From a bacterium (GTDB lineage: Bacteria; Myxococcota_A; Bradymonadia; UBA7976; UBA1532): a stretch of 64,000 nucleotides of DNA. A program made the position numbers and the translations under genes. The notes below the pieces were generated by a model that did no database searches, was not told where the DNA came from, and was given only the letters and a program-made list of their open reading frames with translations. Location of the stretch: the NCBI GenBank assembly GCA_030426085.1, contig JAUHYW010000002.1, positions 204,451 through 268,450 on the forward strand, written 5' to 3'. This document shows positions 1-64,000 of this stretch, in pieces. The first letter of the stretch is position 1, and every line of letters starts with the position of its first letter.

Positions 1-226
1 CGGCCCGGGCGGCGTCATCGGCGCCCCGCAGCGCCACCTGCTGATCGGCGCCGAGCCGGTCGCCGAGCGCGTCGGCCAGCCGGGGGGCCAGCTCGGCCCG
101 CCGCAGCCGCTGGATGTCCACCTGCCGCCGGGCCACCTGCACGTCGGCCCACAGCTCGAAGAGCCGCCGCCGGGCGAGGATCCACAGCAGCGCGAACGCC
201 CCCAGACCGATGGCCAGCGCGCTCAC
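1..226 (-). CDS. partial CDS (N-terminal ~75 aa) of a membrane-anchored protein; continues beyond window start
   Basis: Minus-strand open frame from GTG (224-226) to the window edge: VSALAIGLGAFALLWILARRRLFELWADVQVARRQVDIQRLRRAELAPRLADALGDRLGADQQVALRG... It has one TM-like helix and normal composition. The GTG overlaps the stop of the upstream gene (GTGA). It is absent from the ORF track because it has no stop in the window. Confidence 0.3.
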   Translation of the reverse strand, partial: MSALAIGLGAFALLWILARRRLFELWADVQVARRQVDIQRLRRAELAPRLADALGDRLGADQQVALRGADDAARA

Positions 227-765
227 CGCTCGACGCACTCCCCGTTGCCGTTGCAGACCCGGCCCGCCCGGCACTCGGCGTCCTCGATGCAGCCGGGGAA
301 GGCCGCGGCGCCGATGCACCACCCGGCGCTCGAGCACTGGGGCTCGTCGCGAGGGCAGTCCTCGTCGCCGAGGCACCCGACGCACAGCCCGACCTCGCCG
401 TTGGAGAACAAGGCGCACAGGGGCGTCTCGAACCCGCAGTCGTCCGCGGTGCGGCACACCCCCTGCTCGCCGGCCACGCAGCGCAGCTCGCCGTCGCACA
501 CCGGCTCCTCGGTCGAGCAGTGCACGCTGGCCCGGCACTCGCCGCAGCGGCGGGACCGCCCCCCCGCCGGGGTGGCGCAATACGGCTGGCTGCCGGGGCA
601 GTGCTCGTCGAGGGTGCACTCATCGGCCGGCGCCTCGCCGCCCTGATCACCCCCGCCGTCGAGGGCGTAGTCGCCGTCGGGCAGCGGCTCTTCGAATTCG
701 CAGCCCCCCCCGGCGAACAGCAGGGCGAGCGCGGCGGCGATCGGCAGCGTGGGGGCTCTCATCAT
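223..765 (-). CDS. secreted cysteine-rich repeat lipoprotein
   Basis: Signal peptide plus lipobox (MMRAPTLPIAAALALLFAGGGC). About 30 Cys arranged in repeated acidic D/E-x-D/E-C-P...C modules. Start taken at the Met pair inside ORF 223..807. The antisense ORFs here are Arg-rich. Confidence 0.6.
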   Translation of the reverse strand: MMRAPTLPIAAALALLFAGGGCEFEEPLPDGDYALDGGGDQGGEAPADECTLDEHCPGSQPYCATPAGGRSRRCGECRASVHCSTEEPVCDGELRCVAGEQGVCRTADDCGFETPLCALFSNGEVGLCVGCLGDEDCPRDEPQCSSAGWCIGAAAFPGCIEDAECRAGRVCNGNGECVER

Positions 766-909
766 CTCTCCGGCGCCGGGTCGGCGGACCGTGAACCTAT
801 CAGGCACGCCGACGCAAGCCCAGCGGCGCGCGCCGCCGACGGCAGCGTTGAGTCCGACCGCCGACCCGGGCTATACCGCGCGCAGCCCGCCGACCAGCGA
901 GAGGTCTCC

Positions 910-2199
910 ATGCACCGCCCCGCCCTCCATCGATCCGTCGCGGCCACGCTCGCGCTCTTCGCCCTCAGCGCCTGTGACGACGGCGGCGGCGCGCCCGCGA
1001 TCTCGCTGCCCGACGCGGCGCCCGTCGTCGACGCCGCGTCCGACATGGCCCCCGAACCCGAGCCGGAGCCCGAGCCGGACGCCGCGCCCGACGATCCCAC
1101 CGCCGAGGTGCCGTACACCGCCGAGCTCGATCTGCCCGCCGAGCCCTTCGACTACGCCAACGCGCCCATCCCGGCGCACTTCCGGGTCGAGACCCTCGGC
1201 TTCCACGGGCAGCGGCCGGCCATGGACGCCGACAACACCCCCGCCGACAACCCGGTGACCGACGCCGGGGCCACCCTGGGGCGGGTGTTGTTCTACGATA
1301 CGAACCTCAGCTCGAACCGCGCCGTCGCCTGCGCCTCGTGCCACGAGGCCGAGCACGGCTTCAGCGACCCCCGGGTGTTCAGCGAGGGCTTCGAAGGCGG
1401 GCTGACCGGGCGCCACTCGATGACCCTGGTCAACGCCCGGTTCTACGCCCCGGGTCACTTCTTCTGGGACCAGCGGGCGGGCACCCTCGAAGAGCAGGTG
1501 CTGATGCCGTTCCAGGATCCGATCGAGATGGGCATGACCCTCGACGGTCTGGTGACCCGGGTGCAGAACGGCGACTACTACCCCCCGCTGTTCGAGGCGG
1601 CTTTCGGCGACCCGGCGATCGACGCCGACCGCATCTCTCGGGCGCTGGCCCAGTTCGTGCGCAGCATGGTCAGCACCGGCAGCCGGTACGACGAGGGGCG
1701 GGCGATGGTCGAGAGCCGGGGCGACAACTTCCCCAACTTCACCGACGACGAGAACATCGGGAAGTATCTCTTCTCGATGCCCCCGCCGGCGGGCGGCTTC
1801 GGCTGCTTCTTCTGCCACCGGGGCGAGGCGTTCATCGGCCTCGAAGCCGCCAGCAACGGGCTCGACGCGGCCCCCGAGGACGAAGGCTACGGCGAGGTGA
1901 CCGGGCAGAGCGGGCACATGGGCACGTTCAAGGTGCCCTCGCTGCGCAACGTCGCCATCCGGCCGCCCTACATGCACGACGGCCGGTTCGAGACGCTCGA
2001 AGAGGTCATCGAGCACTACAGCAACGGGGTGCAGCCTCACGCCAACATCGGCCTGCCGTTCGGCGTCGTCGGGGGTCAGGTGCCCCAGCTCGACATGACC
2101 GTGGCCGAGAAGCGGGCGCTGCGGGCCTTCCTGCGCACACTCACCGACGAAGAGATGCTGAGCGACCCCAAGTTCGGCGACCCGTTCGTCCGGCCCTGA
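910..2199 (+). CDS. di-haem cytochrome c peroxidase family lipoprotein (CCP/MauG-like)
   Basis: Two CxxCH haem-binding motifs (ACASCHEAEHGF and GCFFCHRGE) with CCP-type spacing. Lipoprotein signal MHRPALHRSVAATLALFALSAC, followed by a PEPEPEPEP linker. Start chosen at the Met inside ORF 520..2199. Confidence 0.8.
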   Translation: MHRPALHRSVAATLALFALSACDDGGGAPAISLPDAAPVVDAASDMAPEPEPEPEPDAAPDDPTAEVPYTAELDLPAEPFDYANAPIPAHFRVETLGFHGQRPAMDADNTPADNPVTDAGATLGRVLFYDTNLSSNRAVACASCHEAEHGFSDPRVFSEGFEGGLTGRHSMTLVNARFYAPGHFFWDQRAGTLEEQVLMPFQDPIEMGMTLDGLVTRVQNGDYYPPLFEAAFGDPAIDADRISRALAQFVRSMVSTGSRYDEGRAMVESRGDNFPNFTDDENIGKYLFSMPPPAGGFGCFFCHRGEAFIGLEAASNGLDAAPEDEGYGEVTGQSGHMGTFKVPSLRNVAIRPPYMHDGRFETLEEVIEHYSNGVQPHANIGLPFGVVGGQVPQLDMTVAEKRALRAFLRTLTDEEMLSDPKFGDPFVRP

Positions 2200-2211
2200 G
2201 CCCGGCCCCGC

Positions 2212-5202
2212 TCAACGGCCCGGCTCGCCGTCCTCCTCGTCGCCCTCGTCGCCCTCGCCCTCCAGCGCCTCGGGCGCGATCGGCGAAGGCGCCCGACTGC
2301 GGCGCATCAGGCCCATCACCAGCTCGTCGTCCAGCGGATCTTCGGCGTACTCCGGCAGCGCCCGGTGGGGGTCGGTCGGCCCCACCGCCGACGGATCCTC
2401 ATCGGTGGCCGTGCGCCGCAGCGGCTCGTCGTGGGTCCGCAGCAGGTACAGCCCGATGTCGTCCCGCCGCAGCGCCAGATCTTCCAGCGTGCGGTCGGGC
2501 GCCAAGGCGAAGCGCTCGGTCTTCTTGCCCCGCCCGACCTTGACCCGCCGCTCGATGAGCCCCTCGTCGACGAAGAGCTGCAGCGCGTTGCCCAGCACCG
2601 CCGTCGACGCCGCCTCGGCCCGGCGGATGTCCCCTTGCAGGAACTCCATCTCGCCGTGCTCCCGGGCGTAGTCGAGCCACTCCTTCTTCTCCATCGGCAC
2701 GTCGACCAGGGCCCGCATCGCGTCCGCCGCGATCCAGTAGCCCTCGACCAGATGCAGCAGCATGCCCCGCAGGAAGTCGAGGGTCAGCGGCGCCGCCGGC
2801 AGGCACAGGCCGTCGTCGAGGGTGGCGACCAGCCCCTCGTCGATCATGCGGCCCACCGTCTCGGCGAACGCTTCTTCGTAGGACATCTCGGTGCGATAGA
2901 TGAACTCGTGCTTGAAGATGCGGCTGAGCTTGCGGGTGTCGGCCGCCAGCCGGCTGAGGGGGATGGCCCGCTCGGCGCCGAGCAGCGCGGTGGCCACCAG
3001 GCAGTCGGGGGCCAGGATGCCCAGGATGGCGTTGCGGTAGTAGTCCAGCTCGATGCGGCTCTTGTCGGGCACGACGTAGACCGTCTCGTTCGCCCGCTCA
3101 TTGCTGTCGACGAGCTTGCCGATCAGCTTGAGCGCCTCGGTGATCAGATCGCGCAGCGCCTCGCCCCGGGTGCGCGAGCCGGCCCGCGGGCTGCGGGCGG
3201 CGGCCGAGTCGATGCGCCCGGCGTTGCGGGCGAGGGTGTGCTCGATCGAGCGCGACAGTCGGGCCCCGCGGGCTTGCAGCATCGCCACCAGGAAGCCGAC
3301 CAGCTCCCGCAGGCGGCCGTTGCTCAGGCCCCGCCGGTGGTGGCTCAGCAGCACCGCGCCCACCAGCGACGACGGCGCGACGACCGTCGCCTCCTGAATA
3401 CGGCGCATGATGTGGAACCCGAAGCGGGTGGTGACGTCCCGGAAGTGCCCGTCGGCGGCCTCGATGGCCCCCGGCTCGTCGCTCACCGGCAGCGCGACCA
3501 CCTCGTCGCCGCCCATCAGCCACTCGCTCAGCCGGACCGGCTCCTCGAAGCTGACATAGACCCGCCCGTAGCGCGCCCGCAGCACCTTGCCCGCCTTGAC
3601 CACCCCGGCGACGCTCTCGGCCTCCTTCTCGCCCCCGGTCAGCTCCCGGCGGTAGCTCGCCGTCTCGACGACCTTCTCGTACGAGAGGTGGATCGGCACG
3701 AACTGCAAGTCCTTGTACTCGCCCCGGCGCACCCCCTCGAGCAGCATCGCGAGCATGCCCATCTTCGGCGGCAGCAGCTTGCCGGTGCGGCTGCGCCCGC
3801 CCTCGATGAAGAACTCGGTCGGGTAGCCCTGGCGCACCAGCGCCCACAGGTACTGCCGGAAGACCTCTTTGTAGATCGGCTGGCCGGCGAAGCTGCGCCG
3901 CAGGAAGAACGCGCCCGAGCGGCGGAACAGCCAGCCGAGCGGGAAGAACGAGAGGTTGGCCCCGGCGGCGACGTGGGGCGGGATGAACTCGTTGCGCAGC
4001 ATCACCCACGAGATGACCATATAGTCGAAGTGGCTCTTGTGGCACGGCACCAGGACCAGCGGCGCGCTGCGGCTGAAGCGGGCGGCGTCCTTCATGCGCC
4101 GCAGGCCCTGCTCGTCGACCTCGACCCCCTCGAAGACCCGCCGGAAGACGAAGTCGAGCAGGCGGGCCATCGCGGCGAGCACCGAGAAGTTGATGCGGGC
4201 CCCGATCTCGTCGACGTCGCGCTCGGCCATCGCCAGCGCCTTGCCCGGGGGGATGCCCTCCCGCTCGGCGACCTCGAGCAGCCGCCGGCGGTTCGCCGGG
4301 CGCTCGAGCACCTGCCGGTGGATCTTGCGGGCCGGCACCAACCCCGGCCCGGTCAGCGCCATCTGGGCCCGGGCGAGGTGGATGAACAGCACCCGGCGCA
4401 CCTTGCGGGCGACCCGCTCCGGCGGCCAGTCGGCGTGCTCGGCGAGCACCGCCCGCAGGTCGATGGGCTCGTCGACCTGCACCGTCGCCTTGCGCCCGTG
4501 CAGCAGCGCGTAGATCAGCTTGCGCAGCCGACCGGCGGCGGCCTGATCCCCGAAGAGGATATCGGCCCACGAGCGCCGCTTGGACGGCGGCTTGCGGGGC
4601 CACGAGATGTGCTGCGGCACGAGGTGGATCGGCCGGTCCTGGCTCGCCTGAAGCTCGACGAGGCGCTCGATGAACGCCGGATCGGCCGGCCGCTGCTGCT
4701 TCTCGGCGGTCAGCCGGCGCACCTTCATGAAGAGCAGCGCCGCGCCGTCTTCGGCGACCGCCTGCTCGAGCTGGGCCACCGGCGGGGGGTCGTCCTCCCG
4801 CCCGAGCAGGCGCCGCACGCGGCCCTTCACCCAGCGCCCGAAGCCGCGGAACAGAGTGGTGTCGACTCCGTTGGCGAAGCGGGCGAGCGGCGCGCCGGCC
4901 CCGAGGAAGAGGTGGTTGAACAGCAGGTAGTCGAGCAGGCTGCGGGTGCGCATGACATAGACCACCGCCCCCTGCTCGCCGAGCCGCCGCAGCCGCTCGG
5001 CCTGGGCCTCGTCGAGCGCTTTGTCTTTGCCGAAGATGCGCCGGCCGAGGAAGCGGAACAGCCCCCGGCTCTCGGTCAGCATCGCCGAGCGACGGGGCGT
5101 CCCCGGCCCACGCCGGGCGGGCAGCGTCGGACCGGCGGCGTCGCTCACATCATCCGGCATGGCATCCCGGCCGTCGGCGGCATCCTTCGGCATATCACTC
5201 AT
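2212..5202 (-). CDS. plsB: glycerol-3-phosphate O-acyltransferase
   Basis: Acyltransferase HxxxxD motif (VPCHKSHFDYMV) and FIEGGRSRTGK motif in a ~1000-aa protein typical of PlsB. The ATG at 5200-5202 (MSDMPKD...) overlaps the stop of the upstream lipoprotein gene (ATGA). The N-terminal 200 codons of ORF 2212..5808 are R/G-rich low complexity and were rejected. Confidence 0.85.
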   Translation of the reverse strand: MSDMPKDAADGRDAMPDDVSDAAGPTLPARRGPGTPRRSAMLTESRGLFRFLGRRIFGKDKALDEAQAERLRRLGEQGAVVYVMRTRSLLDYLLFNHLFLGAGAPLARFANGVDTTLFRGFGRWVKGRVRRLLGREDDPPPVAQLEQAVAEDGAALLFMKVRRLTAEKQQRPADPAFIERLVELQASQDRPIHLVPQHISWPRKPPSKRRSWADILFGDQAAAGRLRKLIYALLHGRKATVQVDEPIDLRAVLAEHADWPPERVARKVRRVLFIHLARAQMALTGPGLVPARKIHRQVLERPANRRRLLEVAEREGIPPGKALAMAERDVDEIGARINFSVLAAMARLLDFVFRRVFEGVEVDEQGLRRMKDAARFSRSAPLVLVPCHKSHFDYMVISWVMLRNEFIPPHVAAGANLSFFPLGWLFRRSGAFFLRRSFAGQPIYKEVFRQYLWALVRQGYPTEFFIEGGRSRTGKLLPPKMGMLAMLLEGVRRGEYKDLQFVPIHLSYEKVVETASYRRELTGGEKEAESVAGVVKAGKVLRARYGRVYVSFEEPVRLSEWLMGGDEVVALPVSDEPGAIEAADGHFRDVTTRFGFHIMRRIQEATVVAPSSLVGAVLLSHHRRGLSNGRLRELVGFLVAMLQARGARLSRSIEHTLARNAGRIDSAAARSPRAGSRTRGEALRDLITEALKLIGKLVDSNERANETVYVVPDKSRIELDYYRNAILGILAPDCLVATALLGAERAIPLSRLAADTRKLSRIFKHEFIYRTEMSYEEAFAETVGRMIDEGLVATLDDGLCLPAAPLTLDFLRGMLLHLVEGYWIAADAMRALVDVPMEKKEWLDYAREHGEMEFLQGDIRRAEAASTAVLGNALQLFVDEGLIERRVKVGRGKKTERFALAPDRTLEDLALRRDDIGLYLLRTHDEPLRRTATDEDPSAVGPTDPHRALPEYAEDPLDDELVMGLMRRSRAPSPIAPEALEGEGDEGDEEDGEPGR

Positions 5203-6251
5203 GGCTCGGCAAGCCGAGGCAGGGGGCGGCGATCGGTGAGGATGACCCCGTCGGCCACCGCGCTCAGGTCGCCGCCGACGGCCCAGGTGCTGTCGTCGGG
5301 CCCGTGCCACACGGCGTGCAGCGTGCGGGCCCCGACCGCGTCGGGCTGCGGGCGAAGGCGGAACCAGCGCCCGGCGAGGTCCCGCAGCACGAGCGCCCCC
5401 CGGGCCCCGCTGGCCAGCGCGAGCCCGTCGGGGCGGACCGCGACCCCGTTGAGGCCGATGACCCCCGCCGGATCCTCGGCCACCCAGCCGCCGGCCCCCA
5501 AGGCATAGACCAGTCCGCTGCCGACCCCGCCGACCGCGATCACCGGCCCCCCGGCGCGGCCGTGCACGGTGAAGAGCAGATCCCGCTGGCCCAGGTCCGC
5601 GCGGGTGAAGCCGACCCCGTCCCAATGCACGGTGACGGTGCCCTCGCCCACCAGCCAGACGTCGTCGGGCCCGCTGCCCCACGCTTTGTACAGGTTCAGC
5701 TCGGCGGGCAGCGCCGGATCGTCGACCCGGGTCCAGACCCCGTCCCCGGCCGAGCGCAGCACGACCCCCTTGGGCCCGCCCCGGCGCACCGAGCCGCCCA
5801 CCGCCCACAGGTCATCGGGCCCGCTGCCCCACAGCCCCCACAGCACCGCCTTCTCGTCGAGCCCGGTCTCCTCGGCGACCCAGCCGTCCGCCCCCCGGCG
5901 CAGGACGCGGCCGCCCTCGCCGCAGGCCCACACCCGCTCGGCGTCGGCCCCCCAGACCCACCACAGCAGCGGCCCGGGCGGGGCCGGCTCGGGCGCGACG
6001 CGGGCCCCGTCGAAGCGATACAGCGCGCCGCCCTCGGGCTCGGCGGTGCCCCCGGCGAACCACACCGCGTCGGCCGCCGCGCCCCACACCCCGAGCAGCG
6101 CCGGCTCGAGGCCGTCCACCGCCGCCAGCCCGGCCTCGAGCGTCGCGGCGAGCGGCGGCGGGGCCGCGTCGGGCGCCGGGTCGGTGTCGTCGTCACAGGC
6201 GGCGAGCGCGAGCAGGGAGCCGAGGGCGAGCAGGGCGGGGCGGGTGCGCAT
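5199..6251 (-). CDS. beta-propeller-type repeat lipoprotein
   Basis: Signal peptide plus lipobox MRTRPALLALGSLLALAAC. Repeated ~45-aa modules ending in D-x-W-A/L-V-G-G (LWAVGG, VWLVGEG, VIAVGG, TWAVGG). The real start is at the signal peptide inside the 1233-aa ORF 5199..8900, whose upstream 880 aa are R/G/A-rich junk. Confidence 0.6.
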   Translation of the reverse strand: MRTRPALLALGSLLALAACDDDTDPAPDAAPPPLAATLEAGLAAVDGLEPALLGVWGAAADAVWFAGGTAEPEGGALYRFDGARVAPEPAPPGPLLWWVWGADAERVWACGEGGRVLRRGADGWVAEETGLDEKAVLWGLWGSGPDDLWAVGGSVRRGGPKGVVLRSAGDGVWTRVDDPALPAELNLYKAWGSGPDDVWLVGEGTVTVHWDGVGFTRADLGQRDLLFTVHGRAGGPVIAVGGVGSGLVYALGAGGWVAEDPAGVIGLNGVAVRPDGLALASGARGALVLRDLAGRWFRLRPQPDAVGARTLHAVWHGPDDSTWAVGGDLSAVADGVILTDRRPLPRLAEP

Positions 6252-6314
6252 CCGCGGCAGGATAACAGAACGGGGCAGTGGGTGTGGCGCGCCGTTTCGG
6301 GGTAGCCTCGGGCC

Positions 6315-7499
6315 ATGGCCCGCCGCGCCGACCGCCGTCGACAGCCACCCCGGGCGCCCCCGGCGACCGGCTGGATCCCCCGCATGCGGGCCCTGGGGGT
6401 GCGGGTCGAGCAGGCGCCCGATCGGATGATCCTCGCCGCCGATCCGGGCCACGCGATGCACGTCGCCGGCGAGGGCCGCCGGCTGGCCCCCGAGCGCTGG
6501 ATGTGGACCCTCGAGGTGCGCCACCCGGGCATCGACCGGGCGTGGGTCATCGAGCCCGAGGACGCCATCACCCGGGTGCGCAAGCTGGTCGCCGGGCAGG
6601 ACGTGCTGACCGGCGACGCCGCCTTCGACGCCGCGGTGCACCTCGTCGGCGAGACGCGGCCCCTGCTCGCCTGCCTGGGCCACGCCACCCGCGCCCGGCT
6701 GACCCGGCTGCTGCCCCAGGGTCGGCTGGCCGACGGCGCCCTGCGCTGGGTCGCCCCCGCCACCGGCCCCCGCCCGCCGGGCCTCGTCGACCGGCTGCAC
6801 GACATGCTGACGGTGGCCCGGACCCTGGGGGCCGACGTGCGCCCGCTCACCCGGCTGCGGCGACACATGGTGCGCGACCCCGACCCCGGTCACCGGCGGC
6901 GGGCGATGGAGCAGGCGGTGCTCGCCGGCCACGCCCTCACCCCCGGCGAGCGGCGGGCGCTGCTGCGGGACGCCGACCCCGACCTGCGGGCGGCCGTCGC
7001 CCGGATGCTGCACGACGTCGAGACGCTCGGCCGGCTGGCGGCCGATCCCCGGCTGCCCGACCCGCTGCGGATCCGGGCCGTCGAAGCGCTGGGCGAGTGC
7101 GAGCCGCCCCCGACGATCGACGCCCTCGACCGCGCCGCCCGCAGCGACGGCGCCACCGCCCTCGAGCCGGCGCTGGGCCGGGCGCTGGGTCGGGCCCTGG
7201 AGCAGCACCCCGAGGCGACCGACCGGCTGGGCGAGGCCGCGACGCTGGCGCTGCTGACCCACGGCCCGGAGAGCCGCCGCTCCGCCGCCATCGAACGCCT
7301 GGGCGAGGCGGGCACCGAGCGCGCGGTGCCCCCGCTGGCGGCCATCGCCCGGGCCTTCTTCGCCCGGCGCGCGCTCAAGGACGACGCCCGGGCGGCCATG
7401 GATCGCATCACCCGCCGCCAGGGCGGCCTGCGCGGGGGCGGGCTGTCGGTGGCCGACGCCGAGGCGGGGGCCCTGACGGTCAGCCCGCCGGATCGGTGA
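6315..7499 (+). CDS. HEAT-like (PBS-lyase type) repeat protein
   Basis: Repeated D-P-x-x-R-x-x-A-x-x-A-L-G helical units (e.g. DPDLRAAVARMLHDVETLG, DPLRIRAVEALGECE). Balanced composition, unlike the overlapping antisense frames. Start uncertain; an alternative Met is at 6383. Confidence 0.5.
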   Translation: MARRADRRRQPPRAPPATGWIPRMRALGVRVEQAPDRMILAADPGHAMHVAGEGRRLAPERWMWTLEVRHPGIDRAWVIEPEDAITRVRKLVAGQDVLTGDAAFDAAVHLVGETRPLLACLGHATRARLTRLLPQGRLADGALRWVAPATGPRPPGLVDRLHDMLTVARTLGADVRPLTRLRRHMVRDPDPGHRRRAMEQAVLAGHALTPGERRALLRDADPDLRAAVARMLHDVETLGRLAADPRLPDPLRIRAVEALGECEPPPTIDALDRAARSDGATALEPALGRALGRALEQHPEATDRLGEAATLALLTHGPESRRSAAIERLGEAGTERAVPPLAAIARAFFARRALKDDARAAMDRITRRQGGLRGGGLSVADAEAGALTVSPPDR

Positions 7500-7553
7500 A
7501 GCGCGCCGGCGCCCGCCGTTGACGCCCCGGGCCGCAGCGACCATGCTCCCGAT

Positions 7554-8888
7554 ATGGCGCACGACGACGAAGACGACGCGCTGCTCGCCGCCTGGCTGGG
7601 GCACGTCGGCCGCATGCCCGACGCGGCCGAGGGGCCCGACGAGCGCAGCTACAAGGCGGTGGCCCTCGAGCTGGGGCTGACCGAGGCCGATCTGGCCCGG
7701 GTCGAGGCGGTCGTCGACGACCACGCGGCCCGGGGGCGCAACTACCTGACCCACGGCCGCCCGGCCGACGCGGTGAGCGAGCTGAAGCAGGCCCGGGCCC
7801 TGGCTCCCTGGCGGGCCGACGTCGCCCACGCGCTGGCCGAGGCCCACGCCGCCCGCTACGCCGCCCGGGGCGACGAGGCCGACCGCGAGGCCGCCCGGGC
7901 GCTCGCCCGCCGCCGGCTGGAGCACGCGCCGGACCACCAGCCATCCTACGCGCTGCTCAACCGCCTCGACGCCCCGCCGGCCCGCCGCCCGCGCGCGCCC
8001 GGCGCCGCCCGCCGCCGCCTGCTGCTCGTCGCCGGGGGGCTGGTGCTGCTGATGCTCGCGCTCTCGGGCCTGATGGCGCAGATGATGAGCGGCCCCGAGC
8101 CGCCGCCCGGAGGCGAGCCCCCGCCCCCCGTCCCGGTGACCGGCGAGCGCCCCCCGCCCCCGACGCCGGCCACCCCCCGGGGCACCGTCGACCTGCCGGT
8201 CGAGGTGGTCTCGTGGGACAAGTTCGCAGGCATCGAGCTCGACGGCGCCGGCAGCGCCCTCGACCGCGGGGTGCGGGCCAGCGCCCGGATCACGCTGCGG
8301 GTCCGCAACACCCTCGCCGGCCAGGGCCTCGACGCGCTCGGGGCGACGCTCGAGCTCCTCGACGATCAGGGCGAGGTCGTCACCCGGGAGCCCATCGAGC
8401 TGCTGAACTCGGCCCACCCGACGCTGTACCCCGGCGAGCAGCAGGTGTTCGGCCGGCGGTTCACCGTCGACCCCGGCGCGACGCGAGCCCGGCTCATCCT
8501 CGAGTCGCTGCGCCGCAAGTCGGCCGCCGCGCCGCCCCCGTCGAAGCCCATCTGCGTGCGGTGGGACATGCCCCAGCCGAGCCACCTCGACCTCGACTTC
8601 GGGCTGCGCGGCCTGCGCTGGAGCCTGGGCACGCTGCACATGGATCTGACCGTGCGCAACCGGGGCGCCAACGCGGTGGAGAACCTCGTCTTCCAGGTCG
8701 AGCACCTCACCGCCGACGACGCCCCGATCGCCGAGCGCACCCTGCTCGACAAAGAGACCGTCGCCGCCGGCTGGATGCCGCCCTTCGAGCCCGGCGAGCT
8801 GCGGCTGGCCCGGCACATGAAGGTGCTCGGCCTCGACGACAAGCCGCGCTACGACCACACCTGCCTGCGCATCACCCAGGCAGACTGA
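7554..8888 (+). CDS. hypothetical single-pass membrane protein
   Basis: Acidic N-terminal segment, then one TM helix (LLLVAGGLVLLMLALSGLMA), a Pro-rich linker and a ~250-aa C-terminal domain with protein-like composition. No family recognised. Confidence 0.5.
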   Translation: MAHDDEDDALLAAWLGHVGRMPDAAEGPDERSYKAVALELGLTEADLARVEAVVDDHAARGRNYLTHGRPADAVSELKQARALAPWRADVAHALAEAHAARYAARGDEADREAARALARRRLEHAPDHQPSYALLNRLDAPPARRPRAPGAARRRLLLVAGGLVLLMLALSGLMAQMMSGPEPPPGGEPPPPVPVTGERPPPPTPATPRGTVDLPVEVVSWDKFAGIELDGAGSALDRGVRASARITLRVRNTLAGQGLDALGATLELLDDQGEVVTREPIELLNSAHPTLYPGEQQVFGRRFTVDPGATRARLILESLRRKSAAAPPPSKPICVRWDMPQPSHLDLDFGLRGLRWSLGTLHMDLTVRNRGANAVENLVFQVEHLTADDAPIAERTLLDKETVAAGWMPPFEPGELRLARHMKVLGLDDKPRYDHTCLRITQAD

Positions 8889-8926
8889 GCCCGCGCGCAC
8901 TGAGCACCCTCACCCCCGGAGGCGCC

Positions 8927-10894
<1,968 letters not shown>

Positions 10895-10901
10895 GGCCGG
10901 G

Positions 10902-20840: not shown

Positions 20841-21419
20841 ATGTCCGCTCATCTCCCGCCGCAGACGCCCGAGACCCGGCGCGTGATCCGCGCCCTGCGC
20901 CGGCAGGTGCGCTGGCTGACCGCGCTGGGGGTGCTGCTGGCCTGCGCCGTGGCCGGGCTGACGGGCTATCTGCTGGCCGTCGAGCGGCCGCTCGCCGGCG
21001 GCCCGGGGGCCACGGCGGCGCCCGCGGTGGCGCCGAGCGGGCCCCGGGGCGCGGGGCACCCCACCTTCGACTGTCGGGCGTTCACCGGCTCGCTGGCCGC
21101 GCCGGAGGGCGAGCCCATCGCCGAGCTGCGGCGCCGGCCGGCGGGGGCCCGGGTGCAGACCCGGGGCAAGGTGATGCAGGCGTTCCCCCGCATCATGGGG
21201 CTCAACTGGCTGCACCTGTGCGACGCGGCGGGCGGCGAGGTGCTGGTGGTGGCGACCCGCGACTGGGCCCACCCGGGCGACGAGGTGCGGGTCGAGGGCG
21301 TGCTCTCCCGGGATCGGGACATCGGCGGGGTGTATGTCTTCCCGCTGCTGGTCGAGGGCGAGCTGCGGGGGCCGGCGGTCATCGAGGCCCCAGCGAAGCC
21401 GGGTGGGATCGATCTGTGA
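20841..21419 (+). CDS. hypothetical membrane-anchored protein
   Basis: One TM helix (WLTALGVLLACAVAGLTGYLLAV) followed by a ~130-aa soluble domain with balanced composition. Start chosen at the internal Met of ORF 20778..21419. Runs divergent from the beta-barrel gene. Confidence 0.4.
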   Translation: MSAHLPPQTPETRRVIRALRRQVRWLTALGVLLACAVAGLTGYLLAVERPLAGGPGATAAPAVAPSGPRGAGHPTFDCRAFTGSLAAPEGEPIAELRRRPAGARVQTRGKVMQAFPRIMGLNWLHLCDAAGGEVLVVATRDWAHPGDEVRVEGVLSRDRDIGGVYVFPLLVEGELRGPAVIEAPAKPGGIDL

Positions 21420-21460
21420 CGGGTCCTTCGAGGGGCGTACACTGCCGCCGAGGAGGTGTG

Positions 21461-23572
21461 ATGCACGCAGCGTGGATGGGCGCCCGATGGCGCGCCGGGT
21501 GGATCGTCGGGGCCGGCCTGCTGGCTCTGTTCGGGTGCGACGACGGGGGCAGCGAGCCGGGCGAGGCGCCGCCGGATGCGATGATCGAGGCCGACGGGAT
21601 GCCGCCGCCGGATGCGGGCCGCGACGCCGCGCCCGACGGGATGCCGCCCGCGGCGGACGGAGGCCCCGCCGACCAGGGCCCCGACGCGGATCCTCCGCCC
21701 TCGCCGGCGTGCGAGGCGCTGGTGCCCGAGGTGTGCCTGCTGCCGTGGCCGTCGAGCCACTTCCTGACCCCCGACGAGAGCCGGGACACCGGCCTCCGGC
21801 TGGCGCCGCCGGTCGAGGGGCTGCCGGTCTCGAGCAGCGGGGTGCCGGTCGATCCGGGCCTCGTCGCCCGGTCCGACGGCTTCCCGCTGGGCACGCCGAT
21901 CGTGACCCTGATCCCCCACCTCGACGTGACGCCCCTGCCCGGTGAAGAGAGCATCGAGCGTTCGGTCGCGCCGGACAGCGCCCTGGGTCTGTTCGAGGTG
22001 ACCGACGACGGCCTGCGGGCCATCCCGGCCTTCGCCGAGCTGGACGCCCGGGAGGTGGATCCGGCGGCCCGGGTGCTGTTCGTGCGGCCGGCGGTGCTCC
22101 TGAAGGAAGACACCCGCTACGTGGTGGCGCTGCGCGGTCTGGTCGATCTGGACGGGGCGCCCATCGCCCCCGAGCCGGCCTTCGCCGCGCTGCGGGACGG
22201 CGCGGCCGAGGGGCCCCTGGCCGCCCGGCAGGCCGCGTTCGACGACATCTTCGCCGGGCTGGATGCCATCGGGTGGGATCGCACGTCGTTGACCACCGCC
22301 TGGGACTTCTACACCGCCAGCCATCGCTCGCTGCACGGTGACATCCTGCACATGCGCTCGGATGCCTTGCAGCGCATCGGCCCGGATGGGCCCGAGCTGT
22401 CTTTCGACGCCGTCGAGCAGCCCGATCCGGAGAGTGATCCCTACATCGCCTACCGGGTGCTGGGCACGATGCGGGTGCCGCATTACATGCGCCCGGTGGA
22501 TGGCTTCCTGAACGCGACGGCCTATGTCTTCAACCGGGGGCCGGATGGCATGCCCCTGGCCGATGGCTGGCGCGACGTGCCGTTCGTGCTGCTGGTGCCC
22601 CGCTCGGCGATCGACGGGCCGCCGCAGGGGCTCATCCAGTACGGGCACGGGCTCAACGGCTCGTTCGGGCAGGTCTCGAGCGAGCAGCATCGGCGCACGG
22701 CCGACGCGGACGGCTACCTGTACTTCGGGCTGAATCTGGTCGGCATGTCGACCGAGGACGTCGACAACATCATCGGCATCACCTACGACGCCAACCGCTT
22801 CGTCTGGCTGGCCGATCGGCTGCATCAGGGGCTGCTGGAGTCGATCCTGCTCGGCCGGGCGATGCGCCGGGTGCTGCCGACGATGCCCCAGCTCGCCGAG
22901 TGGGGGGTGACGGTCGATCCGGCGCGCAGCTACTACGAGGGCAACTCCCAGGGCGGCATCTTCGGCGCGACCCACGTCGCCCTGTCGCTGGACGTGACCC
23001 GGGGCATGCTGGGGGTGCCGGGGCAGAACTATTCGACGCTGCTCGAGCGGTCGGTGGACTTCACCCCGTTCTTCGGGGTGCTGGGCGCGGCCTACCCCCG
23101 GCGGGTCGATCAGGTGCTGCTGCTGGCGCTGATGCAGGTGCTGTGGGACAGCACCGATCCGGTGAGCCATTACGGGCACCTCATCGCCGATCCGTACCCC
23201 GACAACGAGCCGAATCAGGTCATCCTGGCGACGGCGAAGGGCGACTGGCAGGTGGCGCTGCTGACGGCCGAGATCGTGGCCCGCAGCGGCCTGGGGGTGG
23301 AGCTGATGGAGGGCTACGACGACGAGCGGACCCCGGCGCTGATCGAGCCGGTGCCCTACCCCCACCGCGGCTCGGCGCTGATCAACTGGGATTACGGCAA
23401 CCCGTGGCCGCCGGCGGGCAACCAGCCCCCGCGCGACGAGTTGGGCGACCCCCACGGCAAGCCGCGCCGCGATCCGGACTATCGGCGGCAGATGGTGCAC
23501 TTCTTCGAGACGGGCGAGATCATCGATGTGTGCGGCGGGGGGCCATGCCCGCCCCCCCGAGACGACCGCTGA
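21461..23572 (+). CDS. secreted alpha/beta-hydrolase-like lipoprotein (paralog of 16106..19225)
   Basis: Lipobox GAGLLALFGC. YGHGLNG and YYEGNSQGGIFG (GxSxG) motifs. Shares the N-terminal P-x-P-x-D...TG-x-R / DG-F/W-x-L motifs with 16106..19225. Start at the Met inside ORF 20822..23572. Confidence 0.7.
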   Translation: MHAAWMGARWRAGWIVGAGLLALFGCDDGGSEPGEAPPDAMIEADGMPPPDAGRDAAPDGMPPAADGGPADQGPDADPPPSPACEALVPEVCLLPWPSSHFLTPDESRDTGLRLAPPVEGLPVSSSGVPVDPGLVARSDGFPLGTPIVTLIPHLDVTPLPGEESIERSVAPDSALGLFEVTDDGLRAIPAFAELDAREVDPAARVLFVRPAVLLKEDTRYVVALRGLVDLDGAPIAPEPAFAALRDGAAEGPLAARQAAFDDIFAGLDAIGWDRTSLTTAWDFYTASHRSLHGDILHMRSDALQRIGPDGPELSFDAVEQPDPESDPYIAYRVLGTMRVPHYMRPVDGFLNATAYVFNRGPDGMPLADGWRDVPFVLLVPRSAIDGPPQGLIQYGHGLNGSFGQVSSEQHRRTADADGYLYFGLNLVGMSTEDVDNIIGITYDANRFVWLADRLHQGLLESILLGRAMRRVLPTMPQLAEWGVTVDPARSYYEGNSQGGIFGATHVALSLDVTRGMLGVPGQNYSTLLERSVDFTPFFGVLGAAYPRRVDQVLLLALMQVLWDSTDPVSHYGHLIADPYPDNEPNQVILATAKGDWQVALLTAEIVARSGLGVELMEGYDDERTPALIEPVPYPHRGSALINWDYGNPWPPAGNQPPRDELGDPHGKPRRDPDYRRQMVHFFETGEIIDVCGGGPCPPPRDDR

Positions 23573-23602
23573 CCGGCCGGGCATCCTGATACCCTCACAC
23601 CC

Positions 23603-26600
23603 ATGACCATCCCCCTCGGCCCCTTCGACCTCATCGCCTCCGCCGGCCGCGGCGCGATGGCCGAGGTGTGGCGGGCGGTGCACCGGCGGCAGGGGGTGCC
23701 GGTGGCGGTGAAGGTGGTCACCGCGCCCGCTGGACGGGAGGCGCGCTTCCGGCGGCTGTTCGCCCAGGAGGTCCGGGCGGTGGCCCGGCTGGATCACCCC
23801 AACGTGGTGCGCCTCTTCGATCACGGGGAGCTGCCGGCGGCGTTCGACCGGCTCGACGAGCCCCGGCTGCCGGCGGGCGCGCCGTATCTGGTCATGGCCT
23901 GGCTCGGCGGCGGGTCGCTGCGCAGCCGGGCGCCGATGCCCTGGCCGGCGCTGCGGTCGACGCTGCTCGGGCTGCTCGACGGGCTGGCCCACGCCCACGC
24001 CCGGGGGGTCGTTCACCGGGACCTCAAGATCGACAACGTGCTCTTCGGGTCCCGGGGGCCGGTGCTGACCGACTTCGGGCTGGCGTGGCAGGACGATCGG
24101 CTCGGGGGCCAGACCGATCCGACGCGGCGGCTGATGGGCACCCCGAACTACATGGCCCCCGAGCAGATCGACATCGACGACCGCTCGCTGGGGCCGTGGA
24201 CCGATCTGTACGCGATGGGCTGCCTGGCGTGGTGTCTGGCGACCGGGCGGCCGCCGTTCGATCGGCCGAGCCCGATGGCGGTGCTGCAAGCCCACCTCGA
24301 GGAGCAGCCCCCGGCCATGCTCGGGGCCTACCCCCAGCCGAAGGCGTTCGAGGCGTGGGCCCGGCGGCTGCTGGCCAAGGCCCCCCGGCGGCGGTTCTGG
24401 TTCGCGGCGGACGCGGCCCGGGCGCTGATGGCGATCCCCGAGGCGCTCGACGGGCCGGTGACCCGGGTCCGAGCGGCGGTGGTCACCCGCCGCGATCCCA
24501 GCGTGAGCGATCTGACCCTGGTGGCCCCCCCGGCCTTCGTCTCGATCACCGATCCCGGCTGGATCCCGGCCCGGGGCCCCGATACGCAGCCGCCGATGCC
24601 CCAGAGCTGGCAGGGCCCGGAGGTGGAGCACGACACCCCGGTGCTGCTCGGCGCCGGGCGGGCGCTGTTCGGCCTGCGCACGCCGGCCCTGCACGGGCGG
24701 TCGGCCGAGCGGGACGTGCTGTGGGCGGCGCTGCGGGGCGTGGTCGAGGGCGGCGGCGCGGCGGCGGTGGTCATCGAGGGGCCGCCGGGGCAGGGCAAGT
24801 CGCGGCTGGCGGCGTGGCTGGGGCACCGGGCCCACGAGCTGGGGGTGGCCGACGCGCTGCACGCGAACCACGCGCTGCCCCGGGGCGGGCAGTGCGGGCT
24901 GCTGCCGATGCTGGGGCGCTATCTGCGCTGCGAGGGGCTGGACGCGGCCGAGCGCCTGGCCCGGGTGGCCCGCTGGATCGACGACGAGGGCACGGCCCGG
25001 GCGGTGACGGCCCTGTTCGAGCCGGACGGTCGGCTGCTGCTCGGCGGGCGGGCCCTGGCGGTGCAGGTCGAGGCCGAGCGCCGGGAGACGGTCTGCCGGG
25101 CTCTGGCCGCGCTGGCTCGGCGGCCCCTGATCGTGCAGATCGACGACGTGCAGTGGGCCGAGGACGCGCTGGCCTTCGCCGGGCACCTGCTCGAGCATCA
25201 CGCCCGCCTGCCGGTGCTGGTGGTGCTGACGGCCCGCTCGGACGGGCGGCGGCCGACCCGGGCGCTGCTGGACGGCCTGATCGCGGGGGGCGCGACCCAC
25301 ATCGAGCTGGGGCCGCTGTCGCCGACGGCCCACCGGGCGCTGCTGGGGTCGATGCTGCCCTTCGACGACGCGCTGCTCGATCGCCTGGTGGCCCGGGTCG
25401 GGGGCAGCCCGATCTTCGCCGAGCAGCTCATCCACCACTGGCTGGCCACCGACGCGCTGGAGAGCGGTCGCCGGGGGCTGCGGCTCAAGGCGGGGGCCGA
25501 CGCCGCGCCGCCGGCCGATCTGCGGGCGCTGTGGGTGAGCCGCCTGAACGAGGCGCTCGAGCCGGCCGAGGTCGACGCTCAGGCGGGCTTCGAGCTGGCG
25601 GCGGCCCTGGGGCAGCGCTTCGACGCCGAGGAGTGGGCGGTGGTGTGCGCGGCGGCGGGGCTCGCGCCGCCCCGGGACGGGCTCGATCGCATGCTCGACG
25701 CCCAGCTCGTGCACACCATCCCCGGCGGGTTCGCCTTCACCCACGCGATGCTGCGCGAGGCGCTGCAACAGCAGGCGGGCGCGGGCGGGCGGCGGGCGCG
25801 CTGGAATCGGCTGTGCGCCGCGCTCCTCGCCGAGCGGGGGGCCGATCCGAAGCGGCTGGCCGACCACCTGATCGCGGCCGACGCGCCGGAGGAGGCCCTC
25901 GCGCCCCTGGCCCTGGCGATCGGGGCCGCCCGCCGCCGCTCGGACTTCCCGGCGATGCGGCGCCTGATCGAGCAGCAGGTCGGGCTGCTGCGCGCGCTGC
26001 GGATCGGGCGCTCGGACCCCCGCTGGACCGCGACCCGGATCTTCGTCGCCCGGCTGGCGCTGGCCGAGCAGGCCTTCCCCCGGGCCATGCGCTGGGCCCG
26101 CCGGGCGGTGCGCAGCGCGCGGGCGGGCGGTGATCGGGCGCGGCTGGTCGAGGCGCTGATCGTGCGGGGGGACGCGGGCCTGAAGACGTCGCAGGGGCTG
26201 GCGGGCGCGCTGGCCGATCTGGACGACGCCCGGCGGCTGGCCGAGTCCATCGGCTCCCGGGCCCGGGCGGCCGAGGCGCTGACCAAGCGGGGCACGGCGC
26301 TGCTGGTGGCCGGGGAGACGGCGGGGGCCCAGGTGGCGTTCGTGGCGGCCCACGCCCGGCTGTCGGCCCTGGTCGATCCCGACGACGAGCTGATGGGCGA
26401 GGTGCTGCGCAAGCTGATGGACGTCGCCCGCCGGGTGGGCGATCACGACGCGGCGTGGGCCCACGGGCAGCGGGCCTTCGCCCATTACGAGCGCATCGGC
26501 TCGCGGTGGTCGATGGCCCGGGTGAGCAATACGCTGGGCGACATCGAGCGCTATCGGGGCAACATGGCGGGCGCGGTCCGGCGCTACGAGGCGCTGCGCC

Positions 26601-27034
26601 AGCTCAGCGAGGAGCTGGGCCTGCCGCTGGGGGTCAGCTTCGCCGAGGCCAACCTGGGGCTGGTGCTCATGGAGCTCGAGCGCTACGACGAGGCCCGGCC
26701 CCTGCTCGAGCGGGCCCTGACGGCGACCCGCAGCCGGGACGACGCCGAGACGGTCTGCTATCTCAACGCGGCGCTGTGGGCCTGCGACGCGGCGCGGGGC
26801 GACTGGACCGCGTGGGACGCCCGCCGGGCGGCGCTGGGGCCCCTGTTCAGCGGTCGGCTGCACGACCCCGACGCGGCGCTGTGCGCCGAGCACGCCGCCC
26901 GCCTGGCCCACCGGGCGGGGCGCGCGGGGCGGGCGGCGGACGCGGTGCGGATGGCGGCGGCGCAGCACGCGGCGCTGGGTCGCCCGGAGGCCACGGCGGC
27001 GCTGCGGCAGGCCCTGGGGCTGGCCCACAGGTGA
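23603..27034 (+). CDS. Ser/Thr protein kinase fused to P-loop NTPase and TPR-like C-terminal region
   Basis: Hanks kinase motifs: VAVK, HRDLKIDNVLF, DFG, GTPNYMAPEQ. Followed by a Walker A motif (VVIEGPPGQGKSRLAAWL) and C-terminal helical TPR-like repeats. Confidence 0.85.
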   Translation: MTIPLGPFDLIASAGRGAMAEVWRAVHRRQGVPVAVKVVTAPAGREARFRRLFAQEVRAVARLDHPNVVRLFDHGELPAAFDRLDEPRLPAGAPYLVMAWLGGGSLRSRAPMPWPALRSTLLGLLDGLAHAHARGVVHRDLKIDNVLFGSRGPVLTDFGLAWQDDRLGGQTDPTRRLMGTPNYMAPEQIDIDDRSLGPWTDLYAMGCLAWCLATGRPPFDRPSPMAVLQAHLEEQPPAMLGAYPQPKAFEAWARRLLAKAPRRRFWFAADAARALMAIPEALDGPVTRVRAAVVTRRDPSVSDLTLVAPPAFVSITDPGWIPARGPDTQPPMPQSWQGPEVEHDTPVLLGAGRALFGLRTPALHGRSAERDVLWAALRGVVEGGGAAAVVIEGPPGQGKSRLAAWLGHRAHELGVADALHANHALPRGGQCGLLPMLGRYLRCEGLDAAERLARVARWIDDEGTARAVTALFEPDGRLLLGGRALAVQVEAERRETVCRALAALARRPLIVQIDDVQWAEDALAFAGHLLEHHARLPVLVVLTARSDGRRPTRALLDGLIAGGATHIELGPLSPTAHRALLGSMLPFDDALLDRLVARVGGSPIFAEQLIHHWLATDALESGRRGLRLKAGADAAPPADLRALWVSRLNEALEPAEVDAQAGFELAAALGQRFDAEEWAVVCAAAGLAPPRDGLDRMLDAQLVHTIPGGFAFTHAMLREALQQQAGAGGRRARWNRLCAALLAERGADPKRLADHLIAADAPEEALAPLALAIGAARRRSDFPAMRRLIEQQVGLLRALRIGRSDPRWTATRIFVARLALAEQAFPRAMRWARRAVRSARAGGDRARLVEALIVRGDAGLKTSQGLAGALADLDDARRLAESIGSRARAAEALTKRGTALLVAGETAGAQVAFVAAHARLSALVDPDDELMGEVLRKLMDVARRVGDHDAAWAHGQRAFAHYERIGSRWSMARVSNTLGDIERYRGNMAGAVRRYEALRQLSEELGLPLGVSFAEANLGLVLMELERYDEARPLLERALTATRSRDDAETVCYLNAALWACDAARGDWTAWDARRAALGPLFSGRLHDPDAALCAEHAARLAHRAGRAGRAADAVRMAAAQHAALGRPEATAALRQALGLAHR

Positions 27035-27097
27035 GCCCGGCCCGATGAAATACGCCGGACAGCGGCGCCCGCCGGCCGGGGCTGGTAGCGTGAGTCC

Positions 27098-30484
<3,387 letters not shown>

Positions 30485-30513
30485 GGGCGGCCGCTCGGCG
30501 AGCTCGGCGGGCT

Positions 30514-31779
30514 TCAGCGAAAGACGTACCCGTCCCGCTTCAGGCCCGGCTCCAGCGGGCAGTTGCCGTCGAGGTCGAGCTCCCACAGCCAGCCGTCGTA
30601 GTCCAGCTCGTCGAACTCGCAGCAGTAGAGGCTGCTGGAGACCGCGGCGATCACCCGGTTGCCCACGACGTGCAGGTCGGTGACCGTCGCCGCCACGTCG
30701 CGGGCCACCATGCGGGACCAGACGACGTCGCCCCGGGCGTCGGTCCGCAGCAGCCACGCCTGACACCACGCACGAGCCTCGCCGCACGCGCTGCCCCCGA
30801 GCAGCCAGCCCCCGTCGGGCATGGCGCGGCCGGCGAGCAGCGCGCCCTGGGTGGTGCCGTCGGGCAGCTCGATGTGACGCTCGTCGAAGAGCGACCCGTC
30901 GGCGGCGATCCGAGCCATGAACGGCCGGGCGGCCTCGTAGCGGAAGCCGCTGTGCCCCTCGATGGCGAGCACGACCGGCTCCCCCATCCGATCGAGCAGC
31001 AGGCGCTGGGGCTCGTACTCGACCTGGAGGTACTGCTTGTGCGCCACGAAGTCACCGGTGCGGGCGTCGACCCGCATGACGAAGCCGGCGACGACCAGCG
31101 TCTCCTCGAGGGGTCGGCCGTGCCCCACCGCGATGATCTGAGAGCCATCGCGCGACGCGACGATGCCGGTGAACCCACCGTACGTCAGCGCCGACCAGGG
31201 CCCCTGGCCCAGGTACGGCCTGTGCCAGATCGAGCGGCCGGTGGCGGGGTCGAAGCGGATGAGGGTCGGAATCTCCCGGCCGATCGCCTTGGTCGACGAG
31301 CCGACGACGAGGTGCCCCGAGTCGACCGGGACCAGATCCACCGCCGCGATGCGCCTCATCTCGTCGTATGAGCCGAGGTGGGTGGGCTGCTCGAAGTCGT
31401 CGCGGGTCCAGCGGTAGAAGTCGACCCCGTCCATGCCGGTGATCAGCCCCTGCTCGGTGAGGGCCACCGCCTGCGCCGGCCACCCGAGGCGGTAGGACAG
31501 CGGGCGCTGGGCGCCCGTCGGGTCGAACTGGACCACCCGCCCGGTCGGCAGCCGATAGCGGTTGTAGTTGTTGCCCACGAGGTAGATCTCGCCGTCGGGC
31601 AGCGGGATCAGCCGCTCGACCCGCCCGAATGGCCCCACCTCGACCGGCCCGCAGCGTCGCTCACCGACCTCGATCCCGGGCCGCTCGCGCAGCGCCTCGT
31701 CTCCAGCCACATCGTCACACGCCGTCAGGGTCAGCAGCACGAACAGGGCCCGTCCGGTTGATGACAGCAGGTGTCGCAT
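30514..31779 (-). CDS. beta-propeller-like lipoprotein
   Basis: Signal plus lipobox MRHLLSSTGRALFVLLTLTAC, Met at codon 72 of ORF 30514..31992. Repeated hydrophobic-strand modules (LVVG, IIAVGHG, VVLAIEGH, VIAAVSS). Confidence 0.55.
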   Translation of the reverse strand: MRHLLSSTGRALFVLLTLTACDDVAGDEALRERPGIEVGERRCGPVEVGPFGRVERLIPLPDGEIYLVGNNYNRYRLPTGRVVQFDPTGAQRPLSYRLGWPAQAVALTEQGLITGMDGVDFYRWTRDDFEQPTHLGSYDEMRRIAAVDLVPVDSGHLVVGSSTKAIGREIPTLIRFDPATGRSIWHRPYLGQGPWSALTYGGFTGIVASRDGSQIIAVGHGRPLEETLVVAGFVMRVDARTGDFVAHKQYLQVEYEPQRLLLDRMGEPVVLAIEGHSGFRYEAARPFMARIAADGSLFDERHIELPDGTTQGALLAGRAMPDGGWLLGGSACGEARAWCQAWLLRTDARGDVVWSRMVARDVAATVTDLHVVGNRVIAAVSSSLYCCEFDELDYDGWLWELDLDGNCPLEPGLKRDGYVFR

Positions 31780-31822
31780 GCCGGCAGTATAGCCCGAACC
31801 CGGGAGGTCGAGTGAAGCCCAA

Positions 31823-32725
31823 GTGAGCCTCTTGCCGTTCATCGCCGCGCTCGTCGCCGGGCTGTGGTGGCTGGGCGCCCCGCCCGAGGTCGCCCGCAGG
31901 CGCCGGCTGCCGGGAGCCCTGCTCGTGGCGGCGCTGCTCGCCGGCACCGTCCTCGCCCTGCCCCATCCGGCGATGATCGACAAGCTGCTCACCCGCCTCG
32001 CCCTGCCGGTGGGGCTGATGTGGGCCCTGGGCTACGCCGGCATCGTGGCCTGTCTGCGGGCCGGGCATCGGCGGGCGGCGGCCATCGCGCTCGCCGGGTG
32101 GCTGCTGTACACCGCCGCCGGCAACGCCTGGGTCGGCGGCGCCCTCTACGCCGGCCTCGAGCGGGCGATCCCCCCGCTGTCGGACCTGGCGGGCGCGGGT
32201 CGGTTGGATGTCATCATGATCCTCGGCGGGGGTACCGAGGCCGGCCCCGATGGCCGACCGCAGCTCACCGCCAACGGCGATCGCCTGCGGGTCGCCGCCG
32301 CCGCGTGGCGCCGGGGGCACGCGGTCCGACTCGTCGCCAGCGGCACCAGCGTCGCCGCGCTCGATCGGGCCGGAGAGCGCGACCTGGGCGCCGAGAGCCG
32401 CAGCCTGCTCGAAGACATGGGCCTGGCAGCAGACGCGCTGCTGACACTGCCCGGGCCCTACAACACCGCCACCGAGGTCGCCGCGCTGGCCGAGGAGGCC
32501 CGCGCCCGGGGCTGGACCCGCATCGGGCTGGTCACCAGCGCCTGGCACATGCGCCGGGCGCTGCGACTCGCCCGGGCGCGGGGGCTCGACCCGATCCCCA
32601 TCGGCGCCGACTATCGGGGCCGGATCCCGCCGATCACCGCGGTGGGGCTGGTGCCCACCGGCAGCGCCCACTATCAGGTGCAGGTCGCCCTCAAGGAACA
32701 CCTCGCCGGTCTGGTGGGGCGGTGA
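31823..32725 (+). CDS. DUF218 (YdcF/ElyC family) membrane protein
   Basis: N-terminal TM helices followed by a DUF218-like domain with ...GLVTSAWHMRRALRLA.... 300 aa. Confidence 0.6.
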   Translation: MSLLPFIAALVAGLWWLGAPPEVARRRRLPGALLVAALLAGTVLALPHPAMIDKLLTRLALPVGLMWALGYAGIVACLRAGHRRAAAIALAGWLLYTAAGNAWVGGALYAGLERAIPPLSDLAGAGRLDVIMILGGGTEAGPDGRPQLTANGDRLRVAAAAWRRGHAVRLVASGTSVAALDRAGERDLGAESRSLLEDMGLAADALLTLPGPYNTATEVAALAEEARARGWTRIGLVTSAWHMRRALRLARARGLDPIPIGADYRGRIPPITAVGLVPTGSAHYQVQVALKEHLAGLVGR

Positions 32726-32748
32726 TCGGACGACACGGAGACCGCGCG

Positions 32749-34368
32749 ATGCCGAACGACCGACGCAGCCACTGGGCCTGGGGCCTCGCCGGACGCCAGC
32801 TCGACGCCGCCGGGCGGACGAACCTCGCCCGCCAGCTCGGCGCGCTGATGGGGGTCGAGCCGCCCGAACCCCGATCGGCGGTGCCGCTCGACGCGATCGA
32901 GCTGCGCCCGAGCCGCCTCGACGCCCCGGCGCCCTGGATCACCGACGCCCACGCCGAGCGGGTGACCCACACCTACGGCCGCAGCTACCCCGATCAGGTG
33001 CGCGGCTTCGGCGGCGACTTCGCCCCGGCGCCCGATCTGGTCGCCCGGCCGGGCACCGACGCCGAGCTGGAGCAGCTCTTCGAATGGGCTGCGACGCGCG
33101 GGGTGGCGGTGGTCCCCTACGGCGGCGGCACAAGCGTCGTCGGCGGGGTGACCTATGCCGGCGAGCGCCCCTGGCTCAGCCTCGACCTCGGCGGCTTCGA
33201 TCGGGCGCTCGATGTGGACCCGGTCTCGCGCCTCGCCCGGCTGCAAGCGGGCCTCACCGGCCCGGCGCTCGAAGCCGCGCTCGCCCCCCACGGCCTGACG
33301 CTGCGCCACTTCCCCCAGTCGTTCGAGTTCTCGACCCTCGGCGGCTGGCTCGCGACCCGGGCCGGCGGCCACTTCGCGACGGTCTACACCCACATCGACG
33401 ACCTCGTCGCCGGGATGCGGGTCCTGACCCCCGGGGCCGGCGTCTTCGAGACCCGCTGCCTGCCCGGCTCGGGCGCCGGCCCCAGCCCCGACCGGCTGAT
33501 GCTCGGCTCCGAGGGCACCCTGGGAATCATCACCGACGCCTGGATGCGGGTGCGCCCCCGCCCCCGATGGCGGGCCCGGGCCGCGCTGCACTTCGACCGC
33601 TTCGCGGCCGCGGTCGCCGCCACCCGGGCCCTGGCCCAGTCGGGGCTGCACCCCAGCAACTGCCGGCTGCTCGACCGCCGGGAGGCCGCGCTCAACTTCG
33701 TGACCGGCGACGGGCGGCACGTCCTGCTCGTGGCGTTCGAATCGGCCGATCATCCGCTCGACGCCGCCATCGAGCGGGCCGTCGCGATCGGCGCCGAGCA
33801 CGGCGGCCTCTGCCCCGCCGGCGCCCGCACCCGCGACACCCGAGAGGACCCCGAGGCCGCCCCCCGCGACGCCGGCGGCGCCTGGAAGAGCGCCTTCATC
33901 GAAGCCCCCTACCTGCAATCGAGCCTGATCGGGCTGGGCTTCGTGGCCGACACCTTCGAAACCGCGTGCCCGTGGGGCGCCTTCGAATCGCTGCACGGCG
34001 CGGTGAGAGAAGCCGTCTTCGACGCGATGCAGCGGGGGTCGATCGGCCGGCGGGGGCACCTCGGCTGCCGCTTCACCCACGTCTACCCCGACGGGCCGGC
34101 GCCGTATTACACCTTCATCGCGCCCACCCGGCCGAGCGCCGAGTTGGAGGACTGGGGGCGCATCAAGCGCGCGGCGAGCGAAGCCATCCTGGCCCACGGC
34201 GGCACGATCACCCACCACCACGCCGTCGGTCGGACCCACCGCCCGTGGGCCGAGCGCCAGCGCCCGCCGGGCTTCACCGCCGTCCTGCGAGCGGCCCGGC
34301 AGGTGCTCGATCCGGCCGGGGTGCTCAACCCGGGCGCCCTGATCGCCGAAGCAGCACCCGCCGGCTGA
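32749..34368 (+). CDS. FAD-linked oxidase (alkyl-dihydroxyacetonephosphate synthase / D-lactate dehydrogenase-like)
   Basis: PCMH-type FAD-binding segment (VVPYGGGTSVVGG) plus a C-terminal HHHAVG motif typical of the AgpS/GlcD family. Start at MPNDRRSHW inside ORF 31864..34368. Confidence 0.8.
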   Translation: MPNDRRSHWAWGLAGRQLDAAGRTNLARQLGALMGVEPPEPRSAVPLDAIELRPSRLDAPAPWITDAHAERVTHTYGRSYPDQVRGFGGDFAPAPDLVARPGTDAELEQLFEWAATRGVAVVPYGGGTSVVGGVTYAGERPWLSLDLGGFDRALDVDPVSRLARLQAGLTGPALEAALAPHGLTLRHFPQSFEFSTLGGWLATRAGGHFATVYTHIDDLVAGMRVLTPGAGVFETRCLPGSGAGPSPDRLMLGSEGTLGIITDAWMRVRPRPRWRARAALHFDRFAAAVAATRALAQSGLHPSNCRLLDRREAALNFVTGDGRHVLLVAFESADHPLDAAIERAVAIGAEHGGLCPAGARTRDTREDPEAAPRDAGGAWKSAFIEAPYLQSSLIGLGFVADTFETACPWGAFESLHGAVREAVFDAMQRGSIGRRGHLGCRFTHVYPDGPAPYYTFIAPTRPSAELEDWGRIKRAASEAILAHGGTITHHHAVGRTHRPWAERQRPPGFTAVLRAARQVLDPAGVLNPGALIAEAAPAG

Positions 34369-34381
34369 GGCTCAGCCGGCG
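34359..34381. terminator. perfect palindrome at a convergent gene junction (possible bidirectional terminator)
   Basis: cgccggctgagGctcagccggcg forms an 11-bp inverted repeat that spans both stop codons (TGA of 32749..34368 and TGA of rsmI). No U-tract is present. Confidence 0.3.
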
Positions 34382-35214
34382 CCGCCCGAGCGCAGCGCCA
34401 CCGCGATCCTGTACGCCGCGTCCCGGCTGCCGCCGGTGCGCTTCGCCGCCTCCCGGGCCGCCTTGGACGGCGCGAAGCCATCGGCCAGCAGCCCGGCGAC
34501 CACCGCCTCCAGATCAGCCGCGTCGGGTGCCGCTTCGGGCGGCGCGCCGCCGACGAGGACCACGATCTCGCCCCGCACGACGCCCGGATCGGCCCGCAGT
34601 TCGCCCAGCGTGCCCCGGCGGAACTCCTCGAAGGCCTTCGTCAGCTCCCGGGCGATGACCGCCGGCCGCTCGGCCCCGAAGATCGACTCGGCCGCGTCCA
34701 GGAACCGCCCCAGCCCGTGGGGGCTCACGTAGAACACCAGCGTCTCGGCCGCCCCGGCCAGCCCGGACAGCGCGTCGCGCAACGCCTTGCCCTTCGCCGG
34801 CGGGAAGCCCACGAAGCGGAAGCGATCGGTCGGCAGCCCGGCCACCGACAGCGCCGTGGTCACCGCGCTGACCCCCGGGACCGGGACCACCGGCAGCCCG
34901 GCGTCGATCGCCGCCCGCACGACCTTGAACCCGGGGTCGCTGATCGTGGGCGTGCCGGCGTCGCTGACCAACGCGATGTCCTCGCCGGCCCGCAGCGCGT
35001 CGAGGATCATCGGCGTACGGCGGGCCTCGTTGTGGTCGTAGAGCGAGACCAGCGGCCGGCGCTCCAGGCCCAGCAGCTCCAACAGCTTGCCGGTGCGCCG
35101 GGTGTCCTCGCAGGCGATGCGGTCGACGGCGGACAGCACCCGCTGCGCGCGCAGGGTGATGTCCTCGAGGTTGCCGATGGGCACCGCCACCACGTACAGC
35201 GTGCCGTCGGTCAC
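34372..35214 (-). CDS. rsmI: 16S rRNA (cytidine1402-2'-O)-methyltransferase
   Basis: Tetrapyrrole-methylase fold motifs (YVVAVPIGNLEDITLRA, ACEDTRRTGKLL, ALVSDAGTPTISDPG). Length 280 aa. Confidence 0.85.
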   Translation of the reverse strand: MTDGTLYVVAVPIGNLEDITLRAQRVLSAVDRIACEDTRRTGKLLELLGLERRPLVSLYDHNEARRTPMILDALRAGEDIALVSDAGTPTISDPGFKVVRAAIDAGLPVVPVPGVSAVTTALSVAGLPTDRFRFVGFPPAKGKALRDALSGLAGAAETLVFYVSPHGLGRFLDAAESIFGAERPAVIARELTKAFEEFRRGTLGELRADPGVVRGEIVVLVGGAPPEAAPDAADLEAVVAGLLADGFAPSKAAREAAKRTGGSRDAAYRIAVALRSGGAG

Positions 35215-35293
35215 CGGACCTCCAGGTGAGTGGGCATGGGGATGCGAGGGGCGCCGGAGCGGCGGTCACCGCCCCGGCGAGCGCCGAGCGGGC

Positions 35294-38200
35294 TCAGCGG
35301 GACGAGCCGATCGCCAGCCCCAGGGCCTGACGCAGCTTGAAGTAGTTCTCCGACAGCGCGAAGAGCACCAGCTCCCGGATGCGATCCTGCACCGGGGCCC
35401 GGCTGAACGAGCCGGCCTCGTTCTTGATGACCTGCACCGCCGCCCCGAGGTCATTGGCCAGCACCAGCCCCAGCCGGTTGCCGGTGTGCTCCACCGTCTC
35501 GAGCCACTTGCTGACGTTGAGGTGCACCTTGGGGTTGGTGCTCGCCTTCTGGATCAGCTTGCTCATCTCGGCGCGGGCCGGCATCGGGATCGACTTGCCC
35601 CACTGCTCGAGCAGGTTCGGGTCGTACTGCACGTTGGCGTCGGGCTTCACCAGCCGCATCAGCGTGTAGACGATGGTCGAGAGGTACATCTTGCGCTGCT
35701 CGTAGCTCTCGCCCAGGTTCGCCAGGAAGTTGGACTGCCCCGACAGGAAGAGCTGCTTGGCGCCGGCGAACGCCAGCTCCTGCGGCTTGCGCCCCGAGAC
35801 GATGTCCGGCCCCACCAGCATCGCCGGCGGGTTGAGCTCCACCAGCCGCAGGCCGGGCCGGTTCTGCGGGTCGCGGTGGGCCTCGGGCGTCGGCAGCCGG
35901 GTGGTGTGCGAGACGTACTTCATCACGCTGTTGAAGGGCGTCTGCTCGTCCGGGTTGAGCACCGTCTTGCGCTTGTGCAGCCCGAGCTGCTTGTGGTTCT
36001 TGGCCACCACCGGCAGCGTGTACAGGTAGAGCTGCTGGAACAGGTGGTCGAGCAGCGGGCTCTTCTCCGGGTGGAAGATCAGCCCCCAGTGCCGCTGGTC
36101 GAGCTGCCGCTGGGCCTGCTTGAGCGTGCGCGAGCGGTACTTCTCGTACAGCAGCCGCTCGTCGGGGCTCGCCTGATTGAGGAAGACGAGCACCTGCGCC
36201 ACGCACCACGCCTCGTCGTACTTGCCCACGTCCATGAACAGCCGCCGCAGCTCCTGATAGCTCTCGACGGCCCGCGGGTTGAGGTTGATCAGCGTGTAGT
36301 GCTGGGCGATCGCCTTGTCGATCTGGTCCTCGCGCTCGTACAGCTCGGCCAGGATCGAGTGGGTCGGCGCGTCGTCGGGCTTCTTCGACAGGGCGATCTT
36401 GTACGCCTTGATCGCCTCGGCGAAGCGCTCGAGCCGGGTGCGGTTGATCTCGCCGAGGTTCTTGGCCAGCGAGAAGACCAGCCCGTCCTCCAGCCCCGAC
36501 TCGGTCGCCCGCTTGAGCATCTTGCGGTAGTAGCGGTCCTGGCGTTCGTAGTCCCGCTCTTCGGTCAGGATCTGGTCGATCGCCTGGAACGCCCGCAGGT
36601 TGGCCGGATCGGCCGCCAGGCCCTTGTCGAACGAGCGCACCGCGACGAAGTTGTCCCGCAGCTTCTCCCGCTGGAGCGTCGCCACCCCGCACCAGTACTT
36701 CGACTTGCGCTGGGGGTTGGTCTCCAGCTCGGCGAGCTGACTGAGCACGTCGACCATCGCCGGCCAGTTCTCCGCCGCCTCGTGCAGCCCGATGAGCTTG
36801 CCGAGCACCAGCCGGCTGCCCGGCTGCACCTCGAGGGCGTCGTTGTAGGCGTCCACCGCCAGCCGGGTGTTGTTCATCTGCTCGTGCAGGATGTCCCCGA
36901 TGCCGACCAGCGCCTGGAACTTCTCGCCCGGGTCGTCGATGAGCCCCGCCACCTGACGGCGGTAGTGGATCACGTCTTCCCAGTCGTTGCGCGCCTCGTG
37001 CAGATCGATGAGCGCCTTGAGGATCTCGGCGTTGCGGGGGTCGATCTCGAGCGCCTTGCGGAAGAAGTCCAGCGCCTTGCGCCGCTCCCCCAGCTTGAGC
37101 TTGATCTGCCCCTGCTGGTGGAAGATGCCCACCACCTCGCCCTCATCGAGGCTGTCGCGGTGATGCACCAGGATGGTCTGGTAGATCTTGAACGCCCGAT
37201 CCCAGTCCTCGTGGCGGAACAGCAGGTTGCCCATGCCCTGCAGCGTCGGCAGGTGGGTGCTGTCCAGCTCGTAGGCCTGCCGGTAGTGGCCCAGCGCCTT
37301 CTCGTCCTTGCGGAGCTGCTCGGCGCAGTAGCCGATGCGGTAGTTGAGCTGCTGCAGCTCGCGGATGTCGGCGTCCTGCTTGCCCTGCAACATCAGATCG
37401 AGCAGCGGCTCGGCCCGGGCCCAGTTCTGGTCGGCCCAGTAGACATCCACCAGCGGCTCGGCCGCGTCGGCGTTGTCCGGGGACATGTCCATCGCCTGCT
37501 CGTAGTAGTCGATGGCCATCGTCCGTTCGTCGATGTGCTTCTCGTAGATCCGGCCGATGCGGAAGAGGTACTTGCTCTTCTCGGCGAAGTTGCGGGTCGC
37601 CGCCTCCATCATCTGGAGGGTGCGCACCGCCTCGCTCCACTCCCCGCGGGACTCGTTGACCTCCTCGAGCGCCTCGAGCGCCGGCAGGTAGTTCGGATCG
37701 TGCTCCAGGGCGCTGCGGAACCAGCGCTCGGCCTGCTCCAGATCACCCACCTTCTCCTGGTAGATGCGGCCGACGCGATACTGCCGATCGAGCAGCTCGC
37801 CCCGGTCCTGGATCTGGTGCGCCTCGCGGCTGATCACGTCGATCGCGTGGGTCCAGTCCTCCACCTCGGCGTACAGCACGCTCAGCGTCTGCAACGTCGC
37901 GAGGTGATCGGGCAGGGGCTCGAGGATCGGAGTCAGCGCCTCGATCGCCGCCTGGGGATTCGACAGCGGACCCCGGTGGATCTCGGCCAGCGCGGTGCGG
38001 ATGAGCACCATGGTGTCCGGATCCTGGATGACCTCGAGGTGCTTGTCGTAGACCTCGGCCAGCTCGTCCCACTGCTCCGACTCGCGGTACAGCCGGTCGA
38101 GGGCCTGCACCGCGTGGGGGTCGCCCGGCGCGATCTCCATCATCGCCCGGTAGGCGTCGATGGTCGCGAAGCGATCCTGGACCTGCGCCTCCTGGATCTC

Positions 38201-41200
38201 GGCGATCTGGCGGTAGATGCGCAGCCGATCGGCGTCGCTCTCGGCCACCTGCAACATCAGCTCGTAGACATCGAGCAGCTCGGTCCACTGATCGAGCTGA
38301 CCGTAGAGCCGCTCCAGGGCCCGCATCGCCTCCACACAGCGATCGTCGGCCGACAGCGCCTGCCGATAGGCCTCGATGGCCCGCTCCGGCGAATCGAGCC
38401 GGGTCTCCCACAGCTCGCCGACCTGGAGGTACTTCTCGACGATCTGCCCGGTCTCTTCGAGCACGGCCGCCTGGTTGAGCAGCACGTCGATCAGCTCCTG
38501 CCACCGCATGCGCACGGTGTAGAGCCCCTCGAGGGCCACCAGGCTCGGCAGATCGGCCCCGTCGACCAGCAGCACCTGCCGGTAGGCCTCGATCGCCTCG
38601 TCCGGCCGGTCGAGGTGATGCTCGAGGATGCGGGCCAGCTTCTCGTAGCTCGCCTTGCTCTCCTCGGGGGTCTGGACCAGCTCCACCTTGCGCTGGAGGA
38701 TGCCGGCGACCATCTCCCACTGCTCGTAGCGCTCCAGCAACAGCTCGCGCGCGGTCAACGCCTCGACGTTGTCCGGCTCGATGGCCAGGGCGTACTCGTA
38801 GTGGGTGTTGGCGTACTCCGGCTGCTGCAGCTTCTCGTCCCACCAGCGGGCGACCCGGATGCGCAAGGGCACCGACTCCGGCGTCTCGCCCAGCGCCTCG
38901 ATGACCCGCTGATAGGTCTCGATGAGCGGGCTCCAGTAGCCGCCCAGCTCGGCCAGCCGGGCCAGCTCACCGCCGAAGCGCTCGTCGTCGAGGCACGCCT
39001 CGAACGCCTGCCCCAGCACCACGAACGCCTTCTCGATGTCGCCCAGCCGCTCCTCGAACGCCTTGGCGGTGCGCTCGTAGATGTCGAGCATCTCGGCCAG
39101 CTCGGTGGTCACCCCCAGGCGACCGAGCAGCAGGTTGACCAGCGACTCCCACTGCTCGCCGGCCTCGTAGAGCCGCTCGAGGTTGTCGTAGGCGTCGAAG
39201 TTGTCCGGCTGCACCTCCAGCACCTTGACGTAGCACTGCTGAGCGCCCGTCGCGTCGCCGAGCTGCTCCTCGTACATCTCAGCCGCCCGGAAGAGGATGC
39301 TGACCTTGTCGTAGACGTCCTCGGTGATCTCGACCTTGCGTTCGAGGATCTGCACGCAGGCGTCCCAGTTCTCCGCCTGCTGGTACAGATCCTCCAGGCA
39401 GCCGATGGCCTGCGGATCGTACGGCTCGAGCGCCAGGAGCTGGGTCCAGGCCCAGATCGCCTGCCCCTCGTCCTCCAGCTCGCCCATGTTCAGCTCGCCG
39501 AGCTGCCGGAACAGCTCGACCCGCCGCATGTCGTCGCCGGGCAGAAGCGCCAGCAGCCGGTGGTCGAACTCGGCCACCTTCGCCTGCTCGTCGATGCGGT
39601 CGTACAGCTCGCGCACCGCCCACAGGGCGTCCTCGTCGTCGGGGTCGAGCTCCAGCACCTTGTGCCAGTTCTCCAGCGCGTTGCGCTCCCGTTCGAGGTA
39701 GTCGCCCCAGACCCGACCCAGCTTGGCGTAGAGCTGCTTCTCGCGCGCGGTGTCGTTGTCGAGCAGGTTCACCTGCCGCTCGCAGACGTCGACCAGCTCC
39801 CGCCAGCTCTCCTGGACCTGATACAGCCCCTCGAGCGCCATCAGCGCCTCGGCGTCTTCGCCCCGCAGGTCGAGCACCTGATTCCACAGGTCGACCGCGT
39901 CGAAGGTCCGGTCGAGGAAGCCGCCGGCGAGGTTGGCCTGCGCCGCCAGGATGCGCGCCCGATCGGGATCGACCTCGGCGTTCTCCGCCTGCCGGGCATA
40001 CACCTCGTACAGCGGCGGCCAGTTCTCCTGGACGACGTAGATCTGCTCCAGCCGGCCCAGCGCGTCGGGGTGGTTCGGCTGGCGGGCGAGGATGCCGTTG
40101 TACTCCTCGACCGCCGCCTCCAACTCCGCCTGCCGCTCGTAGAGCTGGCCCAGGCGGTACATCAGCGCGATCAACTCCGGCTCGTCGTAGGTGACCTCCA
40201 CCTCGCGGCGCAGGATGTCGATCAGCTCCGGCCAGCGCCCCTGCTCCTCGAAGAGCACGTCGAGGCCCTTGAGCGCCCGGGCGTCGGTCGGATCGATCTG
40301 GGTCAGCACGTGCTGATACATCGACTCGGCCATCTCGTCGTTCGACAGCCGCTGCCGATAGATGTCGGCCATGTCGTGGCAGCTCGTGCGGATCAGCTCG
40401 AAGTCCTGGGTGTTCTCCAGCCCCTCGGTGTAGATCGCGACGAGGTTCTCCCAGCCGTCGATCTCCTCGGCGAGCCGCAGCAGCTCACGCCGGCTGTGCT
40501 CGTCCTCGGGCACCTCCTTGAAGGCTTCGCCGTACCACAAGAACGCCCGCTGCTTGTCGTCGAGCTGCTCCAGGCTCATCTCGGCCAGCCGGTGCATCGA
40601 GCGCATCCGGTCCTCGCCGGGCAGCTGATGGGCCAGCAGCGCCTGCAACAGATCGTGCAGCTTGGCCCACTGCTCGTTGCCCAGATAGATCGGCTCGAGC
40701 ACCTCGCCGATGTTGGGCTGCTCGTGGCCCGCCTCGAACAGCCGCTCGAGGGCCACGACCGCGTCGGGCTGCTCGGCCTCGATCTCGAGCACGTCCTTGT
40801 AGGCGGTGATCGACTGGCTGGTCTCCTCCAGGGCCGTCTCGAACAGCGCGCCCAGGCGCAGCAGCAGCGGCACCCGCTCGGCGTCCTCGGCCCGCTCCAC
40901 CCGGAGCTGGAGGATCTCGGCCAACTCGGGCCAGTTGCCCACCTTCTCGTGCAGCCGGTCCAGCGCGAGGATCGCCACCTCGTGGTCGGGGTCGATCTCC
41001 ATCACCCGCCGGAAGCGCTGGATGGCCGCCTCGGCGTCGCCCAGCTCCTCCTCGTAGGCCCGGGCCACCCGCAGGTACAGGTCGCGGGCCACGTACTCGC
41101 TGGGGATGGCGACGAGCTGCGCCTCGACCAGCTCCACGAACGGGCCCCACATCTCGGCGTTCTGCGCCACTCGCTCCAGGGCGGCCAGGGCCGCCTCGTG

Positions 41201-44200
41201 GGTCGGATCCTCCTTGAACGCCGCACCATAGGCCTCGAAGGCGCCGTCGGAGTCGGCCAGCATGTCCTCATAGGCCTGCCCGACCCGCATGCGCAGTCCG
41301 GTCCGGACCTCCAGATCCATCGTGACGTCGAGCAGGGCCCGCCAGACCTCGATCATGCGGGGCCAGTTGCCGGCCTTCGTCAGCACCGGCTCGAGGACCT
41401 CGGCCGCCATGCGGGCCTCGCGGTCCTGGCGGATGAGCCCCTCCAGGGCCTCGATCGACGGCGCGTGCTCCGGCTGGTCGGCCAGGATGCCCTTGTAGCC
41501 CTCGATGGCCGTCTCGACGTCCAGCAGGTGGATCTCGTGAAGCTGCGCGACCCGGAAGCGGATGTCGATCTTCTGGTCGTCGGGCACCAGCTCGACCTGC
41601 CGGGCGAGCACCTTCTGCAGGTCCTCCCAGTACTCGAGCTTGCCGTAGAGGCGCTCCAGGCTGGTCAAGGCCTCCAGATCGTTCGGATCCCACTCCAGGA
41701 CGGCGGTGTAGGTGTCCACCGCCCGCATGGGGTCCTCGAGCTGCATCTCGCACGACGCGCCGATGGCGTAGTAGATGCGCTTGCGGGCCTCGACGTCTTC
41801 GGTCAGCTCGGCCTTGCGGTGCAGGACCTCGAGCAGGTCCTCCCACTGCTCCATGCCGTTGAACAGCCGCTCCAGCTCTTCGAGCGCCTGCCAGTCGACC
41901 GGATCCAGCTCGCGCACGGTGCGCAGCGCCTCGACCGCCCGGAAGGGGTCGCCGAGCATCTCCTCGTTGAGCCCGGCGATCTGGAAGTACAGCGCCTTCT
42001 TGGGCCCGACCTCATCGGTCAGCTCGGCCTTGCGGTAGAGGACCGCCACCAGCTCGCTCCACAGCTCGCTGGTCCGGTAGATCTCCTCGAGGGCCTCGAT
42101 GACCCCCATGTCGCTGTCGTCGGCCTGATACGCCGCCTCGTAGTGCTCCCGGGCGCCGTCGTAGTCCTGGAGCTGACGGAGCTGCACTTCGGCGACCCGC
42201 TTGTGCACCGCGGTGGCGACGTCGGGGTCGAGGATCTCGGGCACCTGCTGCTCGTAGACCGCGGCCAGATCGGCCCACAGGTCGAGCGCCCCGGCGATGC
42301 GGTGCAGGTGGGTCAGCGTCTCCTCGTGGCTCGGGTCGACCTGGAAGGCGCGGGCGTAGCTCTGGAACGCGGAGACCGCGTCGGCCCCCCGGCTCTGGTG
42401 CAGCTCGGCGATCTGGTGCAGCAGCTCGACCTTGCGGGCCTCGTCCGGCGAGAACTCCCGCTGGATCTCGTAGACCTGGATCAGCTTCTGCCAGTCGTCC
42501 TGCCGCTCGTAGATCGGCTCGAGGATGTCGGCGATGGCCGGGCGGAAGGTCGGATCCTCGCTCAGCCGCTCCAGGGCCCCGATCGCCGCCGCGTTGTCGG
42601 GGTCGACCTCCAGGATCTCGCGGTAGGTCTCGATGGCCAGATCGAAGTTGTGCAGCTTCGTCTCGCGCAGCTCACCCAGGCGCACCCGCAGCTCGACCTG
42701 AGCCCCGGCGTCCTCGGCGAGCGCCAGCCGGCGGCCGAGGATGTCGGCCAGCTCGGCCCACAGCTCCTCCTGACCGTACAGCCGGTCGAGGGCCTCCAGC
42801 GCCCGCCCGTTCTCCGGCGCGATGTCGATGATCTCGTTGTAGACCGCGATGGCCTCCCGCGGCTCGCCGAGCATCGCCTCGAGCAGGTTGGCGATCTGGA
42901 ACTGCAGCGCCTCGCGGGCCTCGGGCTCTTCGGTCAACTCGAGCTTGCGCCGATAGATCGACAGCAGCTCGACCCACTGCTCGGTGCGGGTGTACAGCCG
43001 GTCGAGGGCCTCGATCGCCGGCCGATCCTCGGGCTCGAGGTCGAGCACCCGCCGGTGGGCGTCGATCGCCATCTCGGCGTTGTCCAGCCGCTCCTCGTAG
43101 ATCCCCGCCAGCCGGGCCAGCAGCGCCCGGGCCAGCGGCTCGTCGGGCACCTCGGGCAGCACCTGCTCGATCAGCTCGGCGAGCACGTCCCACCCGTCGG
43201 CCACCTCGGCCAGCTTCTCGAGCTGGGCGATGGCCACCTCGCTGGAGGGCGCCTCGCGGAACATGCGGGCGAACGCGTCGAACGCCCGCTCGATGTCGGC
43301 GGTGCGCTCGACGTGCAGGGTGCCGATGCGCTCCAGCAGCTCGACCCGCCGCTCGATGTCCAGCGTCTCTTCGAGCTGGATCTCGAGCACCACCACCAGG
43401 GGCTCCCAGGCGCTGGCGTCGCGGTAGATCGGCTCCAGGATGCCAGCCACTTCGCCCCGGTACTGCGGCTCTTCGAGCAGCCCCTCCAGGGCCTGCCGGG
43501 CGCCGTCGTGGCCCGGGTCGTCGGCCAGGATCTCCCGGAAGTTGCCGATCGCCTCCGGCGCCCGCTCCAGGTGATGCAGCTCGAGCACCGCCATGACCAT
43601 CTTCAGCGCGACCGACTGCTCGGCGTCCTCGGCGTCCAGGGCCATCTGCCGCAGACGGCCGAGCACCTCGTGCAGCTCGTGGAACTGCTCGGTGCTCTCG
43701 TAGAGGCGGCGCAGCGACTCGAGGGCGTCCCGATCCTCGGGGTCCTCGTCGACGACGCTGCGGTAGCGCTCGATGGCCGAGATCGGCTCCTCGAGCTGGT
43801 TCTCGAAGATGAGCCCCTGCTTGCGGAACAGCTCCTTGCGGGCCTCGCTCTCTTCGGCGAGGGCCAGCTTGCGGTCCAGCACCCCGAGCAGCGCGTGCCA
43901 GTCCATGGCCCGGGTGTACAGCGCCTCGACGGCGTCGAGCGCCTCCCGGTTGTCGGGGTCGATCTCCAGCGCCTGATGGTAGCGCTCGAGCGCCTGCTCG
44001 TGGGCCCCCATCTGCTTGTCGAGGATGCGCCCCAGGCTGAGCAGGATCTCGAGCTGGGCCGCCATGGGGTCGACGTCGGCCGGCGCCATGTCGGGCACCC
44101 GGTCGAGCGCCGCGGTCAGATCCTCGTGCACCGCCGGCCAGCTCCCGGTCGCCTCACCGAGCCGCTCCAGCTCGCGCCGGGCCTCGGCGTCGGCCGGGTG

Positions 44201-47020
44201 CTCGGCGATGACCTTGCGCATCCACTCGAAGGCGCCTTCGGTGTTGCGCATGTGCTGCTCGGCCAGCTCGGCGCTGCGCATCATCAGCACCCGCCGCTGC
44301 TCGGGCTCGCTCTCGTTCTCGAGCAGCACCTCGAGCACGCCGACCAGCTTCCGGTGATCGTCGTTGGCGGTGTAGATCGGCTCCAGCCGCCGGGCGGCCT
44401 CGACGTTGCCCGGCTCGGTCTGCAGCACCCGTTCGAGGGCCCGCACCGCGCGGTCCTGCTGCTCGGTCTGCTCCTCGTAGATCCGGGCCGCCCGGAAGAG
44501 CAGGTCGATCTTGACCGCGTCCTCCTTCTGCACCCCGACCTGACCCTCGAGCAACCGCACCAGCTCGGCCCAGCCGTTGCGCTGGTCGGCGTAGAACGTC
44601 TCCAGCGCGTCCCAGTCACCCAGCTCGACGAGCGCCTTCTTCAGCGAATCGCCCGCCCGCCGGTTGCGGGGGTCGATCTCGAGCAGCCGCTGCCAGATGG
44701 GGACCGCCCGCGCTTTGTCGTCCATCCGATCCTGGAGCACGCTGCCCGACTTCTGCAGCAGATCAGCCTGCTCCTTGGGGTCGTCGACGAGGTCGACGAG
44801 GATGTCGATCGTCTCGACCAGCTCGTCGAAGTTCTTGCCCTGCTCGTAGGCCCCGACCAGGGCCCGCAGCGCGTCGACGTCCTCCGGCGCGATCTCGCGG
44901 ACCTTCTCCCACAGCGCCTGCACGATGTTGGGTCGGCGGATCTTCTTGTTGGCGTACTCGGCGAGGGCCTTGTAGCCCGCCAGCCGCTCGTCGATGCCGT
45001 CGGCCAGATCGGCGATGCGCTGGCGGGTCGCGATCAGGTTGTCCCAGTCGCGGCGCTTCTCGTACATCTTGTCGAGCGACTCGAGCGCCTGCCGGTTCTC
45101 CGGGTCGAGTTCGAGCACCGCTTCGAAGGCTTTGATCGCCTCGGCCTGATTGCGCAGCCGGTCGAGGTACAGGCTCGCGATCTGCAGCCCGTAGTCGATC
45201 TTCTCCTGCCCGTCGGCCCGCTCGAACTGGGTCTCGAGGACCCCGATCAGATCGGGCCAGCGCCGCATCGACTCGTACTTCTCGATGAGCAGCGCCGGGA
45301 CCTCGGCGTCGCTGGGGTCCAGCGCGAGGATCTCGGCGTAGATCTGGACCACCTGCGCGTCCTGCCGGACGTGCTCCGACATCAGCTCGGCCAGCCGGCG
45401 CAGCCCGTCGAGCTTCTTCCGGGTCTGGCTCTCGGGGATGTCGTCGACGACGACCCGCAGGACGTCGATCAGCTCCTTGTGCTTGCCGAGCGCCTCGTAG
45501 AGCCGCAACAGCGCGCGCCGGGCCGGCTTGTCCTCCTTGTCGGCCTGATGCACCTGCCGCCAGAAGTCGGCCGCCTTCTCCTGATCACCCAGCCGGCGCT
45601 CGGCGAGGCGGGCCATCTGCCGCAGCGCGGCGACCCGGGCCTCAGCCGGCTTGCCACCGGCCTCCTGAGCGAAGACCTGCTGCACGTTGCGCCACTTGCC
45701 GGCCTCGACCAGCCGCACGGTCTGCCACCGCACCACCGCCGGATCGTCCGACTTCTTGGCCATCTCGCGCAGCTTGTAGTCGACCGTGCGCTCCTCACCG
45801 AGGTGCGCCGCGCCGAAGACCAGCCGGTGGGCCGCGATCGCGTCGGGGCGCTCCGACGACTCGGCGAGGGCGTCGAGCCCCTCGGCCACCGCCGCCTTCA
45901 ACTCATCGGAGCCCTCCAGGGAACGACCGGCGGCCCAGTAGACCTCCACCTCGCCCGCGTCGGCCTCGACGGCGGCGAGATACAGCCGCTGGAAGTCGTC
46001 CATCTGATCGGCGCCGAGCGCCGCCGCCGCCCGACCGTAGAGGTCGTGCCGTCGCGCCCCGCTGGCCTGCCCGGCCATCGCCTCGAGCTCGGCGGTCGAG
46101 AGCCGGTCGAGCGCCTCGTCTTCGTCCTCGTCCTCGTCGGCAGCGGGCTCCGGCGCAGCGGCCACGGGCGCAGCGGGCTGGGGCGCAGGCGGCGGCTCGG
46201 GCGCCGCCTCCTGGGTCGCCTCGACCGGCGTCTCCACGGTGGACTCGGGGCTGTCCTCCTCCGCCCCGCCGCCGAGGGCCGCGAGCCGGGCCCGGGCGTC
46301 CTCGTTGTTCGGGTCGAGGCGCACGATCTCCTGAAGCACCGGCAGCGCGGCCTCCTGCTGACCGAGATCGACCAGGTAGAGGTTGGCCATCTCCTCCAGC
46401 ACTGCGAGCCGACGCCCGTCGTCGGGGGCCCGCTCCAGCTCGTACTGCAGGAGCTGAACCACCATGTCGAGGTTGTCGACGTCGCGATGGATGCGCCGGG
46501 CCGCCGCGACCGCGTCGAGCTGCTCGGGATCGGTCTGGTAGGCGAACTCGTAGTACTCCAAGGCCCGCGCCCGATCCCCGACCCGCTCGTCGAGGATCTG
46601 CCCCATCTGGAATACGAGCGCCGCTCGGTCCTGCGGCGTCTCGAGACGTTCCTGCTCGGCGGTCGCGACCTCGAGGTAGCTCTCCCACTCCCCGAGCACG
46701 AGCAGCAGCCGACGCATCTCGGCCAGCGTCGTCAGGACGCCCGCCGGTTCGAGCCCCTCCCCCTCCAGCGAAGCGCTGTAGAGCTGAACCGCCTGCGCCA
46801 GATCCTCGAGGTGGTCACGGGCCACCTCGGCTCCCCGCCGGAGGAACTCGGCCCGGGCCTGCATATCCGCCGTCTCGTGCTCGGCGAGGTGCACGTAGAG
46901 CTGGGCGAGTTCCTCCCAACTGCCCTGCTCACGCAGGAGGGCTTCGAGTTCACCGCTGGCCTCGCGGTTGCTCGGATCCTCAATCACCGCATCGAAGAGC
47001 TCGCGAATCCGCTCGGTCAT
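35294..47020 (-). CDS. giant (3908 aa) cytoplasmic TPR-repeat protein, AgmK/GltI-like
   Basis: Single uninterrupted frame of 11,727 nt. More than 80 consecutive ~34-aa TPR-like units (…A(I/L)E(A/L)LERLY…W(E/D)EL…) with no signal peptide. The antisense 4044-aa ORF is L/R/V-rich and featureless. Size and composition match the M. xanthus gliding protein AgmK. Confidence 0.8.
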   Translation of the reverse strand: MTERIRELFDAVIEDPSNREASGELEALLREQGSWEELAQLYVHLAEHETADMQARAEFLRRGAEVARDHLEDLAQAVQLYSASLEGEGLEPAGVLTTLAEMRRLLLVLGEWESYLEVATAEQERLETPQDRAALVFQMGQILDERVGDRARALEYYEFAYQTDPEQLDAVAAARRIHRDVDNLDMVVQLLQYELERAPDDGRRLAVLEEMANLYLVDLGQQEAALPVLQEIVRLDPNNEDARARLAALGGGAEEDSPESTVETPVEATQEAAPEPPPAPQPAAPVAAAPEPAADEDEDEDEALDRLSTAELEAMAGQASGARRHDLYGRAAAALGADQMDDFQRLYLAAVEADAGEVEVYWAAGRSLEGSDELKAAVAEGLDALAESSERPDAIAAHRLVFGAAHLGEERTVDYKLREMAKKSDDPAVVRWQTVRLVEAGKWRNVQQVFAQEAGGKPAEARVAALRQMARLAERRLGDQEKAADFWRQVHQADKEDKPARRALLRLYEALGKHKELIDVLRVVVDDIPESQTRKKLDGLRRLAELMSEHVRQDAQVVQIYAEILALDPSDAEVPALLIEKYESMRRWPDLIGVLETQFERADGQEKIDYGLQIASLYLDRLRNQAEAIKAFEAVLELDPENRQALESLDKMYEKRRDWDNLIATRQRIADLADGIDERLAGYKALAEYANKKIRRPNIVQALWEKVREIAPEDVDALRALVGAYEQGKNFDELVETIDILVDLVDDPKEQADLLQKSGSVLQDRMDDKARAVPIWQRLLEIDPRNRRAGDSLKKALVELGDWDALETFYADQRNGWAELVRLLEGQVGVQKEDAVKIDLLFRAARIYEEQTEQQDRAVRALERVLQTEPGNVEAARRLEPIYTANDDHRKLVGVLEVLLENESEPEQRRVLMMRSAELAEQHMRNTEGAFEWMRKVIAEHPADAEARRELERLGEATGSWPAVHEDLTAALDRVPDMAPADVDPMAAQLEILLSLGRILDKQMGAHEQALERYHQALEIDPDNREALDAVEALYTRAMDWHALLGVLDRKLALAEESEARKELFRKQGLIFENQLEEPISAIERYRSVVDEDPEDRDALESLRRLYESTEQFHELHEVLGRLRQMALDAEDAEQSVALKMVMAVLELHHLERAPEAIGNFREILADDPGHDGARQALEGLLEEPQYRGEVAGILEPIYRDASAWEPLVVVLEIQLEETLDIERRVELLERIGTLHVERTADIERAFDAFARMFREAPSSEVAIAQLEKLAEVADGWDVLAELIEQVLPEVPDEPLARALLARLAGIYEERLDNAEMAIDAHRRVLDLEPEDRPAIEALDRLYTRTEQWVELLSIYRRKLELTEEPEAREALQFQIANLLEAMLGEPREAIAVYNEIIDIAPENGRALEALDRLYGQEELWAELADILGRRLALAEDAGAQVELRVRLGELRETKLHNFDLAIETYREILEVDPDNAAAIGALERLSEDPTFRPAIADILEPIYERQDDWQKLIQVYEIQREFSPDEARKVELLHQIAELHQSRGADAVSAFQSYARAFQVDPSHEETLTHLHRIAGALDLWADLAAVYEQQVPEILDPDVATAVHKRVAEVQLRQLQDYDGAREHYEAAYQADDSDMGVIEALEEIYRTSELWSELVAVLYRKAELTDEVGPKKALYFQIAGLNEEMLGDPFRAVEALRTVRELDPVDWQALEELERLFNGMEQWEDLLEVLHRKAELTEDVEARKRIYYAIGASCEMQLEDPMRAVDTYTAVLEWDPNDLEALTSLERLYGKLEYWEDLQKVLARQVELVPDDQKIDIRFRVAQLHEIHLLDVETAIEGYKGILADQPEHAPSIEALEGLIRQDREARMAAEVLEPVLTKAGNWPRMIEVWRALLDVTMDLEVRTGLRMRVGQAYEDMLADSDGAFEAYGAAFKEDPTHEAALAALERVAQNAEMWGPFVELVEAQLVAIPSEYVARDLYLRVARAYEEELGDAEAAIQRFRRVMEIDPDHEVAILALDRLHEKVGNWPELAEILQLRVERAEDAERVPLLLRLGALFETALEETSQSITAYKDVLEIEAEQPDAVVALERLFEAGHEQPNIGEVLEPIYLGNEQWAKLHDLLQALLAHQLPGEDRMRSMHRLAEMSLEQLDDKQRAFLWYGEAFKEVPEDEHSRRELLRLAEEIDGWENLVAIYTEGLENTQDFELIRTSCHDMADIYRQRLSNDEMAESMYQHVLTQIDPTDARALKGLDVLFEEQGRWPELIDILRREVEVTYDEPELIALMYRLGQLYERQAELEAAVEEYNGILARQPNHPDALGRLEQIYVVQENWPPLYEVYARQAENAEVDPDRARILAAQANLAGGFLDRTFDAVDLWNQVLDLRGEDAEALMALEGLYQVQESWRELVDVCERQVNLLDNDTAREKQLYAKLGRVWGDYLERERNALENWHKVLELDPDDEDALWAVRELYDRIDEQAKVAEFDHRLLALLPGDDMRRVELFRQLGELNMGELEDEGQAIWAWTQLLALEPYDPQAIGCLEDLYQQAENWDACVQILERKVEITEDVYDKVSILFRAAEMYEEQLGDATGAQQCYVKVLEVQPDNFDAYDNLERLYEAGEQWESLVNLLLGRLGVTTELAEMLDIYERTAKAFEERLGDIEKAFVVLGQAFEACLDDERFGGELARLAELGGYWSPLIETYQRVIEALGETPESVPLRIRVARWWDEKLQQPEYANTHYEYALAIEPDNVEALTARELLLERYEQWEMVAGILQRKVELVQTPEESKASYEKLARILEHHLDRPDEAIEAYRQVLLVDGADLPSLVALEGLYTVRMRWQELIDVLLNQAAVLEETGQIVEKYLQVGELWETRLDSPERAIEAYRQALSADDRCVEAMRALERLYGQLDQWTELLDVYELMLQVAESDADRLRIYRQIAEIQEAQVQDRFATIDAYRAMMEIAPGDPHAVQALDRLYRESEQWDELAEVYDKHLEVIQDPDTMVLIRTALAEIHRGPLSNPQAAIEALTPILEPLPDHLATLQTLSVLYAEVEDWTHAIDVISREAHQIQDRGELLDRQYRVGRIYQEKVGDLEQAERWFRSALEHDPNYLPALEALEEVNESRGEWSEAVRTLQMMEAATRNFAEKSKYLFRIGRIYEKHIDERTMAIDYYEQAMDMSPDNADAAEPLVDVYWADQNWARAEPLLDLMLQGKQDADIRELQQLNYRIGYCAEQLRKDEKALGHYRQAYELDSTHLPTLQGMGNLLFRHEDWDRAFKIYQTILVHHRDSLDEGEVVGIFHQQGQIKLKLGERRKALDFFRKALEIDPRNAEILKALIDLHEARNDWEDVIHYRRQVAGLIDDPGEKFQALVGIGDILHEQMNNTRLAVDAYNDALEVQPGSRLVLGKLIGLHEAAENWPAMVDVLSQLAELETNPQRKSKYWCGVATLQREKLRDNFVAVRSFDKGLAADPANLRAFQAIDQILTEERDYERQDRYYRKMLKRATESGLEDGLVFSLAKNLGEINRTRLERFAEAIKAYKIALSKKPDDAPTHSILAELYEREDQIDKAIAQHYTLINLNPRAVESYQELRRLFMDVGKYDEAWCVAQVLVFLNQASPDERLLYEKYRSRTLKQAQRQLDQRHWGLIFHPEKSPLLDHLFQQLYLYTLPVVAKNHKQLGLHKRKTVLNPDEQTPFNSVMKYVSHTTRLPTPEAHRDPQNRPGLRLVELNPPAMLVGPDIVSGRKPQELAFAGAKQLFLSGQSNFLANLGESYEQRKMYLSTIVYTLMRLVKPDANVQYDPNLLEQWGKSIPMPARAEMSKLIQKASTNPKVHLNVSKWLETVEHTGNRLGLVLANDLGAAVQVIKNEAGSFSRAPVQDRIRELVLFALSENYFKLRQALGLAIGSSR

Positions 47021-47111
47021 GGAGATTGCCTCAACAGGGAATGCTCGAAAGTACTAGATGGACGACGAGCCGATGCGCCGGGCACGGGGCCGGGCGACGA
47101 CGGCCAGCGCG

Positions 47112-47996
47112 TCACTTGGTTCGCTTCTTCGCCGCCTCTTCCAGACGAGCGAGCGTATCCTGCGCCGCCTCGATCCGCAGCGGATCCTCATTGGCCGTGC
47201 GCCGGGTCAGGTACAGCTTGAGGTGCTGAATCGCCGCCGGGCCGTCGCCGTTCGCGAAGTACGCCATCCCCAGGTTGAAGAAGGTGCCGGCGTGCTTGCC
47301 ATCGAGCGAGCGGGCCTTCTCGAACTGGGCGATCGCGTCGTCGAGGCGACTCTGGGCCTGATACACCAGCCCCAGGTCGTGATAGTTCAACGCCCACTGG
47401 GGGTTGTTCTCGATCGCGTTCTTGAACACCTGCGCCGCGTGGGAATACTGCTCGAATCGGCGGTAGAGGTTGCCCAGCGCGTTGTACGCCTCGGGCAGCC
47501 GGGGGTCGGTGCGCACGGCCTGCATGTAGACCTCCTGCGCCCGGTCGAACTGTTCGAGGTGCTCGAGCGCCATGCCCAGCCGCAGGTGGGCCTCCGCCCG
47601 GGAGGGATCGGCCTCGATCGACGTCTCGAGGTTCGTCACCGCGTCCTTCCAGCGGCGCTGCTTGGCCAGCGTCGCGCCGAGGTGATAGCTGTACTCTGCG
47701 CTGTCCGGCCTCAGCTCGAGCGCCCGGCGGTAGTTCTCCTCGGCGGCCTTGAACTTGGCCAGCTTCTGCTCGTAGAGCAGCCCCTGATAGAAGAACGCCC
47801 GGTCGTTGGTCGGATCGACATCGGCGGCCTGCCCCAGCTTGCTGAGGGCATCGGTCAGCCGGTCCCGCTGGAAGAGCTTGAGCCCCTCGTTCATCAGCCG
47901 GATCGACTCGTTCCGCTCCTGATTGCACCCGGTGCCCAGCGTGAGGCAGCCCGCCAACCAGACGAACACACCCCATCGCGCCACGGTTCGGATCAT
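47112..47996 (-). CDS. TPR-repeat lipoprotein
   Basis: Lipobox MIRTVARWGVFVWLAGCLTLGTGC followed by ~7 canonical TPR units (AFFYQGLLYEQ, AEAHLRLGMALE, PEAYNALGNLY, ALNYHDLGLVY, AGTFFNLGMAYF). Confidence 0.7.
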   Translation of the reverse strand: MIRTVARWGVFVWLAGCLTLGTGCNQERNESIRLMNEGLKLFQRDRLTDALSKLGQAADVDPTNDRAFFYQGLLYEQKLAKFKAAEENYRRALELRPDSAEYSYHLGATLAKQRRWKDAVTNLETSIEADPSRAEAHLRLGMALEHLEQFDRAQEVYMQAVRTDPRLPEAYNALGNLYRRFEQYSHAAQVFKNAIENNPQWALNYHDLGLVYQAQSRLDDAIAQFEKARSLDGKHAGTFFNLGMAYFANGDGPAAIQHLKLYLTRRTANEDPLRIEAAQDTLARLEEAAKKRTK

Positions 47997-48202
47997 GTAT
48001 CTGCTCGCTTCCAGCCGACCTGCCAGGTCCATTCGAGGAACAGGGCGCCGGTTTTGGAGGTATCACCGGGTCGGTATGCAGTCAAGAACCGGCCCCGCGC
48101 CGGACGTCTCTGCGGCGATGGATCGGCCCCACCCGCGCAACGGTCTTCGAAACGCCGACACCCCGCCGGGTGGGCGGGGTGTCGGAATGAACGGGGCGCG
48201 AC

Positions 48203-49972
48203 TCAGCTCGGCTTGAAGATGAAGGGGTACGTCACGATGACGATGCCGCCCCCCTTGGGCGCCGGGAAGACCCACCGCTTGATCTTGCTGGCCAGGCAGT
48301 TCTCCACGCTAGCGTTCTTCATGGTCGACTCGACGACCTGAGAGGCGATGACGCTGCCGTTGCCGGCGATGGTGAACTTCACCTTGATCTTGCCGTTGAG
48401 GTCGCGCTTGCGGTTCAGCTCGCGCTCGTAGCAGTACCGATACTCGGCCCGGTGCCGGCGAATGACCCGGCGGATGGTCTCCCGGTCGAGCGAGCCCTGC
48501 ACGATGGGCTTGCCGGGGATGACCTTGGGCGACTTGGCCGACTTGCGACCGAGCCGGCTCTGACCCCGACCGTAGCCGCTGTTGCCGCTGCCGCCTCGGC
48601 CCCGGGTGCCGACGTTGCCGACGCCGATGGACGCCTCACCGAAGCCACCGCCGCCGCGCCCGACCCCGGCGACGCCGAGGCCACCGAAGCCGGCGGCCGC
48701 GCCGGTCTTGTCGCCGAACATGTTGCCCAGCGCGCTGACGGCATCCGAGCCGATGGCCTGATTGCCCTCGCCCCAGACCGAACTCAGCTCGCCTTCGAGG
48801 CTGTTGACCGCCGCCTGAGCGGTGTCGATCGCCTCCTGGCGGGCCCGCTCACGGGCCAGTTCGATCTCCTCCTGGTTGCCCTCGACCGCGAAGCGCTTGT
48901 CCTTCGCCTCTTCGGTCCGGTCGCCCATCTCCCCCTGATCGTCCTTGGCCTTCTCCGCCTTCTCGCCCTCGTCCTTGAGGTCGCCGAAGAGGTCCTCGAT
49001 CTTCTGCTTCTCCTCCTCGGGCGTGAGCATGAACTCGACGAACCGGTCGGACATGTCGAAGCCGTCCATCGACAGGCTGTCGGCGTCCTCGGGGATGCTC
49101 AGCACGATCAGGAAGAAGAGGGCGTGCAGGACGGCCGCGGCGAGCAGATACCGCAGGAGCTGCGGATCCATCGCCTTGAGGAACGACCCCCGCCCGACCA
49201 TCGGGGCCGCCGGCACCGAGTTGATGAGGAAGGTCAGGTCACCGAACTTGAGCCGACACCGGGCCCGCGGCGGCAGGCGCAGCGAGTGACTCTGGGGCAC
49301 GGCCGAGCGGCCGAGCTTGCCCGCCGCCTTCAGCTCGTCGATGGCGTAGACCTTGCCGTCGAGCATCACCTCGCCCTCGATGCCCTCGGGCACGTTGACG
49401 ACCATGGTGTTGCCGTCGGTCTCGGCGAGCGGGAACGGGTTCTGGCGGATGAACTGGGGGTTGACGAAGTGCGACGCGTCCTCGCCGTCCCCGATGGTGT
49501 AGCTCGCCGCCTCGGTGAAGTGCTGCACGTCGACGACGGTGACGCCCCACAGGACGAGCACCTCGAGCGCCCGGCGTCCACCCGCTTCGGCCTCGTTCTC
49601 GTCGAAGAGCGGCGCGTTGGAGACCACCGGCCGCCGCCCGGCGCCGCCTCGCTGGGCGCTCTGCCCGGCGATGGCCACCACGACCGTGGTGCCGCCGAAG
49701 CGGATCCGATCGCCGGTGCGCAGCCGGTGCTTGGTCACCCGCTCGCCGTTGACGTAGGTACCCGTGGCGCTGCCGAGGTCCAGGATGACCACGTCATCGG
49801 GGCTGCTGGCCTCGATGACCGCGTGCATCCGTGACACGCTGTCGTCGTCGATCCGCACATGGGACGACGACAACTTGCCGATCTTGATCGTCTGCTCTGC
49901 CAGAATCTCGGTTCGTACGAGTTGATTGCCCTCGTATATGTCGAACTTGATCGGCGTGTTCGCGGTGTCCAT
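48203..49972 (-). CDS. FHA domain - TM - TonB C-terminal-like domain protein (GltG/PglI-like)
   Basis: N-terminal FHA domain (IKIGKLSSSHVRIDDDSVSRMHAVIE...LDLGSATGTYVNGERV). Central TM helix (LLAAAVLHALFFLIVLSI). E/K-rich and G-rich periplasmic linker. C-terminal TonB_C-like domain (...GKIKVKFTIAGNGSV...GGGIVIVTYPFIFKPS). Confidence 0.7.
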   Translation of the reverse strand: MDTANTPIKFDIYEGNQLVRTEILAEQTIKIGKLSSSHVRIDDDSVSRMHAVIEASSPDDVVILDLGSATGTYVNGERVTKHRLRTGDRIRFGGTTVVVAIAGQSAQRGGAGRRPVVSNAPLFDENEAEAGGRRALEVLVLWGVTVVDVQHFTEAASYTIGDGEDASHFVNPQFIRQNPFPLAETDGNTMVVNVPEGIEGEVMLDGKVYAIDELKAAGKLGRSAVPQSHSLRLPPRARCRLKFGDLTFLINSVPAAPMVGRGSFLKAMDPQLLRYLLAAAVLHALFFLIVLSIPEDADSLSMDGFDMSDRFVEFMLTPEEEKQKIEDLFGDLKDEGEKAEKAKDDQGEMGDRTEEAKDKRFAVEGNQEEIELARERARQEAIDTAQAAVNSLEGELSSVWGEGNQAIGSDAVSALGNMFGDKTGAAAGFGGLGVAGVGRGGGGFGEASIGVGNVGTRGRGGSGNSGYGRGQSRLGRKSAKSPKVIPGKPIVQGSLDRETIRRVIRRHRAEYRYCYERELNRKRDLNGKIKVKFTIAGNGSVIASQVVESTMKNASVENCLASKIKRWVFPAPKGGGIVIVTYPFIFKPS

Positions 49973-50007
49973 ACGCCCCCGTCCAGGTCGAGAGACCGGG
50001 CTGTCGG

Positions 50008-50305
50008 TCAGATGTCTTCGGCCGACTTGAGCATCTCGGGGACGAAATTCTCCCGGATGCGAATCAGGCTGCTGTGCCGTGCGCGGCGCCGGGAGTCGAG
50101 ATACTCCCCTTCGGGGCGCACGAACGACCCCTCCACCACGTCGTCCTCGAAGTCGTATTCGGTCTGCCTGCGGTAGACCACGTTCGGATCGTTCGGATCC
50201 TGCAGGAAGTCCTCGCTATTGGGGTCGACTTCTTCCTGCGCGCTCGCTACGACAGGCGCGGCGACGAGGGCGACGAGGACAAAAAGGCTTCGAATGCTGA
50301 GCATG
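50008..50305 (-). CDS. small secreted protein (GltF-like by position)
   Basis: Signal peptide MLSIRSLFVLVALVAAPVVASAQEE followed by ~75 acidic residues. Start at the internal Met of ORF 50008..50487. Confidence 0.45.
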
Positions 50306-50470
50306 CCTCTCTCCTTCGAACTCGATGAGGCGCATCGACAGCAGTCAGTATAGCGGTGTCGCGTCGGCCGACCAACCCCGCCGCGGCAGTCGACACACAT
50401 GATGGGGGGAAGTTCTCTCGAGAGGAATTTTTTCCGGGTCGGCGTCGGGCGACGCCCCGGCGATCTCCGC

Positions 50471-51715
50471 TCAGCCGTCCCCGCCACCGCCGCCCTGAGC
50501 GGCGTCCTGCGCCTTCTGCTGGCGCATCATCTCTTCGAGTTCCTTCATGTTCTTGATCTGGATGCGCACCGCCTCGATGCGCTGGGTCACGTCCTTGCGC
50601 AGTTCGGCATCCTGCCGCTCGTAGCGCAGCACGGCCTCGTACTCCTTGATCGCGTCTTCCAACTTCTGGGTGTACTCCTGGTAGAGGATCCCCAGGTTGT
50701 AGTGCGCGCCGACGTAGGTCTCGTCCTTGGCGATCACGGCCTTGTAGCCCGACTCGGCCTCGTCGAGGCGCTCGAGCCCCCGGGCGGCCACGGCCTTCGA
50801 CAGCATCGCCTCGAGGTGCTCGGGCTTCTGCTTGAGCACCTCCGAGAAGTGGCGGTAGCTCGACTCGTAATCCCGGTAGCTGAAGGTGATCGCGCCCACG
50901 TTCATGTGGGCCGGCCAGTAGTCGGCGTCGGTCTTGAGCGCGTCCTCGAAGGAGCCGAGGGCCAGGGTCACGTTGTCCTGCTTGAGGTGCACGAGGCCCA
51001 GCGTGTTGTACAGGTCGGGCGTCTTCTGGATCTCGAGCCCGGTGAGGCAGACCAGCTTGGCCAGTTCGAAGCGCCCCAGGTCGTAATACACCCGCGCCAG
51101 CACCTCGTAGGCCAGCACGTTCTGGCTGTCTTCCTTGAGGGCGGTGCGCACGTGCTTGACGGCGTTGGCGAAGTCCCGCCGCGAGCGCGCGTCCTGGGCG
51201 AGGTTCAGGTGGGCCTCGCCGTTGAACGGCTCGATCTGGATGGCCTTGCGGAACAAGGCCATCGCCTCGCCCTTGTTGCCCTTCTCCATCTCGAGCCGGC
51301 CGAGGTTGACGAGGCCATCACCGAAGCCCTTGCCCTTCTCGGCCGAGCGCTCGTACCACGACTTCGCCTCGTCGGTGCGGCCCTGCTCCTCGTGGATGCG
51401 GCCGATGTTGAAGTAGGCGGCCCCGAAGGTCTCGTCGACGTCGATGGCCTGCTCGAACAGACCGATGGCCTGGGACGCGTTGCCCGCCTTGTAGGCTTTG
51501 ACCCCGTCCTCGAAGAGCGGCTTGGCCTCCTTGGCCACCTTCGGCGCCGGCGGGGGCTCGTCGGGGAGCTGCTGGTCGCCGCTGCCGCCCCCGGCGCCGA
51601 GCGAGCCGTCACCGTCGGGCCGCGAGGGGTTGCCGCCACAGGCGATCAGCGAGAAGGAGACGAAACCGAGCGCGCTCAGGCGCGCGATCCGGGCCGCGAG
51701 TGCCGACACGCGCAT
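50471..51715 (-). CDS. TPR-repeat lipoprotein (AglT/GltE-like)
   Basis: Lipobox MRVSALAARIARLSALGFVSFSLIACGG. At least 8 TPR units, then an E/K-rich C-terminal helix. The start overlaps the stop of the upstream gene by 1 nt (TGATG). Confidence 0.7.
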   Translation of the reverse strand: MRVSALAARIARLSALGFVSFSLIACGGNPSRPDGDGSLGAGGGSGDQQLPDEPPPAPKVAKEAKPLFEDGVKAYKAGNASQAIGLFEQAIDVDETFGAAYFNIGRIHEEQGRTDEAKSWYERSAEKGKGFGDGLVNLGRLEMEKGNKGEAMALFRKAIQIEPFNGEAHLNLAQDARSRRDFANAVKHVRTALKEDSQNVLAYEVLARVYYDLGRFELAKLVCLTGLEIQKTPDLYNTLGLVHLKQDNVTLALGSFEDALKTDADYWPAHMNVGAITFSYRDYESSYRHFSEVLKQKPEHLEAMLSKAVAARGLERLDEAESGYKAVIAKDETYVGAHYNLGILYQEYTQKLEDAIKEYEAVLRYERQDAELRKDVTQRIEAVRIQIKNMKELEEMMRQQKAQDAAQGGGGGDG

Positions 51716-54700
51716 CACTCCTCCTCCTCTTCTTCGCTGGGCAGCTCGGTGATGACCGCCTGGGCCACCGCCGGGGGACCGAAGTAGGTCGGCCGGGCCC
51801 GCCGCTCGGCGTTGTAGCGGTACTCTCGCGGACGCAGGCTCGCGAGCTGCTTCTCGGCGAGGTCCGACCATTGGTTGAACCAGCGCAGCTCCTGGGCCTT
51901 CTGCATGCAGAGCACGTAGGCCTCGACCGCCTTGCCGATCTGGACCTCGGACATGTCGGTCATCTGGCCCTTGAAGATCTCGGTCTGCTCGTCATTGAAC
52001 GACTTGGGCGCGGGGTAGTTGTAGATGTCGTTGCCCAGCGCCTGATACATCTGCCCGATCCGGGCCAGGGCCGCGATCGCCCAGTTCGGGGAGCGGAACT
52101 GAATCACCTCGAGGTAGATTTTCTGCGCCTCGACGACGATCTGGGTGCGCTCCTTGATGCGCGAGGTCATCTCTTTGACGAACCGCTTGACGTTGCGGAA
52201 CGACTTGCCCTTGAGCGGCTTGCGCTCGAGGTCGACGAAGATCGCCTCGCCCATCTTGAACCGGGCCTCGGCCACGGCCGCGATGCCGGTGGTCACCGCG
52301 TTCTTCTGGTCGTCGGGCAGCTCCATGAAGGTGGTGTAGGCCTCTTCGTAGGCCTTCTGGGCCTTGCGCTCGTCGGGCCGCTTGAACTTCATGTAGGCGT
52401 TGCCGATGCGGGTGTGGGCCTCGATGATCAGGTCGATCTTGGCCACCTTGCCGTAGTCCCGCATGAACTTCTGATAGTGGGAGACCACCCGCTCCCACTG
52501 CTCCTGCTTCTCGAGGATGCCGCCGAGCGAGAAGAAGACCTCCGACGCCTTCTCCTTGTCGTTGCGGCCGACGAGCTTCATGTACTTCAGGTAGTTGTCG
52601 GTGGCCTTGTCCAGCTCGCCGAGCCCCTCCCGGAAGACCGCCGCGTTGCGGATCGCGTCCTTGGCCTCGTCGGTGTCGGGGAAGTTCTCCGCGTAGAACT
52701 CGTAGACCTCGCTGGCCTTGGAGTAGATGGCCAGCGCGTGCAGGTTGCCGGCGATCTGGTAGGTCGCCTTGCGCACCAGTTCGCCCTCGCCGACGGTGTT
52801 GACCAGAGCCTGCCGCATCTGGATCGCCCGCTCGATCTGCTTCTCACGCTCGTAGTTGAGCGCCGCGTTGTACAGCGCCTCGTCGACGTACTCCGACTTG
52901 GGGAACTGCCGGGCGTAGCGCCGGAAGCAGCGGGCCGATTCGATGTACTTCTTGGTCGCCTCGATGCCCTGGCACTTCTTGAAGGTCGACTGCTGCTTGA
53001 GCTTGGTCAGCAGATCGTAGAACTCCGGGTCCCGATCGGGGGTGTAGAGCTTGAGGAAGATGTCGACCTGACTGTCGAGGGCCTTGAAGTCCTTCTTGAG
53101 GTTGTAGGTGTCGAGCAGCAGGTTGGCCGCGAAGATGGCCAGCCGGTGGTTGCGGTGCTTCTCGGCGATGTTCTTGAACCGGGGAATCGCCTTGTCGAAG
53201 TGGTTGAAGTCGTAATAGATGCGGGCCGCGTCGTACTCGATGTCGACGAGGAACTCGCTCTTCTCGACGTACTTCGAGTAGAGGTCGCAGGCCGCGATGT
53301 AGGCCTTGTGATCCTCGGAGATGGGATTCGGCTCGGGCACCTTGACCTCTTCGCCCGAGCTGACCATGCCCTGATCCTGACCCCGGGTCTCGGGCTGGGA
53401 CGGCTGAGCGAGGTTGAGCAGCTCTTTGTAGGCCAGCACGGCGCCGTGGGCGGCGTCCTTGGTGTGCTCGCCCTTCGGCTGCAACGCGAGGGCCTTCTCG
53501 TAGTTGGTCGCGGCGTCCTTCCACTTCTTGAGGTCGTAGAGCAGCTCGGCGAAGTAGAAGGTCATCTCGTAGGCGTTCTTGCCGCTGGGGAAGATCACCA
53601 CGTAGTCGGTGTAGAGGTCGTAGGCCAGCGCGGCGTGGTCCGGGTTCTTGGTCTTCATGTAGAGGCGGTGCTTGTCCACCGCCGTGCGCCGCAGCAGCTC
53701 CTCGATGCGGGTCTCGTCCTTGGCCACCCGCTCGGGCTCGGCGTCCTTCGCCCCCTTCACGGTCGCCCAGAGCTGCACGAGGCGCTTGAGCTCCTTGATG
53801 GCCTTGACCTGATCACCCAGGTTCTGGGTGTTCGAGGCGATCATGGTCTGGAAGCTGACCACCCGGTAGCTGCTGCGCTGCCGCTTGATCAGGTTGCGGA
53901 AGAGCTGGTTCGACTTCTCGTACTGGCCGGTGTCGGCGTAGGCCTCGGCCAGCTTCTCGGAGAGGTCGAGGTAGTCGTCGGGGGCCACCCGCTGGAAGAA
54001 CGAGATCGCCTTGTTGGGGTTGGCGTCCTCGAGGTGCACATAAGTGCGCACGAGGTCGCGCTGGGCCTCGCGGATGAGCGTCAGCCGGTTGCGGCCGCCT
54101 TTCATCTTGCGGCCGTGCTCGATCACCCGCAGGAAGACCTTCAGCGCGTCCTTGAACTTGCCGAGGTTGTAGTTGCACCAGCCGAGCTTGTAGAGCGCGT
54201 AGCCGTAGACCGTGCTGTCGCGGTAGCTGCTGGTGACCTTCTCGTAGGCCTTCTTGGCCTGAGCGACCTTGCCGTCCTCGAAGAAGATCTCACCGATGTT
54301 GAGCAGCGTGTCGGGCACGTGCACCGAGCGCGGATAGCGCCGGATCAGCTCGCCGTAGATCTTCTTGGCCGCCTCGGGCTGCTCCTTGCGCTGGTAGTTG
54401 AAGGCGAGCGCGAAGAGCACGCCGTCCAGCCGGGGGTAGCGGGGGAAGTTCTTGACGATGTGCTTGTAGACCTCGATCGCCTGGTCCCGGTACTTCTGGG
54501 CACCGGCGGCGGTCTGCTCCCGGGTCTGGGTGCAGCGGCTCGCGGCCGCGTCGTTGGGCGCCGACCGCAGGCACTGCTCTTCGGTGTCGAAGGCCCGCAT
54601 CTCGGTGGCGCTGGCGCGCTCCCAGTACATTTCGGACAGCCGGTACAGCAGGTCCGGCTTGGCCGGGTCGCTGTCGGGCGTGGTCTTGATGAGCTTCTTG

Positions 54701-54957
54701 AGCAGGTTGAAGGCTTCCTGCCACTTGGCCTCGGCGAGCTGCTCGGTCTGGCGACGCACGAACTGCTCGCCGCCGAGGCCGGGGCCCTTGCGCTCGGCCC
54801 GGCGCTTCTGGGTCGGCCCCTGGGTGTTCGGCTGAGCTTCGGGCACGAAGCTCTTCTTCTTTTCCTGCGCCGCCGCGTCTCCGGCGGTCAGGCCGCCCAG
54901 GGCGAGAGCAAACGCGGCGAGGGCTGCGGCTGCGGTGCGCCACGTCATCGGCCACAC
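51715..54957 (-). CDS. large secreted TPR-repeat protein (AgmU/GltD-like)
   Basis: Signal peptide MWPMTWRTAAAALAAFALALGGLTAGDAAAQ. 1080 aa of TPR-like repeats rich in K/Y/F/N. Ends in an EEEEEE tail. Confidence 0.75.
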   Translation of the reverse strand: MWPMTWRTAAAALAAFALALGGLTAGDAAAQEKKKSFVPEAQPNTQGPTQKRRAERKGPGLGGEQFVRRQTEQLAEAKWQEAFNLLKKLIKTTPDSDPAKPDLLYRLSEMYWERASATEMRAFDTEEQCLRSAPNDAAASRCTQTREQTAAGAQKYRDQAIEVYKHIVKNFPRYPRLDGVLFALAFNYQRKEQPEAAKKIYGELIRRYPRSVHVPDTLLNIGEIFFEDGKVAQAKKAYEKVTSSYRDSTVYGYALYKLGWCNYNLGKFKDALKVFLRVIEHGRKMKGGRNRLTLIREAQRDLVRTYVHLEDANPNKAISFFQRVAPDDYLDLSEKLAEAYADTGQYEKSNQLFRNLIKRQRSSYRVVSFQTMIASNTQNLGDQVKAIKELKRLVQLWATVKGAKDAEPERVAKDETRIEELLRRTAVDKHRLYMKTKNPDHAALAYDLYTDYVVIFPSGKNAYEMTFYFAELLYDLKKWKDAATNYEKALALQPKGEHTKDAAHGAVLAYKELLNLAQPSQPETRGQDQGMVSSGEEVKVPEPNPISEDHKAYIAACDLYSKYVEKSEFLVDIEYDAARIYYDFNHFDKAIPRFKNIAEKHRNHRLAIFAANLLLDTYNLKKDFKALDSQVDIFLKLYTPDRDPEFYDLLTKLKQQSTFKKCQGIEATKKYIESARCFRRYARQFPKSEYVDEALYNAALNYEREKQIERAIQMRQALVNTVGEGELVRKATYQIAGNLHALAIYSKASEVYEFYAENFPDTDEAKDAIRNAAVFREGLGELDKATDNYLKYMKLVGRNDKEKASEVFFSLGGILEKQEQWERVVSHYQKFMRDYGKVAKIDLIIEAHTRIGNAYMKFKRPDERKAQKAYEEAYTTFMELPDDQKNAVTTGIAAVAEARFKMGEAIFVDLERKPLKGKSFRNVKRFVKEMTSRIKERTQIVVEAQKIYLEVIQFRSPNWAIAALARIGQMYQALGNDIYNYPAPKSFNDEQTEIFKGQMTDMSEVQIGKAVEAYVLCMQKAQELRWFNQWSDLAEKQLASLRPREYRYNAERRARPTYFGPPAVAQAVITELPSEEEEEE

Positions 54958-56510
54958 TCCGACTTGATGGTGTAGAGGTAGTAGCCCAGCTCGTCTCGCC
55001 AGTACTCACCGGTGAAGGGCCAGTAGATGTGCTCGTCGTCGGTCGCGTGCGCCGGGCCGGAGTCGGCCTTGCGCTTGTTGACGAAGCCGGCGCCGCGCAG
55101 GGCGTTCTCGAGCACGCCCTTCTCGGCGGAGGCCACCTCGAACTCGACCTTCAGCGCCTGACTGATGAGGTTGTTGAGTTCGTTGACCACCCGCTGCAGG
55201 CGCTCCTTGGCCAGCGTGCCGGCCTCGTGCACCGCGATCGACTTGATGATCTCGGTCTCCTGCACGATGGACTGGGCGAGCTGGCTGCGGGCCCAGGTCG
55301 AGGTCGACTTGCGGATGAGGTCGACCTCGCGGTCGAGCTCGCGCACATAGGCGTTGATGCGCTTGAGGGCCTTGTCCTGGAAGGCGGCGTTCAAGATCTG
55401 GCTGACTCGGGGCGAGATGGCGGTTCCGGAGTCCTGCAACTTGCTGAGGAATTGGTAGAATTCCGTCGGATCGGAGAAGGAGTCGAGGTAGCCCTTGATC
55501 TCTTCCCGCAGGGGCTCGTAGGTCAGCCGGAAGTCGTTGATGGCGTCCCGGGTGCGCTCGTAGTTGCAGTTGGCGTAGAAGATCACCGCTTCGAGGATAC
55601 CGGCCTCGGGCACGTACTCGTCGCTGAAGAACGGCGAGTTGAGCGTGTGCAGGTTGCCGAGCGCCTTCTCGTGGTTGTTCATCCGGAAGAACGTCCAGCT
55701 CGCTTCGAAGAGCGCGTCGAGCCACAGCGTGCTGTCGAGCGGGATCCGGTCGTAGTACTTGACCGCCTGCCGGAACTGGCCGGTGCTGTAGAACACCCGG
55801 GCCATGCTCAGGATCGAGAGCTGGTTGAAGTAGCGCAGGTCCTCGGTGACCTCGTCGGCGTCGATGGTCGCCCGCAGCAGATCCTTGAAGGCCTCGACCG
55901 CCGGCTTGGGCTGGTCGAGGCGCACGAAGCTGATGCCCTCGAGGAACTTGGCCTTGGGGAAGTACTGGCTCTGGGCGTCGACCTGCTTGAGCAGCGGCAG
56001 GCCGGTCTCGACGGCGCCCTGCTTGTAGTAGTGCTGGCCGAGCAGGAACGCGAGCTCGTCGCGGAACTCGGCGGGGCAGTCGGCCGGCTTGTAGTTGGAG
56101 ATCTTCTCGAGCAGCCCCGGGTCGCCGGAGATCTTGCGCGAGAGGTAGTACAGCCACTTGCAGGTGGCCTTGTAGTACCGATGGTCGGGGCCGGCCTCGA
56201 CCACCCGGGCGAAGTAGTTGAGCGACGCCTGGAAGAGCCCCAGCCGGTAGAGCGTCTTGCCGAGGGTGTACTCCGCCTTCTGCTCGTAGGGGTTGACCGC
56301 GACCTCGTTGCGGCTGACGAGCCGATACAGGATCAGGCTCGCCCGCAGGAAGTCGTCGTTCTTGTAGGCCTTGAGCGCCTCTTCGAGTTCGGCCTTGGCC
56401 TCCTCGTCCTCTTCGACGCTGACCGGCGCGAAGGTCATCGGCTCCTGCGCGACCGATGCGGCGGGCAGCAGGAGAATCAGGGAGAGGGGGAGGAGACGAC
56501 GCAGCAGCAT
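54945..56510 (-). CDS. secreted TPR-like helical-repeat protein
   Basis: Signal peptide MLLRRLLPLSLILLLPAASVAQE, start at the internal Met of ORF 54945..56609. Helical repeats throughout. The 3' end overlaps the start of the downstream gene by 13 nt. Confidence 0.6.
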   Translation of the reverse strand: MLLRRLLPLSLILLLPAASVAQEPMTFAPVSVEEDEEAKAELEEALKAYKNDDFLRASLILYRLVSRNEVAVNPYEQKAEYTLGKTLYRLGLFQASLNYFARVVEAGPDHRYYKATCKWLYYLSRKISGDPGLLEKISNYKPADCPAEFRDELAFLLGQHYYKQGAVETGLPLLKQVDAQSQYFPKAKFLEGISFVRLDQPKPAVEAFKDLLRATIDADEVTEDLRYFNQLSILSMARVFYSTGQFRQAVKYYDRIPLDSTLWLDALFEASWTFFRMNNHEKALGNLHTLNSPFFSDEYVPEAGILEAVIFYANCNYERTRDAINDFRLTYEPLREEIKGYLDSFSDPTEFYQFLSKLQDSGTAISPRVSQILNAAFQDKALKRINAYVRELDREVDLIRKSTSTWARSQLAQSIVQETEIIKSIAVHEAGTLAKERLQRVVNELNNLISQALKVEFEVASAEKGVLENALRGAGFVNKRKADSGPAHATDDEHIYWPFTGEYWRDELGYYLYTIKSECGR

Positions 56511-56617
56511 GGGCTGGACCTTCCTTGGCAGATGCCGTGCCCGAGGGCGCCATGTGGGCAACCCGCACGGATGCGAGCCTTTCGACGGGCAGGCGACGCA
56601 CCGGGACACCTCGGGTT

Positions 56618-56646
56618 CTTATACGAGCGCATGGGTACGAAATCAA
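56618..56646 (-). promoter_or_regulatory. sigma70-like promoter candidate upstream of the TPR/Glt-like gene cluster
   Basis: On the minus strand: TTGATT, 17 nt, TATAAG. It lies in the only AT-rich patch of the 315-nt intergenic region, ~100 nt upstream of the ATG at 56510. Confidence 0.35.
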
Positions 56647-56745
56647 AACATTTCACGGCGCCGGCAGCGGCCCGACGAGGCGGCGAGGCTTGCCGCGAGG
56701 CGGGCGATCGGCGTATCGTGCTGCGGCGTGGTCGTGCGGGTCGAC

Positions 56746-56773
56746 ATTGACAGCACGGCCGATCGGGTTAGGA
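56746..56773 (+). promoter_or_regulatory. sigma70-like promoter candidate for the small Cys-rich lipoprotein gene
   Basis: TTGACA, 16 nt, TAGGAT, located ~55 nt upstream of the ATG at 56826. Confidence 0.3.
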
Positions 56774-56825
56774 TGTCGCCGGCTCTCGGGGCCGCGATTC
56801 GCCATCAGCCACCGCAAGGTCTGCC

Positions 56826-57239
56826 ATGCGCTCCATGACGATTCCGTCCGTTCTCCTGCTCACGGCCCTCGGGCTGCTGGCGAGCGGCTGCGAGAACAGC
56901 TTCGGCCAGCCGTGCACGCTGCCCAAGACCGAGCAGTTCCGCCGGGCGTGCAGCCCGGTGCCGGTCGAAGACGGGCAGGAGGCGGGCGAGAACGAAGTCC
57001 AGATGGAGTCGCAGGCGTCATGCGCGGTGAAGAACTTCGCCGGCTGCCAGACCCGGATCTGCCTCGTCTACCAGGGCTCGGATTCGTACTGCAGCGAGGC
57101 GTGCACCACCGACGACGACTGCCCCGGCAGCGCGCTGTGCCGGCCCCTGCTCGGCGACGCCGATCTGGACGACGACCCCTGCGTGTCGGACGACGGCTTC
57201 CCCACCGAGTGCTACTGCGTGCGCTCGGGAGACATCTGA
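56826..57239 (+). CDS. small cysteine-rich lipoprotein
   Basis: Lipobox VLLLTALGLLASGC. Twelve Cys including a TDDDCPGSALC module similar to those in 223..765. Confidence 0.55.
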   Translation: MRSMTIPSVLLLTALGLLASGCENSFGQPCTLPKTEQFRRACSPVPVEDGQEAGENEVQMESQASCAVKNFAGCQTRICLVYQGSDSYCSEACTTDDDCPGSALCRPLLGDADLDDDPCVSDDGFPTECYCVRSGDI

Positions 57240-57263
57240 CCGGGGCCGGGCCTCGGCGCGATC

Positions 57264-57647
57264 TCAGAAGCTCCAGGGCGGGGTGAACGCGTTCTCGACG
57301 ACGTCGAAGCGCGGCTGCTGCCCCGTGAAGCGCACCCCCACCACATCGAAGCGGATGTCTCTCGCGGCTGTCGGTCGGCGGGCGAGGTATCGATCCGCGG
57401 CGCGGGCCACCCGGGCCTGCTTGGCCCGGGAGACGGTCAACGTCGGGCTGGGCAGGTAGTCGGTCGCGTGCGCCCGGACCTCTACGAAGACCAGTAGGCG
57501 GCCCCGCGCGGCGACGATGTCCAGCTCGCCTCCGCGGCACGACCAGTTGCGGGCCTCGATGGTGTAGCCCGCCCCGGCGTAGCGCTCGGCGACGAGCGTC
57601 TCGGCGCGGACGCCCAGGCGACGGCGGGCCTCGGATCGGGCGGTCAC
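57264..57647 (-). CDS. YraN family (UPF0102) putative endonuclease
   Basis: ~127-aa product (…GEAIAERYL…-type N-terminus, GELDIVA…LVFVEVRAH…) typical of YraN. GTG start overlaps the rnhB stop. Located downstream of rnhB as in many bacteria. Confidence 0.65.
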   Translation of the reverse strand: MTARSEARRRLGVRAETLVAERYAGAGYTIEARNWSCRGGELDIVAARGRLLVFVEVRAHATDYLPSPTLTVSRAKQARVARAADRYLARRPTAARDIRFDVVGVRFTGQQPRFDVVENAFTPPWSF

Positions 57648-58303
57648 TCGGGGGCGGTCCAGCGAAAAGTGCGACGGTGGATCGGGCAGGGGCCGAGCCG
57701 GGCCAGGGCCGCCCGGTGGGCCCGGGTCCCGTAGCCCTTGTGCCGGGCGAAGTCGTAGCCCGGGTGGCGGCGGTCGTAGGTCAGCATCATGCGGTCGCGC
57801 ACGACCTTGGCGATGACGCTCGCCGCGGCGATGTTGTGGCTGCGCCCGTCCCCTTTGACGAGGGGCCACTGCTCGCCCTCGTAGCCCGGCAGCGGCAGGT
57901 GACCGTCGACCAGCAGCGCCGCGGGGGGCGCGCCCAGGCGGCGGCAGGCGATGGCGACGGCGCGGCGCATCGCGGCCCGGGTCGCCTCGAGGATGTTGAT
58001 CGCGTCGATCTCGTCGGCGTCGGCCCGCCCCACGCCGACCGCATCGGCGAAGTCGGCGATGACGGGCACGAGGCGCTCTCGCGCAGCCGGTGTGAGCTTC
58101 TTGGAGTCGTCGAGCGCGGCGAGCGCCGACGGCAGCGGGCCGGCGGGCAGCGCGACGGCCGCAGCCACCACCGGGCCGGCGAGCGGACCACGCCCGGCCT
58201 CGTCCACACCGAGCAGCGGAGCGCGCCCGGTCTCGCGGGCCCAGCACTCGATGGCGCCGAGCGCCGCATCCCGCGGCGGCAGGGCGAAGAGTTCGGTCTG
58301 CAT
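57644..58303 (-). CDS. rnhB: ribonuclease HII
   Basis: GVDEAGRGPLAGPVVAAAV N-terminal catalytic motif and the DSKKLT motif. 219 aa. Confidence 0.85.
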   Translation of the reverse strand: MQTELFALPPRDAALGAIECWARETGRAPLLGVDEAGRGPLAGPVVAAAVALPAGPLPSALAALDDSKKLTPAARERLVPVIADFADAVGVGRADADEIDAINILEATRAAMRRAVAIACRRLGAPPAALLVDGHLPLPGYEGEQWPLVKGDGRSHNIAAASVIAKVVRDRMMLTYDRRHPGYDFARHKGYGTRAHRAALARLGPCPIHRRTFRWTAPE

Positions 58304-58325
58304 ACCGCCGGCCGGCGGATCCGGT

Positions 58326-58673
58326 TCAGTTGACGCGCCGGGCCTTGATCCGGGCGGCCTTGCCGAAGCGGTCGCGCAGGTAGTAGATGCGCGCCTGCCG
58401 GACCCGGCCGTGGCGGACCACCTCGAGGCTCTCGATCATCGGCGAGTGCAGCGGGAAGATGCGCTCGACGCCGATGCCGGAGCTCATCTTGCGCACGGTG
58501 AAGGTCGACCGGGCCCCGGCGGCGTGGCGGCGCAACACCACCCCCTCGAAGGCCTGGATGCGCTCCTTGTCACCCTCGCGGATGCGCACGTTGACCCGCA
58601 CGGTGTCCCCGGCGCGGAACGCCGGCACGTCTTTGCGGATGTACTGTTCTTCGATGGCGCTCAGAGCGTGCAT
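58326..58673 (-). CDS. rplS: 50S ribosomal protein L19
   Basis: 115 aa. [28 protein letters not shown]...RRVN matches bacterial L19. Confidence 0.9.
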
Positions 58674-58674
58674 G

Positions 58675-59418
58675 TCAGCTCACCTCGCTGGCATCGCTCG
58701 ATTCGGGATCGAGCAGGAAGCGTTCGTCTCGCGGCGTCAGGGACGCCGCCTTCAGCAAATCGGGCCGCAGGCGCGCCGTGCGCCGCAGCGATGCCCGCCG
58801 CCGCCACTCGGCGATGCGGGCGTGATGGCCGCTGAGCAGCACCTCGGGCACCCCGACCCCCCGCCATTCGGCGGGCCGGGTGTAGTGCGGGTGCTCCAGC
58901 AGCCCCTCGTTGTACGACTCGGTGGCCAGCGACTCGGCGTTGCCGAGCACCCCCGGCCGGAGCCTCATCGTGGCGTCGAGCACCACCAGCGCCCCCAGCT
59001 CGCCGCCGGAGAGCACATAGTCCCCGATGCTGACGGCGTCATCCACGTAGCGGTCGCGGATGCGCTGGTCGACCCCTTCGTAGCGGCCGCAGATGAGCAG
59101 CAGCGAGTCGAGCTTCGACCAGGCGACCGCGTCGGCCTGGGTGAAGGGCCGCCCGCTCGCCGTCAACAGCACCCGCCGCTCGACCGGCCCGGCCGACTCG
59201 ATGGCCCGGGCGAGGGGCTCGGGCTTCATCACCATGCCGGCGCCACCACCGAACGGCTCGTCGTCCACCGAGCGGTAGCGGTCGTCGGTGAAGTCCCGGA
59301 TGTCGATGGCCTCGACGGCGACCTGCTCCCGCTCGACCGCGCGGCCGAGCACACCGGTCGCGGCGTAGGTCCGCACGACCTCGGGGAACAGGGTCAGCAC
59401 CACGAAGCGCATGCTCAT
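58675..59418 (-). CDS. trmD: tRNA (guanine37-N1)-methyltransferase
   Basis: [38 protein letters not shown] and GRYEGVDQR motifs. Confidence 0.9.
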
Positions 59419-59930
59419 CCCGCCGCGCCGTCGTCGAGAAGCCCGTCGATGGGGGTGATGACCACCTCCCGCTTCTCGAAATCCATGCGCTTCACGAAAG
59501 CCTCGACGTTGGGCACCAGATGCCGTCGGCCTCGGCCCCGAACGACCAGCAGCGCGTGCGGGCCGACCTCGATCACGTCGACCACCTCACCCAGCTCGCG
59601 GCCGTCGACGGTGACGGCCCGGAGCCCGAGCAGGTCGGCCATGTAGACCTCGTCGTCGGCGAGTTCGGCGAACGCCGCCCGGGGCTCGAACCACCGATGG
59701 TGGGTCAGCTGTGCGGCGTCCTCTCGGGTCTCGATCCCGCTCAGCTTCATCACGATCCCCTTGGGATCGAAGCGCAGCCGCTCGACTTCGAACTCGCGCG
59801 TCTCGTCGGCCGACGGGCCGAGCCGGATCCGGCGACCGACGACCAGCAGGGGGCTCTTCGGGTTGTGCGCGTGAAAGCGGATCTCACCCCGTACCCCATG
59901 TGGTCGCCCGAAGCGGCCGAATTCGAGCAT
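59415..59930 (-). CDS. rimM: ribosome maturation factor RimM
   Basis: GRFGRPHGVRGEIR N-terminus with a PRC barrel-like C-terminus. Overlaps trmD by 4 nt. Confidence 0.85.
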   Translation of the reverse strand: MLEFGRFGRPHGVRGEIRFHAHNPKSPLLVVGRRIRLGPSADETREFEVERLRFDPKGIVMKLSGIETREDAAQLTHHRWFEPRAAFAELADDEVYMADLLGLRAVTVDGRELGEVVDVIEVGPHALLVVRGRGRRHLVPNVEAFVKRMDFEKREVVITPIDGLLDDGAAG

Positions 59931-59935
59931 GGCGC

Positions 59936-60163
59936 TCAGTCGGCGATTTCGACCGCCGGCGCCGGTCCGCCCCGGCTCGCCTCGGCGAGCACGGTCTCGA
60001 TCGCGCGGATCGTACGCCCGCCGCGGCCGATGATGGCGCCCCGGTCTTCGGGATCGACCATGACCCGCAGCACCGGGTCACCCCGGCGCTCGCCGTCTTC
60101 GATGCGCACCGCGTCGGGCTGCTCGACGAGCGCCTCGACGATGAAGGTCAGCAGGGACCGCAC
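59936..60163 (-). CDS. KH-domain RNA-binding protein (YlqC/UPF0109 family)
   Basis: 75 aa with IGRGGRTIRAI, a GxxG KH motif. Lies between rpsP and rimM as in the canonical operon. Confidence 0.75.
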   Translation of the reverse strand: MRSLLTFIVEALVEQPDAVRIEDGERRGDPVLRVMVDPEDRGAIIGRGGRTIRAIETVLAEASRGGPAPAVEIAD

Positions 60164-60167
60164 CCGC

Positions 60168-60449
60168 TCAGCTCGCCGCTTCGGCGGGCGCAGCGGACTC
60201 GGCCGCCGCCTCGCGCCGGTGCTTCTTGATCAGGCTGCGCACCGTGTCGCTGGGGCGCGCGCCGACCGAGAGCCAGTAGTCGAGGCGGTCGGTGGTGAAC
60301 CGGATCGCGTGCGGCTTCTGCATGGGATCGTAGGTGCCGATCTGTTCCAGAAACCGCCCGTCGCGCGGGCAGCGGGAGTCCGCGGCGACGACCCGGTAGT
60401 AGGGGCGCTTCTTGGCCCCGAACCGCTGCAGCCTGAGATGAACCGCCAT
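60168..60449 (-). CDS. rpsP: 30S ribosomal protein S16
   Basis: [26 protein letters not shown]...GTYDP matches bacterial S16. Confidence 0.9.
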
Positions 60450-60514
60450 GTGGATGGTTCTCCTGTGGAGCGTAGAGATACGAGTCCGGCCCGTGCCGGC
60501 CGGAGAGCCCGGGG

Positions 60515-60543
60515 AAACTAGTGGGAGAGCCGGGCCTTGTCAA
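60515..60543 (-). promoter_or_regulatory. sigma70-like promoter candidate for the rpsP operon
   Basis: On the minus strand: TTGACA (60543-60538), 17 nt, TAGTTT (60520-60515). About 60 nt upstream of the rpsP ATG. Confidence 0.3.
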
Positions 60544-60607
60544 GCGACCGCAGGCGAACGAGGCCGCCCACGCGTCGTTTTTCGCCGGGGCGACCGCTCG
60601 AAGCCGG

Positions 60608-62716
60608 TCACGGCGCGTCGATCAGGCTGTCGCGCAGGGTGCGCAGCGCGATGGGGTGACGGGTCGCGAGTTCGTGGTCCGGCTCGAGGCCCACCCGCAG
60701 GTCCCACAGCTCGAGGCCCCGCACGCCAGCCCCCCGCAGCAGCCAGGGGCCGAAGCGCACCGCGACCTGATTGCCGTGGCGGGCGCGATCGGCCCGGGGG
60801 GGCAGCGGCAGGCCGTTGAAGAGCGCCCCGGTGGGGTCGCGCCCGGGCCAGCCGTCGGAGTCGCCCCCGACGAAGCGCAGCGCGAGGGCCCCCACGTCGG
60901 CCAGCTCGCCCCCCCGATGCAGCGTGGGCTCGCCCTCGGGGCGCAGGTGGGGGTGCCAGGCGACGAGCGGCACCCGGAACACCTCGGGCACCAGCGCGTG
61001 GCCGTCGCCGAGGCCGCCCGACTCGCGCAGCTCCTGGCCCACGGTGCCCACCACGACCAGCGCGGTGTCCTCGGCGACCCCCTGGGTCTGCAGCAGCGCG
61101 ATGAGTTGGCCGACCCAGTAGTCGGTGGCGCTGACCTCGGCGTCGTAGGCGATGCGCAGGTCGCGGATGTCGGCGAGTCGCTCGCTGCGCCGGGTCTCGG
61201 CCCGCAGCGGGCGAGCGCGATCGTAGAGCCGGCGGTAGCCGGCCGGGGGCCGCAGCGGGGTCCGGGGGTCGGCGCTGCTGATGTAGAGGAAGAACGGGTC
61301 CCGCTTGCGCACGTAGAGCCACGACTCGATCTCCCGCAGCAGGATCCGGGTCTCGGTGGGCTCGCCGGCCCGGTGCAGGTCGAGGCGGGTGTCGAAGCTC
61401 TCGGTCAGCTCGGGCTCGATCGCGGTGCTGGCGCTGAGCAGGCCGGTCCGCTTGCCGGCGGCGCGCATGGCGTCGGCCAGGGTGAGGCCGTCGGGCTCGG
61501 GCTGCAGCAGCCGGCGGTGGCCGTCGGTGGCCGACGCCCCGCCGCTCCAGAGGTCGACGGCGGCGACGCCCTGGGCCGCGAGCAGGTCCAGATTGGGGGT
61601 GGCCGCGTACTGCCCGACCCGCCCCAGCGACGGCCGATCGTCGCGCAGGCCGTCGATCGCCCAGACGATGATGTTGCGCGCCGGCCGGGGGCGGGCCCGG
61701 GGGCGACCGGCCACCATGATGCGGGGGGACAACCACCCGGCGCGGGCGATCTCGCCGGCGCCGTGGGTCTCGAGCACCAGCCGGGCCGGGCGCCCGCCGA
61801 GTCCGTCGAGCGCGATGTCCAGCTCGGCGACGCTGCCCGCCGCGACGGTGATGCGCCGCAGCTCGCTGGCCGGCGCGTCGTCCTGCTCGACCCGCACGAC
61901 GAACTCGACCGGGTCGCCGCCGACGACGGCCGCCCGGGCCATGAGGCGGGCGTCGGAGGGCGGCAGTACGTACCAGCTCCAGGCGGTGGGCGGCCCGGCG
62001 AGCAGGGCCGGCTGGGGGTCGCCGCCGGCCACCGAGAGCGATCCGAGCCAGGCCGGGGCCGGCTCGGGGGCGTCGCCGGGGGGCAGCAGGCGGATGGCGC
62101 CCAGCGCGGCGGGGGTCCGCACCCGACCGTGGAACCGGGTGAAGCGGAACCAGAAGCGCACGCTGTGCTCGCCGGCGCTCAACTCACCGCCGGGGATGGG
62201 GAAGCGGTAGCGATGCCAGCCGGACTTGAGCCGGGTGGTGGTGACCGACTGCTCGTCGAAGAAGACGCTGACCACCTGCCCCCGAGCGACCGGGCGCAGC
62301 CAGAACTCCAGCGTGCGCATCTCGGCGGCCTCGGGCCCGAGCGGGAAGTGGATCGAGCCGCCGATGCCGTCCAACCAGCTCCCGACCCGGCCGTCGACCG
62401 TGCGCGGGGCGCCCCACGGGCCGCGCCCGCCCAGCTCGGCCACCCGGCGCCACCCGGGCACCGCCGGGCCGAAGATCGGGCCCGCCCGGCTGACGTGGGC
62501 CGCGCCGGCCCGGTCGAGCAGATCGACGACGACCTCGGGCACCGCCGACGCCGAGACCGGCGGGGGCAGCGCCGCGTCGGTGATCGGGGCGGCGTCGGGG
62601 ACGGCGGGCTCGGGCTCTCCGCACGCGCAGAGCAGGGCCAGCGCGCAGGCGACCCACGGCCCGAGCGCCCGACCGGGCCGTCGACGGGCCGGTGGGGGGT
62701 GGTTCATCGGCGGCAT
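60608..62716 (-). CDS. sulfatase / alkaline-phosphatase-superfamily lipoprotein
   Basis: Lipobox ALALLCACGEP. Central IIVWAIDGLRDD motif resembling the sulfatase N-terminal metal-binding region. 702 aa. Confidence 0.6.
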   Translation of the reverse strand: MPPMNHPPPARRRPGRALGPWVACALALLCACGEPEPAVPDAAPITDAALPPPVSASAVPEVVVDLLDRAGAAHVSRAGPIFGPAVPGWRRVAELGGRGPWGAPRTVDGRVGSWLDGIGGSIHFPLGPEAAEMRTLEFWLRPVARGQVVSVFFDEQSVTTTRLKSGWHRYRFPIPGGELSAGEHSVRFWFRFTRFHGRVRTPAALGAIRLLPPGDAPEPAPAWLGSLSVAGGDPQPALLAGPPTAWSWYVLPPSDARLMARAAVVGGDPVEFVVRVEQDDAPASELRRITVAAGSVAELDIALDGLGGRPARLVLETHGAGEIARAGWLSPRIMVAGRPRARPRPARNIIVWAIDGLRDDRPSLGRVGQYAATPNLDLLAAQGVAAVDLWSGGASATDGHRRLLQPEPDGLTLADAMRAAGKRTGLLSASTAIEPELTESFDTRLDLHRAGEPTETRILLREIESWLYVRKRDPFFLYISSADPRTPLRPPAGYRRLYDRARPLRAETRRSERLADIRDLRIAYDAEVSATDYWVGQLIALLQTQGVAEDTALVVVGTVGQELRESGGLGDGHALVPEVFRVPLVAWHPHLRPEGEPTLHRGGELADVGALALRFVGGDSDGWPGRDPTGALFNGLPLPPRADRARHGNQVAVRFGPWLLRGAGVRGLELWDLRVGLEPDHELATRHPIALRTLRDSLIDAP

Positions 62717-62819
62717 CCTGCCCCCGGGGCCCGGCGGGGGTCAAGCGGCGCCCATCGGCCGCGCGGGGCCGCGCGATGCCGGTTGACAACCTGCGGCCGC
62801 GACGGTTAAGCCGCGAGGC

Positions 62820-64000
62820 ATGCGACAGAAACCCCTGCCGTCCCCCTTCGCCACGGCCCTGGCGAGCGTCGTCGCCTTCGCGCTCGCCGGCCTCGTGGAG
62901 TTCGGATGGCTCGCCTTCACCGGGGCCGTCGAGGCGCCGCCGGCGCAGCTCGCCCGGCTCGCGGCCCACTTCGTCGGGCTCGCGGGCACCTTCGGGGCCT
63001 GCGTCGGGCTGCTCCTGGCGATCATCGTGCCCCCCCTGGTGGCCATCGCCCGCCCCGGGCGGTGGCTGAGGACCTACGTCTCGCCCCGCGGCTCGGACCA
63101 GACGCCCGCCACCGCGCTCAACCGGGCCGCCGCGTGGGGCCTCGCCGCGCTGGTGACGCTGGGCCCCATCGGCCTCGTCGCGGCCGTCGGCGGATACCTG
63201 GCCCACGGCTTCAACCAGCGCATGCTGGCCACCGCCTTCGTGGGCCTCGTGGCGGTCGGCGCGCTCGGCGTCGGGCTGCTGGTGCTGTTCCCCCTGCGGG
63301 CCGCCTTCGGCTGGATGTTCCGCTCGATCGCGCCCGACGGCCGCCTCTTCGGGCTGCCCACCCCGGCGCTGCCGATCCTGACCGTGTTGGCGGTGGGGGT
63401 GGCCTGCGCCCTGCGCATCGCCCAGATCGACCTCGGAGCCTACAAGCTCGGAGGCTACTTCGCGGTGGCCGCCGCGGTGCTGCTGAGCCTGCTGCTGCTC
63501 GGCCTGTGGCGGGGGCGGGGCCCGTTCCGGGCGGGGCCGGCGGCGGTGGTGACCCTGGCCCTGGTGCTCGGCCTCGGCGGCTGGACGATCGTGAGCCTCG
63601 AGCGCACCCCGATCGCGCCCCGGGTGCTGGCCCTCGACGCGCACCTGGGGCGGGTCGCGTTGCAGTCGTTCCGGGCCGCGCTGGACTTCGACGGGGACGG
63701 GGCCTCGGCGCTGCTCGCCGGCGGTGACTGCGCCGAGGGCGACCCGACGATCGGGCCCCACGCGCGGGACATCCCGGGCAACGGCATCGACGAGAACTGC
63801 CAGGGCGGCGACGCCCAGCCCGAGGCGCCGCCTCCCCCGCCGCCTCCGCCGGAGCCCGACGAGCCGCGCTACGAGGCGCAGAAGCTCAACGTCGTCTTCG
63901 TGCTGATCGACACCCTGCGCCCCGATCACCTCGGGCTCTACGGCTACGCGCGCGAGACGAGCCCCAACATCGACGCCTGGGCCGAGGACGCGGTGGTCTT
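62820..64000 (+). CDS. partial CDS: membrane-anchored sulfatase family protein (continues beyond window end)
   Basis: ATG at 62820 opens a frame with no stop through the window end. It has at least 5 TM helices, a [13 protein letters not shown] linker, then NVVFVLIDTLRPDHLGLYGY, the sulfatase metal-binding motif. It is absent from the ORF track because no stop falls in the window. Confidence 0.6.
   Translation, partial: MRQKPLPSPFATALASVVAFALAGLVEFGWLAFTGAVEAPPAQLARLAAHFVGLAGTFGACVGLLLAIIVPPLVAIARPGRWLRTYVSPRGSDQTPATALNRAAAWGLAALVTLGPIGLVAAVGGYLAHGFNQRMLATAFVGLVAVGALGVGLLVLFPLRAAFGWMFRSIAPDGRLFGLPTPALPILTVLAVGVACALRIAQIDLGAYKLGGYFAVAAAVLLSLLLLGLWRGRGPFRAGPAAVVTLALVLGLGGWTIVSLERTPIAPRVLALDAHLGRVALQSFRAALDFDGDGASALLAGGDCAEGDPTIGPHARDIPGNGIDENCQGGDAQPEAPPPPPPPPEPDEPRYEAQKLNVVFVLIDTLRPDHLGLYGYARETSPNIDAWAEDAVV

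What the first reader, a model, noticed from the sequence alone, without database searches (positions are those of the whole stretch)
35294..47020. 3908-aa uninterrupted TPR-repeat protein (AgmK/GltI-like)
One 11.7-kb minus-strand frame encodes more than 80 contiguous TPR-like units. The 34-residue signature is very regular (…EALERLY…W.EL…), and there is no signal peptide.

Proteins of this size and composition are rare. The known example is AgmK (GltI), a cytoplasmic scaffold of the Myxococcus xanthus Agl-Glt gliding focal-adhesion machinery, which is about the same length.

The antisense 4044-aa ORF in the track is a compositional shadow.
Basis: partly seen in the sequence, partly recalled or inferred. 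Interest (0 to 1): 0.6.

Follow-up and report, generated by a model that had tools for sequence, protein, structure and literature searches.

The report
Giant GltI/AgmK-type gliding scaffold gene
This is a real 3,908-residue cytoplasmic repeat protein at the end of a gliding-motility (Glt) gene cluster in an uncultured myxobacterium-like organism; it is most likely that organism's version of the known giant scaffold GltI/AgmK, so it is a new member of a known kind.

Summary
The ORF at 35294..47020 (-) is real. Its GC3 is 0.96, and it is intact and collinear in most of 80 independent assemblies. The antisense 4044-aa ORF is a codon-position shadow.

- The repeat period is 72 residues (four helices, two TPR-like hairpins), not 34.
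- There are about 48 units. About 44 of them run without a break from residue 470 to 3620.
- The last ~290 residues are a non-TPR globular domain with no Pfam or PDB match.

The gene is the last in a same-strand cluster: gltC, gltD-like, gltE, gltF, gltG (FHA plus TonB_C), a 306-aa TPR lipoprotein gene, then the giant. The FHA/TonB_C gene lies just upstream of the giant in 48 of 56 related loci across Myxococcota. Luciano et al. 2011 list Sorangium sce2920 and sce2921 as MXAN_4863 (GltI) homologues, directly after sce2914-2918 (gltC-G). That is the same gene order.

I could not retrieve the M. xanthus AgmK sequence, so the direct comparison was not done. No gltJ lies next to the giant here.

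Verdict: a GltI-family scaffold of an Agl-Glt-type machine, and a new member of a known kind.

The parts
35294..47020 (-). gltI/agmK-like giant gene, 3908 aa plus stop
   Evidence: ORF and translation. GC3 0.96. Single collinear BLASTP HSPs of 3400-3640 aa with about 30 giant proteins at 28-54% identity. 270 species genomes encode a relative.
46259..46981 (-). N-terminal block of about 3.5 repeat units (aa 14-254); poorly conserved across the family
   Evidence: Unit HMM hits. Low conservation and occupancy.
46091..46258 (-). acidic, Pro/Ala-rich low-complexity linker (aa ~255-310)
   Evidence: Sequence read directly. Short TRF repeats at 46114-46204.
45614..46090 (-). poorly repetitive, family-variable region (aa 311-469)
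   Evidence: No unit HMM hits. Occupancy 0.45-0.77.
36161..45613 (-). main array of about 44 contiguous 72-residue units (aa 470-3620); from aa ~577 on it aligns with almost no indels across the family
   Evidence: period and units. (occupancy about 1.0 in 33 giants). (AF2 model with four helices per unit; TPR superhelix matches).
35297..36160 (-). C-terminal non-TPR globular domain (aa 3621-3908), always at the C-terminus in relatives
   Evidence: 824 representatives at E<=1e-10, all matching at their C-terminus. AF2 pLDDT 95.3, pTM 0.92, helices plus a 3-stranded sheet. No Pfam, PDB-sequence or significant Foldseek-PDB match.
47112..48032 (-). 306-aa TPR lipoprotein gene between gltG and the giant
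   Evidence: TPR Pfam hits. Lipobox-type N-terminus MIRTVARWGVFVWLAGCLTLGTGC. Found in the same position in most related loci.
48203..49972 (-). gltG-like gene: cytoplasmic FHA domain, one TM helix (~aa 275-293), TonB_C / AgmX-PglI C-terminal domain
   Evidence: Pfam FHA 72 bits, TonB_C. NCBIfam gliding_GltG 431 bits (cut-off 650), myxo_SS_tail 118 bits. TM peak.
50008..50487 (-). gltF/cglF-like small gene (true start probably the Met at aa 61, about 50307)
   Evidence: NCBIfam gliding_CglF 87.3 bits, cut-off 90. Hydrophobic N-terminal segment after Met61.
50471..51871 (-). gltE-like TPR gene
   Evidence: NCBIfam gliding_GltE 144.6 bits, cut-off 225. TPR Pfam hits.
51715..54957 (-). gltD/agmU-like 1080-aa TPR gene with a signal peptide (assigned by position and size)
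   Evidence: TPR_6 and YbgF-like hits. Signal-like N-terminus. Same position as MXAN_4870, sce2915 and Hoch_2491.
54945..56609 (-). gltC-like gene
   Evidence: NCBIfam gliding_GltC E 1.8e-121, 407 bits, cut-off 450. Signal-like segment after an internal Met.
35087..47221 (+). antisense 4044-aa ORF: not a gene, a shadow of the minus-strand frame
   Evidence: GC1 0.95 and GC3 0.75, the inverse of the coding pattern. Product is L/V/G/R-rich.

Best explanation
The gene encodes this organism's GltI (AgmK)-family protein. It is a giant, very acidic cytoplasmic protein made of an extended solenoid of about 48 double-TPR units and capped by a conserved C-terminal globular domain.

It is probably co-expressed with gltC, gltD, gltE, gltF, gltG and a TPR lipoprotein gene. 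By analogy with M. xanthus, it would act as the cytoplasmic scaffold of an Agl-Glt-type trans-envelope machine (a bacterial focal adhesion). The long array would offer several docking sites for the cytoplasmic FHA domain of the inner-membrane protein GltG, and so gather several motor/transducer units into one adhesion complex.

Shown here: the gene, its repeat anatomy, its predicted folds, its family and its conserved linkage to gltG. Inferred: orthology with MXAN_4863, FHA docking, and a role in gliding.
For: - Real, intact gene. Intact giant ORFs of 3300-4050 aa occur in most of 80 independent loci.
- Same-strand cluster whose members best match NCBIfam gliding_GltC, GltE, CglF and GltG.
- An FHA/TonB_C gene lies within 6 kb upstream, on the same strand, in 48 of 56 loci with enough flank. 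These span Kofleriaceae, Sandaracinus, Polyangiaceae, Bradymonadia and others.
- Luciano et al. 2011, Table S3: MXAN_4863 homologues sce2920 (1774 aa) plus sce2921 (2081 aa) follow sce2914-2918 (gltC, D, E, F, G). Locus L046 (Polyangiaceae) has the same order and similar sizes: up to 1253 (gltD), up to 518 (gltE), 92 or 148 (gltF), 694 (gltG) and up to 327 (TPR) aa from the first start codon, then 3786 aa (giant).
[quoted passage not shown] Here: 3908 aa, no TM or signal segment, and a confident, mostly helical C-terminal domain.
- From aa ~577 on, the array aligns with almost no indels across 33 giants. This fits a structural scaffold whose length is constrained.
Against: - No direct alignment with M. 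xanthus, Stigmatella or Anaeromyxobacter GltI was possible. None appeared among the 150 listed representatives or the 80 kept loci.
- All Glt neighbours score below NCBIfam's curated equivalog cut-offs.
- gltJ follows gltI in Myxococcus, Stigmatella and Anaeromyxobacter. It is absent downstream here (RsmI instead) and in the 10 related loci tested.
- gltH, gltA, gltB, gltK and aglRQS are not in the window.
- Function was not tested.
Confidence: 0.8

Rival explanations
1. The protein belongs to the GltI family, but the cluster serves a Glt-like envelope machine with a job other than gliding. The precedent is Agl-Nfs, which moves spore-coat polymer. Other possible roles are predation or envelope transport.
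For: - M. xanthus has several paralogous Glt-like clusters with other roles.
- The neighbours fall below the equivalog cut-offs.
- gltJ, gltH, gltA, gltB and gltK are not seen near the cluster.
- An extra TPR lipoprotein gene is present.
Against: - In the published analysis, the non-gliding paralogous clusters lack GltI, GltJ and GltK. A giant gene next to gltG therefore points to the gliding type.
- Cultured Bradymonadales glide, and one cultured species, Lujinxingia litoralis, carries a family member.
Confidence: 0.12
2. The protein belongs to a separate giant TPR family that only resembles GltI in size and composition and has come to sit beside Glt-like clusters independently.
For: - No direct comparison with MXAN_4863 was done.
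- Luciano's table lists no MXAN_4863 homologue for Haliangium, although Haliangium-like MAGs carry this family.
- No Myxococcus or Anaeromyxobacter protein was seen among the hits I could inspect.
Against: - The Sorangium proteins that the literature calls MXAN_4863 homologues occupy exactly this position in the same gene order.
- The architecture matches published GltI, including the large C-terminal helical domain.
- Only the best 150 of 1694 representatives and 80 of 270 loci were visible, so not seeing Myxococcus among them says little.
Confidence: 0.07
3. The long frame is an assembly artefact (collapsed or chimeric repeats) or a pseudogene.
For: Repetitive genes are prone to misassembly.
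Against: - The DNA copies are only 60-76% identical.
- The protein aligns end to end with relatives, with almost no indels after aa 577.
- Intact ORFs of similar length occur in dozens of independent assemblies, including contigs of several megabases.
- GC3 is 0.96 along the frame.
Confidence: 0.01

Closest known systems
GltI (AgmK, MXAN_4863) of Myxococcus xanthus, cytoplasmic component of the Agl-Glt bacterial focal adhesion
   Same: - Giant size (3908 against 3822 aa).
- TPR-type solenoid over most of the length.
- No signal peptide or TM segment.
- A large, mostly helical C-terminal domain.
- Gene in the same operon-like cluster, downstream of gltD-E-F-G.
   Different: - Sequence relationship not measured here.
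- No gltJ immediately downstream.
- A TPR lipoprotein gene sits between gltG and the giant, where M. xanthus has gltH and the doubtful ORFs MXAN_4864/65.
- gltC is contiguous with gltD here, as in Anaeromyxobacter and Sorangium. In M. xanthus it lies in the separate G2 cluster.
Sorangium cellulosum So ce56 sce2920 + sce2921 (published MXAN_4863 homologues)
   Same: Same gene order: gltC, gltD, gltE, gltF, gltG, one unlisted gene (sce2919), then the giant TPR gene. The combined length of 3855 aa is comparable.
   Different: Annotated as two ORFs in So ce56. The link rests on the published table and on the Polyangiaceae MAG locus L046.
Closest sequence relatives: MAG 'bacterium 2_bin.46' (locus L004), Bradymonadia MAG protein MFN3201894.1 (P0018), Lujinxingia litoralis WP_111729458.1 (P0036)
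   Same: - Collinear full-length alignment: 87% best-segment identity with L004, 54% with P0018, 35% (BLASTP) with P0036.
- L004 has the same flanking genes, gltC through RsmI. The flanks of P0036 were not examined.
   Different: All are annotated only as 'tetratricopeptide repeat protein' or 'hypothetical protein'. None has been studied.
Long TPR superhelices such as the O-GlcNAc transferase TPR domain and designed consensus TPR arrays
   Same: Helical-hairpin solenoid fold (Foldseek probability 1.0, E 5e-10).
   Different: - The unit is a 72-residue double hairpin.
- TM-scores are only about 0.3, so the superhelical geometry differs.
- The array is roughly ten times longer than these domains.

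Membership tests
GltI/AgmK family (Agl-Glt gliding machinery) | Significant collinear sequence similarity to M. xanthus MXAN_4863 | not testable with these tools
   The AgmK sequence could not be retrieved. It was not among the 150 listed representatives, the named cluster members or the 80 kept loci.
GltI/AgmK family (Agl-Glt gliding machinery) | Giant (~3800-4100 aa) TPR-rich protein | tested here: met
   3908 aa. Pfam TPR families. About 48 double-TPR units. Published lengths are 3822-4104 aa.
GltI/AgmK family (Agl-Glt gliding machinery) | Cytoplasmic: no signal peptide, no TM helix | tested here: met
   No KD19 peak above 1.6 in 3908 aa; hydrophilic N-terminus. This is a hydropathy check only; no dedicated signal-peptide predictor was available.
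GltI/AgmK family (Agl-Glt gliding machinery) | Substantial helical C-terminal domain after the TPR array | tested here: met
   AF2 model of aa 3590-3908: pLDDT 95.3, 16 helices plus a small sheet. Whether it is homologous to the M. xanthus domain was not tested.
GltI/AgmK family (Agl-Glt gliding machinery) | Encoded in the cluster with gltD, gltE, gltF and gltG | tested here: met
   Same-strand neighbours match gliding_GltC, GltE, CglF and GltG. The linkage is conserved in 48 of 56 loci.
GltI/AgmK family (Agl-Glt gliding machinery) | gltJ (agmX) immediately downstream, as in Myxococcus, Stigmatella and Anaeromyxobacter | tested here: not met
   Downstream here is RsmI. None of 10 downstream genes in related loci is GltJ-like. 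This is a feature of the locus in Myxococcia, not of the protein. The published table lists no MXAN_4862 (gltJ) homologue for Sorangium either.
GltI/AgmK family (Agl-Glt gliding machinery) | [quoted passage not shown] | not testable with these tools
   Needs multimer modelling and experiments. Published only for M. xanthus.
TPR repeat superfamily | Helix-turn-helix repeats that match TPR profiles and form a solenoid | tested here: met
   TPR_8, TPR_7, TPR_2 and TPR_1 are far above their gathering scores. The AF2 model matches TPR superhelices in Foldseek. The repeat register is 72 residues, not 34.
M48-type zincin metallopeptidases (considered for the C-terminal domain) | HExxH zinc-binding motif and significant fold or sequence similarity | tested here: not met
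   Only weak Foldseek hits: ZMPSTE24 at E 0.55, probability 0.47; BepA at E 1.6. No profile hit in PDB or Pfam. The consensus 'ELAFxxxKxL' after the sheet has no HExxH.

The most novel reading that the evidence does not exclude
Outside the Myxococcus group, the Agl-Glt machine may have a variant build. In it, a GltI protein whose unit number hardly varies acts as a molecular ruler; gltJ is not encoded beside it; a dedicated TPR lipoprotein is encoded between gltG and gltI; and the undescribed C-terminal domain, possibly a dead zincin-like fold, is the real docking module. If so, the M. xanthus model of the cytoplasmic platform would be a derived special case.
Probability: 0.15. Interest if true: 0.55.

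Novelty: new member of a known kind. Interest (0 to 1): 0.3.

Why it matters
The cytoplasmic platform is the least understood part of the bacterial focal adhesion, and GltI has been studied in only one species.

This locus and its 270 or more relatives show three things. The giant scaffold is widespread in Myxococcota, including Bradymonadia. From aa ~577 on, its repeat array aligns with almost no indels, so unit number is tightly conserved. It ends in a conserved domain that has a confident predicted fold but no annotation.

These give concrete handles for work on how many motor units one scaffold can organise: conserved units, an alignment, and domain boundaries. For genome annotation, the result gives a function-linked name to proteins now labelled only 'TPR repeat protein'.

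Tried and rejected
- The search for homologous proteins with the full 3908-aa protein timed out.
- The same tool with the C-terminal 429 aa, and with profile A1, returned only 14-15 short metagenome fragments and none of the giant proteins. Its word index seems not to reach very long proteins. The third and last search, with GltG, listed the best 120 of 182 hits and no Myxococcus entry among them. The plan to reach the M. xanthus locus through the look-up of encoding contigs therefore failed.
The reduced alignment A3 worked, but the 80 kept loci are the ones closest to the query, and M. xanthus was not among them.
- The listing of cluster members on 30 giant representatives gave only MAG names plus Lujinxingia litoralis.
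- A literature search for MXAN_4863 found no paper with sequence or peptides. The supplement of the 2025 structural-model paper is not held.
- The idea that the C-terminal domain is an M48-like protease was rejected as unsupported.
- The idea that gltJ follows the giant in related loci was rejected. The downstream genes are RNase Y, CarB, a histidine kinase and others.
- Rfam found no RNA family in the window.
Full report
**Observation**

The window has about 70% G+C. An ATG-to-stop ORF of 3908 codons lies at 35294..47020 on the minus strand. Its codon-position G+C is 0.75/0.36/0.96, the pattern of real genes in this window. The antisense 4044-aa ORF (35087..47221) has 0.95/0.37/0.75, the mirror image, and an L/V/G/R-rich product. 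It is a shadow frame.

**Anatomy**

- Pfam finds only TPR families, at very high scores.
- The repeat register is not 34. Similarity autocorrelation over residues 450-3600 peaks at lags 72 and 144, and lag 34 is unremarkable. The '...A[LI]xALExLY...W.EL...' signature recurs every 71-73 residues.
- A profile built from the units finds 52 matches, which correspond to about 48 units. There are about 3.5 units at residues 14-254 and an almost gap-free run of about 44 units from 470 to 3620.
- Between the two blocks lie an acidic, Pro/Ala-rich linker (about 255-310) and a poorly repetitive stretch (311-469).
- An AlphaFold2 model of residues 1304-1675, built with 12 family sequences, has pLDDT 94.7 and shows four helices per 72 residues. 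Its Foldseek matches are TPR superhelices (O-GlcNAc transferase TPR domain, E 5e-10, probability 1.0). TM-scores are only about 0.3, so the superhelical geometry differs.
- 'More than 80 TPR-like hairpins' is therefore right (about 95), but the evolutionary unit is a double hairpin.
- The protein has no hydrophobic segment and a net charge of about -332.

**C-terminal domain**

- Residues 3621-3908 are not TPR. An AF2 model of residues 3590-3908 has pLDDT 95.3 and pTM 0.92. It shows helices plus a three-stranded sheet.
- The domain has no Pfam match in any of 29 family members, no PDB profile match and no significant Foldseek-PDB match. The best hints are the M48 peptidases ZMPSTE24 (E 0.55) and BepA (E 1.6). 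These are not significant, and the family consensus has no HExxH motif.
- An exhaustive HMMER scan of 1.84 billion representatives finds 1694 proteins at E<=1e-3 and 824 at E<=1e-10. The domain is at the C-terminus in every listed case. About 36 of the 150 listed proteins are giants of 3300-4230 aa.

**Family**

- The giant aligns with about 30 of those proteins in single collinear HSPs of 3400-3640 residues at 28-54% identity.
- In a 33-sequence full-length alignment, column occupancy is about 1.0 from residue ~577 to the end, while the first ~500 residues vary. The array is therefore conserved with almost no gain or loss of units in most members. A few members are longer (P0017, P0175, L062).
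- Named relatives are a Bradymonadia MAG (P0018, 54% identity), Myxococcota MAGs, and Lujinxingia litoralis WP_111729458.1.
- A scan of one genome per species found 270 genomes that encode a relative. The 80 kept loci are all MAGs. Their labels include Kofleriaceae, Haliangium, Sandaracinus and Sandaracinaceae, Polyangiaceae, Polyangia, Nannocystaceae, Bradymonadia and 'Myxococcaceae'.
- The closest locus is L004 (MAG 'bacterium 2_bin.46'), with 81-95% identical Glt neighbours.
- In most of the 80 loci the gene is one intact ORF of 3300-4050 aa. DNA copies within our gene are only 60-76% identical and TRF finds no array. Together these dispose of the repeat-collapse and frameshift worry.

**Context**

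The giant is the last gene of a same-strand cluster:

| Coordinates (-) | Gene | Evidence |
|---|---|---|
| 54945-56609 | gltC-like | NCBIfam gliding_GltC, 407 bits, E 1.8e-121 |
| 51715-54957 | gltD-like, 1080-aa TPR protein | signal-like N-terminus; in the gltD position |
| 50471-51871 | gltE-like | gliding_GltE, 145 bits |
| 50008-50487 | gltF-like | gliding_CglF, 87 bits |
| 48203-49972 | gltG-like | FHA, one TM helix, TonB_C; gliding_GltG 431 bits; AgmX/PglI C-terminal domain 118 bits |
| 47112-48032 | 306-aa TPR protein | lipoprotein-type N-terminus |

All Glt scores are below NCBIfam's curated equivalog cut-offs, so the proteins are divergent homologues. Downstream is the 16S rRNA methyltransferase RsmI. 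Upstream are YraN and RimM. No gltJ, gltH, gltA, gltB, gltK or aglRQS was found in the window.

Local tblastn shows the order gltC-D-E-(F)-G-TPR-giant in most loci. The FHA/TonB_C gene lies within 6 kb upstream, on the same strand, in 48 of 56 loci with enough flank. None of the ten downstream genes tested in related loci is GltJ-like.

**Link to AgmK/GltI**

- M. xanthus GltI is described as a 3822-residue, TPR-rich, cytosolic protein without a signal peptide. [quoted passage not shown]
- Its gene lies in the G1 cluster gltD-E-F-G-H-(MXAN_4864/65)-I-J.
- Luciano et al. 2011, Table S3, list these MXAN_4863 homologues: Anaeromyxobacter proteins of 4074-4104 aa, Stigmatella STAU_5650 (4089 aa), and Sorangium sce2920 (1774 aa) plus sce2921 (2081 aa). 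The Sorangium pair directly follows sce2914-2918, which are gltC, D, E, F and G, with sce2919 unlisted.
- That is exactly the order found here. The Polyangiaceae locus L046 also matches it in gene sizes, with ORFs of up to 1253, up to 518, 92 or 148, 694 and up to 327 aa, followed by a 3786-aa giant.
- In Haliangium the same table lists Hoch_5628, Hoch_5627 and Hoch_5625 as gltF, gltG and a 296-aa TPR protein, but no giant. Haliangium-like MAGs do carry the family.

**Mechanism**

The steps below are inferred, not shown. The cluster would be co-transcribed. GltC, D, E and F and the TPR lipoprotein would be exported. GltG would span the inner membrane with its FHA domain in the cytoplasm. The giant would stay in the cytoplasm as an extended, acidic solenoid of nearly fixed length. 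As proposed for M. xanthus, its units would offer several docking sites for GltG-FHA and so bundle several motor/transducer units into one adhesion site. The conserved C-terminal domain would provide a further, still unknown, contact.

Cultured Bradymonadales glide. One cultured species of that order, Lujinxingia litoralis, has a family member.

**Rivals**

- A Glt-like machine with another role, as with Agl-Nfs. This is possible. However, the published non-gliding paralogous clusters lack GltI, GltJ and GltK.
- An unrelated giant TPR family. This is unlikely given the Sorangium link and the matching architecture.
- An assembly artefact. This is excluded by the evidence above.

**Novelty and scores**

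This is a new, divergent member of a known kind. Several points are worth noting but do not change the category:
- the 72-residue unit;
- the near-invariant unit number across the phylum;
- the unannotated C-terminal domain;
- the conserved TPR lipoprotein gene between gltG and gltI;
- the absence of an adjacent gltJ.

Interest is 0.3. Confidence in the GltI-family scaffold reading is 0.8.

Noticed in passing
window 47112-48032 (-); the same position in most loci L002-L080: A ~300-aa TPR protein with a lipoprotein-type signal (…WLAGC…GTGC) is encoded between gltG and the giant in most Myxococcota loci. It probably corresponds to Hoch_5625 and to the unlisted sce2919. M. xanthus has gltH and the disputed ORFs MXAN_4864/65 (the agmV insertion site) in that position. 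It may be an unrecognised component of the machine.
   Followed up: partly
window 36161-45613 (-), aa ~577-3620; alignment A2: Across 33 giant relatives at 27-53% identity, the repeat array aligns with occupancy of about 1.0, so repeat units are almost never gained or lost. This is unusual for a tandem-repeat protein and suggests a constraint on length or on individual units.
   Followed up: partly
window 35297-36160 (-), aa 3621-3908: The C-terminal domain has a very confident AF2 model but no Pfam, PDB-sequence or significant Foldseek-PDB match. It shows a faint resemblance to M48 zincins (ZMPSTE24, BepA) but has no HExxH motif. Many representatives of 300-2000 aa also end in it; these may be fragments or shorter paralogues.
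   Followed up: partly
window 49658-49972 (-), GltG aa 1-105: The FHA domain keeps the S-R-x-H motif but has Lys (IGK) where canonical FHA domains have the pThr-binding Arg (GR). Whether its binding depends on phosphorylation is open.
   Followed up: no
window 23603-27034 (+) and 27098-30484 (+): Two tandem paralogous genes (1143 and 1128 aa) encode a Ser/Thr protein kinase domain, an AAA_16 ATPase domain and TPR_12 repeats. They lie about 5-8 kb downstream of the giant on the other strand. No link to the FHA protein was tested.
   Followed up: no
window 34372-35214 (-); loci L001-L007, L024, L038: RsmI (16S rRNA C1402 2'-O-methyltransferase) directly follows the giant in this clade. In ten related Polyangia-type loci the gene there is RNase Y. 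gltJ is adjacent in none of the loci tested.
   Followed up: yes
P0017 (4227 aa), P0175 (4623 aa), L062:2901-16910 (4669 aa): One sister lineage has clearly longer versions. P0017 shows a large insertion within the array relative to the window protein (seen when extracting columns for aa 1304-1675). The near-fixed unit number therefore has exceptions.
   Followed up: no
window 11971-15909 (-), 20822-23572 (+), 5199-8900 (-): Several large high-GC3 ORFs (1312, 916 and 1233 aa) have no Pfam match. The first two also have no NCBIfam match; the 1233-aa ORF was not scanned against NCBIfam. The ORF at 16106-19237 (-) has a weak VolA/Pla-1 phospholipase match.
   Followed up: no

What the first reader, a model, noticed from the sequence alone, without database searches (positions are those of the whole stretch)
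47112..56510. Glt G1-like gliding-motility gene cluster with non-canonical composition
From 56510 down to 35294 on the minus strand the order is:
- secreted TPR protein;
- 1080-aa secreted TPR protein (AgmU/GltD-like);
- TPR lipoprotein (AglT/GltE-like), with a 1-nt TGATG overlap to the preceding gene;
- small secreted acidic protein (GltF-like);
- FHA-TM-TonB_C protein (GltG/PglI-like);
- TPR lipoprotein;
- giant TPR protein (AgmK/GltI-like).

This mirrors the M. xanthus gltD-E-F-G-(H)-I order. There are three differences:
- an extra secreted TPR gene precedes it with a 13-nt overlap;
- I see no GltH-like barrel;
- no ZnR/GYF-TonB_C GltJ-like gene follows the giant gene; rsmI follows instead.

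The 47-56.5 kb segment also looks somewhat less GC-rich than the flanks, with many K/N/Y/F codons. A candidate promoter sits in the AT-rich patch upstream.
Basis: partly seen in the sequence, partly recalled or inferred. Interest (0 to 1): 0.55.

Follow-up and report, generated by a model that had tools for sequence, protein, structure and literature searches.

The report
Sorangium-type Glt gliding-motility gene cluster
This is a real myxobacterial gliding-motility (Glt) gene cluster, and its "odd" make-up is the usual arrangement outside the Myxococcus group, so it is an ordinary new member of a known system.

Summary
Seven co-directional minus-strand genes span 35294-56510. NCBI's curated Glt models rank first for four of them: GltC (2e-121), GltE (5e-42), GltF/CglF (1e-25) and GltG (9e-129). 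The 3908-aa protein aligns collinearly with an Archangium-type GltI. The order is gltC-D-E-F-G-(TPR lipoprotein "T")-gltI.

The three "non-canonical" points are explained:
- The extra upstream TPR gene is gltC.
- GltH and GltJ are absent from the window. In the 2011 survey (Luciano et al.), homologues were listed only for the Myxococcus/Stigmatella/Anaeromyxobacter group.
- The same order and gene sizes are tabulated there for Sorangium cellulosum (sce2914-2921).

Among 80 genome loci around GltG relatives, 38 of 48 clusters carry T directly after gltG. T and gltI co-occur in 35, and gltI never appears without T.

The GC dip comes from amino-acid composition. GC3 is 0.81-0.96, mostly 0.93-0.96 as in the flanks, so this is not foreign DNA. 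A promoter-like TTGATT-17-TATAAG upstream of gltC is conserved in three relatives.

Whether the genome also holds aglRQS and the outer-membrane genes could not be tested. Verdict: new member of a known kind, low interest. The only mildly new point is the conserved T-gltI pairing.

The parts
54945..56510 (-). gltC: secreted TPR protein, 521 aa.
   Evidence: The top NCBIfam hit is gliding_GltC NF033756, 406.7 bits, E 2e-121, model positions 96-619 of 622. That is below the equivalog cut-off of 450. The N-terminus MLLRRLLPLSLILLLPAASVAQEP looks like a signal peptide. Relatives are 68-96% identical at the same position.
51715..54957 (-). gltD (AgmU-like): secreted 1077/1080-aa TPR protein. The probable start is the ATG at 54948, giving an ATGA overlap with the gltC stop.
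   Evidence: It carries TPR_6/YbgF-like repeats. No GltD model matched in NCBIfam. Homologues of 1050-1280 aa cover about 90% of its length, including an Anaeromyxobacter GltD paralogue (25% identity, E 7e-79; locus next to mglBA). It lies between gltC and gltE. The start is read.
50471..51715 (-). gltE (AglT-like): TPR lipoprotein, 414 aa, with a TGATG overlap with gltD.
   Evidence: The top NCBIfam hit is gliding_GltE NF033758, 144.3 bits, E 5e-42, model positions 34-385 of 411, against a cut-off of 225. The lipobox is ...FSLIAC|GG. The gap to gltD is -1.
50008..50304 (-). gltF (= CglF): small secreted acidic protein, 98 aa.
   Evidence: Its only NCBIfam hit is gliding_CglF NF033764, 89.4 bits against a cut-off of 90, full length. 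CglF is GltF (PMC4488436). It is 43% identical to an Archangium-type GltF that passes the cut-off.
48203..49972 (-). gltG (PglI-like): cytoplasmic FHA domain, one TM helix, Gly-rich periplasmic stretch, TonB-C-like AgmX/PglI C-terminal domain; 589 aa.
   Evidence: Pfam FHA, E 6e-20, and TonB_C. NCBIfam gliding_GltG scores 430.9 bits, E 9e-129, against a cut-off of 650. The myxo_SS_tail domain scores 118.2 bits against a cut-off of 40. It is 40-54% identical to the Archangium-type GltG in the FHA domain and the C-terminal half.
47112..48032 (-). T: TPR lipoprotein, 294-306 aa, with a conserved Cys directly before the motif NQERNESI. It has no counterpart in the M. xanthus G1 cluster. It is conserved between gltG and gltI in relatives.
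   Evidence: Only generic TPR families hit: MamA 111 bits, Tgl 105 bits (cut-off 225), PilW 101 bits, GltE 57 bits. 38 of 48 Glt clusters in other genomes have an orthologue right after gltG. It co-occurs with gltI: T+I+ 35, T+I- 1, T-I+ 0, T-I- 7. The Cys and the signal-like N-terminus are conserved in most of 50 orthologues. It is absent from the Archangium-type locus.
35294..47020 (-). gltI (AgmK-like): 3908-aa cytoplasmic TPR giant with a non-TPR helical C-terminal domain of about 330 aa.
   Evidence: BLASTP against a 4083-aa Archangium-type protein gives 714 bits, 25% identity over 3138 collinear residues. That protein is flanked by GltG, GltH/CglE and GltJ equivalogues. Fragments in its 90% cluster are named 'gliding motility protein' by NCBI. 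The C-terminal 400 aa also match collinearly. No signal peptide is visible.
56618..56646 (-). Candidate sigma-70-like promoter of the cluster: TTGATT (56646-56641), 17-nt spacer, TATAAG (56623-56618). It lies in the AT-rich patch of the 315-nt divergent intergenic region.
   Evidence: Read from the sequence. The consensus scan did not report it, because it requires T at the last position of the -10 hexamer. TTTG and TATAA are invariant at the same spacing in three relatives whose GltG is 68-92% identical. Not tested experimentally.

Best explanation
The segment 35294-56510 (minus strand) is one co-directional cluster, probably one or a few operons. The order is gltC-gltD-gltE-gltF-gltG-T-gltI. 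It is the Sorangium/Polyangia-type version of the myxobacterial Agl-Glt (adventurous gliding) G1 cluster.

The mechanism below is inferred by analogy with M. xanthus and is not shown here:
- GltG sits in the inner membrane. Its TM helix and membrane-proximal domain dock onto a TolQR-like proton-driven AglRQS motor encoded elsewhere.
- Its periplasmic Gly-rich stretch and TonB-C-like domain bind the large TPR pillar GltD.
- GltE (a lipoprotein), GltF and GltC complete the periplasmic transducer. GltC links it to outer-membrane barrels and an adhesin encoded elsewhere.
- In the cytoplasm, the FHA domain of GltG docks onto the giant TPR scaffold GltI.
- Motor-driven movement of this complex against a surface-fixed adhesin propels the cell.

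The extra lipoprotein T is a lineage-typical companion of gltI. Its role is unknown. I guess it is a periplasmic TPR adaptor of the same machine.

Shown here: gene identities, order, topology signals, and conservation of the whole block across many Myxococcota.
Inferred: the protein interactions, dependence on AglRQS, and gliding as the output.
For: - Four adjacent genes each have a different Glt model as top NCBIfam hit: GltC 2e-121, GltE 5e-42, CglF/GltF 1e-25, GltG 9e-129. The AgmX/PglI C-terminal domain passes its cut-off.
- GltI aligns collinearly with an Archangium-type GltI: 714 bits over 3138 residues. That protein lies in a locus whose GltF, GltG, GltH/CglE and GltJ all pass the equivalog cut-offs.
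- The same order and similar sizes are listed for S. cellulosum, a known glider (own knowledge): sce2914-2921 with C 568, D 1289, E 497, F 90, G 681, one unlisted gene, and I split as 1774+2081 aa.
- Among 80 genome loci, 37 of 47 with enough upstream sequence have C, D, E and F. 38 of 48 clusters have T after G, and 35 of 43 then have gltI.
- Genes overlap or sit 35-208 nt apart. No terminator-like site on the coding strand falls in any gap between genes.
- gltI is absent from the sporulation paralogue Nfs, so its presence favours the gliding system.
- A crude NJ tree of GltG C-termini puts the window with T-I-type clusters. These are sister to the Archangium G1/GltH-type group and separate from an Anaeromyxobacter G4-type paralogue.
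- The mechanistic model is taken from PMC11761067 and PMC3169522.
Against: - All four Glt model scores fall below NCBI's equivalog cut-offs: 407/450, 144/225, 89.4/90 and 431/650. These are therefore divergent orthologues or paralogues.
- GltH and GltJ, both essential in M. xanthus, are absent from the window.
- The motor genes aglRQS, the outer-membrane genes gltA/B/K and cglB are not in the 64 kb. The rest of the genome could not be searched.
- The organism and all close relatives are uncultured MAGs, so no gliding phenotype is known.
- Relatives carry further GltG paralogues (L026, L052 and others).
- Orthology of GltD rests on position and family-level homology only.
Confidence: 0.75

Rival explanations
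1. The cluster is a Glt-like paralogue that does something other than move the cell. Candidates are an Nfs-like machine that transports a surface polymer (spore coat) or another envelope task of the ancestral 'core complex'. It would use the same TolQR-driven transducer design.
For: - Scores are below the equivalog cut-offs.
- GltH, GltJ and GltK are not seen here.
- Luciano et al. show that paralogous clusters (G3/nfs, G4, G5) have non-motility roles and that the core complex exists in non-gliders.
- Relatives hold several GltG paralogues.
- No phenotype is known for these MAGs.
Against: - gltI is present, and the Nfs system lacks GltI, J and K.
- nfs is contiguous as A-H with the barrel genes A, B and H. 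None of these is adjacent here.
- The arrangement equals that of the glider Sorangium.
- GltG groups with GltI-linked clusters and near the Archangium G1 type in a crude tree.
Confidence: 0.18
2. The cluster is a horizontally acquired or decaying island. On this view the lower GC marks foreign DNA, and the missing gltH/gltJ mark an incomplete, non-functional copy.
For: - GC is 0.656 against 0.738 elsewhere in the window.
- Two M. xanthus-essential genes are missing.
Against: - GC3 of gltC, D, E, G and I is 0.93-0.96, the same as in the flanking housekeeping genes (0.92-0.96). gltF is 0.81, and T was 0.89 over its stop-to-stop frame.
- The drop is at GC1/GC2. It tracks a high share of K, N, Y, F, I and M: 17-29% against 9-14% in the flanks, except ribosomal protein L19 at 23%.
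- All seven ORFs are intact.
- The block sits between the same housekeeping genes in relatives. yraN of the rpsP-trmD-rplS group lies upstream in many lineages, down to 30-40% GltG identity. rsmI lies downstream in the one relative where the end of gltI was seen, L005.
Confidence: 0.04
3. These are unrelated TPR proteins that resemble Glt proteins only through generic repeats.
For: - Pfam sees only generic TPR families in five of the seven products.
- T and GltD have no specific model hit.
Against: - The specific Glt models rank first by wide margins. GltC scores 407 bits against 31 for the next family, and GltG 431 against 118 for its own domain model.
- The non-TPR genes gltF and gltG also match.
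- GltI matches an Archangium GltI collinearly, including the non-TPR C-terminal domain.
- Synteny is conserved in dozens of genomes.
Confidence: 0.01

Closest known systems
Sorangium cellulosum So ce56 cluster sce2914-sce2921 (Luciano et al. 2011, Table S2)
   Same: The gene order is the same and the sizes are similar. Sorangium has GltC 568, GltD 1289, GltE 497, GltF 90, GltG 681, one unlisted gene (sce2919) and GltI (1774+2081 aa). The window has 521, 1077, 414, 98, 589, T 294-306 and 3908 aa. No GltH or GltJ homologue is listed for that genome. A Polyangiaceae MAG (L040) shows D-E-F-G-T-I.
   Different: I could not fetch the Sorangium sequence, so identity of sce2919 with T is inferred. In Sorangium, gltA/B lie seven genes upstream and aglRQS about 70 genes away. 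Neither is within this 64-kb window. GltI is in one piece here.
Myxococcus xanthus G1 cluster gltD-E-F-G-H-I-J (MXAN_4870-4862)
   Same: The order D-E-F-G...I is shared. So are the domain plans: a TPR pillar, a TPR lipoprotein, a small secreted protein, an FHA-TM-TonB-C-like protein and a giant cytoplasmic TPR with a helical C-terminal domain. NCBI's models for these proteins are the top hits.
   Different: - gltC is adjacent here, whereas it lies in the separate G2 cluster in M. xanthus.
- There is no GltH/CglE barrel and no GltJ (ZnR-GYF-TM-TonB-C-like).
- A TPR lipoprotein T lies between gltG and gltI. M. xanthus has there only the doubtful ORFs MXAN_4864/65.
- GltD here has a plain signal peptide. 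The M. xanthus model numbers mature GltD from Cys1, which suggests a lipoprotein.
- All scores are below the equivalog cut-offs.
Nfs sporulation machinery (nfsA-H, MXAN_3371-3378)
   Same: C-D-E-F-G are contiguous in that order, and the system depends on a TolQR-like motor encoded elsewhere.
   Different: Nfs has the barrel genes A, B and H in the same cluster and lacks GltI. The window has GltI and T and none of A, B or H.
Ancestral 'core complex' (gltC, D, E, G with aglRQS in one operon; Geobacter, gammaproteobacteria, Fibrobacter)
   Same: gltC-gltD-gltE adjacency, and a GltG-like TonB-C protein.
   Different: There, the motor genes sit inside the cluster and GltF and GltI are missing. Here there are no motor genes within 64 kb, and GltF and GltI are present.

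Membership tests
Agl-Glt gliding machinery, G1-type cluster | GltG: FHA domain, single TM helix, AgmX/PglI (TonB-C-like) C-terminal domain | tested here: met
   FHA E 6e-20. myxo_SS_tail scores 118 bits against a cut-off of 40. The GltG equivalog model is the top hit at 431 bits but below its cut-off of 650. An Archangium-type GltG scores 972.
Agl-Glt gliding machinery, G1-type cluster | GltD: large exported TPR protein encoded directly upstream of gltE | tested here: inconclusive
   Size, signal peptide, TPR content and position all fit. Family-level homology is shown to GltD-like proteins of Anaeromyxobacter and Bdellovibrionales. No curated GltD model matched, and no M. xanthus GltD sequence was available, so orthology was not tested directly.
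Agl-Glt gliding machinery, G1-type cluster | GltE TPR lipoprotein and GltF small secreted protein | tested here: met
   GltE is the top hit at 144 bits (cut-off 225), with lipobox LIAC. CglF/GltF scores 89.4 bits (cut-off 90). It is 43% identical to an Archangium-type GltF. Both are met at family level and are just under or under the equivalog thresholds.
Agl-Glt gliding machinery, G1-type cluster | GltI: giant cytoplasmic TPR protein of about 3800-4100 aa with a helical C-terminal domain | tested here: met
   3908 aa. 714 bits and 25% identity over 3138 collinear residues against a 4083-aa Archangium-type GltI lying between GltH and GltJ equivalogues. The C-terminal domain also matches.
Agl-Glt gliding machinery, G1-type cluster | GltH (CglE) outer-membrane barrel between gltG and gltI | tested here: not met
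   tblastn of the Archangium-type GltH against the window found nothing at E <= 1e-3. There is no CglE model hit. The gltG-T gap is only 170-208 nt. It is also absent from all T-I-type clusters sampled and present only in L061 and L055.
Agl-Glt gliding machinery, G1-type cluster | GltJ (ZnR-GYF-TM-TonB-C-like) next to gltI | tested here: not met
   rsmI follows gltI. GltJ tblastn hits only the C-terminal domain of GltG. GltJ is also not adjacent in relatives L005, L006 and L007. Whether it lies elsewhere in the genome is unknown.
Agl-Glt gliding machinery (whole system) | AglRQS TolQR-like motor, outer-membrane GltA/B/K and adhesin CglB encoded in the same genome | not testable with these tools
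   None lies in the 64-kb window. A different MAG (L025) has TolQ/TolR-like genes next to a GltG paralogue.
Sorangium/Polyangia-type Glt cluster (gltC-D-E-F-G-x-I) | gltC directly upstream of gltD, and one gene between gltG and gltI, with no gltH or gltJ | tested here: met
   The order matches sce2914-2921. It also matches about 35 genome loci, including MAGs labelled Polyangiaceae, Polyangia and Nannocystaceae.
Nfs sporulation machinery | Contiguous nfsA-H including barrel genes A, B and H; no GltI | tested here: not met
   No A/B/H-like genes are adjacent. The rpsP-trmD-rplS-rnhB-yraN genes and a small Cys-rich lipoprotein lie upstream. GltI is present.

The most novel reading that the evidence does not exclude
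The TPR lipoprotein T (47112-48032) may be an unrecognised structural component of GltI-containing gliding machines outside the Myxococcus group. These lineages would then run a GltH- and GltJ-less version of the bacterial focal-adhesion motor. If so, coupling to the polarity GTPase MglA, which goes through GltJ in M. xanthus, and the outer-membrane link must be made differently there.
Probability: 0.3. Interest if true: 0.45.

Novelty: new member of a known kind. Interest (0 to 1): 0.25.

Why it matters
It adds one more uncultured Myxococcota lineage to those that carry the A-motility transducer genes. More usefully, it shows that M. xanthus does not have the common arrangement. The widespread form is gltC-D-E-F-G-T-gltI, with no gltH or gltJ nearby.

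That is useful for annotation: the upstream TPR gene should be named gltC. It is also useful for choosing which components to treat as universal when modelling the machine.

The tight T-gltI pairing gives a cheap, testable lead: delete sce2919 in Sorangium. Otherwise the locus is ordinary.

Tried and rejected
- The full-length GltI homology search timed out. I replaced it with the last 700 aa. That returned only fragments, but it led through a 90% cluster to a full-length Archangium-type GltI.
- P0072, a 1192-aa GltD homologue I guessed to be Myxococcus AgmU, is not. It lies in an A-B-C-D-E-F-type cluster, and no DNA was held for it.
- P0061 (Anaeromyxobacter) lies next to mglBA and is therefore a G4-type paralogue, not G1.
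- I suspected the 180-aa gene between gltG and T in the 7.5-Mb MAG (L003) to be GltH. It is a lipoprotein with an AgmX/PglI C-terminal domain instead.
- I suspected L052 to hold a GltJ. It holds tandem lipoproteins that fuse a GltG-like periplasmic half to another domain.
- M. xanthus MXAN_4864/65 (agmV) is not a counterpart of T. Luciano et al. regard those ORFs as spurious, and they have no similarity to other proteins.
- L028, labelled Myxococcia, did not score closer to the M. xanthus models than the window does.
- The promoter scan found no minus-strand site upstream of gltC. The candidate site was read by eye and then checked by alignment.
- Rfam and tRNA scans of the window found nothing.
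- My first lipobox regular expression was too strict and missed most T orthologues. The conserved Cys was read from the printed N-termini.
- I could not obtain M. xanthus or Sorangium sequences, and I could not search the rest of this genome.

Full report
OBSERVATION. The window is high-GC (0.717) and comes from an uncultured member of Myxococcota. The ORF list, translations and codon-position GC confirm seven co-directional minus-strand genes between 56510 and 35294:
- 521 aa, signal peptide
- 1080 aa from GTG 54957, or 1077 aa from ATG 54948; signal peptide
- 414 aa, lipobox LIAC
- 98 aa, signal peptide, acidic
- 589 aa
- 306 aa, or 294 aa from the second Met
- 3908 aa

The gltD/gltE TGATG overlap is real. 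The "13-nt overlap" applies only to the GTG start. An ATG three codons downstream gives an ATGA overlap. Gene calls in relatives use that start, and the nearest homologues are 1076-1080 aa. rsmI follows the giant gene. Upstream lie yraN, rnhB, rplS and trmD.

GENE IDENTITIES. Pfam sees only generic TPR families, plus FHA and TonB_C in the 589-aa protein. NCBIfam is specific:

| Product | Top NCBIfam hit | Bits | Cut-off | E-value |
|---|---|---|---|---|
| 521 aa | GltC | 406.7 | 450 | 2e-121 |
| 414 aa | GltE | 144.3 | 225 | 5e-42 |
| 98 aa | CglF | 89.4 | 90 | 1e-25 |
| 589 aa | GltG | 430.9 | 650 | 9e-129 |
| 589 aa, C-terminal domain | AgmX/PglI C-terminal domain | 118 | 40 | - |

- CglF is GltF (PMC4488436).
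- The 1080-aa protein has no specific model hit. It has full-length homologues of GltD size, including an Anaeromyxobacter paralogue (E 7e-79) that lies beside mglBA.
- The giant protein was linked to an Archangium fragment through its last 700 aa. That fragment's 90% cluster holds pieces named "gliding motility protein" and a full-length 4083-aa member.
- The member's locus reads GltF-GltG-GltH(CglE)-x-GltI-GltJ. All four named proteins pass the equivalog cut-offs: 125, 972, 154 and 672 bits.
- The window's giant protein aligns with it over 3138 collinear residues (714 bits, 25% identity). Its non-TPR C-terminal domain also matches.
- The cluster is therefore gltC-D-E-F-G-T-gltI, where T is a TPR lipoprotein with only generic TPR hits.

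THE THREE "DIFFERENCES".
- Extra gene. It is gltC. Luciano et al. 2011 (PMC3169522) place gltC in the ancestral core together with gltD, E, G and aglRQS. They note that G1 and G2 are joined in Anaeromyxobacter, and that nfs runs A-B-C-D-E-F-G-H.
- GltH and GltJ. Neither is in the window. tblastn with the Archangium-type proteins finds nothing for GltH, and for GltJ only the C-terminal domain of GltG. NCBIfam scans of the other large ORFs are negative. In Table S2 of that paper, homologues of MXAN_4862 (GltJ) and MXAN_4866 (GltH) occur only in Myxococcus, Stigmatella and Anaeromyxobacter.
- Same layout in Sorangium. The table lists sce2914 (C, 568 aa), 2915 (D, 1289), 2916 (E, 497), 2917 (F, 90), 2918 (G, 681), an unlisted sce2919, and 2920/2921 (I, split). 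That is the layout of the window.
- Downstream of gltI. Relatives also lack gltJ there: rsmI follows in L005, tsaE in L006, and other genes in L007.

SYNTENY SURVEY. A scan of one genome per GTDB species with a GltG alignment returned 523 confirmed relatives, of which the 80 best were kept. All are MAGs, variously labelled Myxococcales, Nannocystaceae, Bradymonadia, Sandaracinaceae or Polyangia. The best is 92% identical, from GCA_030427205.1. I ran tblastn with the window's proteins against these loci:
- 37 of 47 loci with at least 9 kb upstream have C, D, E and F in order.
- 38 of 48 Glt clusters have T immediately after gltG.
- 35 of 43 clusters with enough downstream sequence then have gltI.
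- T and gltI co-occur: T+I+ 35, T+I- 1, T-I+ 0, T-I- 7.
- GltH homologues appear only in clusters that lack T and gltI next to gltG (L061, L055, weakly L076).
- The Archangium-type locus has no T.
- yraN lies upstream of the cluster in many lineages, down to 30-40% GltG identity.
- T orthologues keep a signal-like N-terminus and a Cys directly before a conserved NQERN-like motif.
- A crude NJ tree of the last 130 GltG residues puts the window among T-I-type clusters. These are sister to the Archangium G1/GltH-type group, with an Anaeromyxobacter G4-type protein outside. The tree has no support values, and I treat it as weak evidence.

GC AND PROMOTER.
- The segment 47112-56510 has GC 0.656, against 0.738 for the rest of the window.
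- GC3 of gltC, D, E, G and I is 0.93-0.96, equal to the flanking housekeeping genes. gltF is 0.81, and T was 0.89 over its stop-to-stop frame.
- GC2 is 0.36-0.44 against 0.46-0.57 in the flanks.
- K, N, Y, F, I and M make up 17-29% of residues, against 9-14% in the flanks apart from ribosomal protein L19 (23%).
- The dip therefore reflects protein composition, not foreign origin.
- The 315-nt region upstream of gltC is divergent. The scan tool calls TTGACA-16-TAGGAT on the plus strand, which serves a small Cys-rich lipoprotein gene.
- On the minus strand, TTGATT (56646-56641), a 17-nt spacer and TATAAG (56623-56618) sit in the AT-rich patch.
- TTTG and TATAA are invariant at the same spacing in three relatives, as are a GCGGCAAGC block further upstream and a GGA(A/G)GG ribosome-binding site.
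- No terminator-like site on the coding strand falls in any gap between genes.

HOW IT MOST LIKELY WORKS (inferred from M. xanthus; PMC11761067; PMC3169522).
- GltG is the inner-membrane adaptor of a TolQR-like AglR5QS proton motor.
- Its periplasmic stretch wraps the GltD pillar, and its TonB-C-like domain docks on the GltD N-terminal domain.
- GltE binds the GltD C-terminal domain.
- GltF bridges GltG, GltD and GltC.
- GltC links to the outer-membrane barrels and the adhesin.
- In the cytoplasm, the GltG FHA domain binds repeated sites on the GltI scaffold.
- The domain plans needed for this are all present here.
- None of these interactions is shown here. The motor, the outer-membrane module and any MglA-coupling protein are missing from the window. 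The role of T is a guess.

COMPARISON, NOVELTY, VERDICT.
- The cluster is a member of the Glt family at family level. All four specific models rank first but below the equivalog cut-offs, so these are divergent orthologues.
- It fails two features of the M. xanthus G1 type, GltH and GltJ. It meets the Sorangium-type layout in full.
- It is not Nfs, because it has GltI and lacks A, B and H. It is not the core-complex type, because no motor genes are adjacent.
The "non-canonical" framing is not: this is the common layout outside the Myxococcus group, and it has been visible in published tables since 2011.
- Novelty: new member of a known kind. Interest: 0.25.
- The one mildly new point is the conserved T-gltI pairing, its absence from the Myxococcus-type locus, and the mutually exclusive pattern with gltH.

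LIMITS.
- I had no M. xanthus or Sorangium sequences, so the comparison rests on NCBI's models, one Archangium-type locus and published tables.
- The rest of this genome could not be searched for aglRQS, gltA/B/K, cglB or gltJ.
- The organism is known only from metagenomes, so gliding is unverified.

Noticed in passing
window 56826-57239 (+): A small Cys-rich lipoprotein gene (137 aa, lipobox LLASGC) is transcribed divergently from gltC. It is conserved at the same place in relatives (141 and 138 aa in L001 and L002). It has no Pfam or NCBIfam hit. The only tool-called promoter-like site in the region, TTGACA-16-TAGGAT at 56747-56774 (+), lies upstream of it.
   Followed up: partly
window 56690-56700 (-); alignment A2 columns about 190-200: The block GCGGCAAGC, about 45 nt upstream of the -35-like hexamer of gltC, is invariant in four lineages whose GltG is 68-92% identical. 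It could be a regulator site.
   Followed up: no
loci L008-L087: The TPR lipoprotein T and gltI co-occur almost perfectly next to gltG (35 both, 7 neither, 1 T only, 0 gltI only). GltH/CglE homologues appear only in clusters without T and gltI adjacent.
   Followed up: partly
L024 9470-19401: A close relative labelled Nannocystaceae (GltC 81% identical) has gltC-D-E-F-G but neither T nor gltI in the 10 kb downstream. This could be a rearrangement or a mis-assembly, and it is not resolved.
   Followed up: no
L003 17999-18541 (same as L041), and L037 12379-12810: In a 7.5-Mb MAG and one other, a 180-aa lipoprotein with an AgmX/PglI C-terminal domain (42 bits, cut-off 40) sits between gltG and T, in the position gltH holds in M. 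xanthus.
   Followed up: partly
L052 25-2145 and 2201-4759 (+): Two tandem paralogous proteins of about 700-850 aa fuse a GltG-like Gly-rich stretch and AgmX/PglI C-terminal domain to a further domain of about 500 aa through a poly-Pro linker. The downstream copy (852 aa) starts with a lipoprotein-like signal. The contig belongs to the same MAG as the full cluster in L015, but it has lower GC (0.57).
   Followed up: no
L025 7041-11872: In another Myxococcota MAG, a GltG paralogue (41% identical) lies directly after TolQ-like (271 aa), TolR-like (153 aa) and 181-aa genes. That is an AglRQS-like motor linked to GltG, as in the ancestral core complex.
   Followed up: partly
L088 1-10000: In the Archangium-type contig, gltF-G-H-x-I-J is not preceded by gltD/gltE. 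An endonuclease gene on the other strand and a 437-aa lipoprotein lie there instead. A 597-aa Gly/Arg-rich ORF with no homologue in any other locus fills the gltH-gltI gap.
   Followed up: no
window 23603-27034 and 27098-30484 (+): Two tandem paralogous Ser/Thr kinases of about 1130 aa, each with kinase, AAA_16 and TPR_12 domains.
   Followed up: no
window 11000-13000 and 11971-23572: A second GC dip (0.617 at 11-13 kb). A run of large ORFs (1312, 1043, 528 and 916 aa) has no Pfam hit. One shows a weak VolA/Pla-1 lipase-like stretch (76 bits, cut-off 384).
   Followed up: no
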